Positions 1 to 64,000 of a DNA stretch of 64,000 nt are shown here, piece after piece. Within the stretch, counting starts at the first letter, position 1. Each line of letters opens with the position of its first letter. Below the pieces are notes generated by a model. It made no database searches. It had not been told where the DNA came from and saw only the letters and a list, made by a program, of their open reading frames with translations. The DNA is from an uncultured Caldilineales bacterium (GTDB taxonomy: Bacteria > Chloroflexota > Anaerolineae > J102), in the NCBI GenBank assembly GCA_964535455.1, contig CAZHTZ010000001.1, positions 5,015 through 69,014 on the forward strand, written 5' to 3'. The translations under genes were made by a program, and so were the position numbers.

Positions 1-353
1 AGGGGCACCTCGGACCTGACGGCCAGGGCGATGGCGTCGCTGGGCCGGGCGTCGACGCGAATCTCGCGCTCGTTGAACTCCAGCACGATCTGGGCGTAGA
101 ACACATCCGAGCGCAGGTCATTGACCAAGACGTGCTGCACCTCGGCCCCCAGCGTGGCCAGCACTTTTGACAGGAGGTCGTGCGTCAGCGGTCGCTCCAC
201 CTGCACGCCCTGCAAGCGCAGGGTGATGGCGTCCGCCTCCGGCGCGCCGATCCAGATCGGCAGGTAGCGCTGTGAATCCTTCTCACGCAGCACAACCACG
301 CGATGCTGGCTCATCAGACTGATGCGGACGCTATCGATGGTGACTTCGATCAT
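1..353 (-). CDS. Bifunctional nuclease (BFN/DUF151) family protein, N-terminal part. The gene continues beyond the window start.
   Basis: ATG at 351-353 (minus). Translation begins [50 protein letters not shown], which is a typical BFN-domain N-terminus. Confidence 0.7.
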
Positions 354-439
354 GGGGACCGGCTCCACAAGGCACGAGAGGGTTGGTAAGGATTATAAGG
401 CCGCAGGCACAGAGCGTCAAACAAGGCGGCATTCGGCCT

Positions 440-620
440 GACCTCCGTATGGACCTCCGGGAGGACCACGTCCTTCCCAAGTGGTCCTCCCGGAGGTCTG
501 ACGCTGGCGGAACCAACTGCGCTGCAGGCCCGTCTGTTAGTCAAGCGCAACTTGCAGGGATAGACCTCCGGGAGGCCCATGTAGCCCGCTCCCAACGGGG
601 CCTCCCGGAGGTCTTGTTGC
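440..620. repeat. Two hairpin copies of repeat family A (GACCTCCGGGAGG...CCTCCCGGAGGTC) in a divergent intergenic region.
   Basis: Inverted repeats ggacctccgggaggaccacgtccttcccaagtggtcctcccggaggtc and gacctccgggaggcccatgtagcccgctcccaacggggcctcccggaggtc. The same 13-mer recurs at about 19880 and 61489. Confidence 0.6.
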
Positions 621-675
621 CCCTGACAGCACAGGCGTCGCAAACTGGCAGCATCGACCCAAGGAGGGTTGAGCA

Positions 676-2043
676 ATGGACTATCGCCAATCGATCCAAA
701 ACACCCCGGCCGACGCCGGTGCGCTCGAGGCCCTGTACCAGGCAGCGGTCAAAAGCGGGGAAGGCGAGGCGTTCGCCGCCGCCCTGCGTCTCAGCTACGC
801 CGAAGCGCCGGACAACCTGCTGTACGCCGCCTGGTATCACCGCCTGGCAGCGGCGCCGCCACCCAAGGCCCCTGCGAAAGTGGCCTGGCAGTGGGCCATC
901 CCCCTGGGCGTGGTGGCCGGCCTCCTCCTCTGGTTCCTGACTGATGACAAGCGCTTCGTCCTCAACGTGGAGGGGAGGACGGTCCCGCTGTTCCTGCTCC
1001 TCTGGGCGGCGGCGGACGCGGCGGCGATCCTGGCCTATCTGGTCCTGGCCGGTCCGCGGCGCTGGCGACCGGCGCTGGCGCTGGTGGTGGGGCTGGCGGT
1101 GACGTCCGCTTATGTCATCTTCCTTTACCCCATGATCAGCCTGGGTTCGTTCCAGCAGCAGTACCTCGACCTGATGGCGATCCATCTCCCGGTGCTGGCG
1201 CTGGCGGCGATCGGCGTTTTCGTCCTGCGGGGCCTTTCGGATGCGGAAGACCGCTTTGCCTTCCTGATCAAGTCACTGGAAGCCCTGGTCATGGGCGGCC
1301 TGTTCCTGATCGGCTGGGGCATCCTCACGGCCATCACCTTTGGGCTGTTCCAGGCCCTGGGCATCGAGCCGCCCCAGGCCATCGTACGGCTGTTCATCGG
1401 CGGCGCCGCCGGGTTCGTGCCGGTGGTGGCCGTGGCCCTGGTCTACAACCCCAACGCGCCGCCGCTGCTGCAATCCTTCGACGAAGGCCTGAGCAAGCTC
1501 ATCGCCACGCTGATGCGCGTGCTGCTGCCCCTGAGCCTGATCGTCCTCGTCATCTACCTGGGCTTCATTCCCTTCCGGTTCATGCAGCCCTTCCAGAACC
1601 GGGACGTGCTCATCATCTACAACGCCATGCTTTTTGCGGTCATGGCCCTGTTGGTGGGGGCGACGCCCGCCCCGCGTACGGAGCTGGCCGCGGGCCAGGC
1701 CGTCTGGCTGCGGCGGGGCATCCTCGCCGTCGCCGCCCTGGCCCTGGTCGTCGGCTTTTACGCCTTTGCCGCCATCGTCTACCGTACCTGGCAGGGAGAG
1801 ATCACCCCGAACCGCCTGACCTTCATCGGTTGGAACATCATCAACATCGGCATCCTGACGGCGCTGCTGGTCGGTCAGGTAGGGGCGCAGGTGAAAGGTG
1901 GCGAGTCGCAGGTCGCAGATGAGGAAGTTTTGGAACTGTCCTGGGTCCACAGCCTCTATGGCACCTACGGTGTCGCCGCCATCGCCTACGCCGTGTGGAC
2001 GCTGTTCGTGGTCCTGGCGATCCCGTGGTTGTACCGGTGGTAA
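676..2043 (+). CDS. Polytopic integral membrane protein of unknown function (455 aa).
   Basis: Strong SD aaggagg 8 nt upstream of ATG. The protein has many hydrophobic segments. There is no recognisable catalytic motif. Confidence 0.7.
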   Translation: MDYRQSIQNTPADAGALEALYQAAVKSGEGEAFAAALRLSYAEAPDNLLYAAWYHRLAAAPPPKAPAKVAWQWAIPLGVVAGLLLWFLTDDKRFVLNVEGRTVPLFLLLWAAADAAAILAYLVLAGPRRWRPALALVVGLAVTSAYVIFLYPMISLGSFQQQYLDLMAIHLPVLALAAIGVFVLRGLSDAEDRFAFLIKSLEALVMGGLFLIGWGILTAITFGLFQALGIEPPQAIVRLFIGGAAGFVPVVAVALVYNPNAPPLLQSFDEGLSKLIATLMRVLLPLSLIVLVIYLGFIPFRFMQPFQNRDVLIIYNAMLFAVMALLVGATPAPRTELAAGQAVWLRRGILAVAALALVVGFYAFAAIVYRTWQGEITPNRLTFIGWNIINIGILTALLVGQVGAQVKGGESQVADEEVLELSWVHSLYGTYGVAAIAYAVWTLFVVLAIPWLYRW

Positions 2044-2103
2044 ACGTTACACGTTGCACGTTTGAACGTTACACGTTGGCACGTTGGCACGTTGGCACGT
2101 TGC
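2044..2103. repeat. Tandem 7-mer array (cacgttg/aacgtta units, about 8 copies).
   Basis: acgttacacgttgcacgtttgaacgttacacgttggcacgttggcacgttggcacgttg lies immediately 3' of the membrane-protein stop. Confidence 0.6.
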
Positions 2104-2107
2104 GGGC

Positions 2108-2181
2108 GGGGGCGACCACGGGGGGTCGCCCCTACGGGTGATGGATGGCATGTAGGGGCAACCCCCCGTGGTTGCCCCTGG
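2108..2181. repeat. Repeat family B, two hairpin copies (GGGGCGACC-N-GGTCGCCCCTAC).
   Basis: gggggcgaccacggggggtcgcccctac and gtaggggcaaccccccgtggttgcccctgg. Related copies occur at 18503-18616 and 60259-60284. Confidence 0.6.
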
Positions 2182-2216
2182 GCTGGCGGTCGGCGGTCGG
2201 CAGTCAGCGGTCGTCC

Positions 2217-5200
2217 TCATCCCCCCACAAAACGCCCGTCCGGCAGTGCCGTGGCCTGGCCGAGCAGGGCGAGGGTTTCCAGAAGCTCGGCGACGCGGGC
2301 CACGGGCGCGGCCTGAAAGGCGGCGGCCACCTGGTGGGGCATGGCGGGTACAGCCAGCGCCGCCAGGGCCGCGCGCACGGCCTGGGCTTGTGCGGCCATG
2401 CGGTCGGGCCAGGGTAGGACCGCCCGTGTCGCCAACGATGGCCCTTCTTCCTCCGCCGCAGCGGTCTCGACCAACAGAACGGCCTGTGTGGGTTGCGCCG
2501 CGGCCGGCGCCTGGTAGTCGGGGCGCAGCCAGCGCACGAGGCCCTGCGCCTCCTCGGCGGCGCGCTCAGCGTTGAGGGCCACCAGCCGCTCCAGGATGGC
2601 CTCATCGTCCAGGTCGGGCGGCCAGCCGTAGACGTCGAACACGGCCAGGTCGAGGTCGTCGTGGAGCTGTTTGAGGATGCTGACCAGCCCCTGTTCGTGG
2701 ATGAGGCGCTCGCGCGGGGTCAAGGCGGGTGAGGGTGAGGGCGCCTGTTCGGCGGCAGCCAGCTTCTCCAACACGTTGTACATGCCGGTCAGGGTTAGCT
2801 TGGGGTGCAGGGCCTGCTGGCGCTTGCGGTGGGCGTCCAGCTCTTCGGCCAGGGCGCGGATTCGGGCCTCTTGCTCGTCTGTAGGATCGGGGAAAGGGAA
2901 CTTGTTGAAGCATTCGGAGTGGTTGTAGTTGGAGTCGTTGCCCACACCAAGCCATGCGCCCGTTCGCATCGCCCAGACAACATGGATGTGAGATGAAACC
3001 ACACCCAGAAAGTAGGCGTCTTCCAACGCAATCGCGACAACCTTTGCGTCCGGCACCGTTTCCGATTCGAGGAATACAAAAATCCGATGTTTGGCGGTTC
3101 TGCTTGTGGCAACATACCGCTCTGTCGAAGAAAGTGCGGGCCGAAAGTTCGCTCTTGGCTCTGCAAACAACCACCAACGTTCTCTGTATGAAGAACGATT
3201 GTTTTGGTCTCGTTCGGGCTTAACCCGATCATGAACCCATTGATACACCGCTGGAAACCGTTGCCGAACATCGCCGATGTCGAGCCCAAACAAATCGATC
3301 ACCATTACGTCGCGCGGAATGCCCGTAATGTCCTTGCCGTTTCGATATGGTCGGATGAACTGCTTCAGGTCTGGGGTCGTTGATCTTCCCAACGATTCAG
3401 CTTCACTGGGGGAAAGAACAAAACCCATACCACTCAACTGCACCCCATTGCAGCACAACAACTCGTTGGAGCTCAGTGGAACTGCACTTACCGAGTCAGC
3501 ACCAATTGTCAGGTCGGCATTTACCCGGCCAGCGGACCTTGTCAAATAGACCCTCTTGTCGACGTCGTCTGTTCCTTCCTCCGCAACTACAGTGGCAAGT
3601 ACTCCATCATGTTTGTCGGCAACACCTACCGTCATGGCGATACGAACCGCCGCACCATCAGCACTGTCCACCCAAGGATGATCTGGGATGGCGAAGATGA
3701 GTGACAAACATGGGTCAGCTGATAGATGGTCCTCTACTATCCGTCTGTTAAATCGTTGAGAAAGACTGTTTGTTGTGATGAGTCCAAAACGGTGTGTAGA
3801 TTCCAGGCGCACCAGATTGGCCGCATGATTCCACCAATACATCACGTAGTCAAAGCTGCTGGGCAGACTACGATAGGCCGTTCGTAAAGCATCAACGTAC
3901 CCGTCTCCAAGTACATCTCGCATTCGCTTGTCGCCGATAAACGGCGGATTGCCGACGACGAAATCGGCCTCCGGCCAAGCGGCGGGGCGGGGGTTGAGGT
4001 AGCGCCAGGCGGGGACGCGGGCGCTTTCGTCTGGCACCGGCTCGCCGGTCACGGGGTGGGGCTTGAACGTGCGCCCGTCCCAACGGGTCACGGGCCGGCC
4101 CTCGGCGTCCAGCAGCGGCTCCACCGCGTCCCAGACCAGCACGGCGTCGCGGCACTCGATGTTGTGCAGGTTGCGCAGAATCGGCTCGGGCAGGCCGGCG
4201 GCGTCGCCGCGGGTGCGCAGGTGCCACTGCAGGTAGCCGATCCACAGCACCAACTCGGCGATGGCGGCGGCGCGGGGGTTGACCTCGATGCCGTAGAACT
4301 GCTCCGGCCGCACGATCTCGCCCTCCAGCTCCAGCGACTCCTGTTCCTGCCCCAGCTTGCGCAGCACCTCCAGCACCTCGCCTTCCAGCCGCTTCAGGTG
4401 CTCCAGGGTGACATAAAGAAAATTGGCGGTGCCGCAGGCGGGGTCGAGGATGCGGATGCTGGCCAGCCGCCGCCGGAAGGCCCTGACCTCGGCCAGCGCC
4501 TCCGCCCGCTTGCCCTGCTCGGCCAGCAGCAGCGCCGCCGTCTGCACCGACTCCCACTCCGCCCGCAGCGGCTCGATGATGGTGGGCAGCACCAGGCGCT
4601 CGACATAGGCCCGCGGCGTGAAGTGCGCGCCCAGCTTGTGGCGCTCGGCCGGGTCCAGCGCCCGCACCAGCAGCGCCCCGAAGATGGCAGGCTCCACGTC
4701 GCGCCAATCGGCGCCGGCGGCCTCGATCAGCAGTTGGATCTGGTCGACGGTCAGGGGCAGGGCCGTGGTCTCTTCGAACAGGCCGCCGTCGAAGTGCGGC
4801 ACGGGCGCCCGCAGGGCCACGGAAAAGCCGCCGTGGGCCATGGTCCGCCACAGCTCTGCGGTCAAGGGTGGAAAGCTGGCGTGATTGAGTTTCGCATCGG
4901 CCAGAAGCTGCGTGAAGCCGCGGTTGGGCAGCAGGCCCACGTCCTCGGCGAACATGGTGAACAAGCAGCGCATCAGGAAATGGGCCACGTCTTCCGGCGA
5001 ATGCGCCTGCTCCAGCGAGCAGGCCAGCCGCGCCAGCCGCTCGGCGATCTCGCGCGTGACGCGGGCGCTGCGCCGGGCCGGGTCCAAGCTCATGGGTTCG
5101 AGCCAGACCTGGCGCAGCAGCGCCCTCGTCGTGTCATCCTGCAGGTCAGCCAGGTCGAGCCGGTAATGGGCCGGGTCAGGGAAGGGGATGTAGTTGCCGC

Positions 5201-5702
5201 CCGTGCGGCTGAACTCCGCGTATAGAGCGATGGACCGGCCCACGTCCACCACGATCAGGAAGGGCGTCCGGCCGCCTTCGATCTCGCCCGGCGGCAGATT
5301 GCGGGCATAGGACTGCGCCTGCTGTCTGGCCCGCTCCATGGCCGTATCCCAACCCGCGGTCCCGCGCACCGCCGTGCCCCGCCTGCGGCCCTTGATTTGG
5401 CGTTCTCCCTCCTGCGACAGCGCCTCATCTGTCGCGCGGTCGCTCCCCTGTTTGGCCTCCAGCACAAAACAGCCGCGTTTATAAAGGTCGATGCGGCCGG
5501 TCGCGCCGTGGGGCAGCGGCGCCGATTTCTCGAAGACGTAGGCGTTCTGGGCCTCGTCCGGCGTCGACGGGTGCGGCTGCTCCACGTCCAGCACGTGGCA
5601 CAGCTCGGTCAGAAAGAGCTGGTAATTGGCGCGTTCGGCGGCGCCGGAGGCCTGCCAGCGCTCGATAAAGGCCTGGATGTCCTGTGGAGAAGCGTCAGGC
5701 AT
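2217..5702 (-). CDS. Type IIG/IIL restriction-modification enzyme of the MmeI family: N-terminal PD-ExK nuclease, gamma-class N6-adenine methyltransferase, C-terminal TRD. A PglX-like relationship is possible.
   Basis: The N-terminus [38 protein letters not shown] matches the MmeI/PglX family. D-x-EAK is present ([17 protein letters not shown]). Motif I is [28 protein letters not shown] and motif IV is [12 protein letters not shown]. The C-terminal half is low-GC (2930-3960). Confidence 0.8.
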
Positions 5703-5834
5703 GGACGTATTTCCGACCAGCACGGCGAAGGGTCTATGGACGCCCAGTATACCGCAGAAGCCCACCCAGCCCGATTCATCGGGCGCTGTTTCTTAGCCGG
5801 GGGACTTCATCCTCCGGCGGCCTGCCCACCACAC

Positions 5835-5885
5835 TTTCGTATCCTTGCGAGTGACCGATGCCGCGCGGCATGGACAACTCGCAAG
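5835..5885. promoter_or_regulatory. Stem-loop between the cNMP-binding gene 3' end and the RM gene start.
   Basis: ccttgcgagt...gccgcgcggc...actcgcaagg inverted repeat. No U-tract follows, so its role (attenuator or terminator) is uncertain. Confidence 0.3.
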
Positions 5886-5904
5886 GAAACGGGACGATAA
5901 GTCC

Positions 5905-6402
5905 CTAAAGCTTCATCGCAAGCGACTCGACGCGCAGGTCCTGCAAGCGGGCGCGCGTCACCTGCACGACCTTCTGCAGCATCAGGTAGCCGAACCGGCA
6001 ATCGGAATCGAAGGCCCGCTGCAGCGCCGGGCAGTCGAAAGCAACTACCCGGCAGGGCGCCGTCGCCCTGGCCCCTGAGGTGGCGGCATGGGGCGGCACC
6101 AGGCCCGACCAGCCGAAAATGTCTCCTGGCACAACGTTGGACACCACCACGTCCTGCGTGGCGAGCTGCCCAGTCATTTGCCCGGACACGGGATGGGCCA
6201 CGTTCTGCTCCGGCAGCTGCATGACGATGCTCACGGCGCCGTCGATCAGAAAGAAGAACCGGTCCAGCTCAACGCCTTCGTGGAAGAAGTAGCGTCCGGC
6301 ATCGACCTGCATCTCCCTACCGGCGCCGGCCAACTTCATAAGATTGTCGGGCGTGAAGTCGCTGAAGAAAGGATAGCGGCGGAGAAGTTCGGGTGAAATC
6401 AT
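5905..6402 (-). CDS. Single-domain cyclic-nucleotide-binding protein (165 aa).
   Basis: Start MISPELLRRYPFFSDF. The cNMP-binding beta-roll features include FFHEGVELDRFFFLIDGAVSIV and GDIFGWSGLV. The longer upstream ORF extension runs through the tandem repeat and was rejected. Confidence 0.75.
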   Translation of the reverse strand: MISPELLRRYPFFSDFTPDNLMKLAGAGREMQVDAGRYFFHEGVELDRFFFLIDGAVSIVMQLPEQNVAHPVSGQMTGQLATQDVVVSNVVPGDIFGWSGLVPPHAATSGARATAPCRVVAFDCPALQRAFDSDCRFGYLMLQKVVQVTRARLQDLRVESLAMKL

Positions 6403-6424
6403 GGGGCGCCTCGGAAGAGGGAGG

Positions 6425-6462
6425 GTGAATTGCGAATTGGGAATTGCGAATTGGGAATTGCG
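6425..6462. repeat. Tandem 7-mer array (gaattgc/gaattgg, about 5 copies).
   Basis: tgaattgcgaattgggaattgcgaattgggaattgcgg. Confidence 0.55.
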
Positions 6463-6488
6463 GACGGCGAGGCGTAGGGGGCGGGGTA

Positions 6489-6537
6489 GGGGCGAGGCTT
6501 CGCCCTGAGGCCTCAGCCCGAAGGGTCGCCTCGCCCC
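6489..6537. repeat. Repeat family C palindrome.
   Basis: ggggcgaggcttcgccctgaggcctcagcccgaagggtcgcctcgcccc. Its core is shared with 14743-14781. Confidence 0.5.
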
Positions 6538-6550
6538 GATGGCGGGGGGG

Positions 6551-7024
6551 TCAGGCGGCGAGGTCGCTGAGGACAGCGGCGACAACAGAAGGGATGACGG
6601 CGGCGACGGCGGGGGTGGGCTGGCTGCTGAAATCGGCGACGTTGGCGACGCGGATGGCGTAGATGACGATGTCGGTGGGCAGGGGCAGACCCATGCGGCG
6701 GCCCGTGTCCAGGGCGGTGATCAGGCTGGCGTCATGGGCCGAGGCGCTGTGCTGCGTGGCGCTGACCGCTTCCAGGTCGGCCAGGGTCAGGCGATGGCTG
6801 GCGCCGGGCGGCTCGTGGCCGGCCGTGTAGGCATCGATGAGAAAAGCGCGGTCGTAGCCCATCATCATCTCCATCAGCCGCAGACCGCCCACGCTGGCTT
6901 CGGTGATGGTCACGCCTTCCTTGCCGTGTGGTCCCAATGCTGCTGCGACGGCCTGCGCCACCAGCACGCCGACGCCGTCGTCGCTGAGGATGGGGTTGCC
7001 AAGCCCGATGACGATGGTGTTCAT
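6551..7024 (-). CDS. Hydrogenase maturation protease (HycI/HyaD/FrhD family).
   Basis: MNTIVIGLGNPILSDDGVGV...FLIDA. It sits directly downstream of the [NiFe] large subunit. Confidence 0.85.
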   Translation of the reverse strand: MNTIVIGLGNPILSDDGVGVLVAQAVAAALGPHGKEGVTITEASVGGLRLMEMMMGYDRAFLIDAYTAGHEPPGASHRLTLADLEAVSATQHSASAHDASLITALDTGRRMGLPLPTDIVIYAIRVANVADFSSQPTPAVAAVIPSVVAAVLSDLAA

Positions 7025-7076
7025 GAGCTGTGCAGCAAGGTGCGACGCACTTTGAAAGTGCGTCGCACCTTGCCGC

Positions 7077-8558
7077 CTATCTTTGCAGCCGCACGACCTC
7101 ATCGCCCTTTACATCCCACACCACCACCTCCAGCGGCATCTGGCCGGGCAGCGAATGGGTGGCGCAGGACATGCAGGGGTCGTAGTTGCGGAAGGCCATC
7201 TCGATGCGGTTGAGCAGTCCATCCGTGATCACGGCGTCCCGGGTGATCAGCGACTGGGCAGCCTTTTTCACCGACATGGCGATGGGGGCGTAGTTGTTGG
7301 TGGTGCCGACGATGAGGTTGACCCCGGTCAGGATGCCGTTTTCGTCGGTGCGGTAGTGATGGGTCAGGGTGCCGCGCGGGGCCTCCACGGAACCCACGCC
7401 CTCGTCAGGTGTTGTCGTGATGATGGGGCGCACGTTGGGGTCGGTGATCTCCGGGTCCTGGACCAGCTCCAGCATGCGCTCGGCAGCGTAGAGCATCTCG
7501 ACCAGCCTAGCCCAATGCGTCGCCAGGCGCAGATGCACGGGCTCGTAATGGCCGTTCGTCTTGTTGCTGCCCAGGGTCTCGTAGAAGCGCTCGTAGGCTG
7601 CCTGGGCCCGCGGGGTGGCCATGCCGTCAGCCGCGTTCAGCCGCGACAGAGGCGTAGCGCAGTAAACGCCGCTGTCCTTGCCGTCGACAAAGCCTTTCCA
7701 GCCGACTTTCTTCAGGTAAGGGAACTTGAGATAGGTCCACGGCTCCACGCGCTCGGCGATGTGCTGCGCGTAGTCGCGGCAAGGGTACTTGACGAACTCT
7801 TTGCCGTCAGGGTCCACCACCCGGATCATGCCGTCGTAGAAGTTGACCCGGTTTTGGGCGTCGACCGTGCCCATGTAGTAGGTGCGATGGCTGTAGGTGT
7901 CGGAGAGGATGAGGTCGACATAGGCCGGGTTCGCCAGCACGATGTCGTCGAAGACCTGCAGCGAGAACTGGGCAAAGTCCACGTTCTGGCGGGCGATGCC
8001 CTCGATCTCCTCACGCTCGGCCGGCGCAACCGCCCGGCTCCAGCCGCCCGGCAGCCCTGCCACCGGGTGTACCCCGCGACCTCCCAGCATCTTGATCACG
8101 TGATGGTTGCGCATGCGGCAGTCGATGACCTTCCTGCCGGTTTCCACGCCCACCTTGTGGATGACGCCCAGGATGTTGCGCTCCGCCGCCGGCGCGTCGG
8201 GGCCGACCACGAAGTCAGGGCCGCCCAGCGCATAGAAATGCGTGGTGTGGTCGGTGACGTAGAAGGCCATGTAGAACATCTCGCGCAGCTTTTTCACCGC
8301 GGACGATGGCTCGACGTGGTAGAGTGCATCGAGCGCCTTGGTGGCGGCCATGTGGTGCGCCTCCGGGCAGACGCCGCAGATGCGGTTGGTGATGCGGGGC
8401 ATTTCCTCGGCGGGCCGACCCACGCAGAAGGCCTCGAAGCCGCGCAGCTCGGGAATCTGGAAGTAGGCGTTGGCGACGTCGCCCTCCTCATTGAGGAAAA
8501 TCTCGATCTTGCCGTGCCCTTCCAGGCGAGTGATGGGATCAATGCTGATGCGTTTCAT
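7077..8558 (-). CDS. mvhA: [NiFe] hydrogenase large subunit, MvhA-like (group 3).
   Basis: MKRISIDPITRLEGHGK, N-terminal RICGVCPEAH, C-terminal DPCMSCATH followed by a 25-aa extension that the maturation protease would cleave. Confidence 0.9.
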   Translation of the reverse strand: MKRISIDPITRLEGHGKIEIFLNEEGDVANAYFQIPELRGFEAFCVGRPAEEMPRITNRICGVCPEAHHMAATKALDALYHVEPSSAVKKLREMFYMAFYVTDHTTHFYALGGPDFVVGPDAPAAERNILGVIHKVGVETGRKVIDCRMRNHHVIKMLGGRGVHPVAGLPGGWSRAVAPAEREEIEGIARQNVDFAQFSLQVFDDIVLANPAYVDLILSDTYSHRTYYMGTVDAQNRVNFYDGMIRVVDPDGKEFVKYPCRDYAQHIAERVEPWTYLKFPYLKKVGWKGFVDGKDSGVYCATPLSRLNAADGMATPRAQAAYERFYETLGSNKTNGHYEPVHLRLATHWARLVEMLYAAERMLELVQDPEITDPNVRPIITTTPDEGVGSVEAPRGTLTHHYRTDENGILTGVNLIVGTTNNYAPIAMSVKKAAQSLITRDAVITDGLLNRIEMAFRNYDPCMSCATHSLPGQMPLEVVVWDVKGDEVVRLQR

Positions 8559-8568
8559 AGCGCCTCTC

Positions 8569-9615
8569 CTAAGACCTTGCCGGTTGCGGGACGGCTGCCT
8601 CGACGCCATCCGTTCGGGTCCGCCGCAGCAGCGAGTGCGCCATGCTGAAGCGGTAGAACGTCCCGGCCGGATCGACGATGGTGTCCACTGCGGCCTCGAC
8701 CTTGCGTTCCAACTCGAGCTCATTGTCGCCCGGCCTGCCGCTCACATCCAAAATCGAGGCGATGGCCGTCAGCATGCGCATGCCCTGATCCTCGACGCCG
8801 GGCAGCGGACCATAACAGCCGCGGCAGCCCATGCCCACCTGCGGACAAAGGGCGCCGCAGCCGCTGAGCGTGGCCGGGCCCATGCACACCAGGCCCTGCT
8901 CCAGCAGGCACAGCCCCGGTTGGGGCTGGATTTCGTAGGGGCGATAGAAGCGGGCAACGGTTTTCTCGTTCTTGGCCAAAGGGCACTCCTCGCAGACGGC
9001 GACGGTGCCGGCGCCCAAAAGGGAACCCTTGGGTGGGAGAGGCGCGCCCTGGGTCAGCGCCGCCACCACCACCTGCAGCACGGCCCAGATCTGATGGGGC
9101 TCGGGCGGGCAGCCGGGGATGGTGTAGTCCACGTCCACAACCTGGTCGAGCGACTTGACCGTATGGTAGAAGACGGGAATCTCCAGATCGCCTTCGGGGA
9201 CAGACGTGTGCGGTTGGGGCAAAATGCCGGCAGGGTTGTCAATGGATGGGTTGTCGAGAAAGACTGCCCGCAGGGTGGCTTCACGCGTCGTCAGGTTCGA
9301 GAGGGCGGGGATGCAGCCCTCATAGGCGCAGGAACCAAAGGCCACCAACAGCTTCGACTTCCGCCGCAGCAGGTGCGCCATCTCCTCGTTTTCCGAATTG
9401 CGGATGGCGCCGTTGAACAGGCAGAGGTCGATGGTGCCGTCGGGGTAACCCATCACATCCTTGACCTTGAAGTCGGCGATGCAGGGGAAGAAAGCCAGGT
9501 CGAAGACCGCATCCACCGTCAAGATGTGCTCGCCGATGTTCAAGGTGCTGATCTCACAGCCGCCGCAAGCGGAGGCCCAATACATGGCTAGCTTGGGTTT
9601 GCCGTTGGCGCTCAT
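8569..9615 (-). CDS. mvhG: [NiFe] hydrogenase small subunit, MvhG-like.
   Basis: MSANGKPKLAMYWASACGGCEISTLN and multiple Cys clusters for FeS centres. Confidence 0.85.
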   Translation of the reverse strand: MSANGKPKLAMYWASACGGCEISTLNIGEHILTVDAVFDLAFFPCIADFKVKDVMGYPDGTIDLCLFNGAIRNSENEEMAHLLRRKSKLLVAFGSCAYEGCIPALSNLTTREATLRAVFLDNPSIDNPAGILPQPHTSVPEGDLEIPVFYHTVKSLDQVVDVDYTIPGCPPEPHQIWAVLQVVVAALTQGAPLPPKGSLLGAGTVAVCEECPLAKNEKTVARFYRPYEIQPQPGLCLLEQGLVCMGPATLSGCGALCPQVGMGCRGCYGPLPGVEDQGMRMLTAIASILDVSGRPGDNELELERKVEAAVDTIVDPAGTFYRFSMAHSLLRRTRTDGVEAAVPQPARS

Positions 9616-10100
9616 GCCGTCACCACCTGGACAATTTCTGATTGCGGATGGTGGATGGCGAATGGCGAATCGCCGTCGTCGGCAATGACGCCCTGCCAGT
9701 TCAGCGGTCCCAGCGCCCGCACCTCTTCGACCATATGAGTGATCTCGGCAGCCAACCGGGCGCCCTCGGCGGCGCTGGCCCACACCAGCCTCACCCGTTC
9801 CGGCTCGATGCCGAACTGGGCCAATGTGCGCCTGAGCAGGGTGAAACGGCGCAAGGTTTTATAGTTCTGGTCCAGGTAGTGGCACTCGCCGGGATGGCAG
9901 CCGGTGATCAGTACGCCGTCGGCTCCGCCCGCCAGTGCCTTGAGCACGAAGGTTGGGTCCAGGCGACCGGAGCACATCAGGCGGATAAGACGAACGTTGG
10001 GTGGATATTTCATCCGCGACGTTCCGGCCAGGTCGGCGGCCCGGTAGCTGCACCAGTTGCAGGTGAAGCCGATGATGACGGGTTCAAAGGGCTCGGACAT
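9612..10100 (-). CDS. mvhD: Methyl-viologen-reducing hydrogenase delta subunit, MvhD-like.
   Basis: MSEPFEPVIIGFTCNWCSYRAADLAG and GCHPGECHY. Confidence 0.85.
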   Translation of the reverse strand: MSEPFEPVIIGFTCNWCSYRAADLAGTSRMKYPPNVRLIRLMCSGRLDPTFVLKALAGGADGVLITGCHPGECHYLDQNYKTLRRFTLLRRTLAQFGIEPERVRLVWASAAEGARLAAEITHMVEEVRALGPLNWQGVIADDGDSPFAIHHPQSEIVQVVTA

Positions 10101-10135
10101 AACAGTTACCTCCCACTCCGGGTATCAGGGCTGCT

Positions 10136-12172
10136 TTACGCAGGCACGAGCGCCGGCTCCAATTGCCGCGCCGAACCTTCGCTCAGGTTCAACAGCAGCA
10201 GGCCATACAACTGCGCCAGCACCTGTTCGTTGCTGAACTGCGTGCCGGTGATGGCGCCCGATGGACAGGCCGCCACGCAGGTGCCGCAGCCCTGGCACAG
10301 CGCCGGGTTGATCTCGGTGACCTTGGCGGCCGTGTCGTACGAGATGGCATTGTAGGGACAGAGGTTGTTGCAGATGCGGCAGCCGGAGCAGAGTTCGGCA
10401 ATGATGCTGGCCCGCACCGGCTCCAGCGCCAGCACCTTCTGGTGGATGCGTCCCATCACCCGCGCCGCGGCGGCGGCGCCCTGGGCCACACTGGCCGGGA
10501 TGTCCTTGGGTCCCTGGCAGACGCCGGCGATGAAGATGCCTTCCGTCATCGTCGCCACGGGGTCCAGCTTGGGATGCCTCTCGATGAACCAGCCATTGGC
10601 GCTGCAAGCGATGCCAAATGTGTGGGCCACAGCCGTCGAGTCCTGCCGGGGCTGCAATGCCGCAGACAGCACCACCATATCGACAGGAATGCGGCGCTGC
10701 TTGCCCAGCAAAGTGTCTTCGACCTGGATGATGAGCTTGCCCTCTTCGCCGCTCATGCGGGCGGCGTCGGTCACTTCCGCCACGCGTCCCCGCACAAAGT
10801 GGACCCCCTCCTCCAGCACTCGCTGGTAGAACTCGTCGTAGTCCTTGAAGGCGGTGCGTATGTCGATATAGAAGTTGAAAACCTCGGCGCCGGTGCGCTC
10901 CTTCACCAGGTGGGCGAATTTCAGGCTCTGCATGCAGCAGATGCTGGAGCAATAGGGATTGTAGTTGTGGTCGCGGCTGCCCACACAGTGGATGATGCCC
11001 ACCGTCGCCGGCTCCGTCACCCCATCTCGCAGCACGATCTTTCCACCTGTGGGGCCGGCGGCGTTGCAGAGCCGTTCGAATTCCAGGCTGGTGAACACGT
11101 TTGCCAGCCGGGCGTAGCCGTATTGGGGAATGCGTCGACGATCGAACAAATCGAAGCCGGTGGCCAGGATGATGTTGCCTACCTGGAACTGGAGAATTTC
11201 ATCCTTTTGCTCGAAGTCAATCGACTTGGGCTGGGTGGGGCAGAAGAGCTGGCAGGCTTTGCACTTTCCGCGCTGGAAGTACGTGCAGTTCTCGCGGTCG
11301 ATGACCGGGTATTTGGGCACCGCCTGGGCAAAGGGCCGGTAGACCGCCTTGCGATAGCCCAACCCCGCCTCGTAGGTATTGTCCAGCACCCGCACAGGGC
11401 ACTTCTCGATGCAGATGCCGCAGCCTGTGCAGACACTCTCATTCACGTAGCGCGCCTTCTTGCGCACGGTGACGGTAAAGTTGCCCACGTAGCCATCCAC
11501 ACGCTCCACCTCGCTCCAGGTGAGCAGGGTCACGTTCGGATGCCCGCCCACATCCACCATCTTGGGCGTCAGGATGCAGGCCGAGCAGTCGAGCGTGGGG
11601 AAGGTCTTGTCGAACTGGGCCATATGCCCGCCGATGGACGGCTCTCTTTCCACCAGGTAGACCGGGTAGCCACTGTCGGCGATCTCAAGCGCCGCCTGGA
11701 TACCGGCGATGCCGCCGCCGACGATGAGGGTGGCCGGATGGATGGGTACTTGCAGGGGTTCCAGAGGCTGGTGCAGGATCACCCGCTCCACGCCGCCCGA
11801 AACCACCGCCTTCGACTTCTCGGTGGCCGCCCTGCGATCGGTGTGCACCCACGACACCTGTTCGCGGATCGACACCAGCTCACACAGAAAAGGGTTCAAC
11901 CCCGCCCGCTTGCAGGCCGTGCGGAAGGTGCGCTCGTGCAGATGGGGCGAGCACGCTGCTACGACGACCCTGGTCAGGCCCTGTTCCTTGATGTCGGCCT
12001 CGATCAGCTCTTGGCCCAGGCTGGAGCACATAAATTGATAGTCGCGGGCGACCACGACGCCCCGATCCTTGAGCTCATCGCCGGCCCACAGCGCCACCTC
12101 CTCCACGTCCACGGTGGCGGCAATATTGGTGCCGCAATGGCAGACGTATACGCCGATACGTTCACGACTCAT
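10136..12172 (-). CDS. hdrA: Heterodisulfide reductase subunit A-like FAD/FeS flavoprotein.
   Basis: VYVCHCGTNIA, FAD-binding LIVGGGIAGIQAAL, several CxxCxxCxxxCP ferredoxin motifs. Length is 678 aa. Confidence 0.9.
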   Translation of the reverse strand: MSRERIGVYVCHCGTNIAATVDVEEVALWAGDELKDRGVVVARDYQFMCSSLGQELIEADIKEQGLTRVVVAACSPHLHERTFRTACKRAGLNPFLCELVSIREQVSWVHTDRRAATEKSKAVVSGGVERVILHQPLEPLQVPIHPATLIVGGGIAGIQAALEIADSGYPVYLVEREPSIGGHMAQFDKTFPTLDCSACILTPKMVDVGGHPNVTLLTWSEVERVDGYVGNFTVTVRKKARYVNESVCTGCGICIEKCPVRVLDNTYEAGLGYRKAVYRPFAQAVPKYPVIDRENCTYFQRGKCKACQLFCPTQPKSIDFEQKDEILQFQVGNIILATGFDLFDRRRIPQYGYARLANVFTSLEFERLCNAAGPTGGKIVLRDGVTEPATVGIIHCVGSRDHNYNPYCSSICCMQSLKFAHLVKERTGAEVFNFYIDIRTAFKDYDEFYQRVLEEGVHFVRGRVAEVTDAARMSGEEGKLIIQVEDTLLGKQRRIPVDMVVLSAALQPRQDSTAVAHTFGIACSANGWFIERHPKLDPVATMTEGIFIAGVCQGPKDIPASVAQGAAAAARVMGRIHQKVLALEPVRASIIAELCSGCRICNNLCPYNAISYDTAAKVTEINPALCQGCGTCVAACPSGAITGTQFSNEQVLAQLYGLLLLNLSEGSARQLEPALVPA

Positions 12173-13154
12173 GGCTCAACCCTCCATCGGCCATCGCCGG
12201 CGTCGGAAGCGCCTCTTTGCCGGCCCGCTCCTTTTTCGGCTTGGGCGGCGGCTCGACCCCGATCTTGTTCAGGGCCGCAGTGGCGTCTATGAACTCCTTG
12301 CCGAATCCCAGGGTCGCCGCCGGCAGCCCAAACGCCAGCCCCATCAACTGCGTGAAGTAAAGAATAGGAAGGTGGTACTTGGTGCCGAAGTGGCGGTTTA
12401 CAGCCTCCTGGTAGGCATCCAGGTTGAGCTGGCACATGGGGCAGAGGGTGACGATGGCGTCAGCCTCGTACTCGGCAGCATTTTGCAGCAGCTGCCGGAT
12501 CATCTCCAGCGCCACCTGCTCGCTGATCTGCGTCATGTGCCCGCCGCAGCAGTGCGTCTTGACCGGGAAGTCCACGACGGTCGTTCCCAGCGTCCGCATG
12601 AGCTTGTCCAGGGACATGGGGTATTCGGGGTCGTCGAACGCCCCCTGGAAGCCGGGACGGACGATCAGGCAGCCATAGTACGGTGCGATTCGCAGTCCAT
12701 ACAGCGGCTTCTGCACCCTGGCGGCGATGGCATCGTAGCCCACGTCGTTGACGACAATGTCCAACAAGTGGCGGACGCGGACGCTGCCCGGCCGGTAGCT
12801 CAATCCCCCGGCCGCCAGCGCCGTGTTGATGTTGGCAGCCAACCGGGGAGCGTCGCCCATGTACCTGTCAACCTTGCTCAGGTTGAGGAAGCAGGCGCTG
12901 CATGGGGCGACGACCTGATTCTTGCTGCCGCCATTGAGTTTCTGTCGGGAAGCGATGGCCAGATTCCTCGCCACCAGTGCATACGCCGGCAGCATTTCGA
13001 TGGCAATGTACTCCGTGGCCCCACAGCAGTTCCAGTCTTCGAGCTGCACGAACTCGATATCCAAAAGAGGCGCCACTGCCATAGCCGATTGATGGTAGGC
13101 AATGGCGTTGCGCTCCAAGGAACAGCCTGGGTAATAGCCGTACTTTGCACTCAT
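12162..13154 (-). CDS. hdrB: Heterodisulfide reductase subunit B-like protein (CCG domains).
   Basis: MSAKYGYYPGCSLE and two CCG-type Cys-rich motifs. Confidence 0.85.
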   Translation of the reverse strand: MSAKYGYYPGCSLERNAIAYHQSAMAVAPLLDIEFVQLEDWNCCGATEYIAIEMLPAYALVARNLAIASRQKLNGGSKNQVVAPCSACFLNLSKVDRYMGDAPRLAANINTALAAGGLSYRPGSVRVRHLLDIVVNDVGYDAIAARVQKPLYGLRIAPYYGCLIVRPGFQGAFDDPEYPMSLDKLMRTLGTTVVDFPVKTHCCGGHMTQISEQVALEMIRQLLQNAAEYEADAIVTLCPMCQLNLDAYQEAVNRHFGTKYHLPILYFTQLMGLAFGLPAATLGFGKEFIDATAALNKIGVEPPPKPKKERAGKEALPTPAMADGGLSHES

Positions 13155-13789
13155 TGCCTGCCTCCTAATAAGGTGGCGCCGCCTCCTGATAAGGTGGCGC
13201 CTCCTCCTTCATCCAGTTCCCTTGCCTTGGCCAGGATCGCCTGCAGCTGCTTGATGCCGTCGATCCGTTTTGGCGTCAGGTCCATGCGGCCCTTGCGAAG
13301 CATGCCCAACCCCAACCCTAACTTCTTGACGGCGGTCAGGGGGTGATGGCGGAGATGGTAGCGAGTCGCCAACCCAAGCTCGAAGCTGCGCCCGTAGTTG
13401 TTCACGAAGTCGATAAACGTCTCCGAGAAACCGGGAGCGTCGGCGGCGCTTGACTCGCGATAGAGTCCCTCCTTGATGGCCATGCGCTTCAGCGTGTACA
13501 TGATGTCGGTGATGTGGATTTCCTGCGGACACCGCACCGTGCAGTAGTAGCAGGAAACGCAATACCAGGGGGTATTGCTGCGCAACACATCCTCCTTCAT
13601 GCCCGCCCGAATCATGGCGAACAGATGCCGCGGTGTGTGTTCCATGTCGGGGCCCGAGGGACACGAACCCCCACAAGTGCCACACTGTATACAAAGTTCC
13701 AGATGGGAGGCGCCGCCGGGTGTCGCCGCAATGACCTCGTCCATGAACGCGCCGGGCGACGGCCCCGCCGTACTTCGCTGTGCGACCAT
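13151..13789 (-). CDS. hdrC: Heterodisulfide reductase subunit C-like protein (2x[4Fe-4S]).
   Basis: CIQCGTCGGSCP and CVSCYYCTVRCP. Confidence 0.85.
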   Translation of the reverse strand: MVAQRSTAGPSPGAFMDEVIAATPGGASHLELCIQCGTCGGSCPSGPDMEHTPRHLFAMIRAGMKEDVLRSNTPWYCVSCYYCTVRCPQEIHITDIMYTLKRMAIKEGLYRESSAADAPGFSETFIDFVNNYGRSFELGLATRYHLRHHPLTAVKKLGLGLGMLRKGRMDLTPKRIDGIKQLQAILAKARELDEGGGATLSGGGATLLGGRQ

Positions 13790-14057
13790 ATGATCTTAGC
13801 TCCTTGGCGTTTGCGCGGCAGCGGAAAGACCGATAACAGCGGAACCAGTATAACCTATTCCATGGCGCCAGAATATGATCTGGATCATGTTACGTGAAAT
13901 AATTCACGAAATGCACTTCGCTTTTGCGGTGAGGCCAGCACCTGGGCGATGGACGCGTACGCCCGTCCTGGCAATGCCCTTGCAGGTTGTTGCCGGTGGT
14001 ATCGTTGCCGTTTATGATCCCTGTGCGTATTCCCACGCTCGCCTAAGACCAGCACCC

Positions 14058-14741
14058 ATGCCCTCCCAACGTCCCGTTTCTGCTTTCGACATCATCGGCC
14101 CCATCATGGTGGGACCCTCCAGCTCCCACACCGCCGGCGCCGTCCGCCTGGGCCTGATCGGCCGCTCCATCCTGGGCGCGCCCCCGGAGTCCGCCCTGAT
14201 CGAGCTCCACGGCTCCTTCGCCCAGACCGGCAAGGGACACGGCACCGACCGCGCCCTGGTGGCGGGGCTGTTGGGCTTCGCCCCGGACGACCCCCGCATC
14301 CGTTACAGCTTCGACATCGCCGCCGAGACCGGGCTGCGCTTCCAGATCGCCGAGGTGGACCTGGGCGCAGACGCCCATCCCAACTCGGTGCGGCTGACGC
14401 TGCGGGCGGGCGACCGTGAGATGGTGCTCGTCGGAGCCTCAATTGGCGGCGGCATGATCGAGATCACAGACATCCAGGGCTACGGCGTGCACTTCACCGG
14501 CGAACACGACGCCCTCATCGTCGTGGCCGAGGACCGCCCCGGCACCATCAACGCCGTTACCGGGGTGCTGCTCGAGCGCCACATCAACGTCGCCTTTTCC
14601 CGCGTCGAGCGTAAGCAGCGCGGAGGGGAGGCCATCATGATCTTCGAGACCGACGACGCCATCCCATCCGAGCTGTTGGAAGCTATCGAGGACTTCTACT
14701 GGGTGCGGTGGGCGCGGCATGTCGGAAAAGTTACAGGTTGA
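14058..14741 (+). CDS. sdaAB: L-serine dehydratase, iron-sulfur-dependent, beta subunit.
   Basis: FDIIGPIMVGPSSSHTAGAVRLG and a C-terminal ACT-like region. Confidence 0.85.
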   Translation: MPSQRPVSAFDIIGPIMVGPSSSHTAGAVRLGLIGRSILGAPPESALIELHGSFAQTGKGHGTDRALVAGLLGFAPDDPRIRYSFDIAAETGLRFQIAEVDLGADAHPNSVRLTLRAGDREMVLVGASIGGGMIEITDIQGYGVHFTGEHDALIVVAEDRPGTINAVTGVLLERHINVAFSRVERKQRGGEAIMIFETDDAIPSELLEAIEDFYWVRWARHVGKVTG

Positions 14742-14742
14742 A

Positions 14743-14815
14743 GGCTTCGCCCTGAAGGGCTCAAGCCCGAAGGGTTGAAGGCTAAAGGTTGGGTGGCTTC
14801 AACCTGCAACCTTCA
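14743..14815. repeat. Repeat family C copy plus an adjacent inverted repeat.
   Basis: ggcttcgccctgaagggctcaagcccgaagggt followed by gttgaagg...ccttcaac. Confidence 0.45.
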
Positions 14816-14831
14816 ACCCCTGGAGATACTT

Positions 14832-15731
14832 ATGTTTAGTTCGATCGCGGAAATGGTGGAGCGGGCCGAGAACAGCGGGCTGCCGCTGCACGAGGTCGTG
14901 CTGCGGACCGAGGCTGAGAACAGCAGCAAGGACGTCGAGGCGCTGCGCGGGCGGATGCGGGCGCGGCTGGATGTGATGAAGCGGGCGACGGTGCAGGGTA
15001 TCGCCGAGCCGGTGATGTCGTTGAGCGGCATCAGCGGTGGCAGCGCCTACCGCTTCTGGAACTGGCTGGCGGACCCCGCCCACGAGCCGCTCACCGGCCC
15101 CATTCTCAGCCGCGCCGTGGCGCGAGCCATGGCTGTGAATGAGGTCAACGCCGGGATGGGCTGCATCGTCGCCACCCCCACCGCCGGATCCGCCGGTATT
15201 CTCCCCGGTGTGCTGATCACGCTGCAAGAAGTGCGCGGCTTCAGCGATGAGCAGTTGGTGGCGGCGTTGTTCACGGCCAGCGGCATCGGCGCCGTCATCT
15301 TCCGCCGGGCCAGCGTGTCCGGGGCCGCCGGGGGCTGTCAGGCCGAGACCGGCAGCGCCGCGGCCATGGCGGCCGGGGCCGCGGTGGAGCTGCTGGGAGG
15401 GACGCCGCGCCAGTCGGCCCAGGCGGTGGCCATCACCATGAAGAACATGCTGGGGCTGGTCTGTGACCCGGTAGCGGGGCTGGTAGAGGTGCCGTGCGTC
15501 AAGCGCAACGCCGCCGGCGCCGCCCAGTGCTTTATCGCCGTGGACCTGGCCCTGGCCGGCGTCGAGAGCGTGATCCCGCCCGACGAGGTCATCGACGCCA
15601 TGGCCAGCATCGGCAAGCGCATGGACGAGCGCTTCAAGGAAACGGCGCAGGGGGGGCTGGCGGCCACGCCTACGGGGCGGCGGCTGGCGCAACTGGTGTG
15701 GGGCGAACGGGCGCCCTCACCGCCGGATTGA
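14832..15731 (+). CDS. sdaAA: L-serine dehydratase, alpha subunit.
   Basis: MFSSIAEMVERAENSGLPLHEVVL...GMGCIVATPTAGSAGILPG. Confidence 0.85.
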   Translation: MFSSIAEMVERAENSGLPLHEVVLRTEAENSSKDVEALRGRMRARLDVMKRATVQGIAEPVMSLSGISGGSAYRFWNWLADPAHEPLTGPILSRAVARAMAVNEVNAGMGCIVATPTAGSAGILPGVLITLQEVRGFSDEQLVAALFTASGIGAVIFRRASVSGAAGGCQAETGSAAAMAAGAAVELLGGTPRQSAQAVAITMKNMLGLVCDPVAGLVEVPCVKRNAAGAAQCFIAVDLALAGVESVIPPDEVIDAMASIGKRMDERFKETAQGGLAATPTGRRLAQLVWGERAPSPPD

Positions 15732-15754
15732 GGTCCTGCGACCGAGGTCGCGGG

Positions 15755-16228
15755 CTAATCATCAGGCCAGCGGCCATAGCCAGTGTGGCCGGTTTGCCAG
15801 TGCTCCAGGACGGCGCCCGTGCCCGGCGTCAGCGGCTCGGGCAGGGCGTCAAGGGGATACCAGCCGGCGGCGCTGATCTCGGTCCCATCCGCCTGCAGCT
15901 CACCGCCCAGGCTCTTGCAGGCGAACACAAAGATGTGGTCGCGCTTATAGGCCCCCAGCCACAGATAAACCCCCACCAGCCGCGTGACCTCCACGGCCAA
16001 CCCGGTCTCCTCACGCATCTCGCGCACCACCGCTTCGTCGGTGGACTCATTGCCGTTGCTGCCGCCGCCCGGCAGATACCAGGTGCGGGCGCCATAGTTG
16101 TGGCGAACGAAGAGGATGCGGCCATCGGCATCGGTGACGATGCCGCGCACCCCCACGGTGCGCGGTCGCGCCAACCGCCACCAGACCACCAGCACCTTGA
16201 GCGCCGGGTCGCGCCAGTTCCAGGGCAT
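15755..16228 (-). CDS. NUDIX hydrolase.
   Basis: Nudix box GGGSNGNESTDEAVVREMREETGL. Confidence 0.8.
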   Translation of the reverse strand: MPWNWRDPALKVLVVWWRLARPRTVGVRGIVTDADGRILFVRHNYGARTWYLPGGGSNGNESTDEAVVREMREETGLAVEVTRLVGVYLWLGAYKRDHIFVFACKSLGGELQADGTEISAAGWYPLDALPEPLTPGTGAVLEHWQTGHTGYGRWPDD

Positions 16229-16231
16229 GCG

Positions 16232-17083
16232 TCAGACCGTGTCCACGGCCAGGGCGATCTGGGCGCCCACCGTGGCGTTCTGCTCCAGCAAGGCCAGGTT
16301 GGCGCGTAGCGAGGCCTCACCGGTGGCCTGGGCAATGGTGCTGAGCAGGAAGGGGGTCACGGCCTTGCCGCGGATGCCGCGCGCCTGCGCCATCGCCAGA
16401 GCATGCTCGATGGCGGCTGTAGCCACGGCGTCGTCCAGCGCCGCCTCGGCCGGCACCGGCACCGTGACCAGCATGCCCGTGCGCAACCCCAGTGCCCGGT
16501 GCGCTCGCCAGATGGCCGCCACCTCGGCAGGCGTGTCGCAGCGCACATCCACCGGCAGACCGGAAGAATAGGTGTAGAAAGCAGGGACTTCATCACAGCC
16601 GAAGCCCAGCACCGGCACGCCCAGCGTCTCCAAGCGCTCGCGGGTGCGCGGCAGGTCGAGGATCGCCTTGGCCCCGGCGCAAACGACCAGCACCGGGATC
16701 GTCGCCAGCGCCGTCAGGTCGGCGGACTCGTCGAAGTCATCGCCGCGGTGCACGCCGCCCAAACCCCCGGTGACGAACACTTCGATGCCGGCGCGGTGCG
16801 CCACCCACATGGTGGTGGCGACGGTCGTGGCGGCGTCGAGCCGGCGGGCAGCGACGATGCCGATGTCCCGCAGCGAGGCCTTGAGAATGCCTTCTCCGTG
16901 CGCAAAGCGCTCGATCTGACCGGGGTCAAGCCCGGCCACCGGCTCACCGGCAATAAAGCCGCAGGTGGCAGGCTGGGCGCCTTGCTCGCGGATAATGGCT
17001 TCCAGACGCAGGGCGGTGTGGTAGTTCTGAGGATAGGGGAGACCGTGGGCGATGACGGTGCTTTCGAGGGCGACGCGTGGCAT
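16232..17083 (-). CDS. psuG: Pseudouridine-5'-phosphate glycosidase.
   Basis: MPRVALESTVIAHGLPYPQNYHTAL...QPATCGFIAGEP, which is the IndA/PsuG family signature. Confidence 0.8.
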   Translation of the reverse strand: MPRVALESTVIAHGLPYPQNYHTALRLEAIIREQGAQPATCGFIAGEPVAGLDPGQIERFAHGEGILKASLRDIGIVAARRLDAATTVATTMWVAHRAGIEVFVTGGLGGVHRGDDFDESADLTALATIPVLVVCAGAKAILDLPRTRERLETLGVPVLGFGCDEVPAFYTYSSGLPVDVRCDTPAEVAAIWRAHRALGLRTGMLVTVPVPAEAALDDAVATAAIEHALAMAQARGIRGKAVTPFLLSTIAQATGEASLRANLALLEQNATVGAQIALAVDTV

Positions 17084-17089
17084 GGCAGG

Positions 17090-18448
17090 TTAGAGGACAA
17101 CGCCGTTGGGGTCGTTGCCGGAATCGAGAATGGCTTTGCGAACGTTGACGAAAGGAAGCAGGATCAGGCCGGCGACAAAGAAGACGATCAGCGAGATCAG
17201 GGCGATGCGCGTGCTGCCGGTCAATTGCACGGCCAGGGCAAAGAGGGCGGTGCCAATCCACGACGTGCCGCGCTCGCTGATCTCGTAGAAGCCGAAGTAT
17301 TCGGTCTCTTTGTCACGGGGGATCATCTGCGAGAAGAGGGAACGGCTGAGGGCCTGAGAGCCGCCCAGAACCAACGCCACCACCACGCCCAGAATCCACA
17401 ACTGCCACTGCTCGTAGAGCAGGGCGTAAGCGTAGATCACGACCAGCGACCAGATCACCAGGCTGATCAGAATCGAGCGCTTGGCGCCGATGACCAGGGC
17501 CAGGCGGCCGAAGGCCAGGGCGCCGCCGAAGGCAACGATCTGGATCAGCAGGACCAGCAAGACCAGCATGCTGGCGGTGGCGCCCAACTCGCTGGCGGCA
17601 AAGAGCGTGGCGACCACGATCACGGTCTGGATGCCGTCGTTGTAGATCAGGTAGGCGATCAGGTAACGCAGGGTCTCCGGGTACTTGCGGCGCATCTCGC
17701 CCAGCGTGTGCAGGACTTCCTTGACGCCGTGAGACAGGTAGGACTCACCCGGTGGCAGAATGCGCCGGGGCAGGTGCTGACGTAAACGCCGCTGAGGATA
17801 GAAGTAGGTGAAAACAAGCCACCAGACGCCGGCGCTGGCCAGGCTGATGCGCACGGCCAGACCGGTGTCGGCCATCGTCTGGAGGAGCACCAGGTTGCCG
17901 GCCAGCAGCACGGCGCCGCCCAGATACCCCATGGCAAAGCCACGCGAGCTGGTGGCGTCGCGGTCGCGCGGGGCGGCGATGTCGGGCAGATAGGCGTTGT
18001 AGGCGACGATGGCTGCCCCAAAGGCGAGATTGGCGATGATCAGAAGCAGGCCGCCGAAAAGAACGGCGCCGTTCGTCCCCAGCAGCGGCATGTCCGGCCG
18101 GATGAAAAAGAGCAGGATGGTGGCGACGGCCCCGATGTAGGCTGCGGTCAGCAGCAGGCGCTTCTTCAAGCCTGTATAGTCGACAATGGTGCCCAGCAGC
18201 GGCAGGAAGAGCACCTGCAGGACGACGGAAATGGAGACGCAGGCGGGAAAGAAGGCGCCAGGCTCGACCATGCGGCCCAGAATCTGGACGCCGCCGTTAC
18301 TCTTGGCGAGGCTTTCGAGATAGGGACCCAGAAAGGTGGTGACGACGGTGGTGCTGAAAGCCGAATTGGCCCAGTCATACATGGTCCAACCGCGAATCTC
18401 GCGGCGGTCACCGTAGGTACTGGGTGGGGATGTGGTAGTGGCAGTCAT
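17090..18448 (-). CDS. MFS transporter, UMF1 (Atg22-like) family.
   Basis: The start MTATTTSPP was chosen. The ORF-track N-terminal extension spans family B repeats and was rejected. It has 12 TM-like segments. Confidence 0.75.
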   Translation of the reverse strand: MTATTTSPPSTYGDRREIRGWTMYDWANSAFSTTVVTTFLGPYLESLAKSNGGVQILGRMVEPGAFFPACVSISVVLQVLFLPLLGTIVDYTGLKKRLLLTAAYIGAVATILLFFIRPDMPLLGTNGAVLFGGLLLIIANLAFGAAIVAYNAYLPDIAAPRDRDATSSRGFAMGYLGGAVLLAGNLVLLQTMADTGLAVRISLASAGVWWLVFTYFYPQRRLRQHLPRRILPPGESYLSHGVKEVLHTLGEMRRKYPETLRYLIAYLIYNDGIQTVIVVATLFAASELGATASMLVLLVLLIQIVAFGGALAFGRLALVIGAKRSILISLVIWSLVVIYAYALLYEQWQLWILGVVVALVLGGSQALSRSLFSQMIPRDKETEYFGFYEISERGTSWIGTALFALAVQLTGSTRIALISLIVFFVAGLILLPFVNVRKAILDSGNDPNGVVL

Positions 18449-18502
18449 GACGTGCTCCTGGTGGCCGGGGAGGGGAGGGAGAGGCGAGAGATGAGAAACG
18501 AG

Positions 18503-18616
18503 TAGGGGCGACCCCCTGTGGTCGCCCTGGGGTGGCGGGTGGCGGGTAGGGCGACCCGCTGGGTCGCCCCTGGGTGGCGGGCGGTGGTGTAGGGGCGACC
18601 GGCCGGTCGCCCCTAC
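18503..18616. repeat. Repeat family B, three tandem hairpin copies.
   Basis: gtaggggcgaccccctgtggtcgccctgg, gtagggcgacccgctgggtcgcccctgg and gtaggggcgaccggccggtcgcccctac. Confidence 0.65.
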
Positions 18617-18624
18617 CCGCCAGC

Positions 18625-19818
18625 CTACACCCAGCGCCAGAGAAGCACGGCGGCAACCAGGGCAAGACTGCCGCCGAAGAGGAAGGGTGCGGCCGGGCCC
18701 AAGCCTGTCCAGCCGCCAACGCCCTGCCACAACACCCCTGCCAGGACGCTGGCAGGAAGCGCCGTCAACCCGATGGCGGCGTTGTAGACCCCATAGGCGG
18801 TGCCGCGCCGCTCTCCGGGCACGACATCGGCGAGAAAAGCCTTGGCGACCCCTTCGGTCAGGGCGTAGTAGGCGCCGTAGGCGACATACAAAAGCCAAAA
18901 CTGCCACGTCTGGCTGGCGCCGGCAAACCCCAGATACACCAGAGCATAGAGCAGCCAGCCGACGACGATGACGAGCCGTCGATCCACGCGGTCGGACAAA
19001 GCGCCCGCCGGCCCGGAGAGCAAGGCGTAGATGAGATTGAACAGCGCCAACATGGCGAGCACCATCACCACCGAGCCGCCGGCCGTCTGGGCCCGCAGGA
19101 TCAGAAAGGCGTCGGTGCTGTTGCCCAGGGTGAAGAGGACGATGACGACGAGAAAGCGGAGGAACCTCGGGTCGAATCCGCTCAGGGTGAGATGTGGCGC
19201 CTCCGCCGTGCGCTGGCGGGCGATCTCACGCACGCCCAGGGCGACGACCAGCACGGCCAGGAACGACGGCACCAGGGCCCAGGTGACGACCTTGCGAAAG
19301 GTCTCCTCATTCAGGAGAATGGCGTTGGCCTGCGAACGCCACACGATGACCATGGCCAGCAGCAATCCGACGAATGCGCCGGCGCTGTCAGCAGCGCGAT
19401 GAAGGCCGAAGCTGATGCCGCGCTGGTCGGGATGGACCGAGTCGGCGATGAGGGCGTCGCGTGGAGCGGTGCGGATGCCCTTGCCCAGGCGGTCGAGAAA
19501 GCGAAAAAGCAGGATGCCCGGCCAACTACGGGCGATCAGGAGCAGCGGCGTTGCAAGGGCGGCCAGGCCATACCCTGCCACTGTAAGATTCTTCCGCTGC
19601 CCCCACCTGTCCGAAAGCCAGCCTGAGTAGATCTTCATCAGACTGGAGGTGGTTTCGGCAATGCCCTCGATCAATCCAATGACGCCGGTCCGCACCGACA
19701 GCACATTCGCCAGGAAAAGCGGCAGCAGGTGGACCAGCATTTCGCTGGCGACATCGCGCAGGAAGCTGGTGAGCGACAGGACCCAGACGTTGCGCGGCAG
19801 AGAGCGAAGAGTAGACAT
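18625..19818 (-). CDS. MFS transporter.
   Basis: The start is MSTLRSLPRNVWVLSLTSFLRD. The protein has 12 TM segments and an MFS-type D-R-x-G-R-R-like loop (SDRWGQRK). Confidence 0.75.
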   Translation of the reverse strand: MSTLRSLPRNVWVLSLTSFLRDVASEMLVHLLPLFLANVLSVRTGVIGLIEGIAETTSSLMKIYSGWLSDRWGQRKNLTVAGYGLAALATPLLLIARSWPGILLFRFLDRLGKGIRTAPRDALIADSVHPDQRGISFGLHRAADSAGAFVGLLLAMVIVWRSQANAILLNEETFRKVVTWALVPSFLAVLVVALGVREIARQRTAEAPHLTLSGFDPRFLRFLVVIVLFTLGNSTDAFLILRAQTAGGSVVMVLAMLALFNLIYALLSGPAGALSDRVDRRLVIVVGWLLYALVYLGFAGASQTWQFWLLYVAYGAYYALTEGVAKAFLADVVPGERRGTAYGVYNAAIGLTALPASVLAGVLWQGVGGWTGLGPAAPFLFGGSLALVAAVLLWRWV

Positions 19819-19876
19819 GGCGATGGGAGGGTGCGGAGAAAGAGCCGTGCCGGAATGCACGGCATTGTAGCACGTC

Positions 19877-19895
19877 AGGCCTCCCGGAGGTCACG
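19877..19895. repeat. Repeat family A, single half-site.
   Basis: aggcctcccggaggtcacg. Confidence 0.4.
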
Positions 19896-20321
19896 CTAAG
19901 CCTGTTCCCACAACTGGATGAGCAGCCGAAACAGGTCGGATTCGGTCACCATGCCCAGCGCACATCCCTGATCATCCACCACAGGGATGCCCCCGATCTT
20001 GTGGTCCAGCATCAACTGCACCACATGCCGCAGAGTATCATCGGCAGCGACGACAATGGCCGGCGCCGTCATGACCTCATCCACCGCCAGCAAGACCTCA
20101 TCGGAATCCGGCGCGTAGGGGCTGGCCGTGTTGCAGACGGCCGTGGCCTCGCGTACATCGCCCAGGCTGATGACGCCAATGACCACATTCTCATCATCGA
20201 CCACCGGCAAACGCCGGATGCCGTGGATTTGCATCAGCGCCGACGCATTCAGCACCGACGCGCCCCAGGCGATGACGACTGCCGGCGCCGACATGATTTC
20301 GCGAACCAGATATGTACGCAT
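19896..20321 (-). CDS. CBS-domain pair protein.
   Basis: MRTYLVREIMSAPAVV... has two CBS motifs. Confidence 0.75.
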   Translation of the reverse strand: MRTYLVREIMSAPAVVIAWGASVLNASALMQIHGIRRLPVVDDENVVIGVISLGDVREATAVCNTASPYAPDSDEVLLAVDEVMTAPAIVVAADDTLRHVVQLMLDHKIGGIPVVDDQGCALGMVTESDLFRLLIQLWEQA

Positions 20322-20382
20322 ACCGCTGCCGTCTCCGAGTCCCTGAGTTGTGCGAAGCCCAACCGCAACACCCACCTGTCTG

Positions 20383-20871
20383 TTAGTTGGCTCCTGTCCG
20401 GCGTTTATGCACGCTTTCCATGGGGCCGCCATTGGCAGGAGATGCCGCAGTCGCTTCCTTTTCCAGGAGTTTGATCAGGCAATCCATGAGGTCGGTTTCT
20501 GTCAAGATGCCGACCAGGTTGCCATTTTGGATAACGGGCAAACCACCGAACTTCTGCGTCCGCATCAACTCCACGGCTGCGATGAGGTCACAGTCGGGCG
20601 CTATCGTCACCGGGTTCGGCGTCATACAGGTTCGCACTTCGATGTGCTCCATGAGATAGCTATCGTACCAGCCCTCTCGAAGCACGTAAGGAGAGTTCAT
20701 TGCCAGGCGCAGGTCGCGGTCGGTGATGATCCCCACCAGCTTCCCCTGGTCGAGCACGGGCAGGCGGCGGAAGTTGCCGCGCCGCATGCGAGCCAGGGCA
20801 GTGCCGATAGATCGATGTGCGCTGATGGTGACAGGGTCCGGTGTCATGACATCGCGAACTAGCATAATCAA
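20383..20871 (-). CDS. CBS-domain pair protein.
   Basis: MIMLVRDVMTPDPVTI... has two CBS motifs. It is in tandem with the previous CBS gene. Confidence 0.75.
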   Translation of the reverse strand: MIMLVRDVMTPDPVTISAHRSIGTALARMRRGNFRRLPVLDQGKLVGIITDRDLRLAMNSPYVLREGWYDSYLMEHIEVRTCMTPNPVTIAPDCDLIAAVELMRTQKFGGLPVIQNGNLVGILTETDLMDCLIKLLEKEATAASPANGGPMESVHKRRTGAN

Positions 20872-20963
20872 TGTCTCCTTCCAGGCATTGTGTCATAGTT
20901 CGCCCCCGCGGAACATGACGCGCATCATGTCTGAGAAGAATTTCCCCTTGCCCGGTCGCGCCC

Positions 20964-22427
20964 CTATGGCGCCGGCAGCGCGAAATCGGCGCCGACGATG
21001 AGCTGGAGATCGATGCCAGTCTGGACCCCGCTGCCCGGCCGGATGTTCTCATCGCCGATCGCAAACTGCTCGACAAGCTGGCTGAAGGTGAACGGCTTGG
21101 CGCCACCGTAGTCGATGATCTGCGTCTGGGCATAGTCGTTGCGGTCGGCGTTGGCGAAACCGGTGACTACGTACCCCTTGCCCGCCAACCATTCGGCCAC
21201 CTGGCGGCCCATTTCGGGATTGTTGGTGCCGTTCAAGACGGCGACCCGGGCCTGCTCGCTCGCCAGTTGCTCGCGCACCGGGTCGACGGGTGTAGGGGTC
21301 GCGGTTGCGGCCGCCGGCGCCGGGTTGAAGAAGGCGTCCACGGCAGGCTTGATGACCTCCATCTGCGGCATCAACACGCTGGCGCCGGAAGGCGTTATCG
21401 TACCGATGGCCATGGTGCGATCGAAAACGAGACGGCGAAGGTTCTGCATGTCCAGCTTGCGAGCGACATTGGCCATGGCGATCTGCTGGCTGACCGGCAT
21501 ATCGGTCTGGAAGGAGTCAGACAGGGCGCTCAAAATGGCGGGCATCCGGGCAATGAGCTGGGGCAGCGCTCCGGCGCTCATCACCTTGTCCTTGATCGCC
21601 ACCATGACCTGTTGCTGGCGCTCCATGCGACCGAAGTCGCTATCGACATGGCGCGTGCGGGCGTATTTCAGCGCCGTGTTTGCATCCATGCAGTAATGCC
21701 CGGCTTTGATAAAGAAGGGGTCGTAGCCGTAGTTGTCATCAGGAAAAGTGGGATCGCTGATGTCCCTGGGGACATCGATTTCGACACAGCCGATCTCGTC
21801 GATGAGCTTGCGGAAGCCTTCGAAGTTGATGCGGGCGTAATAATGGATGGGTTGGCCGAGCAACTCCGACACCGTCTGTATCGCCAAACCGGGGCCGCCG
21901 CCCTCCCGTTTCTCCAGGTCGCCGATCACGTGGGCAGTGTTGATGCGTGAGGGACCTGAGCCAGGGATGTTCACCCACAGGTCGCGGGGAAGCGACAACA
22001 TGCCCACGTCGCCGGTCGAAGGTTCGACCGTGAGCACGATCATCGTATCGGTCCGATAGTAGCCGCGTTCGTTGGGCCGTTGGTCGACACCCAGCAGCAG
22101 GATATTCGTACGTCCCTGCACACTCCACAGTGGGGACAGGATCGGTGCGGTCAGGCTATCGGCGCCCGTCGCATCGGCCGCGTCGACCGCGCCGGCGTCA
22201 GTGGGTTGGTCACCGGCCTGTTGGGCCGCTGCCTCCGCCTGAGCCGCCCGCATCCTGGCGAGCTGAGGCGCGTTGGCGACTACCGAGCGGGTTGTCTGGA
22301 AGAAGAGGAAGGTGGCGTAGCCAAAGGATGCCAGGAAAAGCAATAGGAGGAAACCCAAAAGCAAACCCGAAAGGGCGCTGGGCCGGTTTCTGTTCTTGCC
22401 GTAGGGCGAGGGACGAAGTTGCGTCAT
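20964..22427 (-). CDS. LCP (LytR-CpsA-Psr) family cell-envelope phosphotransferase.
   Basis: N-terminal TM, LCP core ILLLGVDQRPNERGYYRTDTMIVLTV...LSLPRDLWVNIPG, and a C-terminal LytR_C-like region. Confidence 0.85.
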   Translation of the reverse strand: MTQLRPSPYGKNRNRPSALSGLLLGFLLLLFLASFGYATFLFFQTTRSVVANAPQLARMRAAQAEAAAQQAGDQPTDAGAVDAADATGADSLTAPILSPLWSVQGRTNILLLGVDQRPNERGYYRTDTMIVLTVEPSTGDVGMLSLPRDLWVNIPGSGPSRINTAHVIGDLEKREGGGPGLAIQTVSELLGQPIHYYARINFEGFRKLIDEIGCVEIDVPRDISDPTFPDDNYGYDPFFIKAGHYCMDANTALKYARTRHVDSDFGRMERQQQVMVAIKDKVMSAGALPQLIARMPAILSALSDSFQTDMPVSQQIAMANVARKLDMQNLRRLVFDRTMAIGTITPSGASVLMPQMEVIKPAVDAFFNPAPAAATATPTPVDPVREQLASEQARVAVLNGTNNPEMGRQVAEWLAGKGYVVTGFANADRNDYAQTQIIDYGGAKPFTFSQLVEQFAIGDENIRPGSGVQTGIDLQLIVGADFALPAP

Positions 22428-22540
22428 GTGGGTCGGCAGTGCAAGAGACCAGGCGCCGCCAGCGTTGCCCTTTCTGCGGGCCGCGCCTGGTAGCGCCTGG
22501 TCTCTCGGGTCAGGTTATGGGATGGGCGCGCCGGCTTGCT

Positions 22541-24721
22541 TCAACCGGCGTTGGCGATTTGCGGAAGAGGCGTCTGGTAGACCGCCGTGTCCGTGACAAT
22601 GTAGAGATAGTTGGTGTTCTCGTCAACATAGATGCTGCGCATGTCCTTCAGACTACCAGCATGATCGACCGGCGTCAGTTGGCTGAGCAGCTTTCCAAGC
22701 TTGTCGAACACGAGAACGCGGTCGGTCGCTGCATCGCCCAAGAAGAGACGGCCGTCCGGCCCTTCCGCCTCGTTCACCCACATGATAACGGCGTTGCCGA
22801 TGGGGGGATCGATGACGTCGAACGCAAATGCTTCCTGGGCGCGGTTGAAGTACTTGAGCACGGTGCCGTTGGGATGCAGAAGCCAGACAGTGCCGTCGAT
22901 GGCGCTATCTATGACGGAACTGATATTGACTTTGGTTCCCTCTGTGAAATACGGTTCCGGCGGATCGGCATAGCCATCGCCGCTAGACCGGTAGCGCCAC
23001 ACCTGCGAGTTGTTGGTGTCGAGAAAGTAGAGGTTGCCGTTGTAGAACTCCATGTCACGCACGAAGCCGAGCTTGTCGTTGTTCGCCATGGTGACATTCA
23101 CCGGACCGAGACCTTCGACGCTGCTGAACAACTGGTTGCTGCGATCGAGGACCAGTGGTCCTGTCGCCGTCCGATTGCCTGCGGCAGGCGCCCATACCGA
23201 TTGGGCCAGTTCACCGATCCGCCGCCCACCGACATCGGTTCCAGTCTGAATCAGCGCTTCCGGTTGCGTGCCGCTGGCCAGGCGATCGCCCGTGGTCTTG
23301 TCAAGCTGGTAGCGCTCCAGTTTGCCCTGACCCTGTTGGGTATCCAAAACGTAGACGTTGAGGCCGTTGACGTACACACGCGAGGGGTCACGCGTGGCCC
23401 CGTCGAAACTGATGAGCGGAAGGTCAAAGCCACGGAGCAGCGGCTGGATGTGGTTGACTGCGGCCTTGGCAGTGTTCACCTTGTTGCGGAGCGCCAGAAC
23501 CTGCTCGTTCTGCGGGAAGAACTCCGACGCCTGCTGGAGCTGCTCTTCAGCCGCCTTCAAGTACTGGCGCTTCTCGCTCTCATTTTGCGTCTTCTGGGCG
23601 GCGTTATACTGAACTTCGACTCCCGTGAGGTACTGGTCGAAGAGTTTCGCCCGCTGTTGATTCTGCACATACCAGACACCGCCGGTGATGAGCAGGATGG
23701 TCGCGGCCAGTGCGCCGACAATAATCAGGACAAAGGGGATACGACGAGAAGGCGCCCCCGCCTTTCGAGGAGCAGCGCCACGCTCGGGCGCAGCCTCACG
23801 GGGCGCGCTGGGTGCGCCGCGGTCCGCAGTGCTGCCGGCGGCGGCGCCGCCCATGGCTGCGATCTTGCCTTTCAGGCCGAGACCCGTCTTCTTGGCAGGG
23901 AGCGCCTCCGAGCCATCGGCGATGCCTTCCCCCGCCGTCAAGCTGTCCGCGTCAGTCGTGACCGGCATGGTCTGCGGCGCTCGCGGCGTCGGCGACGTCG
24001 CTGCCATCACCGCTGCCGGGGCCGCCTCGGCGCCCTTCGCCCTGGAAGACGCTGCCAGCGCGATCACGATCAGGGTCAGTTCTTCTTGCATGTTGATGCC
24101 GACACCGGCCAGTTGGTCGGCAACTGCCTGCGCCCGCGGGACGGAGGTGGCTTCGCGCATCACCGGCACTTCAAGATGGGCGGCCCAGGCGCTGTTCATG
24201 GCCACAATCACGTTGCCAGGCTGGCCGGGCACGCGACCGATCTCAATGGGGGGCGGCGCCTGCTCGCCCAGAGCAAGGTAGCGTTCGTTGTTGAGCGGAG
24301 AGAACCACTGCAAGCCGGCGGCGCTGCGCACTGCCAGGATGGTCGGACCTGCCTGCGCCGAGACGATCTCGGCGCCCGTCACGGCCAGACAGGTGGCGCC
24401 GCCGCTGAAGCGGGTGTTGTGATAGAGGTTGTACTGTTGGATGGATGCGTGTGCGGCGCGCAGGGCAGCCGTGAGCGCTGAGGCGACGTCGCCACTGTGG
24501 TAGTAATAGGTTTCCTGAATCGTGCCGAGCAGGTCCCGATAGAGCCGGCCGCGTCCCTGGTCGGGACCTGCCAGCTCAACCAGAATGTAGAGGTTGCCTT
24601 TGCCTTCCGCAGGCGCAATGCCGGCGTCAGGCTCGATCACACGCACAGTGGGGGCGCTGCGGTCGCGATGGCCGCCAAGCAGGTTGAGGATACTAACGTC
24701 AGTTTGCAGTGCTTGGGACAT
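22541..24721 (-). CDS. Hypothetical membrane-anchored protein with an N-terminal PP2C-like fold, a TM helix, a coiled coil and a C-terminal beta-propeller-like region.
   Basis: The N-terminus (GNLYILVELAG...FSGGATCLAVTG) resembles a PP2C/SpoIIE fold. TM segment is RIPFVLIIVGALAATILLITGGVWY. The C-terminus has repeated NGNLYFLD/DGRLFLGD blades. This is inference from sequence patterns only. Confidence 0.6.
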   Translation of the reverse strand: MSQALQTDVSILNLLGGHRDRSAPTVRVIEPDAGIAPAEGKGNLYILVELAGPDQGRGRLYRDLLGTIQETYYYHSGDVASALTAALRAAHASIQQYNLYHNTRFSGGATCLAVTGAEIVSAQAGPTILAVRSAAGLQWFSPLNNERYLALGEQAPPPIEIGRVPGQPGNVIVAMNSAWAAHLEVPVMREATSVPRAQAVADQLAGVGINMQEELTLIVIALAASSRAKGAEAAPAAVMAATSPTPRAPQTMPVTTDADSLTAGEGIADGSEALPAKKTGLGLKGKIAAMGGAAAGSTADRGAPSAPREAAPERGAAPRKAGAPSRRIPFVLIIVGALAATILLITGGVWYVQNQQRAKLFDQYLTGVEVQYNAAQKTQNESEKRQYLKAAEEQLQQASEFFPQNEQVLALRNKVNTAKAAVNHIQPLLRGFDLPLISFDGATRDPSRVYVNGLNVYVLDTQQGQGKLERYQLDKTTGDRLASGTQPEALIQTGTDVGGRRIGELAQSVWAPAAGNRTATGPLVLDRSNQLFSSVEGLGPVNVTMANNDKLGFVRDMEFYNGNLYFLDTNNSQVWRYRSSGDGYADPPEPYFTEGTKVNISSVIDSAIDGTVWLLHPNGTVLKYFNRAQEAFAFDVIDPPIGNAVIMWVNEAEGPDGRLFLGDAATDRVLVFDKLGKLLSQLTPVDHAGSLKDMRSIYVDENTNYLYIVTDTAVYQTPLPQIANAG

Positions 24722-24971
24722 GGTAGGCCTTGGGGGAAGGAGGGAGGAGCATGGGGGTCGAACCGGTTGCGTTGCCGTGCGTTCCTGCGTATGAGGCACC
24801 AATAATCAGCACAATTGACCAGACACGACGATAAGTCTGATACTTGTTACGATTGTACACAAGTGGCGCGGCCAGAGCAAGGGAACGGAACTGGTAGGGT
24901 GTGCTTTGTGGCGCCGTTTGCCTTGTGGTAGGATGCAACCGAAAATTTGTTCTACGCGTGTGGCCGTTGAA

Positions 24972-26165
24972 ATGCTTGAATTGCGCAAATTGGTCGACAA
25001 GCTGGAAGTGATGGGCCAAGAGGTCGCGCGGCGTGAAAACCGGTATGCCGACCTCGCCGGTGAGGCCCGCGACGTGTTGGCGAGCACGCAGGTCGATGGC
25101 GAATTGCGTGCGAAGATCGAACAGGCCCTGGCGGTGGATTCGAGCTGGCGCGGCGCCGAGCCTTTAGAGGACGTTCTGGACGTGGCGCACCGCCCGCTGA
25201 TGGCGCCCGAACATGCCACCCTGGTCGCTGTCGATGGCTCGCAGATCTATCCCGACCGCCATGGCTCGGCGCTCTACTACCTCATCAACATCGGCTCGAT
25301 CCGGCTGCGCCAGGGTAGTGGGCAGGCGCCGATCACCGACACCTTGCCCGAGCTCTGCTTTACCGAAGAGGAGATCTACGAAAACGGGCAGGATCTGGTC
25401 TCGACCGACCGCGTCAACGCCCGCCGCGACCTGGCCGAGATGAAGGCCCTGGCACGGCTCACCTGGGAGGAGCAGGGCCAGGAATCGGAGCGACTGGTGG
25501 TGGCGATCAAGGACGGGCAGTTGATCCTGTGGATGAGCGAACGGGAGGCGAGCAGCGCCGACTCGAAGCTCGAGGGCGACTACATCGAAGAGCTGCAGGC
25601 CATCCAGCGTGCAGGCGGCGTGCCCGTGGGCTACGTGGCGCGCCCCCGTTCTGCCAATGTCGTCCGTCTCCTCTGGGTGGCAGGTCTACGATCCGAGGCC
25701 ATCACCAAGGAAACCGTGCGGGAACACAAGTACCGCGCCCTGACCGATCGCACCCTCTTCACCGGCAGACTTGGTTCCAACCAGCGTTCGGCCCTGTTTG
25801 TCAACACGTCCAAGGCCAACCGCGGAACCTTTGCCCCGGCCGGACAGGCCATCTGCTTCTTCTATTTGAATGTGGCGCGTGCGGATGAGCGCCTGTCCCA
25901 GATCGCCCGCATCGACGTGCCGCAGTGGGTGGCCGAACAACCCGACTTGTTGGATCGGGTGCAGAACGCCGTCTACGCCGACTGCGGTGGTATGGGCTTC
26001 CCCTACGTGCTGAGTCGCGCCGACGAGCTGGCCGTGGTCTCACAGATGGAAAAGCGGGATCTGGATGCCCTGTTGGCGGTCGCCGTAGCTCAGGCTACAG
26101 GCGACATGCCTGAAGTTTCGGTCAAGGCTCAGCAGAAAGAGCGCACGCGAGGATATGTACACTGA
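24972..26165 (+). CDS. nurA: NurA-family 5'-3' nuclease.
   Basis: ATLVAVDGSQIYPDRHGSALYYLINIGSIRL is the NurA catalytic D-G-S region. The stop overlaps the next ATG (TGATG at 26163-26167). Confidence 0.75.
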   Translation: MLELRKLVDKLEVMGQEVARRENRYADLAGEARDVLASTQVDGELRAKIEQALAVDSSWRGAEPLEDVLDVAHRPLMAPEHATLVAVDGSQIYPDRHGSALYYLINIGSIRLRQGSGQAPITDTLPELCFTEEEIYENGQDLVSTDRVNARRDLAEMKALARLTWEEQGQESERLVVAIKDGQLILWMSEREASSADSKLEGDYIEELQAIQRAGGVPVGYVARPRSANVVRLLWVAGLRSEAITKETVREHKYRALTDRTLFTGRLGSNQRSALFVNTSKANRGTFAPAGQAICFFYLNVARADERLSQIARIDVPQWVAEQPDLLDRVQNAVYADCGGMGFPYVLSRADELAVVSQMEKRDLDALLAVAVAQATGDMPEVSVKAQQKERTRGYVH

Positions 26166-26764
26166 TGGACGAAGCGATGGTCACGGTGGGACGGGTGCTG
26201 AACAGCACGACCACCACCTTCACTTTTGGCTATAGCCAGCCGGATGTGCCGCAGCCGCCGTTTGGCTCCCTGGTTTGGGCGGAGATGGGCGCCGATCGCG
26301 TCTACGGTCTGGTGTATCAGATCATCGTCCGCGATGACGCCTTTGTCCGCCAGATCGTGGCGGCGGCGGATAGTCTGACCGAAGAACGCATCCAGGACCT
26401 GCGCCAGCGCCGCCAGGTGCCGGTGGAAGTCACGGCCCTGGCCATCGCCTGCCGGCAGAATGGTCAGGTCTATCAGCGCATCCCACCCGCACCTCCGGGC
26501 GCCTTGCAGCCCATCTATGCCTGCCCGCCCGCCGAGGTGCGCCGCATCATCGACCGCGGCCGCTACGACTATTTCCGCACTGTTTTGAACAACCTGGAGT
26601 GCCCGGGCGAAGAGTTGGTGGCAGCCAGCCTGCGCCTGGCAGCCGCCTGCCAGCCCGCTGGACAGGATCAGGCCTTGTTGCTCGACGCCGGTCGCGAGCT
26701 GGCCCGTCTGCTGGCCACCGATCTGCCCCGGCTGGACGCCATCCTGCGCCGCCTGGCTTCCTAA
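26165..26764 (+). CDS. Hypothetical 199-aa protein with an N-terminal HAS-barrel-like segment, translationally coupled between nurA and herA.
   Basis: VTVGRVLNSTTTTFTFGYSQ...GSLVWAEMGADRVYGLVYQII resembles HerA HAS-barrel N-domains. The remainder is helical. There is no known-family motif. Confidence 0.55.
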   Translation: MDEAMVTVGRVLNSTTTTFTFGYSQPDVPQPPFGSLVWAEMGADRVYGLVYQIIVRDDAFVRQIVAAADSLTEERIQDLRQRRQVPVEVTALAIACRQNGQVYQRIPPAPPGALQPIYACPPAEVRRIIDRGRYDYFRTVLNNLECPGEELVAASLRLAAACQPAGQDQALLLDAGRELARLLATDLPRLDAILRRLAS

Positions 26765-26796
26765 ACCGCCTTTGCTTCCCTGGTTCGAGACCTGCC

Positions 26797-28626
26797 GCGA
26801 TGGACGACTACGCGAATCCGGATGCTTTTTTCTCGTCATTGCGCGATGATGATCCCCCGGGGATAGTCGATCACTCACCCGCTGGCAATGATGCCTATCT
26901 TTCGGCGCTGCGCCACACGGGTCCTGCCGATGAGACGGCCCGCCACCTGGGCCAGGTAGTCGCGGGCGCCCTGAGCAGCGGGCTGGACGTACGGCTGGAC
27001 CGTGACCGCGCCCTCGAGGACCTGGCCGTGGGCCGGTACGTCGTGATTCGCGTGGGGCAACGGCTGTTCTTCGGCATGATCACCGACATCACGCTCGACA
27101 GCACCAATCCCGCCTTCGAGAAGACGCCGCCCGACCTGTCTAGCGAGTTCTTGCGTCAGGTCTATCTGGGCACCAGCACCTTCGGTCTGGTTCACGTCAC
27201 GCCGATGCTGCTTCTCAACCTGGATGACTTGAAACCGAAGCCGGTCAAGACCATTCCCGGCCACTATGCCGACGTCTCCGCGGCGTCGCCCGAAGAAGTG
27301 GGCTACGTCTTCGGCGAGGAAGGCAGCCGCAAGGATGCCGATGGCAAGACCGCCACCTACTTTCATGTCGGCGAGCCGCTGGACATGGAGGATGTCAAGA
27401 TCACGCTGAACCTGAACCGGCTCGTGGAGCGCTCGTCGGCGGTGTTCGGCAAGTCGGGCACCGGCAAGACCTTCCTCAGCCGGATGTTGCTGGCAGGCGT
27501 GATCGAACAGGACGTGGCCGTCAACCTGGTCTTCGACATGCACAACGAGTACGGCTGGGAGGGTGCGTCCGAAGGCGCCACCACCAAGGTGAAGGGGTTG
27601 AAGCAGTTGTTCCCCGGCCGGGTCGTCATTGCCACGCTGGACGACGAAAGCAGCCGCCGGCGCCAGTCGAACCCGGACTTCACCGTCACCCTGGGCTATG
27701 AGCACATCGAGCCGGAGGACGTGGAGATGCTGGCGGGCGTCTGGAACCTGAGCGAGGCGCAGGTCGGGGCTCTGGCGGTGATGCGGCGTCGCATGGGGCC
27801 CACCTGGTTGAAGAACTTCATGGAAGACGGCTGGGTGGACGCCTACCGGAGCGAAGACGAGGAAAGCGGCAAGGTATTGATGGGCATCAAGGCCCTGGCC
27901 GATGACCTGGGCCAGCCGATGCAAACCCTGGACGCCTTGCGCCGCCGCTTCGAGAAACTACGTCGCTACGCCTTCATTCAGGAGGGTGCGGAAGACGCTG
28001 TGGGCCGCATTGTCCAGCACCTGCAGGCAGGAAAGCACGTCGTCCTGGAGTTCGGGCGCTATGGCAGCGACCTCGATGCCTACCTTCTGGTCGCCAACTT
28101 CCTGACCCGGCGCATTCATCAGAGCTATGTGAAGTCGAAGGAGGCGGCCCTGGGTGAGAAGAGCCGGGAGCCGCGGCCCCTGGTCATCACCATCGAGGAA
28201 GCGCACAAGTTCCTGGAACCGGCCATCGCCGCCCAGACCATTTTCGGCACCATCGCCCGCGAGCTGCGCAAGTACAATGTCACGCTGTTCATTGTCGACC
28301 AGCGCCCCAGCGGCATCGACTCCGAGGTGATGTCGCAGATCGGCACCCGCGTCACCCTCCTGCTGGACAACGAGGAAGATATCCGGGCTGTATTCATGGG
28401 CGTCAGCGGCGGGGCTGAGCTGCGCCAGGTGCTGGCGCGGCTGGAGAGCAAGGAACAGGCCCTCATCCTTGGCCATGCCGTTCCCATGCCTGTCGTGATC
28501 AAGACGCGACCCTATGACCTGGACTTCTACAAAGCCGTAGGTTATGTGGACGACGACGAGCTGCAGGCGCGCCTGCAGCAGAACACCGCCGAGATACGCG
28601 GTCGCCAACGAAACCGGTTGGAGTAG
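26797..28626 (+). CDS. herA: HerA/FtsK-superfamily ATPase (DUF87/HerA helicase-like).
   Basis: Its own HAS-barrel-like N-terminus (GRYVVIRVGQRLFFGMITDI), Walker A AVFGKSGTGKTFL, Walker B LVITIEEAHKFL. Confidence 0.8.
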   Translation, partial: AMDDYANPDAFFSSLRDDDPPGIVDHSPAGNDAYLSALRHTGPADETARHLGQVVAGALSSGLDVRLDRDRALEDLAVGRYVVIRVGQRLFFGMITDITLDSTNPAFEKTPPDLSSEFLRQVYLGTSTFGLVHVTPMLLLNLDDLKPKPVKTIPGHYADVSAASPEEVGYVFGEEGSRKDADGKTATYFHVGEPLDMEDVKITLNLNRLVERSSAVFGKSGTGKTFLSRMLLAGVIEQDVAVNLVFDMHNEYGWEGASEGATTKVKGLKQLFPGRVVIATLDDESSRRRQSNPDFTVTLGYEHIEPEDVEMLAGVWNLSEAQVGALAVMRRRMGPTWLKNFMEDGWVDAYRSEDEESGKVLMGIKALADDLGQPMQTLDALRRRFEKLRRYAFIQEGAEDAVGRIVQHLQAGKHVVLEFGRYGSDLDAYLLVANFLTRRIHQSYVKSKEAALGEKSREPRPLVITIEEAHKFLEPAIAAQTIFGTIARELRKYNVTLFIVDQRPSGIDSEVMSQIGTRVTLLLDNEEDIRAVFMGVSGGAELRQVLARLESKEQALILGHAVPMPVVIKTRPYDLDFYKAVGYVDDDELQARLQQNTAEIRGRQRNRLE

Positions 28627-28631
28627 CAGCC

Positions 28632-29888
28632 ATGCCCCCTATCCGCCTTCTGCACTTCGCCGATCTGCACATCGGCATGGAACGCCACGGTCGCGTGGAC
28701 CCTGCGACCGGCCTGAACAGCCGGGTGATGGACTTCCTCCGCCGCCTGTCGGACCTCGTCCAGTTTGCCATCGCCCGTGAAGTCGACCTGGTCATTTTTG
28801 CCGGCGATGCCTACAAAAACCGTGACCCCAACTCCACCTACCGCCGCGAGTTCTCCTGGCGGATCAAGGAATTGGCCGACAGGGGCGTCCCCGTGGTCCT
28901 GGTGCCGGGCAACCACGATCTGCCGGCAGTGGCGTCACGCGCCTCCTCCATCGAGGCCTTTGCCACGTTGCAGGTCCCCAATGTCTACGTGCTGGAACGC
29001 GAAGAGCTGGTGCAGTTGACCGCCCGGCGCGGCCAGCCGGTGCAGATCGCAGCCGCGCCCTATCCGTTCACCTCCGAGCTGGTCGCCCAGGAAGCGTACC
29101 GCGGGACCAGCCTCGATGCCCTCGACCGGCTCGTGAGCGACAAGATGGCGGAGAACATTCGGGCGCTGGCGCAGCAGGCGCGGCAGCAGGCAGAGACGCC
29201 CGCCATCCTGGTGGGGCACTTTTCGGTGGATGGCGCCGAACTCGGCTCGGAACGCGGCATCATGATCGGCCGGGATGTGAGCGTGCCGCGCTCGACGCTG
29301 GTCGATCCGGCCTGGGACTACGTCGCCCTGGGACACATCCATCGCTACCAGGACTTGAACGCAGGCGCTCAGCCACCCGTGGTCTACAGCGGCAGCGTGG
29401 AGCGCATCGACTTCGGCGAGGAGAAGGAGCCCAAGGGTTGGGTGCTGGCCGAAGTCGAACGCGGCCACACGACCTATCAGTTCATTCCCGGCTTTGAGCG
29501 CGAGGCCCGGCGTTTTGTCACCATCGACTGCGATGTGCGCGATGCCTCTGATCCAACCGCCGCCGTGCTCGCTGCCATCCGCAAGCGCGAGGTGCAGGAC
29601 GCCATCGTGCGCGTCCGGCTGCGCCTGCGTTCCGACCAGGATCCTCTGGTGAAGGAACGCGACCTGCGCGCCGCTCTGGTCGAGGCCTACGACGTGGCGG
29701 CCATTATCAAAGAGATCGACTGGGTTGTGCGCACCCGTTTGGGTGACGTGAACGTGGAGGCCCTGACTCCGTTAGAACTGCTGTCCCGCTATTTTCAGGT
29801 GTCCAATGTGCCCGCAGACCAGGCCGAAGCTCTGTTGCGGGACGCCAGGACCCTTGTCAGTGACGTGAACTCCCGGGACACAGCCTGA
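28632..29888 (+). CDS. Mre11/SbcD-like metallophosphoesterase nuclease.
   Basis: Calcineurin-like motifs LHFADLHIG, FAGDAYKNRDPN, VPGNHD, VGHFSV and LGHIHRYQ. It starts 5 nt after the herA stop. Confidence 0.85.
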   Translation: MPPIRLLHFADLHIGMERHGRVDPATGLNSRVMDFLRRLSDLVQFAIAREVDLVIFAGDAYKNRDPNSTYRREFSWRIKELADRGVPVVLVPGNHDLPAVASRASSIEAFATLQVPNVYVLEREELVQLTARRGQPVQIAAAPYPFTSELVAQEAYRGTSLDALDRLVSDKMAENIRALAQQARQQAETPAILVGHFSVDGAELGSERGIMIGRDVSVPRSTLVDPAWDYVALGHIHRYQDLNAGAQPPVVYSGSVERIDFGEEKEPKGWVLAEVERGHTTYQFIPGFEREARRFVTIDCDVRDASDPTAAVLAAIRKREVQDAIVRVRLRLRSDQDPLVKERDLRAALVEAYDVAAIIKEIDWVVRTRLGDVNVEALTPLELLSRYFQVSNVPADQAEALLRDARTLVSDVNSRDTA

Positions 29889-29905
29889 CGCATCTGCGAA
29901 CAGCG

Positions 29906-29939
29906 ATGCGCCCCTGCTCGGCGTGGAACAGGGGCGCAT
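29906..29939. terminator. Bidirectional stem-loop terminator between the convergent mre11-like and S8 protease genes.
   Basis: atgcgcccctg-ctcggcgtggaa-caggggcgcat forms a perfect 11-bp GC-rich stem. Confidence 0.6.
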
Positions 29940-29949
29940 GGAAGACGGG

Positions 29950-31239
29950 TCAGAACAGATGGAAGGCGAGCAACAACGTGAGCACGCAGCCGCCGGGCGT
30001 CGGCGGTGGCTTGGGTGGCGGTGTGGGTGTCGGCTCGGGCGGTGGCGTAGGCGTAGGTGTCGGCTCGGGCGGCGGTGGGGGGGGCGAGGGTGGCGTGTGG
30101 ACCGCCTGCCAGGCGGCATAGACGTCGCCGCGGCCCGTGCCCTGGCTGTTGGCGTCGAGGCCCAGGTCCACCGCCGTCGCCATCAAGCGTTCCTTGATTT
30201 GAGCAGGGGTCAGGCTGGCGTTGGCCGCCAGGAGCAGGGCTGCGACGCCACTGGCATGGGGTGTGGCCATGCTCGTCCCCGAAAGCTCGACGTAGTTGGT
30301 ATCCACGACGCGGCCCAGGGAGGTGCCGGCCGCACGCGCCGAGATGATCTTGGCGCCGGGGAAGACGACGTCGGGCTTCACCCGTCCATCTTCGGTCGGC
30401 CCGCGCGATGAGAAACTGGCGATCGTGTCCTCATCTGTACTGGCGCCGATGGTGATCACTTCACGGGCGCAGCCGGGCGAACCCACGGTGTGAGAATCGG
30501 GACCGAGGTTGCCGGCGGCGACCATGACGCAGACGCCCTCAGCTACAACCGCATCGCACGCCTCCGAGAGCGCATCGGTGCCGTCGCAGGAACCATCGCT
30601 GCCCAGGCTCAGGTTGACGATGGCAACACCCTGGTCAAGGACCCACTCCAGTCCGGCGATGACGTTGCTGGTACGCCCGTTGCCCTGGTCGTCGAGCACC
30701 TTGGCGATGTAGAGATCGGCGGCGGGCGCAATGCCCCGATAGCTGCCTCCACTCATCGCACCGGAGCCGGCGATAATCCCGGCGACGTGCGTGCCGTGCC
30801 CATTGCCATCCTGGGCGCTGCCCTTGCCTGTGAAGTCCTGTGAAGCCCGGACGCCCTCTTTCAAGTCGGTGTGGTTCAGGTCACAGCCTGTGTCGACGAT
30901 GCCGACCTTGACGCCTGCCCCTTCATCGCCGTTGCTCCACACGCGCGGGGCCCCGATGAGTGGAGCCGAACGGTCGAGCAGGGTGTGCACGGGCAGATCT
31001 TCCCAAATGCGCTCGATGGCTGGATGATCCGCCATCGCCAGGATGTCTGCGCGCGTGCCTTCCGTCGCCACCGCCGAAATGGTCCGGTAGGTCAGGTAGG
31101 GCGTAAACGCCATCGGCAGGCCCTGGGGGCTCACCTCGTCTTGGGCACGACGGTAGCGCACGATCACAGGGATCGTTTGGCTGGCATCAGCTTCCCGCAT
31201 GGTGCGGCGCAGGTCGGGGTGGATCTTGGCGAGGCTCAT
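29950..31239 (-). CDS. Subtilisin-like S8 serine peptidase with an N-terminal I9 propeptide, a C-terminal Pro/Thr linker and a hydrophobic tail.
   Basis: Catalytic VGIVDTGCD, HGTHVAGIIAG and GTSMATPHASG. C-terminus PPPPPEPTPTPTPP...GGCVLTLLLAFHLF. No obvious N-terminal signal peptide. Confidence 0.85.
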   Translation of the reverse strand: MSLAKIHPDLRRTMREADASQTIPVIVRYRRAQDEVSPQGLPMAFTPYLTYRTISAVATEGTRADILAMADHPAIERIWEDLPVHTLLDRSAPLIGAPRVWSNGDEGAGVKVGIVDTGCDLNHTDLKEGVRASQDFTGKGSAQDGNGHGTHVAGIIAGSGAMSGGSYRGIAPAADLYIAKVLDDQGNGRTSNVIAGLEWVLDQGVAIVNLSLGSDGSCDGTDALSEACDAVVAEGVCVMVAAGNLGPDSHTVGSPGCAREVITIGASTDEDTIASFSSRGPTEDGRVKPDVVFPGAKIISARAAGTSLGRVVDTNYVELSGTSMATPHASGVAALLLAANASLTPAQIKERLMATAVDLGLDANSQGTGRGDVYAAWQAVHTPPSPPPPPPEPTPTPTPPPEPTPTPPPKPPPTPGGCVLTLLLAFHLF

Positions 31240-31250
31240 AGCGAACTTCC

Positions 31251-31523
31251 TCAGTGCAGGGTGTGCACGGGTTGATCCGGCTCGATGCGCACGACCCAAC
31301 TGGCGCTGGCGAGTCCGAGCAGATCGGCGGCGCGTCCTTGTACGGCCAGACCGCGGACGAAGCGCAGGCGTCGCCTGATGACCAAACCGGCGGCCTCGGC
31401 TTCGGCCTCGTGGTCTGGTTCCAGGCGATCGCAACGCACGATGGCGGCGATATCGGCGTCAGGCTCGGCCTGGAGCGCTTCTAGAAAGGCGCGGCTGAAC
31501 TTGGCATTAAGGTCGGAAGCCAT
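31251..31523 (-). CDS. Free-standing peptidase-inhibitor I9 (subtilisin propeptide)-like protein.
   Basis: It is homologous to the propeptide of the downstream protease (LVIRRRLRFVRGLAVQG...VVRIEPDQPVHTL versus IERIWEDLPVHTL). It is in a different frame, and its stop lies 12 nt upstream of the protease ATG. Confidence 0.55.
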   Translation of the reverse strand: MASDLNAKFSRAFLEALQAEPDADIAAIVRCDRLEPDHEAEAEAAGLVIRRRLRFVRGLAVQGRAADLLGLASASWVVRIEPDQPVHTLH

Positions 31524-31737
31524 TGGTCAATAGACAAGCCCAAAGACACAAACAGGTAGGAAAGACGATAGGAATCTTACTTCAGGGGTGGGAGGCTGTC
31601 AACCGCTTTTGAATCGGCGAATTGGGTACTGGGTCTTCTTGCGCCTTTGGTGGCTCTTTGTTAACCTAGGCGGGCAGGTAACGTCCTGTTGTGACCGCGT
31701 TTGATGCCAGATTCGTCTGTTTTCAGGAGGTAGGCTT

Positions 31738-33120
31738 ATGCGGGTAGCAGCCATGATCATGGCGGGAGGCGAGGGGTCGCGGCTGACGGTGCTGTCTGAG
31801 CATCGCGCCAAGCCATCGGTGCCCTTTGCTGGCAAGTACCGCATCATTGACTTCACCCTGTCCAACTGCGTCAATTCCCATATCTTCGATGTCGCCATTC
31901 TCACCCAGTACCGGCCGCACTCACTCAACCAACACATTGGCAGCGGCAAACCCTGGGATCTGGACCGGCTGCGGGGTGGGGTGCGCCTGCTCCAGCCCTA
32001 TCAGGCGCGCGGATCGCAGGACTGGTATCAGGGCACGGCGGATGCCGTCCTCCAGAACCATGACTATCTTCTCAGGCATGATGCCGATCGCATCCTGATC
32101 CTTTCCGGCGACCACATCTATAAGATGGACTACCGGCAGATGATCGCCTTTCACGAGGAGAAAGGCGCCGATCTGACGGTGGGGGTGATGAATGTGCCGC
32201 TGGAAGAGACAGACCGCTTTGGCATCATGACGACCAACAAGGCGAATCGCGTGACGGAGTTCCACGAGAAGCCGAAGCTGCGTGACAAGGGAACGCTCGC
32301 CAGCATGGGCATCTACGTGTTCAATGTAGACACGCTCATCGAGCGTCTCCAGGAGGGGCACAAACGCGAGCCTAACCTTGATTTCGGCAAGCACGTCATC
32401 CCCACCATGATCGGTGAAGACAAAGTCTATGCCTACCAGTTCGAAGGCTACTGGGTGGATGTCGGGACGGTGGAGGCCTACTGGCGGACCTCGCTGGAGC
32501 TGTGCGATCCCAAGAGCCCTCTCAACCTGTGGGACACGAGCTGGCCGATTCGGACGCGCAGCCAGGAACGACCGCCGGTGAAGTGCAGTGCTCAGGGCAG
32601 GATCGTTCACTCCCTGGTAAGCAATGGCTGCACGATCCACGGTTATGTCGAAAACTCCGTGCTGTCACCGGGCGTCTTCGTGTCACCTGGGGCGATCGTG
32701 CGTGATTCCGTCGTCATGAACGATACGTGGATCGGACCGGGGGCGGTCGTCGATCGCGCGGTGGTAGACAAGTCGGTGGTTGTCGGTCCGGGTGTCCAGT
32801 TGGGATATGGCGATGACATGCACCCCAACTATGAGCATCCGGATTGGCTGGATGTGGGCATCACGGTCGTCGGCAAAGGTGCGTACATCGCCGCCAATGT
32901 CACCATCGGTCGCAACGTACTCATCCATTCGGATGTGGACGATGACGCCTTTGCCGGTCTGCCCGGGAACGTCGTGCCAAGCGGCGCCACCGTCCAACCG
33001 GGGCGCGTGCTTCTGCCGCCCGAGGCGCCTGTCAAATCTGTGACAGAGTCGCCGGTGGTGGTTCACGAGCCCCCTGCCGTAGCCAGCGCCACCGAAAAGA
33101 CGAAGGAGAAGCCAGCATGA
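31738..33120 (+). CDS. glgC: Glucose-1-phosphate adenylyltransferase.
   Basis: [38 protein letters not shown] motif, and a C-terminal left-handed beta-helix. Confidence 0.9.
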
Positions 33121-34367
33121 GCACGCTCGCCCTGATCCTGGCAGGCGGCGCCGGCCCTGACCTGCACGTGTTGACGGCCAATCGTTCTGACGCCGCCGTT
33201 CCCTTTGGCGGCAAGTACCGCGTCATCGACTTTGCCCTCTCCAACTGCGTTAACTCTAACATCTTCAACGTGTCGGTGCTGACGCAGTACATGCCGCGCT
33301 CACTCAACGAGCACATCCGCGCGGGCAAGCCCTGGGATCTTGACCGTGATGACGGTGGGGTGCGCCTTTTGCACCCTTACCAGGCCACTACTGACGGCCT
33401 GGGCAGATGGGAACAGGGGTCCAGCGACGCCATCCGCTTCAATCTCGATGTGGTGCGGGAGAGCCGCGCCGAACACATCGTGGTGCTGGCCGGCAACCAC
33501 ATCTACAAGATGAATTACCAGCCCATGATCGAGTTCCACCAATCTCGACGGGCTGATGTGACCGTGGGCGTGCTGGCGGTGCCTGCGCACCAAACCCAGC
33601 GCTTCGGTATGGTTACGGCCGACGCCGATGGCCGCATTACGCGTTTCGAAGAGAAGCCCCGGCGCACCCGGTCAATCCTCGCCAGCATGGGCATCTACGT
33701 CTTCAACGCTGAAGCCCTGAATGATGTCTTGTTGGGAATAGGTCAGTCCCACCGCCAACTGGGACGCGAGACGGTGCCCTGGTTTGTGAAGCACAAACGC
33801 GTCTTCGCCTATCAGTTCGAAGGCTACTGGGCGAACATCTCTACGATCCCTGCCTACTACGAAGCCAACATGGGCTTGCTGGCCGACATCCCCGCCCTCG
33901 ATCTGTCCGATCCACGCTGGGTCATCCACACTCAGTCAGAACAGCGACCACCCGTGCTGGTAGGAGCGGAAGCGCAGGTGAGCGGCAACCTGCTGTGCGA
34001 TGGCGCGCTCATCGAGGGCAAAGTGGTGCGCTCGGTGCTGGGGCCGGGAGTCTACGTTGCGCCCGGCGCCGAGGTGCACGACAGCATCATCATGAATGAC
34101 ACGGTGGTGGGCCCCGATGCGGTGGTGGATCGCGCCATTCTGGACAAACACGTCACCATCGGTGAAGGGGCTTTCGTTGGCCACGGTAGCGACAACACGC
34201 CCAACAGCAGCTCGCCCGGCATCCTGAACACCGGTATCACAGTGGTCGGCAAGCGCGCCAGCATCCCTGCAGATATGGTCGTGGGCCGCAACGTGATCCT
34301 GAGATCCCATGCGCGAGCAGAAGCCTTTCCGGCTGGCCAGATCGCCAGCGGCACGACCGTAGGATAG
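33117..34367 (+). CDS. glgD: GlgD-like regulatory subunit of ADP-glucose pyrophosphorylase.
   Basis: It is a paralog of glgC with a degenerate G-rich loop (LAGGAGPDL instead of GGEGSRL). A 4-nt overlap links it to glgC. Confidence 0.75.
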
Positions 34368-34426
34368 ACGAGTCAGGGCGACGCCTCCCCACAAGGCAGG
34401 ATGCGTCGCCCTGTTTCACCGGGGCG

Positions 34427-35734
34427 CTAGGGGACGAAGCGAGCCAGGCGCGGGCTGTCTCGCCATAACATGGGAAAGTAGATCGGCTGCTGGCGGTCGC
34501 AGGTTTCGACGGTGATTTGGTCGAGATACCAGGACGTGGTCGTGGCGCCGGTCGAGCCCTCGGCATAGAAGCGCAGAGTCTGCCCGCGATAGGCGTTGAG
34601 ATCCGTCGTGGTGAGGCGCCACTGCTGCATCTTGCTGCCCTGGCCGATGACTTGCACGGTGGAAAGGACGGCGCCGCCGGGTGTGCGCAGGGTGACGGTG
34701 AGAGCGTCGGAGCTGCCGAGCTGGCTGTTGACCGCAGGGGGATTCATCGCCCACCAGTAGTTGAGCCGGGCCACCGGGGCGCTGGGTGGAACGTCGAAAT
34801 CCTGGTAGAGGAAATGATCCGTGGCATCGGCGCCACCAAACCAGGCGCCTCGCAAGGTGATCCCCTGAACGTCGGTGAAGGCGGATGTCAGCACCAGGTT
34901 CTGGAACCAGCCCTGGTAGCCGTCGCTGCCCAGATCGAAATCGGGGTTGGCAATGATCTGTGCGCAGACCCCAGGCGGCGTGGCCGTCGGCGTCGGAGTA
35001 GGGGTCGGTGCTGTCCCAGTTGGCGTGGCAGTAGACACGCGTGTACTCGTGGGGGTTGGTGTGACCGTAGGTGTCGGGGTAGGCGTCTGGATGGGTGTCG
35101 GTGTGACGGTGGCTGTTGCCGTGGGGGTGACGTCGGGTGTCGGGACAAAACAGCCCTCGGGCGTGATCTGCTTGGTCTGGCAGACTTTGAGACTGACATC
35201 GTCGACGTACATGGCGGTCAGGCCGCTGCTGCCATTGTTCTTCACCCCGAAGTAAAGAGCGATGTCGCGTCCCAAGAACTCACTGACATCAAAGCCACAA
35301 CTCAGCCACTGGGCGTCATTGCGAACGTCGTTCCACACCCGCAGTTTGACGCTGTTGTCAGGCCCCAGGATGTTGGCCATCTGCAGGTCCTGGTTGTCCT
35401 GAGGTTGACTGATAGGATAGGAGCGCCAGGCCAGGACCAACTGTGTGCCGCTGGGCACGGTAATGGGTTGGCGCATGGAAGAAAATGCGGTGATGTTGTT
35501 GCCACCAACGATGCCCAGACGGGCGCTGCGCGCCGGGCTGTAAAACTGGGCCGGGCTGTAACCCCCACGATTAACAGTGACAGGAAAGTCCCAGGCCGCG
35601 TCGCCTTCCATGTCACCGTTGATGACCAACTCCGTGCAATCGTCTGCGCCATCGCCGGCACTGACGGGCTGCAAAGCCACGAGCAGCAGAAGCGGGACGA
35701 GAAGAAGACAGGTAAGACGAAGAAGCTTGCGCAT
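34427..35734 (-). CDS. Secreted protein with two CBM4/9-like (galactose-binding-like) modules separated by a Thr/Pro linker.
   Basis: Signal peptide MRKLLRLTCLLLVPLLLLVALQPVSA. NGDMEGDAAW and NPDFDLGSDGYQGW begin the two homologous modules. The linker is TPTATATVTPTPIQTPTPTPTVTPTPT. Confidence 0.65.
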   Translation of the reverse strand: MRKLLRLTCLLLVPLLLLVALQPVSAGDGADDCTELVINGDMEGDAAWDFPVTVNRGGYSPAQFYSPARSARLGIVGGNNITAFSSMRQPITVPSGTQLVLAWRSYPISQPQDNQDLQMANILGPDNSVKLRVWNDVRNDAQWLSCGFDVSEFLGRDIALYFGVKNNGSSGLTAMYVDDVSLKVCQTKQITPEGCFVPTPDVTPTATATVTPTPIQTPTPTPTVTPTPTSTRVSTATPTGTAPTPTPTPTATPPGVCAQIIANPDFDLGSDGYQGWFQNLVLTSAFTDVQGITLRGAWFGGADATDHFLYQDFDVPPSAPVARLNYWWAMNPPAVNSQLGSSDALTVTLRTPGGAVLSTVQVIGQGSKMQQWRLTTTDLNAYRGQTLRFYAEGSTGATTTSWYLDQITVETCDRQQPIYFPMLWRDSPRLARFVP

Positions 35735-35885
35735 GATGTCCTCCTGGCCAGAATAAGTTCAGTGTGTATGACGTCTGGATCGACCCAAACAAGGCGCGAG
35801 GGAAACAACCCAAGTCGATGCTTAGGGAGACGGCAGGTAGAGTTTGATCCGCAGGAAATCGTCCTTCTGGTCGGAGGGCGATTGC

Positions 35886-37748
35886 CTACCAGGTGACGTC
35901 AGGTTGTTCCCAACGAGCCATCTCGGCGCCGTCCCGCGCATCGTAGAGAACGACGACCAGGTTGACGGGTCCATCGGGCACGGACGGCAGGGGTAGATCA
36001 TAGACGTCGTCGATGATCTCGTTCTGTCGCCAGAGCGCCGGCGGGTACGTGTTGTGGACCGGAAAGTCGTCGCTCTGGGCGAGCAGCGCGCCATCCTGCC
36101 CATACAGGCGTGCGGAAACCTTGAAATCGACGGGAGGCGTGGCAAAAGTGCGCCACTGCAAGGCAAGGCGCGCGCTGGGGCCACTGCGGGGCTGCCGCAC
36201 TTCGATGTCCCAACCCGTCAGTGTCACCTGTGGCGTCATCGGCGCTGTCACCTGGTTGGCCAACGGCTTGGTTCGAGCCTGATCGGCCAGCCAGACGCGG
36301 ACGAGGGGACCGGCGGCGCCGGCGCTGTAGGTTTCAGGCAGCCCTGCCAGGGGACGCGTGGTATAGGTGGACCGTCCGGAGGCCAGACTGCCGGCGATGG
36401 CGGCCAGGCGGTCGGGCTCGGCATCGCTGGCAATCGTCTGCACATCCGGACGCAGGTCCTGTGTGCGCTGGAAGTAGCGCAGCAGCGTCATTTCGCCCAA
36501 CAGGCCAACCACAGAACCGCCCGGTTCGATGGCGTCCAGCATGTCGAGGCCGTAGTCGTGCACCCCCCAAGCGCGTTCGGCTGGATGCCGGCGGTCCTGG
36601 TCAGGCAGTCGCTGGACAACAAGGGTGGCGGGCCAAACCAGGAGCACGACTGTAGCAAGGACGCGCAGCGCCACGAGCAGGCGCGAAGGCGCACCCCGCC
36701 ACAGACGCCGCACCATGACCGTTGCATAGAGTAGGGCGCTGTCCCATAACACGGTGAGCCCGACGGCGACGAACAAAACCCAGACGATGACGGCCGGGAT
36801 CAGGAACACCTCGATGTCGGCGACCAGGTAGCGACTGGCAAAGATCAGATCAACCAGGCCAATCAACGCCAGCAGCACAAAGCGTCGAGGCTGCATCCGC
36901 CATAGGCCAGCACCGGTCACAGCCACGATCACACCCAGGAATCCAAATTGGCCTACCAGGATGTCCAACAAGTCGGCGAAGCTGCGTTGGATGCCAAAGG
37001 GATTGTCGTTCAGGAAGGTGCTGTAACCCCCACCCATGATCCATCCCCATAAGCCGATGCGGGCGTAACTGCCGTCGAGCGAGCCCACGTTGCTGCGAAG
37101 GGGCAGTAGGGCGTAGAGCAGGAGGGGAGCCAACAGCGCCGCCAGTGGTCGCAGCCAGCTTGCCGGACGGCGCAGCAGGCCAGGTTCTGTCCAGAGCACG
37201 AAGACGAGGATGCCCGGCAGCAAGAGCAAGGTCAGGCGGTGATGGGCCAGGCCAAGACCGATCCCCAGGGCAGTAAGGGTCAGCCAGCGTTGCCGCGCCG
37301 CAGCGTCCCGTGTTTCATCCCAGCGCAGCAGTGTGTAGATCACCACCACCGTGAGTAGACCCTGCAGCGTGTATACCTCGGCGATCGTAGCCTGGGACCA
37401 CCAGATAGGGCTGACTGCAAAGAGCAGGGCGGCGACAAACGCCGGGACACCGCCGCCGCCCAGGCGCCGGGCTGCCGCATACAGGAGGACGACGGCGACG
37501 CTGGCGGCAAGGGCTGAGAACAGGTTGGCGCGAAACGCCGCGTCCCCAAATGGCGTCACGAGCGTGGTCAGCCATCCGAGCAGGGTGTAGAGGGGGTAGC
37601 CGGTGGGATGGGCGATGGCAAACGTCGGCAGCACCACCTGAAACTCCAACGAGTCATCGAAGAGGGTGACGACTGTCGGCGCCATAGTGGCCATGTAGAG
37701 GCCCAGACAGATCAGAAAGAGAAGGAGAGAAGCAGCGTGTTTACGCAT
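35886..37748 (-). CDS. DUF2723/TMEM260-like polytopic membrane protein (GT-C-fold glycosyltransferase-like).
   Basis: MRKHAASLLLFLICLGLYMATMAPTVVTLFDDSLEFQ. The N-terminal multi-TM domain has a DD/DxxE loop motif, and the C-terminal region is extracytoplasmic. Confidence 0.7.
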   Translation of the reverse strand: MRKHAASLLLFLICLGLYMATMAPTVVTLFDDSLEFQVVLPTFAIAHPTGYPLYTLLGWLTTLVTPFGDAAFRANLFSALAASVAVVLLYAAARRLGGGGVPAFVAALLFAVSPIWWSQATIAEVYTLQGLLTVVVIYTLLRWDETRDAAARQRWLTLTALGIGLGLAHHRLTLLLLPGILVFVLWTEPGLLRRPASWLRPLAALLAPLLLYALLPLRSNVGSLDGSYARIGLWGWIMGGGYSTFLNDNPFGIQRSFADLLDILVGQFGFLGVIVAVTGAGLWRMQPRRFVLLALIGLVDLIFASRYLVADIEVFLIPAVIVWVLFVAVGLTVLWDSALLYATVMVRRLWRGAPSRLLVALRVLATVVLLVWPATLVVQRLPDQDRRHPAERAWGVHDYGLDMLDAIEPGGSVVGLLGEMTLLRYFQRTQDLRPDVQTIASDAEPDRLAAIAGSLASGRSTYTTRPLAGLPETYSAGAAGPLVRVWLADQARTKPLANQVTAPMTPQVTLTGWDIEVRQPRSGPSARLALQWRTFATPPVDFKVSARLYGQDGALLAQSDDFPVHNTYPPALWRQNEIIDDVYDLPLPSVPDGPVNLVVVLYDARDGAEMARWEQPDVTW

Positions 37749-37801
37749 GAAGGGAACCCCGCGATGCGGCGCGGGCTGCAACGGGCGATGCCATGGGAAC
37801 G

Positions 37802-39502
37802 CTAGTTCTCCACCAGCGTGACCGTGAGGGCGCGATTCGTGCGGTTGCCGGCATTGTCGTAGATCTCGACGCCTACCAGGAAAGGACGATCCACGGGTGC
37901 TCCGGCGGCGTCCCAGGTCATCCGGTAGGGAGGCGTCGTCACTCTGCCAATGGCGCGCAAGATGCCCGTGGCGTCGGTGATGAAGGTGACCCTGGCAATG
38001 TCGGATCCCCCAGCGTTGTCCTGCGCCTCAACAGCCAGCGTGACTGGAGCCGCCACCGCGGCGTTGGGCGCTGGGCTATCAAAACGTCCCTCCGGCGGTG
38101 TCTTGTCACTCAGGGCCCGCACGGCAATGGGAGGATAGCGCGTCAGATAGTAGACGACATCATGCGGCGAATCGTAATCCCAGATATTGACATGCAGGTA
38201 GATGAAGTAGGAGCTGATGAGGACAAAGGTGACGGAGACCAAGGCGCCGAGCACCTTGGCTGCGGCGCTGCCGTTCCGGCCGGTGCGCGCCAGGGCGGCC
38301 TTCGCGTATTTCCAGAGCGTGGCCAGACCAAAGGCAAACCACAGATGGGACGAGATCAGACGGCGCATGCCAAACCCGTGTCCCGCCCACCAGTCGCGGG
38401 CCGCGGCGTTGATATACCACTGCGCCAGCACTGCGATCGTGAGGGGTAGGACGATGTCGAGAATCATGGCGCGTTCAGAACGGCGTATAAAGGCCAGCAG
38501 CACAATACCGGCCAGGCCTAGCAGCAGGACGGGCGCATGCGGAAAAAGACCATTGCGGCCACTGAAGAGGACATCCCAGAGATTCGGATCGGTCCACTGC
38601 ATCCAGGTCTCGCCTTGCGGGATCGCCCAGGCGCGGCCGTAAAGGTATTGGTTCTGCCAGACCAGGGGCACCAAAGCTACCAGAACACCTGCGGCCCAGG
38701 CCAGATAACGCCCGGCCACCCTGGAAACCGGTTCGTGCCTGGAAAAGACAGCGCGCAGTCCGAAGTAGCCTGCCACCAGCGCCACCGTGGCCAGGTTCTG
38801 CGTCCGCACCAGTCCGGCGAGCCCACCGGTGAGGCCCCAGAGGACAAAGGCTTGCCAGGAACCCCGGCGCTGTGCGCGCACCGCCATGTAGAAGAAGAGT
38901 ACCGTGACGAAGAAATCGTACACGTGGCTCATCGAGGGTTCCTGGAAGGTGTAGTAGGCCAGGTTGGTGGCCCAAAACACCAACAGGCTGGCGCCAAGCG
39001 CTGTACCCTCAGAGAACCACTGTCGCAAGAGGCGTGTCGCCAGCCACAACCCCAACGTGGCGTAGACGACCGCTGCAAACATCACCCCATACTGGAAGAA
39101 CAGGCTCCAGCCATCGCCCAGGGAGATGCTGGCGAGATGGAACCAGTTGAGCAGGCTGCCGATCGCATAGGCTCCACCGAAAAACGGCAGCCACAACAGG
39201 GCGGGGCCCAGCGTCCACACGTTGAGCGGTTTGCCCGTTTCCGTCAGGCGGTTGCCAAACCCGTAGGGGTCCATCCCCACCCGCATGTAGGGCGGTTGTA
39301 GTCGGGCGTAGTCGTTGGTCAAATCGATGTCGTGGTCGTAGGCCAGCGACACCAGGTAGTGATAGTAGTACTTGCCGTCGCTCTCGACCTTGTAGGGCCA
39401 GTTGCGGTAGGAGCCAGTGGCGAAAAAGAGAACGCTGGCAATGACAAAGCTGAGCAGCAGCGCTTTGCGCGTCATGGACAGGGAACGTTGAGAGCGCGCC
39501 AT
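37802..39502 (-). CDS. Large polytopic membrane protein (putative GT-C-like glycosyltransferase) with a C-terminal Ig-like domain.
   Basis: More than 10 TM segments and the C-terminal beta-rich segment PVTLAVEAQDNAGGSDIARVTFI...LTVTLVEN. Assignment is by architecture only. Confidence 0.6.
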   Translation of the reverse strand: MARSQRSLSMTRKALLLSFVIASVLFFATGSYRNWPYKVESDGKYYYHYLVSLAYDHDIDLTNDYARLQPPYMRVGMDPYGFGNRLTETGKPLNVWTLGPALLWLPFFGGAYAIGSLLNWFHLASISLGDGWSLFFQYGVMFAAVVYATLGLWLATRLLRQWFSEGTALGASLLVFWATNLAYYTFQEPSMSHVYDFFVTVLFFYMAVRAQRRGSWQAFVLWGLTGGLAGLVRTQNLATVALVAGYFGLRAVFSRHEPVSRVAGRYLAWAAGVLVALVPLVWQNQYLYGRAWAIPQGETWMQWTDPNLWDVLFSGRNGLFPHAPVLLLGLAGIVLLAFIRRSERAMILDIVLPLTIAVLAQWYINAAARDWWAGHGFGMRRLISSHLWFAFGLATLWKYAKAALARTGRNGSAAAKVLGALVSVTFVLISSYFIYLHVNIWDYDSPHDVVYYLTRYPPIAVRALSDKTPPEGRFDSPAPNAAVAAPVTLAVEAQDNAGGSDIARVTFITDATGILRAIGRVTTPPYRMTWDAAGAPVDRPFLVGVEIYDNAGNRTNRALTVTLVEN

Positions 39503-39942
39503 GCCTGCAACCCGGACCAGTGGGTGCCGGGCCAGTAGACGCGGTGGCAGCGACGGCAGCGCGCAAACTCCGTTTGCGTGGTGGCCACATAGGGCGGCAC
39601 CAAAGGAGACGCCTCGACCAGATCAAGTGGTTCCAGGTCGCCGTTGCAGACGGTACAGCGAGACGGGCCAGCGGGCACACCGAGCGCCGCCATCACGGCC
39701 TCCACCTGAACGGTGAGCTCGGCAGTGGGCAGATACAAGCTGCGCAACCCTCGCCGGCCTGCCAGCCCCCGGTCATTCGTGATCAGCACGCGGCCCTCCT
39801 CCTGGGCAATTTGCATCATCACCTCGTCGGGCAGATCGCTGCGGTACTCGGCGTCGTAACCCAGCCAGCGCAAACGACGAGCCAGGTTGCCCAGCATAGC
39901 ATCGATGAGAAGCGGTGGGGCTTTTGCCGCGGATTCAGGCAT
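39472..39942 (-). CDS. Mut7-C RNase domain (DUF82) protein.
   Basis: LLIDAMLGNLARRLRWLGYD...VLITNDRGL plus a C-terminal Cys4 zinc ribbon (CTVCNG...CRRCHRVYW). Confidence 0.75.
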   Translation of the reverse strand: MPESAAKAPPLLIDAMLGNLARRLRWLGYDAEYRSDLPDEVMMQIAQEEGRVLITNDRGLAGRRGLRSLYLPTAELTVQVEAVMAALGVPAGPSRCTVCNGDLEPLDLVEASPLVPPYVATTQTEFARCRRCHRVYWPGTHWSGLQAWRALNVPCP

Positions 39943-40031
39943 TTGGTATGATCGCCCAGCCTGCAAGCAGGCAATAGCGGCTTGCGAACGGTTCAGCTCC
40001 CCATCCTAACCGCGAACCCGTCCAAAACAAA

Positions 40032-41447
40032 TTGACCATGACAGAGACTGAAGTCATTCCCATGTGGCGCTTGCTGGCGCCTTCCCTTGCCATGCTGGTG
40101 CCTTTGGGTTTGGCGCTGGTCGCGCTGGCGGCGTTGCCGGAACGGGAAGCCAGACAGGCGGCGCTGGCGCCGTTGGCAGCCTTCGCCCTGGGTGTATTGG
40201 GCTACGTGGCCACAGGGTTCGCCTTGCACTACGGCGGCATCGGCCTCGTCGTCGATCACCCTGATCTCGGCAAGCTCATCTGGGAATGGTCGGCGCTTAG
40301 CGAAGATTGGGGCGCCACCTGGGGGATGGCCGGCCTGGCGGGCTTTGGCGGCATCACCCGCCAGCCGCCGTTGGCGTCACTGCTGCTGTTCAGCGCCCTG
40401 GCCGCCGTGACCGCCGCCACGCTGCTGCCGACCCTGGCGCTGCGCGGCCGGGCGCCCGCCGTGGTCGTGGCCCTGTTCGGCCTGTTGACGGCTGCCATCG
40501 GCTACCCGCTCGTCGGTAACTGGGTGCAAGGCGGGGGGTGGCTGGCCAACCTGGGCTTCAACATCGGGGCCGGTCATGGTTTCGTTGATTTCGGCAGCAG
40601 CTCTCTGTTCGTGCTCGGCGGAGGCGTGGCGCTGGCGGGCATGTTGATCTTCCTGGACCGTCGTCCCAAGGACGAAGGACCGGCAGCGCTGCCGCCGATC
40701 CATCTGCCGCTGCTGGCGGTGGCCGGCGCCGGGCTGGTGCTGGCCGGTTCCACAGGTTGGCTGCTGGCCTGGCCGCTCACCGATTGGGGCCACATCTCGG
40801 CCGTGGACGCCAGCCTGAACGTACTCTTGGCGGCGGCGGGCGGCGGATTGGCGCCCCTTACCTATACCTGGTTCGTGGCCGGACACCCTGACCCCCTGCA
40901 AGGCGCCCGTGGCGTCGTCGGTGGTTGGGTGGCCGGACTGGCGGCGGCGCCGTTCATGACGCCGGGTGCGGCGCTGCTGGTGGGCTTGGTCGCCGGTCTG
41001 CTTGTACTGCTGGTCGGCTACCTGCTGGATCGCGTGCTGCGGTTGCAGGACAAGGGCGGCGTCCTCTCCATGCTGGCCGTACCGGCGGTGGTCGGGCTGC
41101 TGGCGGTGGGTCTGGTGGCGGATGGCGCCGCCGGGATGGGATACAATGGCGTGGGCGCCGCTTCCTACCTGACCATAGCAGGACAGGGAGTCACGGGCAG
41201 GTGGTTGCTAGGCGAGGGCTTCGCCATGGACTGGCCGGGGCAACTGCTGGCGCAAGCCATCGGTGTGGCCGTGATCTTCCTGGCGGCCTTCCTGGTGACG
41301 TCCGTGCTAGCGGCGCCGCTGGCGCTCCTCGCCCGGGCCTGGGGTCGAGTCCGCAGCGCCGAGCCGGAGCAGGAAAGCGGCGAGACAGTGACTCTCCCAG
41401 ACGAGGGAGAAACCGGCCAACCGGCCTCAGAAGAAGCGACAGTCTAA
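40032..41447 (+). CDS. Amt/MEP-like membrane protein (divergent ammonium-transporter family).
   Basis: GFVDFGSSSLFVLGGGVALAGMLIFLDRRP aligns to the AmtB G-x-DFAGG-VVH region. The His of the twin-His pair is replaced by Leu. About 11 TM segments. Confidence 0.55.
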   Translation: MTMTETEVIPMWRLLAPSLAMLVPLGLALVALAALPEREARQAALAPLAAFALGVLGYVATGFALHYGGIGLVVDHPDLGKLIWEWSALSEDWGATWGMAGLAGFGGITRQPPLASLLLFSALAAVTAATLLPTLALRGRAPAVVVALFGLLTAAIGYPLVGNWVQGGGWLANLGFNIGAGHGFVDFGSSSLFVLGGGVALAGMLIFLDRRPKDEGPAALPPIHLPLLAVAGAGLVLAGSTGWLLAWPLTDWGHISAVDASLNVLLAAAGGGLAPLTYTWFVAGHPDPLQGARGVVGGWVAGLAAAPFMTPGAALLVGLVAGLLVLLVGYLLDRVLRLQDKGGVLSMLAVPAVVGLLAVGLVADGAAGMGYNGVGAASYLTIAGQGVTGRWLLGEGFAMDWPGQLLAQAIGVAVIFLAAFLVTSVLAAPLALLARAWGRVRSAEPEQESGETVTLPDEGETGQPASEEATV

Positions 41448-41537
41448 GTTGGTTTCGGGCCTGAGCAATTGCCAGCCTGTTGCTCAGAGCCGGCGGCGCC
41501 ACCGGCCACTACCACGAGTGGACACCGGGATGCGGTA

Positions 41538-42125
41538 TCAGGTCTTCCCGGTCAGAGCGGCCTCGGCCAGCGCCGTGTAGATGGACCCCTGGGGTTCGAG
41601 CTCGCTGCGGATCAGGTGAATGCGGTCGATGGCGATCGCGCCCAAACTGGCAGGCAAGATCACCGTGGGCAGTGTCTCCCCCAACGCCCGGCGCTGGTCG
41701 GCCGCGGCGTCGCGCTGCACCCGCGCCAGCGTCAGGTGGGCGGTGAAGGGCCGGTGTTCCGATTCCCAGCCGAGCGCCGCCGTCGCCTGATCGACGCTGG
41801 CGGCGAGTCGGGCCAATCTCCCATCGGGGTCCTGAACGCCCACCCAGAGAACGTTGGCCTTGCGAGGGTTGGGGAAGCAGCCGAAGCCGCCCACGGTCAC
41901 GGTGAAGGGCCGGTGAGGCGTCACAGCCTGGCGCAGAGCGGTGGTAATGGCCTCGACCCGCTTGGGATCGGTGTCACCCAGGAACTTGAGTGTGATGTGG
42001 ATGCCCTCAGGCCGCGTCCAACTCAGCGGTGCACTCGCCAGGCGGCGCTTGAGCTGGTTCTGAGTGTCACGCAGGGCCAGCACGATTTCAGGGGGAAGGT
42101 TGGCAGCGATGAAAAGGCGGAGCAT
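41538..42125 (-). CDS. thpR: RNA 2',3'-cyclic phosphodiesterase / 2'-5' RNA ligase (2H family).
   Basis: Two H-x-T/S-x motifs, HITLKFLG and HLTLARV. Confidence 0.8.
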   Translation of the reverse strand: MLRLFIAANLPPEIVLALRDTQNQLKRRLASAPLSWTRPEGIHITLKFLGDTDPKRVEAITTALRQAVTPHRPFTVTVGGFGCFPNPRKANVLWVGVQDPDGRLARLAASVDQATAALGWESEHRPFTAHLTLARVQRDAAADQRRALGETLPTVILPASLGAIAIDRIHLIRSELEPQGSIYTALAEAALTGKT

Positions 42126-42175
42126 GAGAAACGAGAGGTAAGAGACGAGAGACGAAGGGCTTGATAGTGAAGATG

Positions 42176-42979
42176 TCAACACAGGAGTTGAAGCAGGTGG
42201 TCCCGAGAGAGAAGGTCCAAACGTTCCTCGGCTTCCAGAAAAGGCTGGACGTCAGTCATAACCCGATCCCAGGTCGCATCCTGCAATCGGGCTCGCACAA
42301 GAGCACGCCAGGAAGTCGGGATAAGGGTTTCGCCTTGCCAGCCGGTTTGTTGTAGAGCGTTGTTCAAAAGCGCCAGGTTGGGTTCGGGCCAGTCTGGATC
42401 GCCGAGATACCAGAGAAGGTCGTAAACATCGCGACCCTTGAGGAAAGAGCGCGACAGTACAGCATGAAGCTTCCCAGCGAAGAGCGACGTCTTGTCATGA
42501 TGTTGCAGATGAAGAGTGACATGACGCCGAATGAGAGTCGTTGCCAGTATCGCACCTGCCGGTGGATTGGTGTCGACCTCGATCTTGACCGATAGGACTT
42601 CGGCGCGCTGCGGTGAAAGACCTAGCTCATAGAGCAGTCCCGGAAACCGCACGAAAGCGCTATGGACGACCTTGCGATCGCTGACTGAAATAGCGACATC
42701 ATAGCCTTCGGCGGTGAAATTGCTGTGAATGGTGCGAAGATAACGGTGGAAATCGTAGCTATCACGAGCCTGCTCAAGCGTGAAGTCAAGGTCTTCCGAA
42801 TAGCGCGGGAGGTGGTACAGAAAGCGTAGTGCTGTCCCCCCCTGAAATGCCAACGGGATCATGGCGCCAGCATGCTGCAGTGATGCCAGGATGCGTGCCT
42901 GCAGGTACTCACGTGTGAGATTGCGGCCGGCCAAGGGAGTGGTGCTGCCTGCAACAATTGCGGCCAGATATTCCTTCAC
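42176..42979 (-). CDS. AbiEii/AbiGii-family nucleotidyltransferase toxin (type IV TA).
   Basis: AFQGGTALRFLYHLPRYSEDLDF matches the DUF1814/AbiEii signature. GC is lower than in flanking genes. Confidence 0.8.
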   Translation of the reverse strand: MKEYLAAIVAGSTTPLAGRNLTREYLQARILASLQHAGAMIPLAFQGGTALRFLYHLPRYSEDLDFTLEQARDSYDFHRYLRTIHSNFTAEGYDVAISVSDRKVVHSAFVRFPGLLYELGLSPQRAEVLSVKIEVDTNPPAGAILATTLIRRHVTLHLQHHDKTSLFAGKLHAVLSRSFLKGRDVYDLLWYLGDPDWPEPNLALLNNALQQTGWQGETLIPTSWRALVRARLQDATWDRVMTDVQPFLEAEERLDLLSRDHLLQLLC

Positions 42980-43617
42980 AGCGGCAAGTAGGCCTCAGCT
43001 TCGGCGGCAGCGAGGTTGATCACGATGGACGTAGCCTTCTGGAGTCTAGCGACACCGCTGCGTTCGGCCATCCAATGGAGCCGCTCGCAGTCCAGACGTT
43101 CGAGGTTCTGCAGGCGCAACTCGTTGAGATAAGCAGCGCTACCGCCATCGGGTTGGAGATAGACGAGATCGAGCAGTGATTTTTCTGGCGTGGCGAGGAA
43201 GGCATGTTGTCTGGGAGCAACCTCGCTCCACTCATAACCCCAGAACAAAGACGACTTGAGGTGTCGAAAGAGGAAATCACCTAATGGGGTACGATGCAAC
43301 GCTGGACGCACATTGCCCACACTGGTGACCACGGGAACGTACTCAGGAATCAGCCCATAGTATGCCAGCGCTGCCTGCAAGCTCACATAGGAACCAGGCT
43401 CCAAGAGGTTAGCAACGAGGAAAGGATGCGGCTCGACCTTGCGGTATGGTGGCGCTAGAGCATACAGTCCTCTGCGCAGTTGTTGAATGCGACCGGCGGT
43501 CGTCCAACGTGAGAGTTGGCGCCGGACGTCAGCCGGATTGACGCCGCCCACCAGGAGCAAACCGGTCTCAAAGAGTGGTTCGTCGCCGACAAGATCGACA
43601 AGGTCCCTGAATCTCAT
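42976..43617 (-). CDS. AbiEi-family antitoxin/transcriptional regulator.
   Basis: It lies immediately upstream of AbiEii with a 4-nt overlap. The N-terminal wHTH-like region is MRFRDLVDLVGDEPLFETGLLLVGG. Confidence 0.75.
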   Translation of the reverse strand: MRFRDLVDLVGDEPLFETGLLLVGGVNPADVRRQLSRWTTAGRIQQLRRGLYALAPPYRKVEPHPFLVANLLEPGSYVSLQAALAYYGLIPEYVPVVTSVGNVRPALHRTPLGDFLFRHLKSSLFWGYEWSEVAPRQHAFLATPEKSLLDLVYLQPDGGSAAYLNELRLQNLERLDCERLHWMAERSGVARLQKATSIVINLAAAEAEAYLPL

Positions 43618-43704
43618 TGCAACAATATGCCATAGTTGGCAAGTTACTGCAATAGCCAAGTGCGTGATCAAGTGCGACGCACCTTGAAGGTGCGTCGCAC
43701 TTGA

Positions 43705-45063
43705 TCACGCCAGGTAGGGGCCTGGGTCGATGTGCGGCAAGGGAACGCGTTGGAAATGGTCGGGATGGCTGGGGCCGGTGGGGGTGTCCCAGGGGATGGT
43801 GGCGTCCAACCCCATCTTATCACTACGCGATTTCTGGCCCGGTGCGCGTGTTGCCGAGGGGTCGAGCGAGCTGGAGGGCTGATCCCGGAAGAGGTGCAGA
43901 CCGCGGCCGGCCTGGAAGCGGGTGGCGATGGCCCACTCCACCGCGGCCGGGCTGAAGAGGTCGATGTCCTTGTCGACGATGACCACGTGCTTGAGCGAGC
44001 CATGCCCGCGGAAGGCGGCTTCGATGGCTTTGACGCCGTCGTCGGGGCGCTGCTTGTCGATCTGGACGACGGCGTGCAGCCAGGAGGCGCCGCCGGGTGT
44101 GATGTTCACGTTCAGGCAGTGGGCGACCTCGTTGACCGCGGCGTACATGGTCGGCTCCTTGGGCATGCCCATCAGCAGCTTGTGCTCGAGCTGGCCGGGG
44201 AGCAGGGCGTGATAGATGGCATCGCGGCGGTGGGTGATGCAGTCGATGGCGATGACCGGCTGCTGGCGCTCGATGTCGATGGTCTCGGTCAGATCGACAA
44301 AGGGACCCTCGGTCACCAACGAGTGGGTGAGACGGCCTTCCAGCACGAACTCCGCCTCGGCGGGGACGAGCAAATCGTTGGTCAAACAACGCACGAGCGG
44401 CGTGGGTTGCAGGGCATGGGCAATGTCCAACTCGCTGACACCGGGGGCCGGGGCCATGCTCGCGGCCAGGAGCACGTGCAGCGGCAGCCCGATGCAGATG
44501 GCGACAGGTAGATCGCCCTGTGTCTTGCGCCAGGCGCTGTCGGCGCCCCGGCGCTCGACCAGGCGGGCAGCGCAGCGATGGGCGTCGAGCCGCAGAAGTC
44601 GATGGAACGAGGCATTGAGGCCGGTGTCAGGGTCGCTGATGAGGACAATGGCGGCAGTGGCGTAGGGTCCGGCGTCATCCGGCCAGTGCTTGAGGAAAGG
44701 AAGCGTAGTCAGGTCGCCTGGCTGCTCCACGACCTCCTGGCAGGGGCCGGTTGCCACCACCGGCGCCGGCCGGGGCCGCTGAAAAGCAGCGGCGAGACGG
44801 AAGAGGATCTGGTCGGGCGCACAGTCCAGGGCCAGGCCGAAGTGGCGGCGGTCGGCCGCCATGCCGGAAAGCACCCGGTAGGCGTAGGGGTGACCTTGAC
44901 CTCCATCTGGCTGTTCCCTTCCCACCACGTGGTTGAACAGCACCGGTTTGCCGTCAAGGGCATAAGCCACCGCGGCCAGTTCCAGAACGGAACGGACCGG
45001 CTTGTCGATGCTGAGGAGCCAACCGCGTTCGGCGGCAACAGAAATAAACGTTGGCAGGTTCAT
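43705..45063 (-). CDS. UbiD-family decarboxylase.
   Basis: UbiD architecture, for example ...VVATGPCQEVV...AICIGLPLHVLLAASM...FVDLTE. Confidence 0.8.
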   Translation of the reverse strand: MNLPTFISVAAERGWLLSIDKPVRSVLELAAVAYALDGKPVLFNHVVGREQPDGGQGHPYAYRVLSGMAADRRHFGLALDCAPDQILFRLAAAFQRPRPAPVVATGPCQEVVEQPGDLTTLPFLKHWPDDAGPYATAAIVLISDPDTGLNASFHRLLRLDAHRCAARLVERRGADSAWRKTQGDLPVAICIGLPLHVLLAASMAPAPGVSELDIAHALQPTPLVRCLTNDLLVPAEAEFVLEGRLTHSLVTEGPFVDLTETIDIERQQPVIAIDCITHRRDAIYHALLPGQLEHKLLMGMPKEPTMYAAVNEVAHCLNVNITPGGASWLHAVVQIDKQRPDDGVKAIEAAFRGHGSLKHVVIVDKDIDLFSPAAVEWAIATRFQAGRGLHLFRDQPSSSLDPSATRAPGQKSRSDKMGLDATIPWDTPTGPSHPDHFQRVPLPHIDPGPYLA

Positions 45064-45076
45064 GGCGCTTGTTGTT

Positions 45077-45508
45077 TCAACCCGCGAGCAGCAATCGCAA
45101 CAGCAGGAGGAAGTCGCCGGGCTTCGTAATCCGAATACCCTGGTAATCACCCAACTTGAGCAAGTGGGCGTCACCTGTCACTATCAGGTCGGCGCCCGCA
45201 GCGACAGCGCACTCCACATACCGGTCATCGTCTGGATCATCGGCCATAACCTGAACACGCAAAGTAGGCTCGATCAGGGTTGCTTCCTCGCTTAACAGAT
45301 GGACGAATTCCTCGATCTGGGCGTCGTCCAGACGGTATCGTTCTTGAATCCTGGGATAGTGTGCAACCCGAGCGATTTCATCCAGGACCGCAGGCGACAG
45401 CACCAGCTCGTAGACACCTTGCTTCCAGAAATCCAACACCTGAGCCATCGCCCCTTGGGGTGTAATCAAGGCGCTGATGACCACATTGGCATCCAGCACC
45501 ACCCGCAT
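45077..45508 (-). CDS. PIN-domain toxin (VapC-like).
   Basis: MRVVLDANVVISALI...IVTGDAHLL has the conserved PIN acidic residues. Confidence 0.8.
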   Translation of the reverse strand: MRVVLDANVVISALITPQGAMAQVLDFWKQGVYELVLSPAVLDEIARVAHYPRIQERYRLDDAQIEEFVHLLSEEATLIEPTLRVQVMADDPDDDRYVECAVAAGADLIVTGDAHLLKLGDYQGIRITKPGDFLLLLRLLLAG

Positions 45509-45510
45509 CG

Positions 45511-45798
45511 TCAGGCCGCCCTGGTGTGTTGGCGGATGGCCTGCTGGGCATCAAGCACATCGGTGAAAACCTGGTCCGGATCGGCGTCCGCGTTCTGCGC
45601 CCGCGTTTCCTCGATAAGGTCAAACAGCCGCTGCCTTCGTGCTTTCCACTGTTCGTAGATTTCGACAGGAACGATAGCTGCCACCGGCTTGCCCTGCTTC
45701 TCGATCACGTAGCTGCTGTTGCGATACATGACCTCGTTCACGATTTCTGAGAACTGGCGCCGTGCTTCCGTGAGTGCGATTGTCTTGTCCATAGTCAC
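45511..45798 (-). CDS. Phd/YefM-family antitoxin.
   Basis: MDKTIALTEARRQFSEIVNEV...YVIEKQGKPVAAIVPVEIYE. Its stop lies 3 nt from the PIN start. The start codon may be GTG. Confidence 0.75.
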   Translation of the reverse strand: MTMDKTIALTEARRQFSEIVNEVMYRNSSYVIEKQGKPVAAIVPVEIYEQWKARRQRLFDLIEETRAQNADADPDQVFTDVLDAQQAIRQHTRAA

Positions 45799-45894
45799 GA
45801 TCTCCAGATGACAAATCTGTACAGAAATAACACTTGTGACAGATTAACACACTCACCCAGTGCGGTCAAACCACACTTCCACAGGGTATCGGCC

Positions 45895-46668
45895 TCAACC
45901 CCGGATGAGAGCGAGCACTTCCGGCAGCAGGGCCTGCGTGGTCGCCAGCGCCTCACCGCCGTAGATGGTGCGGTTGCCCGCCCAGTCGCCAAAATAGCCG
46001 CCTGCTTCGGCCAGGATCGGCGGAAAAGGACCGCAATCCCAGGCGTTCATCACCGGGTCCAGCATGATCTCCAGCCGGCCCGTCGCCACCAGGGCATGGC
46101 CGTAGGCGTCGCTCCAGCCGGCGCGGTAGTAAGTGACCTGCTGCAAGCGCGCCCAGGCATCGCCGCGGTTGTGCCTGGCGAAGCTCGATGCGTCGGCATG
46201 TCCGACGAAAGCCCGGTCCAGGCGGGTGGTCTCAGACACCCGGGCGCGGCGGCCGTTCCACCAGCAGCCCAGGCCGGTAGCGGCGGCGATCATGTCGTCC
46301 AGCGCCGGGAAGTAGGCGACGCCGACCTCGACCTTGCCCTCGATCTCCAGACCCAACAGCACGCCGTACAGCGGCACCCCGCGAATGAAGGACTTGGTGC
46401 CGTCGATGGGATCCACGAACCAGCGATGGGTGGCGTTCGCGGTCTCCTTGCGGCCATATTCCTCGCCGACGATGGCATGGCCGGAGTACTGCCGCTCGAT
46501 GCGCTGGCGGATGAGCTCCTCCGCCTGGCGGTCGGCGACCGTGACCGGGGAGTCATCGGGTTTGAAGTCGGGGCGAACCCCGGTCTGGAAGTGCGCCAGG
46601 GTCAGGCGGCCGGCTTCGTGAGCGGTGGCGACGGCAAAGTCAAGATAGGGTTGCAGCGAAAACGACAT
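45895..46668 (-). CDS. Inositol monophosphatase / HisN-like phosphatase family protein.
   Basis: IMPase motifs WFVDPIDGTKSF and WDCGP. Confidence 0.8.
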   Translation of the reverse strand: MSFSLQPYLDFAVATAHEAGRLTLAHFQTGVRPDFKPDDSPVTVADRQAEELIRQRIERQYSGHAIVGEEYGRKETANATHRWFVDPIDGTKSFIRGVPLYGVLLGLEIEGKVEVGVAYFPALDDMIAAATGLGCWWNGRRARVSETTRLDRAFVGHADASSFARHNRGDAWARLQQVTYYRAGWSDAYGHALVATGRLEIMLDPVMNAWDCGPFPPILAEAGGYFGDWAGNRTIYGGEALATTQALLPEVLALIRG

Positions 46669-46796
46669 GAGTGACTCCGGAGCAAGGGGCGAATCCCGGT
46701 CGCGTCATCGATTTCGCGTATTCTTCGTGACGCGGGCTCGTCAGAAACAAGAGACCCCACCGGGCGGCGGGGTCTGAAAAGATCAAAAAGGAGTCG

Positions 46797-47030
46797 TCAG
46801 GAAACGGGTTCAGGCGGGACGGCCGGCAGAGCGTCCACCGCCATCGCCTGCCAGCGCGTGCCCTCGTCGATCAGCATGATGGGGATGTCATCGCGGATGG
46901 GGTATTTGCGGCTGCACGTGCGGCACACCAACCAGACCCCGTTGGTGAGGTCAAGCTTACCGCCGTCGTCTGCCTCGCGCACACAGACGGGACAACGCAG
47001 GATTTCCAGCAGGTCAGGAGAAACAGCCAT
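46797..47030 (-). CDS. Trm112-family small zinc-ribbon-like protein (DUF343).
   Basis: LLEILRCPVC...LVCRTCSRKYPIRDDIPIML. Confidence 0.7.
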   Translation of the reverse strand: MAVSPDLLEILRCPVCVREADDGGKLDLTNGVWLVCRTCSRKYPIRDDIPIMLIDEGTRWQAMAVDALPAVPPEPVS

Positions 47031-47067
47031 GGCAGTGGGTCCTTTCGATACGGGGTGTCATCTGCAC

Positions 47068-47736
47068 CTAGGCCAGCGGCTCCACACAGGCAGGTACGTC
47101 GTTGGCGGCGTTGTTGACCACCGTGCTGACAGGGTAGGTGATCATTGCTTCCGCGGGGTAGGGGTGCAGGAGATGGAGAAGGTAATCGACGTGGGTGTTC
47201 GAGTCCAACCAGGTGGTGTAGTCAGCAGGGTCGAGGATCACAGGCATGCGGTCGTGCAGAGGCCGGACCAGAATGTTGGCCGCCGTTGTCAGAATAGTGC
47301 AGCTATCGAGGATGCTGCCGTCTGCCCCCTCCCAGTGTTCCCACAGCCCGGCAAAGGCAAAGGGCCGGCGGTCCTGGAGGCCGATGAAGAAGGGCTGCTT
47401 GCGTCCCTCTTGCTTCTGCCACTCGAAGAAGCCATCAGCCGGGATCAGGCAGCGACGGCGCTTGAAAGCCGTGCGGAAAGAAGGCTTCGCGGTGACGGTC
47501 TCAGAGCGGGCGTTGATCAGACTGTTGCCGATGGCGGGGTCTTTGGCCCAGGAAGGGATGAGACCCCAGCGCATGAGCGCCAGCTCGCGGCCCACACCCT
47601 CCCGCGTGGTGCGCACGGTGAGCACGGCCTGCGTCGGAGCGATGTTGTAGCGCGGAACCAGGTTCGGAACCCTGTCGAGGTCGAACAGCGTCGCCAGGTT
47701 CGCGGTAGGGGTGGTGAGGGTGAATCGCCCGCACAT
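47068..47736 (-). CDS. SOS-response-associated peptidase (SRAP/YedK), abasic-site processing protein.
   Basis: MCGRFTL with N-terminal catalytic Cys2, plus RWGLIPSW and ADGFFEW. Confidence 0.85.
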   Translation of the reverse strand: MCGRFTLTTPTANLATLFDLDRVPNLVPRYNIAPTQAVLTVRTTREGVGRELALMRWGLIPSWAKDPAIGNSLINARSETVTAKPSFRTAFKRRRCLIPADGFFEWQKQEGRKQPFFIGLQDRRPFAFAGLWEHWEGADGSILDSCTILTTAANILVRPLHDRMPVILDPADYTTWLDSNTHVDYLLHLLHPYPAEAMITYPVSTVVNNAANDVPACVEPLA

Positions 47737-47808
47737 AAGAAGTCAAACGCCTGGGGTCAGAAGGGCTGCAAGAGCAGCGCACCGAACGGGATGCAGCCCA
47801 AGGAGGCG

Positions 47809-48591
47809 CTACGCCGGGACGGCCCCTGCGGCCTTGGGATCAAAGCCCTGCGGCCAACCGGTTCTGTCGTTGTAGAGGACACCCGTGAGCACCGTACCCT
47901 TGAGATGGGAGTCCGAGAGATCGCAGCCCGTGAGGTCGGCGCCGGTCAGCACGGCTCCCTCCAGATCTGTCTTGCCGAAGTAGGCCCGCGTCAGGTTGGC
48001 CCCGCTGAGGTTGGCCCTGGTTAGATCAGCACCCTGGAGATTGACGCGCATCATCCGCGTGCCCGACAGGTTGGCGCCGTTCAGGTTGGCATGCTGCAGA
48101 TTGGCGTCGGTCAGGTTGGCGCCTTGCAGATTGGCATGCGCCAGTTGGGAACGCTCCATCCTGGCGCTGGAGAGGGTGGCGCCGGCGAAATTGGCATGCT
48201 GCCCGTTCACCTGCCGCATATACGCTCCCTGGAGATTGGCTCGCTGCAGGTTGGCCTCTTCAAGATCCGCGCGGTCGAGCTGGACCCCGACCAGGTTGGT
48301 TCCTGCCAGTTTGGCGCGCAGGAGCATGGCACGGCTCATGCGGGCGCCGACCAGATCGGCGCCTGTCAGGTCAGCGCCGCGCAGATCGGCCTCGCTCAAG
48401 TTGGTCCCCAGGAACCGCGTCCCCGTCAGGTTGGCTTCCCAGAAGTTGGCCCCACGGAGGTCAGCCTTGCTGAAGTCAATGCCAGAGAGGTCCAGCGAGC
48501 TCAGATTGGCGTGGGCCAGATCGCTCAGGTCGCCGGACAGGATACGAGTCCGAAGCTCTTCCTTCATGGACAGGACAATATCGGTGGCCAT
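47809..48591 (-). CDS. Pentapeptide-repeat protein.
   Basis: More than 30 consecutive A(D/N)LxG pentapeptides. Confidence 0.8.
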   Translation of the reverse strand: MATDIVLSMKEELRTRILSGDLSDLAHANLSSLDLSGIDFSKADLRGANFWEANLTGTRFLGTNLSEADLRGADLTGADLVGARMSRAMLLRAKLAGTNLVGVQLDRADLEEANLQRANLQGAYMRQVNGQHANFAGATLSSARMERSQLAHANLQGANLTDANLQHANLNGANLSGTRMMRVNLQGADLTRANLSGANLTRAYFGKTDLEGAVLTGADLTGCDLSDSHLKGTVLTGVLYNDRTGWPQGFDPKAAGAVPA

Positions 48592-48722
48592 TCTTTCTCC
48601 ATCGTACAGCGTTGATCGCGGTGCTCAACCGGCGGTTATGTTACCGCAGCCGCGATGAGGCTGTCAATTGCTTCCTGACTTCGTGTTTCGTCCGCTGGTG
48701 CCAGGGGCGATATAATCGGCGC

Positions 48723-49343
48723 ATGTTCCCTGCCGCACATGCGCCCGACGACTTCTGGCAAACCTTGCTTGGACGACGATCACTCCGGGTTTATGCGGCG
48801 ACGCCTGTGCCTCGCTCCGTGCTCGAGCGACTGCTCACCGCCGCCATTTGGGCGCCCAATGCCCACAACCGCCAACCCTGGCGCTTTGCCGTGACCCATG
48901 ATCGGGTGCAGCAGCAGCGCCTGGCGGAAACAATGGCGGCCTATTGGGAGGCGGCATTGGCGGCGGACGGCGTCGACGCTGACACCATTGCCCGGCGGAC
49001 AACCCTCTCCTACGAGCGCATCAGCGGCGCCGGCGCGCTGGTAGTCGGGTGCCTGACTATGGCGGAGATGGATGCGTATCCGGATGCCGGGCGCCAGCGG
49101 CTCGAATGGCTGATGGCTGTGCAGAGCACAGCGCTGGCCCTGGGCAACTTACTCCTGGCCGCTCACCATGAGGGCCTGGGCGCATGCTGGATGTGCGCCC
49201 CTCTCTTTGCCCCCGATCGGGTGCGGGAGGCGTTCGACCTGCCTGCCGACTGGGAGCCACAGGCGCTGATCACACTGGGCTATCCGGCGGAGACGCGGAC
49301 GAAGGAGCGGAGGCCGCTGGCCGAGGTAGTGGCGTGGCGGTGA
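48723..49343 (+). CDS. Nitroreductase-family protein, possibly F420-related (FbiB C-terminal-domain-like).
   Basis: RRSLRVYAATPVPRSVLERLLTAAIWAPNAHNRQPWRF. It lies immediately upstream of cofD. Confidence 0.7.
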   Translation: MFPAAHAPDDFWQTLLGRRSLRVYAATPVPRSVLERLLTAAIWAPNAHNRQPWRFAVTHDRVQQQRLAETMAAYWEAALAADGVDADTIARRTTLSYERISGAGALVVGCLTMAEMDAYPDAGRQRLEWLMAVQSTALALGNLLLAAHHEGLGACWMCAPLFAPDRVREAFDLPADWEPQALITLGYPAETRTKERRPLAEVVAWR

Positions 49344-49378
49344 GGTACGGCGACGCTGGCAGGGATCGCTTCGACGGT

Positions 49379-50323
49379 ATGCCTGCGTCCCCCCACATCG
49401 TCGCTCTTGCCGGCGGCGTGGGTGGGGCGAAGCTGGCGCATGGGCTGGCCCAACATGTTGACCCCGGTCACCTGACCATTGTGGTCAATACCGGCGACGA
49501 TTTCGAACACCTGGGTCTGCTCATCTGCCCTGACATCGACACCGTGCTCTACAACCTGGCCGAGGTCAACCATCCGGTCCAGGGCTGGGGCCGGGTGGAA
49601 GAGAGCTTCCAAGTCCTGGCAGAGGTACAGCATCTGGGGCACGACGCCTGGTTCCGCCTGGGCGATCGCGACATCGCCCTGCACCTGCTGCGGCGCCAGA
49701 GCCTTGACGCCGGCAAGACACTCACAGCAGTCACCGCCGGCCTGGCGCAGCGTCTCGGCGTGGTGCACCCTGTCTTGCCGATGAGCGACGAGCCGGTGCG
49801 CACCATCATCCACACCCCCGAAGGCGACCTGACCTTTCAGGAATACTTCGTGCACCGGCGCTGCGGGCCGGCCATGCTGGGCATGACGCTGGCCGGGCTG
49901 GACCGGGCGCAGCCTTCCGCCCAGGTCATGGCGGCGTTGGCCGCGGCCGATGCCGTCATCTTCTGCCCCTCCAATCCCTACGTCAGCCTCGATCCCATCC
50001 TGGCCCTGCCCGGCGTGCGCGCAGCCGTGGCCGCCGTGCCCGCCGTCGCCGTCAGCCCTATCGTCGGTGGGCAGGCGCTCAAAGGCCCGGCCGCGAAGAT
50101 GATGTCCGAGCTCGGTGTGGAAGTCAGCGCCCTGGGCGTCGCCCGGCACTATGGCGACTTGCTGACCGGGTTTGTCCTGGACCAGACTGATACATCCCTT
50201 GCGCCGGCGGTCGAGGCTTTGGGCATGCGCGTGCTCGCGACAGATACAATCATGGATGATAAGGCCGGGCGGGCGCGTCTGGCGGCCGAGGTCTTGGCAA
50301 TGCTTGGGAAAGGACGTTCATGA
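49379..50323 (+). CDS. cofD: 2-phospho-L-lactate transferase (LPPG:FO transferase).
   Basis: IVALAGGVGGAKLAHGL...VVNTGDDFEHLGLLICPDIDTV has CofD/UPF0052 motifs. Confidence 0.85.
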   Translation: MPASPHIVALAGGVGGAKLAHGLAQHVDPGHLTIVVNTGDDFEHLGLLICPDIDTVLYNLAEVNHPVQGWGRVEESFQVLAEVQHLGHDAWFRLGDRDIALHLLRRQSLDAGKTLTAVTAGLAQRLGVVHPVLPMSDEPVRTIIHTPEGDLTFQEYFVHRRCGPAMLGMTLAGLDRAQPSAQVMAALAAADAVIFCPSNPYVSLDPILALPGVRAAVAAVPAVAVSPIVGGQALKGPAAKMMSELGVEVSALGVARHYGDLLTGFVLDQTDTSLAPAVEALGMRVLATDTIMDDKAGRARLAAEVLAMLGKGRS

Positions 50324-51369
50324 AGCGCCCACTTGCGCGCCTGGGTGGGCAGTGGCATCTGGACGACCTTGCTCGCCGGGCAGTGGTGGCAGCACGCCTG
50401 TCGGGCGAGCGGGCCAAGTTCGCCGTGCGCGGACGTCCGCACCCAGGCGCCGCCATCGTCCTGGCCTCGATCGGCCGCAGCGGCTCCACCTGGCTGGCCG
50501 ACCTCCTTTGCGCGGCGCCGGGCATCCAGCAGATCTTCGAGCCTCTGCATCCGGAGACAAGCGCCGAGCTGCGCCGGCTGCTGCATTGGCAGGAAAAGGT
50601 AGGCGAGACCTATCGCCGCCTCTATCTGCGGCCGGGCGCCGAGCATCCGGAGTGGCGGGCCTTCCTGGCTAAAGTACTCACCGGCCGGGTACGCAACTAC
50701 CGCACCGACTATGCCCGCACCAGCTACTTCCCCGACCGCTACCTGGTCAAGTTCATTCGCGCCAATTTGATGCTTGGCTACTTGTATGATTGCTTTCACC
50801 CTCAAATCATCCTGCTGACGCGGCATCCCTGCGCGGTGGTCTATTCCCGGCTGCGCAAGGTGCGGTCACCCTGGTATGCCGACGTGAGCGACCTGCTGCG
50901 CCAGGAGGCGCTGGTCGAGGACTACCTGCGTCCCTGGGTGGCAGACATCGAGAAGGAAACAGACCTGCTCGGAGCCCATGCCGTGTGGTGGGCGGTGGAA
51001 AATCGGGTGGCGATGCAGGAGATGGCTACGCGACCGCACTACCTCGTGTTCTATGAAACCCTTTACCTGCATCCCCGGCCCACGCTCGACCCCTTGTTTG
51101 CCTGGTTGGGGCTGCCGTCCTTCGACTTACCCGCGCACCTGGTGGCCCGGTCCAGCCGCGTCGCCCGCCACCGCCAGGATGGTGCGACCGAGGACGAAGC
51201 GGCCATCCTGGCGCAGCTCTCGGACTGGCAGCAGGGTCTGACCGCCGAGGAACAGCGCCGCATCGTGACCTGGGCGGAGCGGCTGGAGGTTCCCTGGTAC
51301 ACGACGGCAGCGCTGCCCACTTCGAACGGCGGGCTGGTGGCAACCGCAAGCGGTATGGGCGTGGCATGA
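50320..51369 (+). CDS. Sulfotransferase-family protein.
   Basis: 5'-PSB-like P-loop ASIGRSGSTWLADLL, and a 3'-PB-like region RHPCAVVYSRLRK. It overlaps cofD by 4 nt and cofC by 4 nt. Confidence 0.65.
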   Translation: MKRPLARLGGQWHLDDLARRAVVAARLSGERAKFAVRGRPHPGAAIVLASIGRSGSTWLADLLCAAPGIQQIFEPLHPETSAELRRLLHWQEKVGETYRRLYLRPGAEHPEWRAFLAKVLTGRVRNYRTDYARTSYFPDRYLVKFIRANLMLGYLYDCFHPQIILLTRHPCAVVYSRLRKVRSPWYADVSDLLRQEALVEDYLRPWVADIEKETDLLGAHAVWWAVENRVAMQEMATRPHYLVFYETLYLHPRPTLDPLFAWLGLPSFDLPAHLVARSSRVARHRQDGATEDEAAILAQLSDWQQGLTAEEQRRIVTWAERLEVPWYTTAALPTSNGGLVATASGMGVA

Positions 51370-52004
51370 AGCGGGAGCTTCTCGCCGTCATCGTCCCGAT
51401 GAAGTCGCTGCGGCTGGCCAAGCAGCGCCTGCGTCCGGCCGTGGCCGACGACGAACGCCTGCATCTGGCGCGAACTATGTTGGCGCACGTCCTGACCGCG
51501 ATCGGCGCCAGCGGCGTGGCCGACCTACCGGTGGTCGTCAGTCCCGACCCGGAGGTGCTGGCCCTGGCGCGGGTGCAGGGATTCGGCGCGCTCTGCGAAC
51601 GGCAGCCCGGGTACAACGAAGCCGTCACGCAGGCCGCCCGCTGGGCGCAGGTGCGCGAGGCTGCCACCGTCCTGGTGCTGCCCGCCGACCTGCCCCGCCT
51701 GGAGCCGGGCGACGTGCGGGCGCTGGTTGTCCTGGCAGGCGAGGGATCACGGGCGGTCGTCATCGCTCCCGACACCGGCGAGACAGGCACCAACGCCCTG
51801 CTCGTGCGACCGCCCTTCCTTCTGCCTTTCAGCTTCGGGCCGGCAAGCTTCGCCCGCCACTGCGCCTTGGCGCGGGCGGCGGGTGTGGAGCCTGCCGTCT
51901 ATCGCTCACCCTCGCTGGCGCACGATATCGACCTGCCGGACGACCTGCGGTATCTGGGGCAGGCGCTTGCCCGGGAGTTCAGGTCGCATCTGCCTGGGCA
52001 TTGA
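51366..52004 (+). CDS. cofC: 2-phospho-L-lactate (or PEP) guanylyltransferase.
   Basis: LLAVIVPMKSLRLAKQRL...LVLPADLP is the CofC/FbiD pattern. Confidence 0.8.
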   Translation: MKRELLAVIVPMKSLRLAKQRLRPAVADDERLHLARTMLAHVLTAIGASGVADLPVVVSPDPEVLALARVQGFGALCERQPGYNEAVTQAARWAQVREAATVLVLPADLPRLEPGDVRALVVLAGEGSRAVVIAPDTGETGTNALLVRPPFLLPFSFGPASFARHCALARAAGVEPAVYRSPSLAHDIDLPDDLRYLGQALAREFRSHLPGH

Positions 52005-52155
52005 CGATTTCATAGCGCAGCCAGACGAAACCATCGCACAGCGGGCTGGCTTCCAGCAAGCGTAACTTGATCACGCCGTCGCCGCCGCTGAGATCGGGCG
52101 CGACGAACAGGGAGCAGGCGCTGACGCCGGCATGCAGCACGACATGGGGTCGCAT
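51979..52155 (-). CDS. Possible small hypothetical protein (58 aa).
   Basis: The ORF MRPHVVLHAGVSACSLFVAPDLSGGDGVIKLRLLE... has no homology that I recognise. It overlaps the cofC 3' end. Confidence 0.2.
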   Translation of the reverse strand: MRPHVVLHAGVSACSLFVAPDLSGGDGVIKLRLLEASPLCDGFVWLRYEIVNAQADAT

Positions 52156-52174
52156 CGTGTGGGGCTCCTTCGGG

Positions 52175-53194
52175 TCAGGGCGACGCGGGGACGAGCGCCT
52201 TCGACGACGGCATTTCCGCAAGGGTCAGCGAGCCGATGCCGTGGTCGATGTCCACCTCGAGGCGGTTGGGCGCCGCCGGATCGTAGCTGCGAGTGGTGTA
52301 GTAGTCGCCCATGCGGGTGAAGTCACCCTGCACCTGCCGGCTGCCCAGACCCGAATCGATCTTGATCCGCGCCGGTGTGCCGGTAGGAATGATGACGGTC
52401 TTGTCGCCGATGCCGCCATCGATCTTGGCCTGGAGCTGGCCCTGAGCAGGCAGGGTCAGGGTCATCGACCCGATGCCGCCATCCACCTTGAGCGAGGTCA
52501 GGTTGAGCGTGCTGAGGTCCATGATGTGGTTGCCGATGCCGCCGTCGATCTTCAGGCGTGTGGGGATGGTTGGATTCAGGCTCAGGTCCCAGCGGCGCTC
52601 GTTGTTCAGCCACCCGCCCGTGAAAACAAAGTACCAGGGCGCTACCTGCTTGATCTTGATCCGGGCTTCGGTCCCGGCCAACCGGAAGGATGCCCCAATG
52701 CTTTCGTCAGGGCCCACCGTGGCTGTACCTGCCATCAGGGCATCGGTCGTGGCCCCGGCGCCGAGTTCCAGGCGACCCAGGCCCGGTTCCAGCTTGATCT
52801 CGGCCGAGCTGGCGCCCTGCAAGGGCTGAAGGATGGTCTCAGTGCGGGTGGCTCGTTGGCGGAAGCGTGAAAACACGAGCACGTCCAGCCCGATCCCGAC
52901 CAGGAACAGCGGCCAGAGTTTGCCCAATGCCCGCCACATGTTCCAGTCCACGACGCCGAAATTCGCGAGCAGGAACCCGGCGGCGAAAGCGATCAGGGTC
53001 AGGGGAAAGAACAGGCTGCCGCCGCCCAGGATCATGCTCAGGGCCAGAGCGACCACCAGCAGCGGCCACAGGCCGATGAGCACGTCCCAGGCGCTGGAGC
53101 TAAGGATGCCGAGGTTGGTGAAGAGAAGGACGAAGCCGGCGATGATCAGGATCAGCGGCCAGATGAGGTTGCTGAGTCGTTGGCGAGCATTCAT
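52175..53194 (-). CDS. LiaF-like protein: an N-terminal DUF5668 (LiaI/LiaF TM) region plus a C-terminal DUF4097 beta-helix.
   Basis: TM repeats LIWPLILIIAGFVLLF/LIGLWPLLVVALAL, followed by repeated IDGGIG beta-helix rungs. Confidence 0.7.
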   Translation of the reverse strand: MNARQRLSNLIWPLILIIAGFVLLFTNLGILSSSAWDVLIGLWPLLVVALALSMILGGGSLFFPLTLIAFAAGFLLANFGVVDWNMWRALGKLWPLFLVGIGLDVLVFSRFRQRATRTETILQPLQGASSAEIKLEPGLGRLELGAGATTDALMAGTATVGPDESIGASFRLAGTEARIKIKQVAPWYFVFTGGWLNNERRWDLSLNPTIPTRLKIDGGIGNHIMDLSTLNLTSLKVDGGIGSMTLTLPAQGQLQAKIDGGIGDKTVIIPTGTPARIKIDSGLGSRQVQGDFTRMGDYYTTRSYDPAAPNRLEVDIDHGIGSLTLAEMPSSKALVPASP

Positions 53195-53255
53195 GGTTGA
53201 GAACTCCTTAAGGGGCGAGCGCGAGGGACGGGTGGAGACGAGCACCGGCTCTATC

Positions 53256-54182
53256 TCATTCTCCCCGGTAGGTTTCGACCGTCACCTGTCCGATGCCGGT
53301 GCTAATGGTGATGTCCACCCGATTGCTGGCGGTGCCGTAGTCAGGGGAGATGTAGACATCCCCCTGGTGTTCAAAGTCATCACTGACACGTACATCGCCG
53401 ATGCCACTATTCGCCTGGATGCGGGCAGCCATGCCTTTTGCGATACGAAGGCGCAAGGCGCCAATCCCGCCTTTGATGTCAGCGTCATACCGGCCGCGCT
53501 GGGGCAGGTTCACCGTGGTGGTGCCCACACCGACCTTGACGCCAAGGCCCGTGAGGTTCATCCTTTCCAGGTGCAGCGTGGATTCGCCGACGCCGGTGAC
53601 GACGGTGAGATCGGTGGGGACGGCCTGATTGAGCTGCAAGTCCCAGGTTTCTGCCTTGTCCCCTGGCAGCATGGGGACCAGGACGGTGGCGCCAGGGGCG
53701 GCAAGCCGATAGTCGGCCGTGTCGCCGTCGAGGTTGAAGCTCTGCTCCAGCTCGCGATCCGACCGGAGCCGGACAACACCGGCGACAAGCTGGTCGCTTT
53801 CAGGCAAGGGATTGAGCTGCAGCGCACCCGCCCCGGCCTTGATCTCGAACCGGGCGCGTGTGGCGCCGTCCAGGGGCTGGTTAATCGTGTGGGACGTGAC
53901 GCTGGAGGGCGCACCCAGGCTGATGCCACTGCCCGCGCTGAGATACCAGACACTGCCGAAGATGAGGGCCAGCGTGATCAGTCCCACCGCCAGGGAGCCG
54001 ATGGTCGAACGCCGCCCGATGATGGCGTCCAGACCGATGGCAATCAGGATGATCGGCCACAGGTTGACCAACAGGCGCCAAAGGCTCCAGTCGAGGACGC
54101 CCAGGGTGTTGAGCAGGAGGAGGAAACCGGCAGTAATGAGCAAGATGGGGAAAACCAGGCCGCGGCGGCGTTCATGGTCCAT
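53256..54182 (-). CDS. LiaF-like protein (paralog of the previous gene).
   Basis: LVFPILLITAGFLLLL...LVNLWPIILIAIGL, followed by DUF4097-like rungs (KGGIGAL, NSGIGDV). Confidence 0.7.
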   Translation of the reverse strand: MDHERRRGLVFPILLITAGFLLLLNTLGVLDWSLWRLLVNLWPIILIAIGLDAIIGRRSTIGSLAVGLITLALIFGSVWYLSAGSGISLGAPSSVTSHTINQPLDGATRARFEIKAGAGALQLNPLPESDQLVAGVVRLRSDRELEQSFNLDGDTADYRLAAPGATVLVPMLPGDKAETWDLQLNQAVPTDLTVVTGVGESTLHLERMNLTGLGVKVGVGTTTVNLPQRGRYDADIKGGIGALRLRIAKGMAARIQANSGIGDVRVSDDFEHQGDVYISPDYGTASNRVDITISTGIGQVTVETYRGE

Positions 54183-54241
54183 GGTTGTTTCTCTCTTTCA
54201 GGTGGCGTCAAGGTGACGGATGTGGCGTAATCAGGCGCGCC

Positions 54242-54904
54242 CTACTTGCGGGCGATGGTATTGCGATAGAGGAGATAGCCGCCGGCGATGATGAGCGCCA
54301 GGGGACCGACGACCGCGGCCAGGGTCACAAACTGCGCCGAGAAGCTGCTGAACGCCATGAACAGGCCGATGACGAACAGGACGCCGCTGGGGATGAAGGC
54401 CCAGGTCATGCGGCCCTGGGGCGTAGGCAGGAGCGCCACCAGGAGGAAGGTGAGCGCCATACCAAAGAACATCACGCTGACACCCAATGGCTCGGGCAGC
54501 AGGGGTTCCAGGAAGGTCAAGGCGGCGACCGAAAAGAGCACGCCGCCGGGAATGACGGCCCACCACTGGTCGCGGCGCACGGCGTACACAGCCCAGAAGC
54601 CGAGGCCGATGCTGCCCAGGAACAACGGCGCCCCGATGCGGCCTGCCAGCGATTCACTCACCAGACTCAGCCCGATCAGACCGCTCAGGCCAAGCAGGGT
54701 GAACCCTGGGATCAACGCCCACCAGTTCTCGTTATCCCGCAGGAAGACCGCCAGAAAAGCCAGGCCGCCGACGGCGAAAAGCAGCGTCCAGAAGGCGTCC
54801 CACAGCCAGTTGAGGTTGACAAGCCCCAGGTTCTGCAGCAAGAGGCCGATTCCGGCGACGATGAGAAGGCCGCCCCACAAAAAAGCGGCATTGGTGCGTT
54901 TCAT
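54242..54904 (-). CDS. DUF5668 (LiaI/LiaF-like TM) repeat membrane protein without an extracellular domain.
   Basis: Three repeats of the W-x-LLLI-xG-xxLL TM hairpin motif. Confidence 0.65.
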   Translation of the reverse strand: MKRTNAAFLWGGLLIVAGIGLLLQNLGLVNLNWLWDAFWTLLFAVGGLAFLAVFLRDNENWWALIPGFTLLGLSGLIGLSLVSESLAGRIGAPLFLGSIGLGFWAVYAVRRDQWWAVIPGGVLFSVAALTFLEPLLPEPLGVSVMFFGMALTFLLVALLPTPQGRMTWAFIPSGVLFVIGLFMAFSSFSAQFVTLAAVVGPLALIIAGGYLLYRNTIARK

Positions 54905-55016
54905 GATCTTTTGACTCCTTGTTGGGAATGATTTGCTATGACTCATCCCAAGTATAGGCAGCCGGCGTCACGGTGCACAGTACCGAAAGTCATACCCAGG
55001 GTCATGTGACTCGACG

Positions 55017-55150
55017 GCAGACGGCGGACAACCGACGGCGGACAACCGACGGCAGACGACCGATTGGTCAGCGGTCAGTGGTCGGTTGTCGTCCGGTCAG
55101 CGGTCGTTCGTCGGCGGTCAGCGGTCGTTCGTCATCCGTCGGCCATCAGC
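55017..55150. repeat. Composite tandem/palindromic repeat (14-mer gacggcggacaacc x3 facing 21-mer cggtcagcggtcgttcgtcgg x3).
   Basis: Intergenic region between the DUF5668 gene start and the MFS gene stop. The two arrays are approximate reverse complements. Confidence 0.55.
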
Positions 55151-56394
55151 GGTCGTTCGCCGGCGGTCGTCTGGCCCGTCTCGCCCACCCAGCGGGCCAT
55201 GCCCAGGTAGATGGCCGCGGCGAGCAGACACACGAAGAAGGCCCCGTACCACACCCAGTTCGGGTTCAAGTTGTCGATCACCAATCCGGCGAGCAGCGTG
55301 CCCAACGCCGTAGGCAGGATCCAGCTCAACCCATAGACGGCCATGTAGCGGCCGCGCATGTCCTCCGGTGAGAGCCGGGCCACGATCGCCTGCGACATCG
55401 GCACGGCGATCATCTCGCCGATGGTGATGATGACCATCGCCACCATGAACATCGGGTAGCTGCCCACCAGGCCGTACATGCCGAAGCCAATGGCATAGAG
55501 GAGGACGCCCAGAGTCATCATCAGGAAGCGCGGGCGGCCGCGCAGCTGCCGCGTCACCCAAAACTGGAACAACACCACAATGGCGGCGTTCATGCTCAGG
55601 AGCCAGCCGAACCCCTGGGGTGGGACGCCATGATAGTCCCGAAGGTACACCGACAGGGTGGTGTTCATCTGCATGTAGGCCAGCACGGTCAGGATGCTGG
55701 CAATCAGGAACACGACCATCACCTTGTCGCGCAGGGCAACGCCATAGCCCCGAAAGGTCTGCCAGATGCTTTCGTGGACCTCTGCCTCCGCGCGCTCGGG
55801 CATGGACTCGGCCAGAAAGCGCATCACAATCAGCGCCGTGATGGTGCTGGCAATGGCGTCGGTGATGAACAGTGACAGATAGGAACGCGTGGCCAACAGG
55901 CCGCCGATGGCCGGGCCCAGCACCACTGCCAGGTTGGACACCACACGCTGCAAGCCATAGCCTTCCGCCCGTTTCTGCTCCGGCAGCAGATCCGCCACCA
56001 TCGCTTGCTGCGCCGGTCCCCCCGCATCGGCGAACAACCCGGTCGCCAGCGCCGCCAGCAGGAAGAGGGAGAGCGTTGGCGCCAAGCCCATCAGCAGCGT
56101 GATGGTGGCGCTGCTGACCAGGCCGAAGATGAGCATCTTCTTGCGGCCCAGGCGGTCGGCCAGCGCCCCGCCGATCCCACTCCCCACCACGCTGCTGATA
56201 GAGAACAACCCGAAGATCAGGCCCACCGTAGTCATCGTGACGCCGTAGCGGGCGGTGACATAGAGCGTAAAGAAGGGAAAGAGCAGCGCACCCCCAAGAC
56301 GGTCAATGAAGGTGGCCGCCATCAATATCCAGAACTGCTGGGGATAGTCGTCGTAGGTGTGCCGGATTTGCTGAGAATAGCGCGCCAGGGCCAT
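55132..56394 (-). CDS. MFS transporter.
   Basis: 12 TM segments and the MFS motif GALADRLGRKKML. Confidence 0.8.
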   Translation of the reverse strand: MALARYSQQIRHTYDDYPQQFWILMAATFIDRLGGALLFPFFTLYVTARYGVTMTTVGLIFGLFSISSVVGSGIGGALADRLGRKKMLIFGLVSSATITLLMGLAPTLSLFLLAALATGLFADAGGPAQQAMVADLLPEQKRAEGYGLQRVVSNLAVVLGPAIGGLLATRSYLSLFITDAIASTITALIVMRFLAESMPERAEAEVHESIWQTFRGYGVALRDKVMVVFLIASILTVLAYMQMNTTLSVYLRDYHGVPPQGFGWLLSMNAAIVVLFQFWVTRQLRGRPRFLMMTLGVLLYAIGFGMYGLVGSYPMFMVAMVIITIGEMIAVPMSQAIVARLSPEDMRGRYMAVYGLSWILPTALGTLLAGLVIDNLNPNWVWYGAFFVCLLAAAIYLGMARWVGETGQTTAGERPLMADG

Positions 56395-56408
56395 TGGTGC
56401 TCCTCCTC

Positions 56409-58235
56409 TCAGGCCAGGACCGGCTTCATATCGCCCAAATGGTCGAATTGCTGCTCCATCTCGTGCCGGAACTGGCGCGTGTACAGCCGGTAGTAATGGC
56501 CGCGGCGCCGGATCAGCTCGGCATGGCTGCCCATCTCGGCAATGCGGCCGCCGTCCAACACGATGATGCGGTCGGCGCGGCGGATGGTAGACAGGCGGTG
56601 GGCGATGACAAAGCTGGTGCGGCCGGCCATGAGCTGCTCCATCCCCCGTTGGATCAGGGCCTCGGTCAGCGTATCCACCGAGCTGGTGGCCTCGTCCATG
56701 ATAAAGATGTCGGGCTGGGCCAGGATCGCCCGGGCCAGGCTGACGAGCTGCTTCTGTCCCACCGACAGCAGCACGCCGCCCTCGCCCACCTGCGTCGCAT
56801 AGCCCTTCTCGAGCGTGGCGATGAACTCGTGGGCGCCGGCCAGCTTTGCCGCCTCCTCGACCTCATCATCGCTCGCGTCCAGGCGCCCGTAGCGGATGTT
56901 CTCGGTCACCGTGCCGGAGAACAGATGCGGCGTCTGCAAGACGATGCCCAGGCGCGATTGGATGCCTTGCAGGTTGAGCTCGGTGTAGTCGCGGCCGCCG
57001 ATGCGAATGACCCCGCGGCGCGGCTCGTAGAAGCGGCAGAGCAGGTTGATAACGGTGGATTTGCCGGCGCCGTTGGGGCCGACCAGGGCGATGGTCTCGC
57101 CCTTCCGCACCCTCAGTGAGAAGTTACGCAAGACCGGCTTGTGGGGGTCGTAGTAGAAATCGACGTGGTCAAACTCGATCTCCGCCGCCAGCGTGCCGGG
57201 ATCAAGGGCGTTGGCCTTGTCCTGCACCTCCGGCACGGCGTCGATCAGCGAGTAAACCCGCTCGGCCGAAGCGATGGCCTGCTGCGTCTCTGAATAGACG
57301 CGGGCCAGGTCCTGAATAGGCCACATCATGAAGGTGATATAGGTGACGAACGCCATAATGCCGCCGATGGTCATGGCGCCGTACTCAGCCTGGAAACCGC
57401 CGATGATGACGACGGCGCCGACGGCAAAGGCGCTGATGATCTGCACTGCCGGTAGAAACAGGGCCGACAGCCAGGCCGCGCGATAGCCGGACCGGTAACG
57501 CTGGTCGGACATGGCGGCGAACTCGGTCAGGTTGGCGTCTTCCCGGCCCAACGCCTTGACGACACGCACCCCGGTGATGTTCTCGTTGTAGGCGCCGGTG
57601 ATCTTCGAGTTCATCTTGCGCACCGTGCGGTACTGCGTCAGGATGCGTTTCTTGAACTGCACGGCCACCAGGAACAAGATCGGGATGATGGCGAGGACGA
57701 TGAGCGCCAGCCGCCAGTTGATCAAAGTCATGAAGAAGAGGGCGGTGGCGATGTTCATCACCGCCCACACCACGTCCAGAAGCCCCCAGCTCACCAGCCA
57801 GGAGATACGCTCCGAATCCGAGGTCAGCCGGGCCATCAGCCAGCCCACGGGGGTGCGGTCGTAATAGGAGAAGGACAGGTCTTGCAGGTGGTCGAACATC
57901 TTCTTGCGGATGTCGTACTGCACCCGCTCGCCCAGGACACCGGCCAGGTAGATGAAGGCGAACACCGCTGTCGCCTGCACGGCGATGAGGCCGGCATAGC
58001 GCGTCACCAGCCCGAACAACGTGCTCGTGTCCTTCGGGACGATGGCCGTGTCGATGATCTGCTTGCTCAGGTAGGTGAAGTAGGAATCCAGCGCCGAAAC
58101 CACGGCAATCGCGACCAGAAAGCCCAACGCCATCGGCCGATGCGGCCGCAACTGCGCCAGCGTGCGCATCAGCGTCTTGCCGTTGAAGTCGGTGGTAAAT
58201 TCCTCTTCTTCGAATTCGTAGCTGTCGTCTGACAT
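56409..58235 (-). CDS. ABC exporter, fused permease/ATPase (one half of a heterodimer).
   Basis: 6 TM segments, Walker A GPNGAGKST, signature SVGQKQ, Walker B IFIMDEATS. Confidence 0.9.
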   Translation of the reverse strand: MSDDSYEFEEEEFTTDFNGKTLMRTLAQLRPHRPMALGFLVAIAVVSALDSYFTYLSKQIIDTAIVPKDTSTLFGLVTRYAGLIAVQATAVFAFIYLAGVLGERVQYDIRKKMFDHLQDLSFSYYDRTPVGWLMARLTSDSERISWLVSWGLLDVVWAVMNIATALFFMTLINWRLALIVLAIIPILFLVAVQFKKRILTQYRTVRKMNSKITGAYNENITGVRVVKALGREDANLTEFAAMSDQRYRSGYRAAWLSALFLPAVQIISAFAVGAVVIIGGFQAEYGAMTIGGIMAFVTYITFMMWPIQDLARVYSETQQAIASAERVYSLIDAVPEVQDKANALDPGTLAAEIEFDHVDFYYDPHKPVLRNFSLRVRKGETIALVGPNGAGKSTVINLLCRFYEPRRGVIRIGGRDYTELNLQGIQSRLGIVLQTPHLFSGTVTENIRYGRLDASDDEVEEAAKLAGAHEFIATLEKGYATQVGEGGVLLSVGQKQLVSLARAILAQPDIFIMDEATSSVDTLTEALIQRGMEQLMAGRTSFVIAHRLSTIRRADRIIVLDGGRIAEMGSHAELIRRRGHYYRLYTRQFRHEMEQQFDHLGDMKPVLA

Positions 58236-58238
58236 GGC

Positions 58239-60068
58239 TCAGGCAAACATGGGTTCGGCGGCGGCCAGCTCGTGCTCCAAGGCATCCTCGATGGCAGTCT
58301 GCACCTCGTAGATGCGCCGGTACATGCCCGGCTGGGCGAGCAGCTCGGCGTGAGCGCCGCACTGGACGATCTCGCCCTTGTCCAGCACCAGGATGAGGTC
58401 GGCGCTCATCACTGTCTGGATGCGGTGGGCGATGACAAACGTGGTGCGACCGGTCATCAGGCGCTGGAGCGCCTCACGGATCTCGCCCTCGGTCTCGGTG
58501 TCGACCGAGGAGGTGGCGTCGTCCAGGATGAGGATGGCGGGGTCGCGCAGGACGGCGCGGGCAATGGCCAGGCGCTGTTTCTGCCCGCCCGACAGCGTGA
58601 TGCCCTTTTCCCCCACCAGCGTGTTGTAACCATCGGGGAAACCGGCGATGCTGTCGTGGATGGCGGCGGCGCCGGCGGCGGCGATGACTTCCTCGTCCGT
58701 CACCGGGCGACCCACACCGTAGGCGATGTTCTCGCGAATCGTGCGGGAGAAAAGGAACGGCTCCTGCTCGACGCTGCCGATCTGGCTGCGCAGATAGTCG
58801 CGAGGGAATTCCTTCAGCTCGACGCCGTCCAGGGTGATGCTGCCGCCGCTGTATTCGTAGAAGCGGGGCAGCAGGTTGACCAGGGACGTCTTGCCCGAAC
58901 CGGTCGAGCCCAGCAGGGCCACGGTCTGCCCCGGCGCGCAGCGGAAGCCGATCCTGTGCAACACCTCGGCGTCACTGCCGTGATAGGCGAAGCTGACGTC
59001 CTCGAAGACGATCTCGCCCCGCACCGGGCCGCCGGGATGGTGGTCGCCCTGGTGCAGCGGCTCCTCACGCTCGCGGATGATCTCGGACACACGGTTGAAG
59101 GAGACCAGGCCCGTGGAGGTCTGGACGATCAGGCGGCCCAGGTTGCGCATCGGCCAGATCAGCCACACCAGCATCCCGACATAGGCCAGGTAGGTGCCGG
59201 GCGTGATCACGCCGTTGATGGCCATGAGCGCCGCCACCGTGAACCCGGCAACCATCTGCAAGCCTGCCAGGATGTCGGAAGCGGGCCAGTAGAGCGAGTG
59301 CAAGAGCATCAACTGCTGGCCTTTGCGGTACTTCGTGTAGTTTGCTTCCTCGAACTTGCCGCGCTCGTAGGCCTGGCGGGCAAAGGCTTTCACCACCCGC
59401 ACGCCGGTCAGGTTCTCCTGCAGCACGGTGGTGAGCGTCGCCTCCTGTTCCTGGTAGACCTCGTAGCGCTTCGAAACGCGCTGGAAGAAGAAGTAGGAGA
59501 CGACGATGAGGACCGGAATCACGATGACCGAGATCCAGGCCAGCCGCGCCGACAGATACCAGATAGCGGCGAAGTTGACGGCGAAGAGCAGCACGATGCG
59601 CCCCAGCCCGATGGCCTGCTCGGCGTAGAAACGGCGCACTGCCTCCAGGTCCGACGTGCAGCGCTGGATCAGCTCGCCGGTCTGCATGCGGTCGTGGTAG
59701 GTGAAGCTCAGGCGTTGGATGTGGTCGAAGAGGTAGTCGCGCAGCCGCTGGGCCACGCGCTCAGACGTCTCCGCGGTCCAGCGGCCGCTGACGAAGGTGA
59801 GGGCGCCTTCGACCATGGCCAGGAGCACGAACGAAGCGCCGAAGAGCACCAACACCTGCACGGTGGCGCCTTTTCCCAGGACATCGTCGGCGTAGCGCCG
59901 CAGCAAGAGGTAAGTAACGGTCTTGGAGAGCGCGGCCAGACCCAGCAGCAGCATCGCCGCCACATAGAGACCTTTTTGCCCGGCCATCAACCGCCAAAGC
60001 CCCTGTAAGCGGCTGCCGGTGATGACCTCTTGCAGATCGAAAGCGGAAGGTTGGTTCTTGCCAGCCAT
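58239..60068 (-). CDS. ABC exporter, fused permease/ATPase (the partner half).
   Basis: Start MAGKNQPSAF. Walker A GSTGSGKTS, signature LSGGQKQR, Walker B LILDDATS. The ORF-track N-terminal extension into the repeats was rejected. Confidence 0.9.
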   Translation of the reverse strand: MAGKNQPSAFDLQEVITGSRLQGLWRLMAGQKGLYVAAMLLLGLAALSKTVTYLLLRRYADDVLGKGATVQVLVLFGASFVLLAMVEGALTFVSGRWTAETSERVAQRLRDYLFDHIQRLSFTYHDRMQTGELIQRCTSDLEAVRRFYAEQAIGLGRIVLLFAVNFAAIWYLSARLAWISVIVIPVLIVVSYFFFQRVSKRYEVYQEQEATLTTVLQENLTGVRVVKAFARQAYERGKFEEANYTKYRKGQQLMLLHSLYWPASDILAGLQMVAGFTVAALMAINGVITPGTYLAYVGMLVWLIWPMRNLGRLIVQTSTGLVSFNRVSEIIREREEPLHQGDHHPGGPVRGEIVFEDVSFAYHGSDAEVLHRIGFRCAPGQTVALLGSTGSGKTSLVNLLPRFYEYSGGSITLDGVELKEFPRDYLRSQIGSVEQEPFLFSRTIRENIAYGVGRPVTDEEVIAAAGAAAIHDSIAGFPDGYNTLVGEKGITLSGGQKQRLAIARAVLRDPAILILDDATSSVDTETEGEIREALQRLMTGRTTFVIAHRIQTVMSADLILVLDKGEIVQCGAHAELLAQPGMYRRIYEVQTAIEDALEHELAAAEPMFA

Positions 60069-60258
60069 AACAGGGAAGGGAGGTGGGCCATCCGGACAGC
60101 CCACAGACCCCGGTCGCCGCACCGGCAGGGTGTAGAGCCAGATGTCGCTTGCAGGCCCGAAGCGTGACCCAGTCAACAACAAGCCGCTCGCAATCGCTGC
60201 GAGCAGAGTCCCAAGTATACGACGCACCCCCAACGCAGCCCAAACGCACCGGGTTGCG

Positions 60259-60284
60259 GGTAGGGACGACCCCCTGTGGTCGTC
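60259..60284. repeat. Repeat family B, single hairpin copy.
   Basis: gtagggacgaccccctgtggtcgtcc. Confidence 0.5.
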
Positions 60285-60285
60285 C

Positions 60286-60345
60286 GACCTCTGTCTTCTG
60301 TCTTCTGTTCTCTGTCTTCTGTCTTCTGTTCTCTGTCTTCTGTTC
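60286..60345. repeat. Tandem 7-mer array (tctgtct/tctgttc, about 8 copies).
   Basis: ctctgtcttctgtcttctgttctctgtcttctgtcttctgttctctgtcttctgttc lies directly 3' of the family B hairpin. Confidence 0.6.
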
Positions 60346-60453
60346 AGTGATATGATTGCCATTCGCTTTCTCCCGGCTACGATGAGCAACCGTTTCTCCG
60401 TCGCCGTTCACATCCTGGCCCAACACAATGTTCAAGCTGCACAAGAGGTAATC

Positions 60454-61482
60454 ATGCGATACAAGCTATTTGGCAAGAGCGGCCTGCGCGTCTCCGAGCT
60501 GGCCCTGGGCACCATGACCTTCGGTGAGGGCTGGGGCTGGGGCGCTTCCAAGGAAGAAAGCAGGCTGATGTTCGATGCCTATGCCGAGGCGGGCGGCAAC
60601 TTCATCGACACCGCCAACCGCTACACTGATGGCACCGCCGAAACGTTCGTGGGCGATTTCATCGCCGCCGATCGCGACCACTTCGTCGTCGCCACCAAGT
60701 ACACGCTGTGGGACCGCCGCAATGACCCCAGTTTCAGCGGCAACCATCGTAAGAACATGATGCGCTCGCTGGAAGCCAGCCTGCGCCGTCTGCAGACCGA
60801 CCACGTGGACCTGCTCTGGGTGCACGCCTGGGACTTCACCACGCCGGTGGACGAGGTCATGCGCGGGCTGGACGATCTGGTGGCCGCAGGCAAGGTGCAA
60901 TACGTGGGCGTCTCCGACACGCCCGCCTGGATCGTGGCCCAGGCCAACACCCTGGCCGACCTGCGCGGGTGGTCCCGTTTCGTGGGTCTGCAGATCCGCT
61001 ACAGTCTGGCCGATCGTGGTGCCGAGCGCGACCTGCTGCCCATGGCCCGCGCCTTCGACCTGGCGGTGACGCCCTGGAGCGTTCTGGGCGCGGGCGTCCT
61101 GACCGGGAAGTACGGCAAGGCCGGGGACGGCGACGCCAAGGGCCGCGCCTCCCGCTGGGGGATCGGCGAGCGCGAGCTGGACATCGGCGATGCCGTGGCC
61201 GAGGTGGCGCAGGGGATCGGCTGCTCGCCCTCGCAGGTGGCGATCAACTGGGTGCGGCAGCAGCGGGGCGTGATCATCCCCATCCTTGGCGCCACCAAGG
61301 CCGGCCAGCTCCGGGACAACCTGGCAGCGCTGGACTTCACCCTGGAACCGGAGACCTTGCGCCGGTTGGATGAGGTGAGCGCCATCGACCTCGGTTTCCC
61401 GCACGAATTCCTGTCTTCCGAAGGTGTCCGCGATGTCGTCTCCGGCGGCACCTACGACTTGATCGATAACCACCGCGCCTGA
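60454..61482 (+). CDS. Aldo/keto reductase.
   Basis: MRYKLFGKSGLRVSELALGTMTFG...GGNFIDTANRYTDG is the AKR signature. Confidence 0.85.
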   Translation: MRYKLFGKSGLRVSELALGTMTFGEGWGWGASKEESRLMFDAYAEAGGNFIDTANRYTDGTAETFVGDFIAADRDHFVVATKYTLWDRRNDPSFSGNHRKNMMRSLEASLRRLQTDHVDLLWVHAWDFTTPVDEVMRGLDDLVAAGKVQYVGVSDTPAWIVAQANTLADLRGWSRFVGLQIRYSLADRGAERDLLPMARAFDLAVTPWSVLGAGVLTGKYGKAGDGDAKGRASRWGIGERELDIGDAVAEVAQGIGCSPSQVAINWVRQQRGVIIPILGATKAGQLRDNLAALDFTLEPETLRRLDEVSAIDLGFPHEFLSSEGVRDVVSGGTYDLIDNHRA

Positions 61483-61486
61483 AGCG

Positions 61487-61503
61487 AGCAGACCTCCCGG
61501 AGG
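61487..61503. repeat. Repeat family A palindrome containing the probable SD of the downstream gene.
   Basis: gacctcccggaggtcgac lies 9 nt upstream of the ATG at 61514. Confidence 0.4.
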
Positions 61504-61513
61504 TCGACAAAAA

Positions 61514-62131
61514 ATGAAAGTTGCCATCTTCGGCGCCACGGGCGGCACCGGCCAACAGCTCGTGGCGCAGGCTCTGGACGCAGGCCACAGTGTGCAGGCG
61601 CTCGTCCGCGACCCCGCCCGCCTGACAAACACCAACCCCGACCTTACTCTTATTACCGGTGACGCGCTGGACGCCAACGCCGTCTCCGCCACTATTCAGG
61701 GCGCTGATGCCGTGATCGTCACCCTGGGCAACACGGCCAACAACCCCGACTGGATCGTCTCCGACGGCACGCGCGTCGTCGTCGAGGCCATGAAGCAGCA
61801 GGGAGTGCGCCGCCTTGTGGTGGTCACTTCCCTGGGCGTGGGCGACAGCCGGAGCCAGGCGCCGTTCGCCTTCAGAAGGCTGATGAGCACGGTTCTCAAG
61901 AAGCCTATGGAGGACAAGGAACGCCAGGAGCAGCTTGTGCGCGAAAGCGGGCTGGACTGGATCATCGTCCGCCCCGGCGGCCTGACGGACGGACCCAGAA
62001 CCGGCGTCTACGAAGCAGGCGTAGACGGCAAGATCGGCTTCGGACAGATCTCGCGCGCCGACGTGGCCGACTTCGTGCTCACCCAACTCACCGACGCTAC
62101 CTACCTACACCAGGCGCCAGCGGTATCGTGA
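61514..62131 (+). CDS. NAD(P)H-binding Rossmann protein (SDR-a/BVR-B-like).
   Basis: MKVAIFGATGGTGQQLV. Confidence 0.8.
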   Translation: MKVAIFGATGGTGQQLVAQALDAGHSVQALVRDPARLTNTNPDLTLITGDALDANAVSATIQGADAVIVTLGNTANNPDWIVSDGTRVVVEAMKQQGVRRLVVVTSLGVGDSRSQAPFAFRRLMSTVLKKPMEDKERQEQLVRESGLDWIIVRPGGLTDGPRTGVYEAGVDGKIGFGQISRADVADFVLTQLTDATYLHQAPAVS

Positions 62132-62257
62132 GCAGGCACAGCACAGTCACGATACCTTGCCTGTGAAAAGCAAGGCACAGGTAAACACAGGCTTGCCAGC
62201 ATTGCAGATTGGCCCCATTTCTCCAGCTCGGTGTACACAAAACACCGACCGCCTCCC

Positions 62258-63730
62258 ATGAATCACTCACGTCAAGTTGCCAGTGTGGCGCGCTGGCTGC
62301 CGCTTCTTCTCCTTCTGGCGCTGACCGGATGCCTCGGCGTCGAGCAAACGATGTCGCCGCCGCCGACTGCCGAGCCTACCGTCGTGGTCGCCACGCCCTC
62401 CGGCAGCCGGGGCGAGGAGACCTCGCCCCTACGTACACCGACGGGTACGGGCGTGGTTGCCACGCCTACCTCAGCCCCAACACGTACGGGCGTGGTTGCC
62501 ACGCCCACCCCAACCCCAACGCGTACAGGCGTGGTTGCCACGCCCGCCTCAGCCCCAACACGTACGGGCGTGGTTGCTACGCCCACCTTAACCCCAACAC
62601 GTACGGGCGTGGTTGCCACGCCCACCCCAACCCCAACGCGTGCGGGAGGGGTCGCTACGCCCCCACCTCTCAGCCTGGCCCCCTTCGTGAAGGCTGAGAG
62701 CCCGATCACCTACCTGACCCACGCCGGCGACGGCAGCGGCCGGCTCTTCCTGGTCGAGAAAGCCGGGCGTATCCGCCTCATCCAGGACGGCCAGCTACGG
62801 ACCCAACCCTTCCTCGACATCAGCGACCTGGTGCAGGCCAGCAGTTCCGAACAGGGCCTGTTGAGCGTTGCCTTTGATCCGCAGTTCAGCGAGAACGGCG
62901 AGTTCTACGTCAACTACACGGCCAAAGCCAGCGGCGGCGGCACCGTGGTTGCTCGTTACAAGGTGACGGACGACCCGAATGTTGCTGACCCAGGCTCGGG
63001 TCAGGCCATCCTGGAGATTCCCCAGCCCGCCCCCAACCACAACGGCGGCCAGCTCCAGTTTGGGCCGGATGGGTACCTCTATGTGGGCATGGGTGACGGC
63101 GGCTCCGCAGGCGACCCCTGGGGCAATGCCCAGAACCTGAACGCCCTCCTGGGCAAGCTTTTGCGGCTGGACGTACGTGGCCACGCCGCCTATGCCATCC
63201 CGACCGGCAACCCCTTCGCAAGCAGCAGCGACGCCCGGCCCGAGATCTGGGCTTACGGGCTGCGCAACCCCTGGCGCTTCTCCTTCGACCGGCAGACGGG
63301 TGACCTCTATATCGCCGACGTGGGCCAGAATGCCTGGGAGGAATTGAACTTCCAGCGGGCGGGCAGCGCCGGCGGCCAGAACTACGGCTGGAACACGATG
63401 GAGGCGCTGACCTGTTACCGGGCCAACGCTTGCGACATGGACGGCAAGGTGCTGCCGGTGGCCGAGTACAGCCACGAGCAGGGGTGCTCCGTGACCGGCG
63501 GCTACGTCTATCGCGGCCGGGAAATTCCGGGCCTTCAAGGCATGTATCTCTACGGCGATTATTGCAGCGGCACCGTGTGGGGGCTGCGCCCTGATGGCGA
63601 GGACGGCTGGCAGAGCACCGTGCTGTTGGCCGGCGGCGCCAACATCGCCTCGTTCGGCGAGGACGCACAGGGCGAGCTGTACGTGCTGGACCTGGGCGGA
63701 CAGGTGTATCGCGTGGTGGAGAACCCATGA
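62258..63730 (+). CDS. PQQ-dependent (soluble glucose/sorbosone dehydrogenase-like) sugar dehydrogenase lipoprotein with a repetitive linker.
   Basis: Lipobox LALTGC. A 6x TRTGVVATPT linker. The beta-propeller core has GRLFLVEKAGRI, GGQLQFGPDGYLYVGMGDGG and YGLRNPWRFSFD. Confidence 0.8.
   Translation: MNHSRQVASVARWLPLLLLLALTGCLGVEQTMSPPPTAEPTVVVATPSGSRGEETSPLRTPTGTGVVATPTSAPTRTGVVATPTPTPTRTGVVATPASAPTRTGVVATPTLTPTRTGVVATPTPTPTRAGGVATPPPLSLAPFVKAESPITYLTHAGDGSGRLFLVEKAGRIRLIQDGQLRTQPFLDISDLVQASSSEQGLLSVAFDPQFSENGEFYVNYTAKASGGGTVVARYKVTDDPNVADPGSGQAILEIPQPAPNHNGGQLQFGPDGYLYVGMGDGGSAGDPWGNAQNLNALLGKLLRLDVRGHAAYAIPTGNPFASSSDARPEIWAYGLRNPWRFSFDRQTGDLYIADVGQNAWEELNFQRAGSAGGQNYGWNTMEALTCYRANACDMDGKVLPVAEYSHEQGCSVTGGYVYRGREIPGLQGMYLYGDYCSGTVWGLRPDGEDGWQSTVLLAGGANIASFGEDAQGELYVLDLGGQVYRVVENP
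62440..62650. repeat. In-frame 30-nt tandem repeat (about 6 copies) encoding the lipoprotein linker.
   Basis: ccaacacgtacgggcgtggttgccacgcccac units, with synonymous variation. Confidence 0.6.
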
Positions 63731-63784
63731 ATTCCTTGCCCACCATTGCACCCATCAGTGACATGCGGGTGCGCCAGGCTGAGA

Positions 63785-64000
63785 TCATCGCAGAGGCGCA
63801 CAAGGGACCGGTAGTACTGGTTGAGCGTGGCTCCAAGCCGGCGCTGGTCGTGGGGTAGAGAGGTAGTGGTGCCAGAAGAGCCGGGCGGCGACAGCGCGCC
63901 AGGGTCGCCACGACTCGCTCAGATGGTCAAGCTCGGCGGGCAAGGGCCGCGCAGCCATGCCCTTGACGCGCTGGACGGCAGTGGCCAGGGCCAGGTCGCC
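63785..64000 (-). CDS. C-terminal fragment of an HhH-GPD base-excision glycosylase (AlkA-like). The gene continues beyond the window end.
   Basis: Minus-strand translation ...GDLALATAVQRVKGMAARPLPAELDHLSESWRPWRAVAARLFWHHYL resembles the AlkA/HhH-GPD C-terminus. Stop is at 63785-63787. Confidence 0.45.
   Translation of the reverse strand, partial: GDLALATAVQRVKGMAARPLPAELDHLSESWRPWRAVAARLFWHHYLSTPRPAPAWSHAQPVLPVPCAPLR

Follow-up and report, generated by a model that had tools for sequence, protein, structure and literature searches.

The gene at 2217..5702 of the window (the whole 64,000-nucleotide stretch of DNA that was analysed) is best explained as encoding an intact MmeI-type restriction-modification enzyme with a resident scaffold, in which amino acids (aa) 591-924 were replaced by a divergent allele of the same subfamily through homologous recombination; we put the probability of this reading at roughly 0.85. 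On this account, a divergent allele of the same ~1150-aa subfamily would have recombined into the resident gene, with crossovers in the two nearest islands of nucleotide conservation, namely the DNA for NPPFIG and the DNA for NYxHSE..FPFP, a mechanism that we infer from the positions of the breakpoints. By analogy with its characterized relatives, the enzyme would bind an asymmetric site through its target recognition domain (TRD), protect its own DNA by methylating one adenine, and cleave at a set distance; the hallmark of the MmeI family is single-strand m6A at an asymmetric site with cleavage ~20/18 nt away. Because restriction and modification share the replaced module, both would be expected to change specificity together, and the enzyme probably recognises a different sequence from the ortholog in its closest known relative (locus L001). 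If the specificities do differ, the two lineages would carry different methylation marks and present different barriers to incoming DNA.

The enzyme and its gene

A single, uninterrupted open reading frame occupies 2217..5765 on the minus strand, and the start of the gene is the ATG at 5702, which is common to the L001 ortholog and yields a product of 1161 aa. The features of the gene are as follows.

2217..5702, minus strand: complete gene for a MmeI-family type IIL/IIG restriction-modification enzyme, 1161 aa, stop codon at 2217-2219
5007..5678, minus strand: N-terminal PD-(D/E)XK nuclease domain, aa 9-232 (PF20464 MmeI_N, 5.5e-26, 92 bits, cut-off 27)
5451-5489, minus strand: nuclease catalytic motif D72-X9-E82-A-K84, spaced as in MmeI
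4776..4994, minus strand: helical spacer, aa 237-309 (PF20465 MmeI_hel, 1e-14, 55 bits)
3933..4496, minus strand: resident, host-like part of the gamma-class N6-adenine methyltransferase domain, motif I to motif IV
4431-4445, minus strand: methyltransferase motif I DPACG, aa 420, preceding motif IV
3933-3950, minus strand: methyltransferase motif IV NPPFIG (NPPF from aa 585), putative left crossover anchor
2931..3932, minus strand: replaced, compositionally foreign recognition module, aa 591-924 (GC 0.52, GC3 0.52)
3507..3932, minus strand: methyltransferase C-terminal part within the replaced module, aa 591-732, equivalent to MmeI 487-620 (HMMER alignment to 5HR4)
2883..3506, minus strand: TRD, aa 733-940, equivalent to MmeI 621-825 (PF20466 MmeI_TRD)
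2889..2930, minus strand: putative right crossover anchor, aa 925-938, motif NYxHSE..FPFP at the end of the TRD, where identity with the ortholog resumes
2220..2882, minus strand: resident C-terminal region, aa 941-1161 (PADLOC PDLC03627 positions 910-1134)

As judged from its sequence, the gene is solitary and its product is an intact MmeI-type (type IIL/IIG) enzyme made up of nuclease, spacer, methyltransferase, TRD, and C-terminal helices. The PADLOC model PDLC03627 (REase_MTase_IIG) matches the protein end to end with 1558 bits, its positions 3-1134 (out of 1136) covering aa 8-1158, and all four MmeI Pfam domains exceed their cut-offs, including PF20473 MmeI_Mtase over aa 403-697 (116 bits) and PF20466 MmeI_TRD over aa 758-939 (6.8e-10, 39 bits; cut-off 27). 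MmeI itself (5HR4) is the sole PDB sequence match (E = 3e-39), and a fold search with an AlphaFold model of the enzyme (pLDDT 80) likewise returned 5hr4_J at the top (E = 6e-32; TM 0.72, normalised to MmeI, over 873 aligned columns). The four domains and the two matches to 5HR4 together bear out the MmeI-family identity that an earlier note on this DNA had proposed. The motifs D-X9-E-X-K, DPACG, and NPPF are all intact, the first with spacing equal to that of the MmeI catalytic motif D70...E80-M-K82 (PMC4833311). The alignment of the enzyme to MmeI reaches residue 857; in the AlphaFold model the C-terminal region begins with a helical bundle (helices at aa 942-1052), which a linker modelled at low confidence (aa 1061-1093) joins to a small domain at the end of the chain.

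The neighbouring genes encode a membrane protein, a Crp-like regulator, hydrogenase/Hdr-like proteins, and a serine dehydratase. Scans of the window turned up no rRNA, tRNA, or Rfam element of use in placing the DNA taxonomically; among GTDB species representatives, which do not include the source organism, the best hit has 64% identity and lies in Anaerolineales MAGs. No separate methyltransferase gene lies beside the enzyme among its neighbours in the window (where 2.2 kb is visible on the 3' side) or among those of the L001 ortholog, and domain scans of the neighbours at both loci found no BREX or DISARM partner genes nearby. The NCBIfam models for BREX PglX score 17-28 bits on the enzyme against cut-offs of 400-900, which places it outside PglX. 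The claim of a solitary gene lacking BREX partners is thus upheld; the solitary state is normal for MmeI-type enzymes and adds nothing unusual.

A replaced block in a resident scaffold

The block at 2931-3932 has 52% GC and a GC3 of 0.52, compared with 70% GC and a GC3 of 0.84-0.89 in the remainder of the gene and a GC3 of 0.75-0.88 in neighbouring genes. Measured in 300-nt windows, GC drops from 0.68-0.75 to 0.50-0.55 between ~2850 and 3950, and when two breakpoints are fitted to GC3 by maximum likelihood, the block comes out at 2946-3926, with a GC3 of 0.50 inside and 0.875 outside. The GC3 counts of 173/335 for the block and 726/826 for the remaining gene differ with a Fisher p of 8e-38, and at a GC of 0.518 (z = -4.1 relative to all 981-nt windows of the 64 kb) the block is the lowest-GC 981-nt window of the whole stretch, the next lowest elsewhere having 0.56. 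Host codon usage was represented by nine neighbouring genes, of which eight have reading frames backed by Pfam; the Karlin codon-bias distance from them reaches 0.66 in the block and is 0.26 in each scaffold part (including the C-terminal region of aa 941-1161, with a GC3 of 0.84), where host genes differ from each other by 0.21-0.34. The low-GC stretch that the earlier note had described inside the gene is therefore real, with its figures right to ~30 nt and a few percent; the sliding-window GC and codon-usage check that the note had proposed finds both the dip and foreign codon usage, and the GC of the block falls outside the variance of the 64-kb window. The AT-rich codon usage marks the block as imported. 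We considered and ruled out two trivial sources of the GC3 dip: an effect of amino-acid composition, since the dip persists when only four-fold sites are counted (the scaffold then has a GC3 of 0.92, and the TRD portion of the block, aa 701-924, has 0.52, against 0.54 over all codons), and low amino-acid conservation, since poorly conserved regions of the scaffold retain the scaffold GC3. Promoter-like matches in the AT-richer block were taken as an effect of composition.

The clearest view of the replacement comes from the L001 ortholog, where synteny extends to both flanks with 84-95% nucleotide identity. (This ortholog at first appears as two genes, of 214 aa and 948 aa, a reading that we rejected because a run of N beside a poly-G tract marks an assembly gap.) The scaffold shares 96% amino-acid identity with L001, and its mismatch at four-fold sites is 0.13-0.20, as against 0.14-0.19 for the flanking genes; the block, for its part, shows amino-acid identities of 0.67 and 0.53 and four-fold-site mismatches of 0.78 and 0.71, which are saturated. 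Nucleotide identity is near-perfect through GTCGTCGGCAATCCGCCGTTTATCGGC and then immediately collapses, to resume exactly at the right anchor, aa 925-938, so that comparison with L001 puts the breakpoints at 2931 and 3932 (aa 591-924), both abrupt and both at conserved motifs. Because the four-fold mismatch of the scaffold (aa 1-590 and 925-1161) equals that of the flanking genes, the comparison demonstrates, at the level of sequence, that the scaffold is resident and was inherited with its neighbouring genes, and it likewise demonstrates replacement of the block itself. A resident scaffold with a replaced recognition region is what the earlier note had put forward, and the contrast in mismatch between scaffold and block substantiates it.

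The replaced block is wider than the TRD. Its left edge immediately follows motif IV (NPPFIG), and besides the TRD it contains the last ~140 methyltransferase residues; it matches MmeI 487-809, a range that opens with the first base-contacting residue and ends close to the last. HMMER aligns D591-K592-R593 with MmeI (5HR4) K487/S488/K489, which belong to the methyltransferase domain and touch bases (domain borders and base contacts from PMC4833311). Since the block spans the first base-contacting residues through the loop equivalent of MmeI 805-809, it is, as predicted from this alignment, one complete DNA-reading module. The suggestion that the low-GC stretch maps to the TRD accordingly holds for aa 733-924 and fails for aa 591-732, the conserved methyltransferase C-terminal part; the alignment of TRD boundaries thus partly found what the earlier note had named as grounds for doubt, a low-GC segment lying on a conserved region other than the TRD.

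The age of the replacement is a separate matter. The replacement could be real but old, with the low-GC module being ancestral and the L001 lineage having later replaced the methyltransferase C-terminal part, the TRD, or both. L001 also carries a low-GC TRD, different from that of the window (L001 positions 7880-8575, GC3 of 0.57), low-GC TRDs persist throughout the subfamily, so that an AT-rich module need not be young, and the TRD proper of the window enzyme is ordinary for its family (GC3 z = -0.9). Against an old replacement, the methyltransferase C-terminal part of the window gene has a GC3 of 0.46 over aa 590-700 (rank 2/81 in the family, z = -2.4) although it sits among host genes at 0.75-0.88, whereas the same part in L001 is host-like (GC3 of 0.85), as expected of a long-resident segment. 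We therefore regard an old replacement as unlikely, albeit a scenario to be reckoned with. With only the window and L001 to compare, the change cannot be polarised, and neither lineage is established as the one that changed; of the recent horizontal replacement claimed previously, the replacement stands and its recency is not established, as low-GC TRDs are family-wide and that of L001 is one of them.

Recognition modules across the subfamily and the source of the block

A compositional survey of the subfamily bears on whether low GC is simply intrinsic to TRD-coding DNA (for example, through weaker selection or less GC-biased gene conversion) and hence uninformative as to origin. In 74/76 subfamily genes the TRD has a lower GC3 than the scaffold, and the mean dip is 0.20; counting four-fold sites only, 78/81 genes show the difference, which then amounts to 0.25. 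TRD GC3 follows host GC with the slope of the scaffold (1.39) and a constant offset, and the dip is independent of amino-acid conservation, all of which would fit an intrinsic property. That property, however, could not produce a four-fold-site mismatch of 0.71-0.78 and 33-47% divergence beside a scaffold at 0.13 and 4%, nor breakpoints that are sharp to a few codons, and plasmids and phages are reported to show a constant offset of this kind from their hosts, negative and with the same slope, as expected of DNA that resides in a mobile pool. An intrinsic origin of the low GC thus appears improbable as an account of the block. At the same time, a low-GC TRD is the rule in the subfamily and TRD identity is uncoupled from the scaffold, and low GC alone therefore dates nothing; a GC dip inside a restriction-modification gene is to be expected, and by itself it cannot date a transfer.

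Recognition modules across the subfamily would, under the replacement that we favour, turn over much faster than scaffolds and resemble mobile DNA in composition. Among 52 pairs of metagenome homologs with scaffolds at least 90% identical, TRD identity is below 60% in 29 and at least 90% in 3, and the median over these pairs (0.54) equals background. Spearman coefficients for scaffold against TRD identity are -0.13 and 0.10 in two sets, while identity of the methyltransferase C-terminal part correlates with that of the TRD at 0.66. In pairs with near-identical scaffolds, breakpoints fall on islands of nucleotide identity: for the 10 pairs that fitted cleanly, the right breakpoint lies at aa 912-932 in 9, and the left breakpoints lie at aa 591, 630, 647, 692-694, 721, and 738. 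Across the family, the right anchor motif is the first nucleotide-identity island beyond a "desert" over the TRD. A search for the converse, a shared TRD on clearly different scaffolds, gave no pair with a T-N of at least 0.15 in one set and four weak cases in the other, with a T-N of ~0.10.

We tentatively propose, as an idea that has somewhat less than an even chance of being right, that the exchange unit of the ~1150-aa subfamily is a defined "recognition cassette", comprising a methyltransferase C-terminal stretch of varying extent and the TRD, that circulates apart from scaffolds. Its right junction may be fixed at NYxHSE..FPFP, with the left one falling at one of a few conserved motifs after NPPF. 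The proposal draws on the findings that cassette identity is uncorrelated with scaffold identity, that turnover is faster than 10% scaffold divergence, and that the constant GC3 deficit of ~0.2 (0.25 at four-fold sites) tracks host GC as in mobile DNA. If it is true, the natural cassette junctions would be ready boundaries for engineering new specificities by swapping, and the AT offset would be a general marker of within-gene horizontal turnover.

The block most plausibly derives from within the subfamily. Scanned alone, it scores best on PDLC03627 (438 bits, compared with 152 bits on DrmMI), and we rejected cross-family shuffling from DrmMI or another IIG family because its own subfamily model fits far better. 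It is roughly equidistant from all 80 genome loci, with 41-57% identity in the TRD part. The search of the low-GC segment alone for a donor lineage, as had been suggested earlier, can name none: in 5.8 billion proteins the best match to the block has 60% amino-acid identity, plasmids offered nothing closer (three weak partial matches, none above 77% identity or covering more than 23% of the block), and phages gave no match.

Two artefactual or local routes to the same mosaic were also weighed. A metagenome assembler might have crossed at conserved motifs into the homolog of a lower-GC organism and then back, and both junctions do lie at the family's most conserved motifs, where shared k-mers would occur. 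Such a chimera is very improbable, given that the result is a perfectly in-frame, full-length reading frame, that the same mosaic is found in the independently assembled L001 as well as in Thioalkalivibrio and Pontibacter assemblies (strain-titled rather than labelled as MAGs), and that an exact match of even 14 nt at the junction motifs occurs in only ~5-10% of random pairs from the family. Finally, local hypermutation or programmed diversification, by a phase-variable shufflon with silent cassettes or a diversity-generating retroelement, can practically be dismissed: programmed TRD switching is known for Type I hsdS loci, but tblastn and blastn against the whole window found no silent cassette and no stretch of the gene in a second copy, the block is not flanked by repeats in either direct or inverted orientation, the neighbouring genes scanned include no recombinase (in a scan not aimed specifically at reverse transcriptase), and the 1-kb block differs throughout, conserved methyltransferase residues included.

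Relation to known systems

The enzyme shares its domain order with MmeI (type IIL, PDB 5HR4; Morgan 2008/2009, Callahan 2016), along with the D-X9-E-X-K, DPACG, and NPPF motifs and the solitary gene. It differs in having only ~21% identity to MmeI, a length of 1161 aa versus 919 aa, and a C-terminal region that is ~125 aa longer than the MmeI C-terminal bundle, and in belonging to the separate ~1150-aa subfamily described by PADLOC PDLC03627. In that subfamily the equivalents of MmeI S807/R808 (N922 and D923) are nearly invariant, and the MmeI specificity code is therefore not simply transferable; an attempt to predict the recognition sequence from the MmeI residue-to-base code was dropped for this reason.

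Module replacement is an already known route by which such enzymes change targets, and the present gene is a clean but ordinary example. Allelic TRD substitution has been described in Type IIG genes between close genomes (Furuta, Abe & Kobayashi 2010, PMC2853133), as has TRD "domain movement" in Helicobacter pylori (PMC3077401, PMC3983042). There, as here, a conserved scaffold is kept at a fixed locus and the recognition region is swapped through flanking recombination; those cases, in C. jejuni, S. thermophilus, and H. pylori, involve Type I S-like TRDs, whereas the window gene has a single MmeI-type TRD, and its exchanged unit adds the methyltransferase C-terminal subdomain right after motif IV. 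Shuffling at Type I hsdS loci is similar in that modular recognition domains are swapped at conserved borders, with modification and restriction changing together. In Type I systems the TRDs belong to a distinct S subunit, and inverted cassettes and a recombinase are often found nearby; the window shows no such cassettes, no repeats bracketing the block, and no recombinase among the neighbouring genes scanned.

For an MmeI-like scaffold, the gene provides natural swap junctions at base-pair resolution, after NPPFIG and before NYxHSE..FPFP. The portable unit can evidently include residues of the methyltransferase domain that touch DNA, beyond the annotated TRD, which is useful for specificity engineering. 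With BREX PglX and DISARM DrmMI the enzyme shares a homologous methyltransferase C-terminal part, TRD, and helical region: the PADLOC DrmMI model aligns to aa 580-1031, and PglX structures are distant fold matches. Unlike those proteins, the window enzyme has the N-terminal nuclease domain.

The RM gene and its neighbourhood

The longest ORF of the region runs 2217..5765 on the minus strand; the ATG at 5702, a start shared with the syntenic ortholog on the metagenome contig L001, gives a protein of 1161 aa. All four MmeI-specific Pfam domains exceed their gathering cut-offs, the PADLOC model PDLC03627 (REase_MTase_IIG) matches the protein end to end with 1558 bits, and its sole sequence match in the PDB is MmeI (5HR4, E = 3e-39). 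MmeI is also the best fold match of the AlphaFold model (pLDDT 80; E = 6e-32, TM 0.72 normalised to MmeI), followed by weaker matches to CamA, M.BseCI, DrdV, BpuSI and PglX. The protein retains intact catalytic motifs, namely D72-X9-E82-A-K84, DPACG (aa 420) and NPPF (aa 585). An identity as BREX PglX was rejected, as the protein reaches only 17-28 bits on PglX models against cut-offs of 400-900.

Pfam domains of the RM protein
aa 9-232, MmeI_N
aa 237-309, MmeI_hel
aa 403-697, MmeI_Mtase
aa 758-939, MmeI_TRD

Unlike MmeI, the protein has a terminal region at aa 1061-1161 (window 2220-2522), comprising a low-confidence linker (aa 1061-1093, pLDDT below 50) and a small domain (aa ~1094-1161) that is confidently folded in the model, with helices and short strands; this region is included in the subfamily's PADLOC model.

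The gene is solitary and has no BREX partners, as the earlier note had held, and solitude is normal in MmeI-type enzymes (PMC2582602, PMC2731913). Its neighbours are not restriction-related: a membrane protein on one side and, upstream, a Crp-like regulator, a NiFe hydrogenase and HdrABC-like genes, then serine dehydratase.

Neighbouring genes
676-2043, convergent integral-membrane protein gene
5905-6585, Crp-like regulator
7077-8723 and 8569-9783, NiFe hydrogenase large and small subunits
10136-12172, HdrA-like gene
12162-13154, HdrB-like CCG-domain gene
13151-13789, HdrC-like gene

An 8.3-kb block directly upstream of the RM gene (window 5709-14056) is missing from L001, which has 461 bp there, so that the RM gene lies at the edge of an indel with an Mvh/Hdr-type hydrogenase cluster. 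On the other side, the intergenic region next to the membrane-protein gene (2044-2216) contains an 8-nt tandem repeat, CACGTTGG, at 2057-2102, and a 27-nt inverted repeat (2109-2135 and 2152-2178, 93% complementary) that is probably a bidirectional terminator hairpin.

Composition and ancestry of the low-GC block

The low-GC block within the RM gene is real and not due to chance. In 300-nt windows, GC is 0.50-0.55 from about 2850 to 3950 and 0.68-0.75 on either side, and of the 64 one-kb bins, 3001-4000 has the lowest GC (0.527). A two-breakpoint likelihood fit on GC3 places the block at 2946-3926 (GC3 0.50 inside vs 0.875 outside); its GC of 0.518 is 4.1 SD under the mean of all 981-nt windows, and nowhere else in the window does a 981-nt window fall under 0.56. 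By these measures the segment and coordinates reported earlier are accurate, and the codon usage of the segment is foreign as well. Nine neighbouring genes, eight with Pfam-supported reading frames, served as host reference; they have GC3 of 0.75-0.88 and Karlin codon-bias distances among themselves of 0.21-0.34. The scaffold parts of the RM gene (aa 1-590 and 925-1161; GC3 0.89 and 0.84, Karlin distance 0.26) stand beside a block (2931-3932, aa 591-924) with GC3 of 0.52 and a Karlin distance of 0.66. GC at four-fold degenerate sites is 0.92 in the scaffold vs 0.52 in the TRD part of the block (aa 701-924), and GC3 counts differ between block and rest of gene with Fisher p = 8e-38. Accessory genes also occupy the bins ranking next in low GC (0.566 and 0.571):

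42176-42979, AbiEii toxin
42976-43671, AbiEi-like antitoxin
45077-45508, PIN-domain toxin

Among the 120 best full-length matches, which show at most 70% identity overall, the protein encoded on L001 (P0008) is exceptional: its identity is 96% N-terminally and 82% C-terminally, but only 58% in the middle. L001, from an ENA metagenome assembly, shows synteny with the window to either side of the RM gene (84-95% nucleotide identity), and we compared the two codon by codon.

Codon-by-codon comparison of the window with L001 (segment: amino-acid identity; four-fold-site mismatch)
Scaffold aa 1-190: 0.92; 0.18
Scaffold aa 215-589: 0.96; 0.13
Block aa 590-700: 0.67; 0.78
Block aa 701-924: 0.53; 0.71
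Scaffold aa 925-1161: 0.85; 0.20
Flanking membrane-protein gene: 0.84; 0.19
Flanking serine dehydratase alpha, beta: 0.97, 0.95; 0.18, 0.14

Because four-fold mismatch in the scaffold resembles that of the flanking genes, the scaffold is resident and co-inherited with its neighbours; with mismatch of 0.13-0.20 there and 0.78 and 0.71 in the block, the proposal of a resident scaffold with a replaced recognition region holds. The blocks of the window and L001 are not related by recent descent. The left breakpoint is sharp: near-perfect nucleotide identity continues up to GTCGTCGGCAATCCGCCGTTTATCGGC (VVGNPPFIG) and is lost at the following codon, and on the right it is back exactly at AACTACAACCACTCCGAATGCTTCAA (NYNHSECFN).

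For programmed switching of the recognition region, the locus offers no cassettes and no bracketing repeats: we found neither silent copies of the gene within the window nor repeats bracketing the block. An assembly chimera is unlikely, since the RM ORF is perfectly in frame and the same mosaic is present in an independent assembly and in strain-titled assemblies not labelled as MAGs. Accelerated evolution in place cannot explain synonymous sites saturated in the block beside a scaffold with 13% mismatch.

Returning to replacement, L001 has its own low-GC stretch, shorter and of different sequence (L001 7880-8575, equivalent to window 3625-2930), and a host-like methyltransferase C-terminal part (GC3 0.85), which together imply at least one replacement since the lineages split. 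Of the two versions of that methyltransferase part, the window's appears to be derived; for the TRD, two taxa cannot give a direction of change.

Two further features of the comparison may be recorded. In the annotation, the L001 gene is divided in two (214 aa and 948 aa), but the break, at L001 6286-6417, consists of a poly-G stretch with a run of N after it and is an assembly gap, not a true frameshift. A second short divergent patch, with 21 gap columns, lies in the C-terminal helical region beyond the low-GC block (window 2700-2790, aa ~967-1000; GC 0.57-0.58 in L001 vs 0.68 in the window).

Extent and origin of the exchanged unit

We placed the block on MmeI by HMMER alignment and the published domain borders: nuclease 1-155, spacer 156-300, methyltransferase 301-620, TRD 621-825 and C-terminal bundle 826-919 (PMC4833311). 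The methyltransferase/TRD border maps to aa 732/733 and the TRD end to aa 940, so the block comprises the final 142 methyltransferase residues and 192 of the 208 TRD residues. The earlier equation of the low-GC segment with the TRD is thus right for aa 733-924 and wrong for the ~40% of the block that aligns to methyltransferase. The borders are nevertheless functionally sensible. In MmeI, base pairs 2 and 4 are contacted by K487, S488 and K489, which follow NPPF immediately within the methyltransferase domain, and the final specificity residues are L805, E806, R808 and R810 (PMC4833311). The block starts at the equivalents of K487-K489 (D591-K592-R593) and ends at that of Y809 (S924), and so covers essentially every base-contacting position; N925, the R810 equivalent just beyond it, is common to the window and L001.

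The earlier note had suggested searching the segment alone for its donor lineage, and none emerged: among 5.8 billion proteins no relative exceeded 60% identity, plasmids gave short patches only (73-77% identity), and phages gave no match. On PADLOC, the block alone scores 438 bits with PDLC03627, 152 with DrmMI and 114 with PDLC03599; as it fits its own subfamily model by far best, the donor is another allele of the same subfamily, not another family.

Mosaic structure and composition across the subfamily

The first report of TRD allelic diversity in Type IIG genes between closely related genomes dates from 2010 (PMC2853133), and reports of TRD movement in Helicobacter pylori methyltransferases came after it (PMC3077401, PMC3983042). 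The MmeI family is the textbook illustration of how a single scaffold can serve many specificities (PMC4833311). The present locus is a clean fresh example within a less-studied ~1150-aa MmeI-like subfamily. Worth keeping are its junctions, resolved to the base pair, a portable unit that can carry the DNA-contacting start of the methyltransferase C-terminal subdomain, and an AT offset of the recognition module that is constant throughout the subfamily, of which a limited literature search found no description.

In a scan of species-representative genomes, we found 80 loci of the subfamily in many phyla (48-64% identity). Across the family, the identity of the TRD is not coupled to that of the scaffold, with Spearman coefficients of 0.10 (genome set) and -0.13 (metagenome protein set). 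N- and C-terminal scaffold identities correlate with each other (0.53 and 0.40), as do those of the methyltransferase C-terminal part and the TRD (0.66). Where scaffolds are at least 90% identical, TRD identity is below 60% in 29 of 52 metagenome pairs and at least 90% in only 3 (median 0.54, equal to background), and below 60% in 9/12 genome pairs. For example, among four Thioalkalivibrio species, scaffold identity is 96-98% and TRD identity 39-51%; three Pontibacter species are a further example.

We fitted breakpoints in 13 pairs with near-identical scaffolds, and 10 of the fits were clean. The divergent block ends on the right at aa 912-932 in 9/10 clean pairs; the window/L001 fit ran to aa 1002 owing to the second divergent patch, and nucleotide alignment gives aa 924/925. 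Left ends fall at aa 591, 630, 647, 692-694, 721 or 738. These breakpoints coincide with islands of exact runs of at least 14 nt common to family members; within aa 696-920, such runs occur in under about 1% of pairs, except in two small patches (up to 2.6%). The positions suggest that the block was replaced by homologous recombination anchored in conserved motifs.

The family context also alters the reading of the GC dip in the RM gene. Mean GC3 is flat along the scaffold (about 0.76), dips by 0.06-0.13 at aa 581-700 and more deeply, by 0.16-0.24, at aa 701-920, and has recovered by aa 940, independently of amino-acid conservation. TRD GC3 is below scaffold GC3 in 74/76 genes (mean gap 0.20, Wilcoxon p = 5e-14), and the four-fold-site gap of 0.25 is present in 78/81. 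TRD GC3 follows flanking GC with a slope of 1.39, as scaffold GC3 does, at an offset of -0.20; an offset of this kind also separates plasmids and phages from their hosts. In this setting, the TRD proper of the window is ordinary (z = -0.9, rank 10/81), and its methyltransferase C-terminal part alone is unusual (GC3 0.46, z = -2.4, rank 2/81). In Pontibacter (L018, L024, L032) and Phaeodactylibacter (L005), scaffold GC3 (0.64-0.85) is much above what flanking GC (0.43-0.56) would suggest and the middle segment (aa 593-919) has GC3 of 0.26-0.31, such that TRD and scaffold seem to have been drawn from opposite compositional pools.

Follow-up and report, generated by a model that had tools for sequence, protein, structure and literature searches.

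The closest described relatives of the locus presented here are the archaeal herA-mre11-rad50-nurA operon and the bacterial NurA-HerA systems of Deinococcus and Thermus. The archaeal operon, known from Sulfolobus, Pyrococcus and Thermococcus, unites in one transcription unit the same NurA, HerA and Mre11 families as are found in the 64-kb stretch of DNA analysed in this work (the window), and its presumed function, DNA end resection, is shared with the window operon. In D. radiodurans the HAS barrel of HerA is the NurA-binding face (PMC9960219). The nurA stop codon of Thermus overlaps the start of hepA, and a nurA-hepA-sbcD-sbcC arrangement has been noted in Oceanithermus profundus (PMC5448004). 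HerA of Thermus also influences competence and the donation of DNA (PMC5448004), and repair may therefore not be the sole role of HerA. In archaea, Deinococcus and Thermus the machine has been studied as a two-protein system. The operon described below is a DNA-end-resection operon of this known kind, and its conserved stand-alone HAS-barrel component appears to be new.

An ORF check of the window showed four tightly packed genes on the + strand between positions 24972 and 29888, in the order nurA, ORF199, herA and mre11/sbcD, with every ORF located where an initial annotation of this DNA had placed its four-gene operon. The GC content of the operon is the same as that of the neighbouring sequence. 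The first junction, between nurA and ORF199, is a TGATG overlap (26163–26167), and herA and mre11 are separated by 5 nt (28627–28631), both as annotated. The ORF199/herA gap was adjusted from 32 to 35 nt: ORF199 stops at TAA 26762–26764, the codon at 26797 is GCG, and the ATG at 26800 encodes a Met that is invariant in an alignment of HerA orthologues, which sets the herA start. Beyond the operon, between the convergent mre11 and S8-peptidase genes, a GC-rich hairpin at 29906–29939 (assigned to no strand) has a folding energy of -30.2 kcal/mol (z -3.16), with none of 200 shuffles folding equally well. The stem-loop proposed at this position is real and probably serves as a bidirectional terminator or stabilises the mRNA end; as it has no T-run, it was missed by the consensus terminator scan. 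Rfam and tRNA scans of the 64-kb window gave no matches.

The nurA gene (24972–26165, + strand) encodes a 397-aa NurA-family 5’-3’ exo/endonuclease that matches Pfam PF09376 with an E-value of 1.8e-23 and 83.7 bits (cut-off 21), residues 83–356 covering profile positions 2–254 of 254. Its N-terminal catalytic Asp lies in a D-G-S context (LVAVDGSQIYPD in the translation) that is kept in paired orthologue sequences. The herA gene (26800–28626, + strand) encodes a 608-aa hexameric DNA translocase of the HerA/FtsK superfamily, with a DUF87 domain (E 6e-30, 105.3 bits) and a HAS barrel of its own, the latter scoring slightly under the Pfam cut-off of 25.2 (23.9 bits, E 4.5e-5). Walker A (GKSGTGKT) and Walker B (ITIEEAH) motifs are present in the translation, and G217-K218-x-G220-T221-G222-K223 and E466-E467-A468-H469 are invariant among aligned HerA orthologues. 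Together with the Mre11 motifs described below, these residues bear out the catalytic motifs named in the initial annotation. Solved relatives of this HerA include those of T. kodakarensis (E 6e-17) and S. solfataricus (E 1.5e-14); in the same search of solved structures D. radiodurans HerA fell below the E 1e-3 level as a match. Against the NCBIfam equivalogs for repair (NF040819, NF040937) and anti-phage (NF042943, NF042944) HerAs the protein scored 61–76 bits, with cut-offs of 800–970, and on sequence alone it belongs to neither class.

ORF199 (26165–26764, + strand) encodes a stand-alone HAS-barrel protein of 199 aa. Residues 7–119 form an N-terminal β-barrel with an inserted helix pair and residues 122–198 a C-terminal helical bundle; D57/D58 and R80/R83/Q84 are invariant. 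The assignment rests on structure because the profile matches fall short: Pfam HAS-barrel PF09378 gave 13.7 bits (gathering threshold 25.2, E 0.068), and an hhalign comparison with the HerA profile, in register with the HAS region, is not significant by itself (E 0.025, probability 2%). Structure searches returned matches only to HerA N-terminal domains, confirming the extra small HAS-barrel protein that had been proposed from the first reading, and several distant members of the family carry a precomputed PF09378 match. ORF199 thus has the HAS-barrel fold, as in the NurA-docking domain of HerA. HerAs from defence systems are included among its structural neighbours. The exact ORF199 protein has a sole further occurrence, on a 1.8-kb Logan contig. 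Full-text literature searches, with Iyer et al. 2004 (FtsK-HerA comparative genomics) lying outside them, returned no description of a stand-alone HAS-barrel protein of this kind.

The family occurs in metagenome-assembled genomes (MAGs) labelled Chloroflexota, Actinomycetota and Clostridia, and is closely tied to both partner genes. A nurA gene is adjacent to or near the ORF199 homologue in 63 of 70 evaluable loci (90%); the gap from nurA to ORF199 has a median of about 15 nt and does not exceed 50 nt in 44 of 62 cases. On the downstream side, 54 of 62 loci (87%) have herA no more than 3.3 kb away. Where one partner has moved, ORF199 stays with the other: of the seven loci that lack nurA across at least 3 kb of upstream sequence, six carry herA or end before it, and eight nurA-ORF199 loci have no herA in 10 kb. 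The linkage is kept in MAGs of four labels (Chloroflexota Anaerolineae, Dehalococcoidia, Actinomycetota and Clostridia), gene contexts having been examined for the Clostridia and Actinomycetota members. The relation of ORF199 to HerA, on which the initial annotation staked its reading, has held: ORF199 is related to HerA, and homologous operons contain it. In cyanobacteria, distant members of the family adjoin ndhS, and neither nurA nor herA occurs within 8 kb of them. These, with the weak profile similarity to HerA, would suit an independent HAS-barrel protein that happens to be encoded in the operon, for instance one that binds DNA or has a regulatory role, and is no subunit of NurA-HerA. 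We regard this as unlikely given the very strong linkage to nurA and herA, the stop and start codons that overlap or nearly do so, the persistence of the linkage across the four labelled groups, and a fold that is the NurA-docking domain of HerA. From synteny and fold, ORF199 is instead proposed to be an accessory subunit of the NurA-HerA machine. A bolder version, which we put forward tentatively and at somewhat less than even likelihood, is that the ORF199 family provides an obligate third subunit, so far undescribed, for a NurA-HerA(-Mre11-Rad50) resection machine that is widespread in bacteria. As a free HAS-barrel ring or adaptor, it would mimic the NurA-docking face of HerA and so assemble, gate or hand over the nuclease. 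If so, the textbook two-component NurA-HerA model would be incomplete for bacteria with the ORF199 family.

The last gene, mre11/sbcD (28632–29888, + strand), encodes an Mre11-family Mn-dependent phosphoesterase nuclease of 418 aa with a conserved C-terminal tail. It scored 136.6 bits against TIGR00619 (sbcd, cut-off 77.65), and its best solved relative is Mre11/SbcD of T. maritima (E 1e-29). The motif residues D11/H13, G58-D59, G93-N94-H95-D96, H196 and G234-H235-I236-H237 are all invariant in the orthologue alignment. Linkage of Mre11 to nurA-ORF199-herA is facultative, occurring in 14 of 40 cases. The initial annotation described the operon as lacking rad50, and within the window this is accurate: no SbcC-type Pfam match was found in ten of the largest ORFs (487–1182 aa), a set comprising every window locus that holds an ORF of at least 600 aa, and a tblastn search of the 64-kb window with a related SbcC gave no match. 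As a description of the system it was overstated, since three related loci carry sbcC in the cluster. A Clostridia MAG (L077) has nurA-ORF189-herA-mre11-sbcC, a second locus (L076) has nurA-ORF200-herA-alkZ-mre11-x-sbcC, and in a third (L029), with a nurA-ORF199-herA-mre11 type cluster, sbcC lies two genes past mre11; a fourth locus (L075) has alkZ-mre11-x-sbcC. A gene for an AlkZ-like crosslink glycosylase recurs within the related clusters. The short SbcC proteins of L029 and L076 measure 696–753 aa and have a CPxCG zinc hook.

It could be argued that Mre11/SbcD is recruited directly to HerA-NurA, possibly via ORF199, and acts without any SbcC/Rad50. Such a machine would fit the position of mre11 directly behind herA (at a distance of 5 nt in the window and of 2–30 nt in seven related loci), the absence of sbcC from the window and from the vicinity of mre11 in most relatives in which mre11 follows herA and the downstream sequence extends for at least 2.3 kb, and the physical interaction of Sulfolobus Mre11 with HerA as well as Rad50 (PMC2288612). 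It is nonetheless rather improbable. The C-terminal residues E376, P380, Y387, L401 and A405 are invariant in sbcC-linked and sbcC-unlinked orthologues alike, the window Mre11 is 43–47% identical to orthologues that adjoin sbcC, short SbcC is widespread in Anaerolineales, an order of the same class, and the closest solved relative, T. maritima Mre11, acts as a Rad50 complex (3qg5). Because complete clusters exist in relatives, short SbcC is widespread and the Mre11 tail is kept, rad50/sbcC is most likely missing only locally and sbcC would be encoded outside the 64-kb window in this genome, an expectation that, for the many relatives with mre11 and no sbcC nearby, draws on the presence of the gene throughout the lineage. 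With sbcC found in the lineage and the operon vertically conserved among housekeeping genes, the earlier reading of the arrangement as unusual is largely refuted.

A promoter for the operon is predicted, as read from the DNA, at 24906–24934 (+ strand), comprising a -35-like TTGTGG (24906–24911), a 17-nt spacer and an extended -10 element TGg-TAGGAT (hexamer 24929–24934). The consensus promoter and terminator scan, whose counts did not rise above chance level, did not call it and called a weaker site at 24815–24844. Just past the -10 element, within the expected transcription-start region, lies the palindrome GAAAATTTGTTC (24941–24952, + strand), which ends 20 nt ahead of the nurA ATG and resembles the LexA (Cheo/SOS) box with one mismatch to GAAC-N4-GTTC, a motif described as the LexA box (PMC4951493). 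Of 60 regions upstream of nurA, which come from related loci and are not independent samples, 39 contain a box of this type and the other 21 have none; among random 230-nt windows drawn from these loci, 6.2% contain one. In most of the orthologous regions upstream of nurA, a TATAAT-like hexamer precedes the palindrome by 5–7 nt. A stricter pattern matched 34 times in 1.15 Mb, with 26 of these matches inside the 13.9 kb upstream of nurA, and the sole other clean match at a promoter position was upstream of an ssb gene in a related locus (L009). At other loci, matches upstream of detached mre11, alkZ and sbcC genes were scattered and no more frequent than expected by chance. The window contains neither the lexA nor the recA promoter of this genome. 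The conserved box upstream of nurA predicts SOS control, with LexA as the probable repressor of the operon and DNA damage as its probable inducer.

The flanks of the operon are housekeeping genes, and the upstream synteny with LCP and a 753-aa gene recurs in about 20 related loci. The module erodes through insertion of housekeeping genes rather than moving as a compact cassette. Searches for ORF199-family relatives in viral contigs and plasmids found none, and a mobile-element origin was rejected on this ground. A defence-system assignment was also rejected: PADLOC gave generic HerA matches only, and the repair and anti-phage NCBIfam models scored equally and far under cut-off. The suggestion of the initial annotation that the genes may be a nuclease-helicase defence module, taken here as a HerA-based anti-phage module like Sir2-HerA or DUF4297-HerA in which NurA and Mre11 would be the nuclease effectors, can draw on the PADLOC HerA models (best 4e-36), an NCBIfam HerA_antiphage match as weak as those to the repair HerA models, the defence-system HerAs among the structural neighbours of ORF199 and an MmeI-type restriction-modification gene about 19 kb away, but is made very improbable by the lack of a Sir2 or DUF4297 partner and of meaningful PADLOC matches for NurA, ORF199 and Mre11, by equivalog scores about 10-fold under their cut-offs, by the shared housekeeping synteny, mode of erosion, native GC content and searches of viral contigs and plasmids already described, and by the SOS-type operator-like box predicted upstream of nurA.

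The locus is thus quite probably a vertically inherited chromosomal operon for the processing of DNA double-strand-break ends, and the bacterial counterpart of archaeal herA-mre11-rad50-nurA. The reduced bacterial end-resection machine of the initial annotation comes close to this reading. In the proposed mechanism, a HerA hexamer powered by ATP would translocate duplex DNA through its HAS-barrel pore and pass it to the NurA dimer, which would degrade the strands delivered to it. Mre11/SbcD, paired with a short SbcC/Rad50 whose gene would lie outside the window, may clear or nick blocked ends. ORF199, as a stand-alone copy of the HerA HAS barrel (the NurA-docking surface) joined to a helical bundle, could join the machine physically as its third subunit and bridge, cap or regulate the interface of NurA and HerA. 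LexA, bound at the GAAC-N4-GTTC-like box by the transcription start, would repress the operon until DNA damage induces it. The gene identities, the fold of ORF199, the synteny, the complete sbcC-containing clusters of relatives and the conservation of the operator-like box are direct results of the analysis; that ORF199 forms a complex, that LexA binds the box and that sbcC lies elsewhere in the genome are inferred from them. A third conserved protein encoded between nurA and herA in a large bacterial lineage offers a concrete and testable candidate for the control of nuclease loading or activity, and probable LexA control in this lineage would put NurA-HerA in a bacterial SOS regulon. The ideas of a Rad50-less Mre11 and of a defence module, being unsupported, are removed as false leads.

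Comparison with known systems places the operon in this context. Sir2-HerA/Nezha, DUF4297-HerA and TdpAB are likewise built on a HAS-barrel-containing ATPase of the HerA family, which serves as the platform for a partner enzyme (PDB entries), whereas the partner in the window is NurA rather than Sir2, DUF4297 or TdpB, and neither a defence island nor mobility is seen. With SbcCD/Mre11-Rad50 of T. maritima and E. coli the window Mre11 shares TIGR00619, the phosphoesterase motifs and a length and tail like those of full-length SbcD, but its gene is co-transcribed with herA and is not beside sbcC. As in Deinococcus and Thermus, nurA and herA of the window are a bacterial pair set among housekeeping genes; the overlap of nurA and hepA in Thermus leaves no intervening gene, in contrast to the conserved 199-aa HAS-barrel gene here. 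Oceanithermus provides a precedent for linkage of nurA-herA to sbcD/sbcC, with sbcC missing locally in the window. As the initial annotation recognised, the layout is neither archaeal nor that of Deinococcus. In sequence, the window HerA is closer to its T. kodakarensis and S. solfataricus counterparts than to that of D. radiodurans. Relative to the archaeal operon, the window has nurA first, no rad50 and a stand-alone HAS-barrel gene between nurA and herA, and its host is a bacterium (Chloroflexota, Anaerolineae) with a predicted LexA-type operator. The archaeal four-gene cluster is incomplete in the window itself, while a complete bacterial version that includes ORF199 is present in L076 and L077. 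Bacteria therefore have a five-gene nurA-X-herA-mre11-sbcC cluster that parallels the archaeal operon.

The region was read as four co-directional plus-strand ORFs, namely nurA (24972–26165), the 199-aa ORF199 (26165–26764), herA, whose real start is the ATG at 26800 of an in-frame ORF already open from 26599, and an Mre11/SbcD-like gene (28632–29888). The TGATG stop/start overlap at the nurA/ORF199 junction and the 5-nt gap before mre11, both described in the initial annotation, were borne out on the sequence, while the gap before herA is 35 nt (TAA stop 26762–26764, ATG 26800) rather than the 32 nt given there. Domain searches agreed with the identities proposed for the three named proteins: NurA covered the full PF09376 profile (E 1.8e-23), HerA matched DUF87 (E 6e-30) and carried its own HAS barrel (E 4.5e-5), and Mre11/SbcD scored 136.6 bits against TIGR00619 (cut-off 77.65), its nearest solved structure being T. 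maritima Mre11/SbcD (E 1e-29). The GC content of the operon is that of the surrounding sequence. The stem-loop at 29906–29939, proposed as a terminator, is indeed a stable hairpin (dG -30.2 kcal/mol, z -3.2), located where mre11 and the S8-peptidase gene converge, but lacks a T-tract. The S8 subtilase itself (29950–31434, minus strand) has a C-terminal linker rich in Pro and Thr (PPSPPPPPPEPTPTPTPPPEPTPTPPPKPPPTP) together with a hydrophobic tail, a C-terminus resembling a cell-surface anchoring signal. Beyond it lie tandem plus-strand glucose-1-phosphate adenylyltransferase-like (GlgC-type NTP_transferase) paralogues (31738–33120 and 33117–34367, 4-nt overlap); the second copy in the related locus L074 is 48% identical to the first copy here.

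Searches of Pfam, NCBIfam and PADLOC gave no significant match for ORF199; its best sub-significant matches were to the HAS-barrel (E 0.068) and PriA 3'BD (E 0.057). A word-indexed search nevertheless returned 187 homologues, all of approximately 195–200 aa and all annotated 'hypothetical', and a profile search gave 849 representatives at 50% identity. ORF199 is thus a genuine, well-conserved family despite the absent database matches. The AlphaFold model, built on an alignment of 21 sequences, was confident (pLDDT 90.3, pTM 0.83) and consists of an N-terminal beta-barrel with an inserted helix pair (residues 7–119) followed by a helical bundle (residues 122–198). When this model was searched with Foldseek, the top 50 matches were all HerA with probability 1.0. 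Profile-profile comparison with the HerA of its own clade was not significant (E 0.025), but residues 32–130 align in register to the HAS region of HerA. The earlier description of a HAS-barrel ORF is therefore upheld by structure and not by sequence. Invariant acidic and basic residues form the motifs D57-D58-x-F-V-R-Q and D78, R80, R83-Q84. Some distant family members carry a precomputed PF09378 match, among them proteins of 221–229 aa from genomes that look cyanobacterial (L080 8001–8666 and L081 8001–8690), where the gene directly follows ndhS, other neighbours include CpeT, CpeS and a phycobilisome linker, and nurA and herA are absent within 8 kb.

Gene neighbourhoods were compared in 72 loci from a genome scan, all Chloroflexota of Anaerolineae type (Caldilineales, Anaerolineales, Thermoflexales), and six added by further look-ups, with counts taken over the 76 loci holding an ORF199 homologue. 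Among the 70 evaluable for nurA, this gene lies directly upstream in 61 and 0.8–1.6 kb upstream in two, the median nurA-to-ORF199 gap being approximately 15 nt; among the 62 evaluable for herA, it lies directly downstream in 41 and 0.5–3.3 kb downstream in 13, the intervening genes that were checked being housekeeping (SDR, M32 carboxypeptidase). Eight nurA-ORF199 loci have no herA in 10 kb and seven ORF199 loci lack nurA over 3 kb or more upstream. By contrast, of 40 evaluable loci only 14 have mre11 after herA, half of these at a distance of 1–7 kb. From these counts, ORF199 is the constant element of the module. A locus from a MAG labelled Actinomycetota (L079) reads nurA-160aa-ORF228-herA. 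In one long-read MAG (L005, 10571–12283) herA is split into several frames, reflecting either a pseudogene or homopolymer sequencing errors.

The flanks of the operon are housekeeping genes, syntenic within the lineage. A LytR-CpsA-Psr (LCP) gene (20964–22427) and a 753-aa protein without a Pfam domain (22541–24802, minus strand, divergent from nurA) lie together upstream in approximately 20 Anaerolineae loci as well as in L074, a relative with 86% identity; the latter may be an uncharacterised envelope protein. In Anaerolineales, guaA and a phosphoribosyltransferase gene lie upstream and thyX downstream. No relatives of ORF199 were found in the viral contigs or plasmids searched. A gene for a 1182-aa MmeI-family type IIL restriction-modification enzyme (2217–5765, minus strand; MmeI_N, helicase-spacer, Mtase and TRD domains) lies approximately 19 kb away and has no connection with the operon; it is probably horizontally acquired, since it sits in a region of reduced GC (0.527 at 3001–4000, approximately 0.64 elsewhere).

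The operon had been described as lacking rad50. This holds for the 64-kb window: Pfam searches of ten of its largest ORFs, which take in all loci that hold an ORF of at least 600 aa, gave other families or none rather than SbcC/Rad50, and tblastn with a related SbcC gave no match. The clusters of some relatives, however, do include sbcC. In L029, an SbcC-like gene two genes after mre11 encodes 753 aa with a Walker A motif (GENGAGKSS) and a CPLCG zinc hook; its homologues are short (696–753 aa), match the Rad50 zinc-hook and SbcC Walker-B Pfam families and are abundant in Anaerolineales. A longer homologue, P0215 (1228 aa), with homing-endonuclease (PF05204) and intein-splicing (PF14890) matches, appears to be an intein-containing SbcC from an Anaerolineae relative. 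L076 reads nurA-ORF200-herA-alkZ-like-mre11-87aa-sbcC, all in one direction, L075 reads alkZ-like-mre11-127aa-sbcC, and a MAG labelled Clostridia (L077) has a compact nurA-ORF189-herA-mre11-sbcC cluster. The window Mre11 is 43–47% identical to sbcC-linked orthologues, and C-terminal residues E376, P380, Y387, L401 and A405 are invariant with or without an adjacent sbcC. In T. maritima Mre11-Rad50 structures, the Rad50-binding element is a C-terminal helix-loop-helix, and the conserved tail would by analogy be the same element. Given the sbcC-linked relatives and this invariant tail, the operon is read as a locally truncated form of a five-gene bacterial cluster, with sbcC most probably encoded elsewhere in the genome. 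A bacterial nurA-herA-sbcD-sbcC arrangement was noted earlier in Oceanithermus profundus (PMC5448004). An AlkZ-like (PF06224) glycosylase gene lies directly upstream of mre11 in L029 (13531–14757), L075 (4735–5985) and L076 (5161–6387), and between herA and mre11 in two of the three. This adjacency suggests that crosslink unhooking and Mre11-SbcC are linked in these bacteria, and the recurrence of a crosslink glycosylase inside related clusters points to DNA repair.

The nurA promoter contains a palindrome, GAAAATTTGTTC (24941–24952), that starts 31 nt before the ATG and 6 nt downstream of an extended -10-like TGgTAGGAT. The palindrome differs at one position from GAAC-N4-GTTC, the sequence that serves as the LexA box in Firmicutes and Actinobacteria; variations of that box have been reported in Chloroflexi (PMC4951493, citing a Dehalococcoides study). 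The order of TATAAT-like hexamer, 5–7 nt and palindrome recurs in orthologous nurA promoters whose NurA proteins are only 34–56% identical and whose surrounding intergenic sequence has diverged, and in a second architecture a hexamer (TATACT or TACAAT) closely follows the palindrome. Allowing at most one mismatch, 39 of 60 nurA upstream regions, from loci that are related and not independent samples, carry such a box and 21 do not; in random 230-nt windows drawn from these loci the frequency is 6.2%. A stricter pattern matched 34 times in 1.15 Mb, 26 of them within the 13.9 kb upstream of nurA, and the sole other clean match in promoter position is a perfect GAACATTTGTTC palindrome that precedes an ssb gene by 52 nt (L009, 14726–14737), consistent with a LexA-type regulon in the lineage. 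Within the window GAAC-N4-GTTC is matched perfectly only once (GAACGCTAGTTC, 37797–37808), where two minus-strand genes meet, and this match is probably fortuitous because the window-wide count is at chance level. The putative LexA box predicts SOS control of the nurA operon. A defence module had also been considered possible, but the operon has none of the defining features of HerA-based defence systems, and the LexA-type box speaks for repair rather than defence.

The HerA hexamer is known to translocate duplex DNA through its pore, which exits at the HAS-barrel ring, where a NurA dimer docks by its basic face onto an acidic patch of HerA (PMC9960219). The core mechanism of the window HerA-NurA would be the same, with Mre11(-SbcC) dealing with blocked DNA ends. 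ORF199, a free-standing copy of the HerA docking domain, is linked to both nurA and herA and most likely acts as a physical subunit that would bridge, cap or regulate the NurA-HerA interface. No description of such a conserved stand-alone HAS-barrel partner was found in the literature searched, whose coverage did not extend to a 2004 comparative-genomics paper; nor did a LexA-type box on nurA come up in that literature, the searches having been directed at other points. The operon falls outside the archaeal cluster definition because there is no local rad50 in the window; the system would work like both the archaeal HerA-NurA-Mre11-Rad50 system and the NurA-HerA system of Deinococcus/Thermus.
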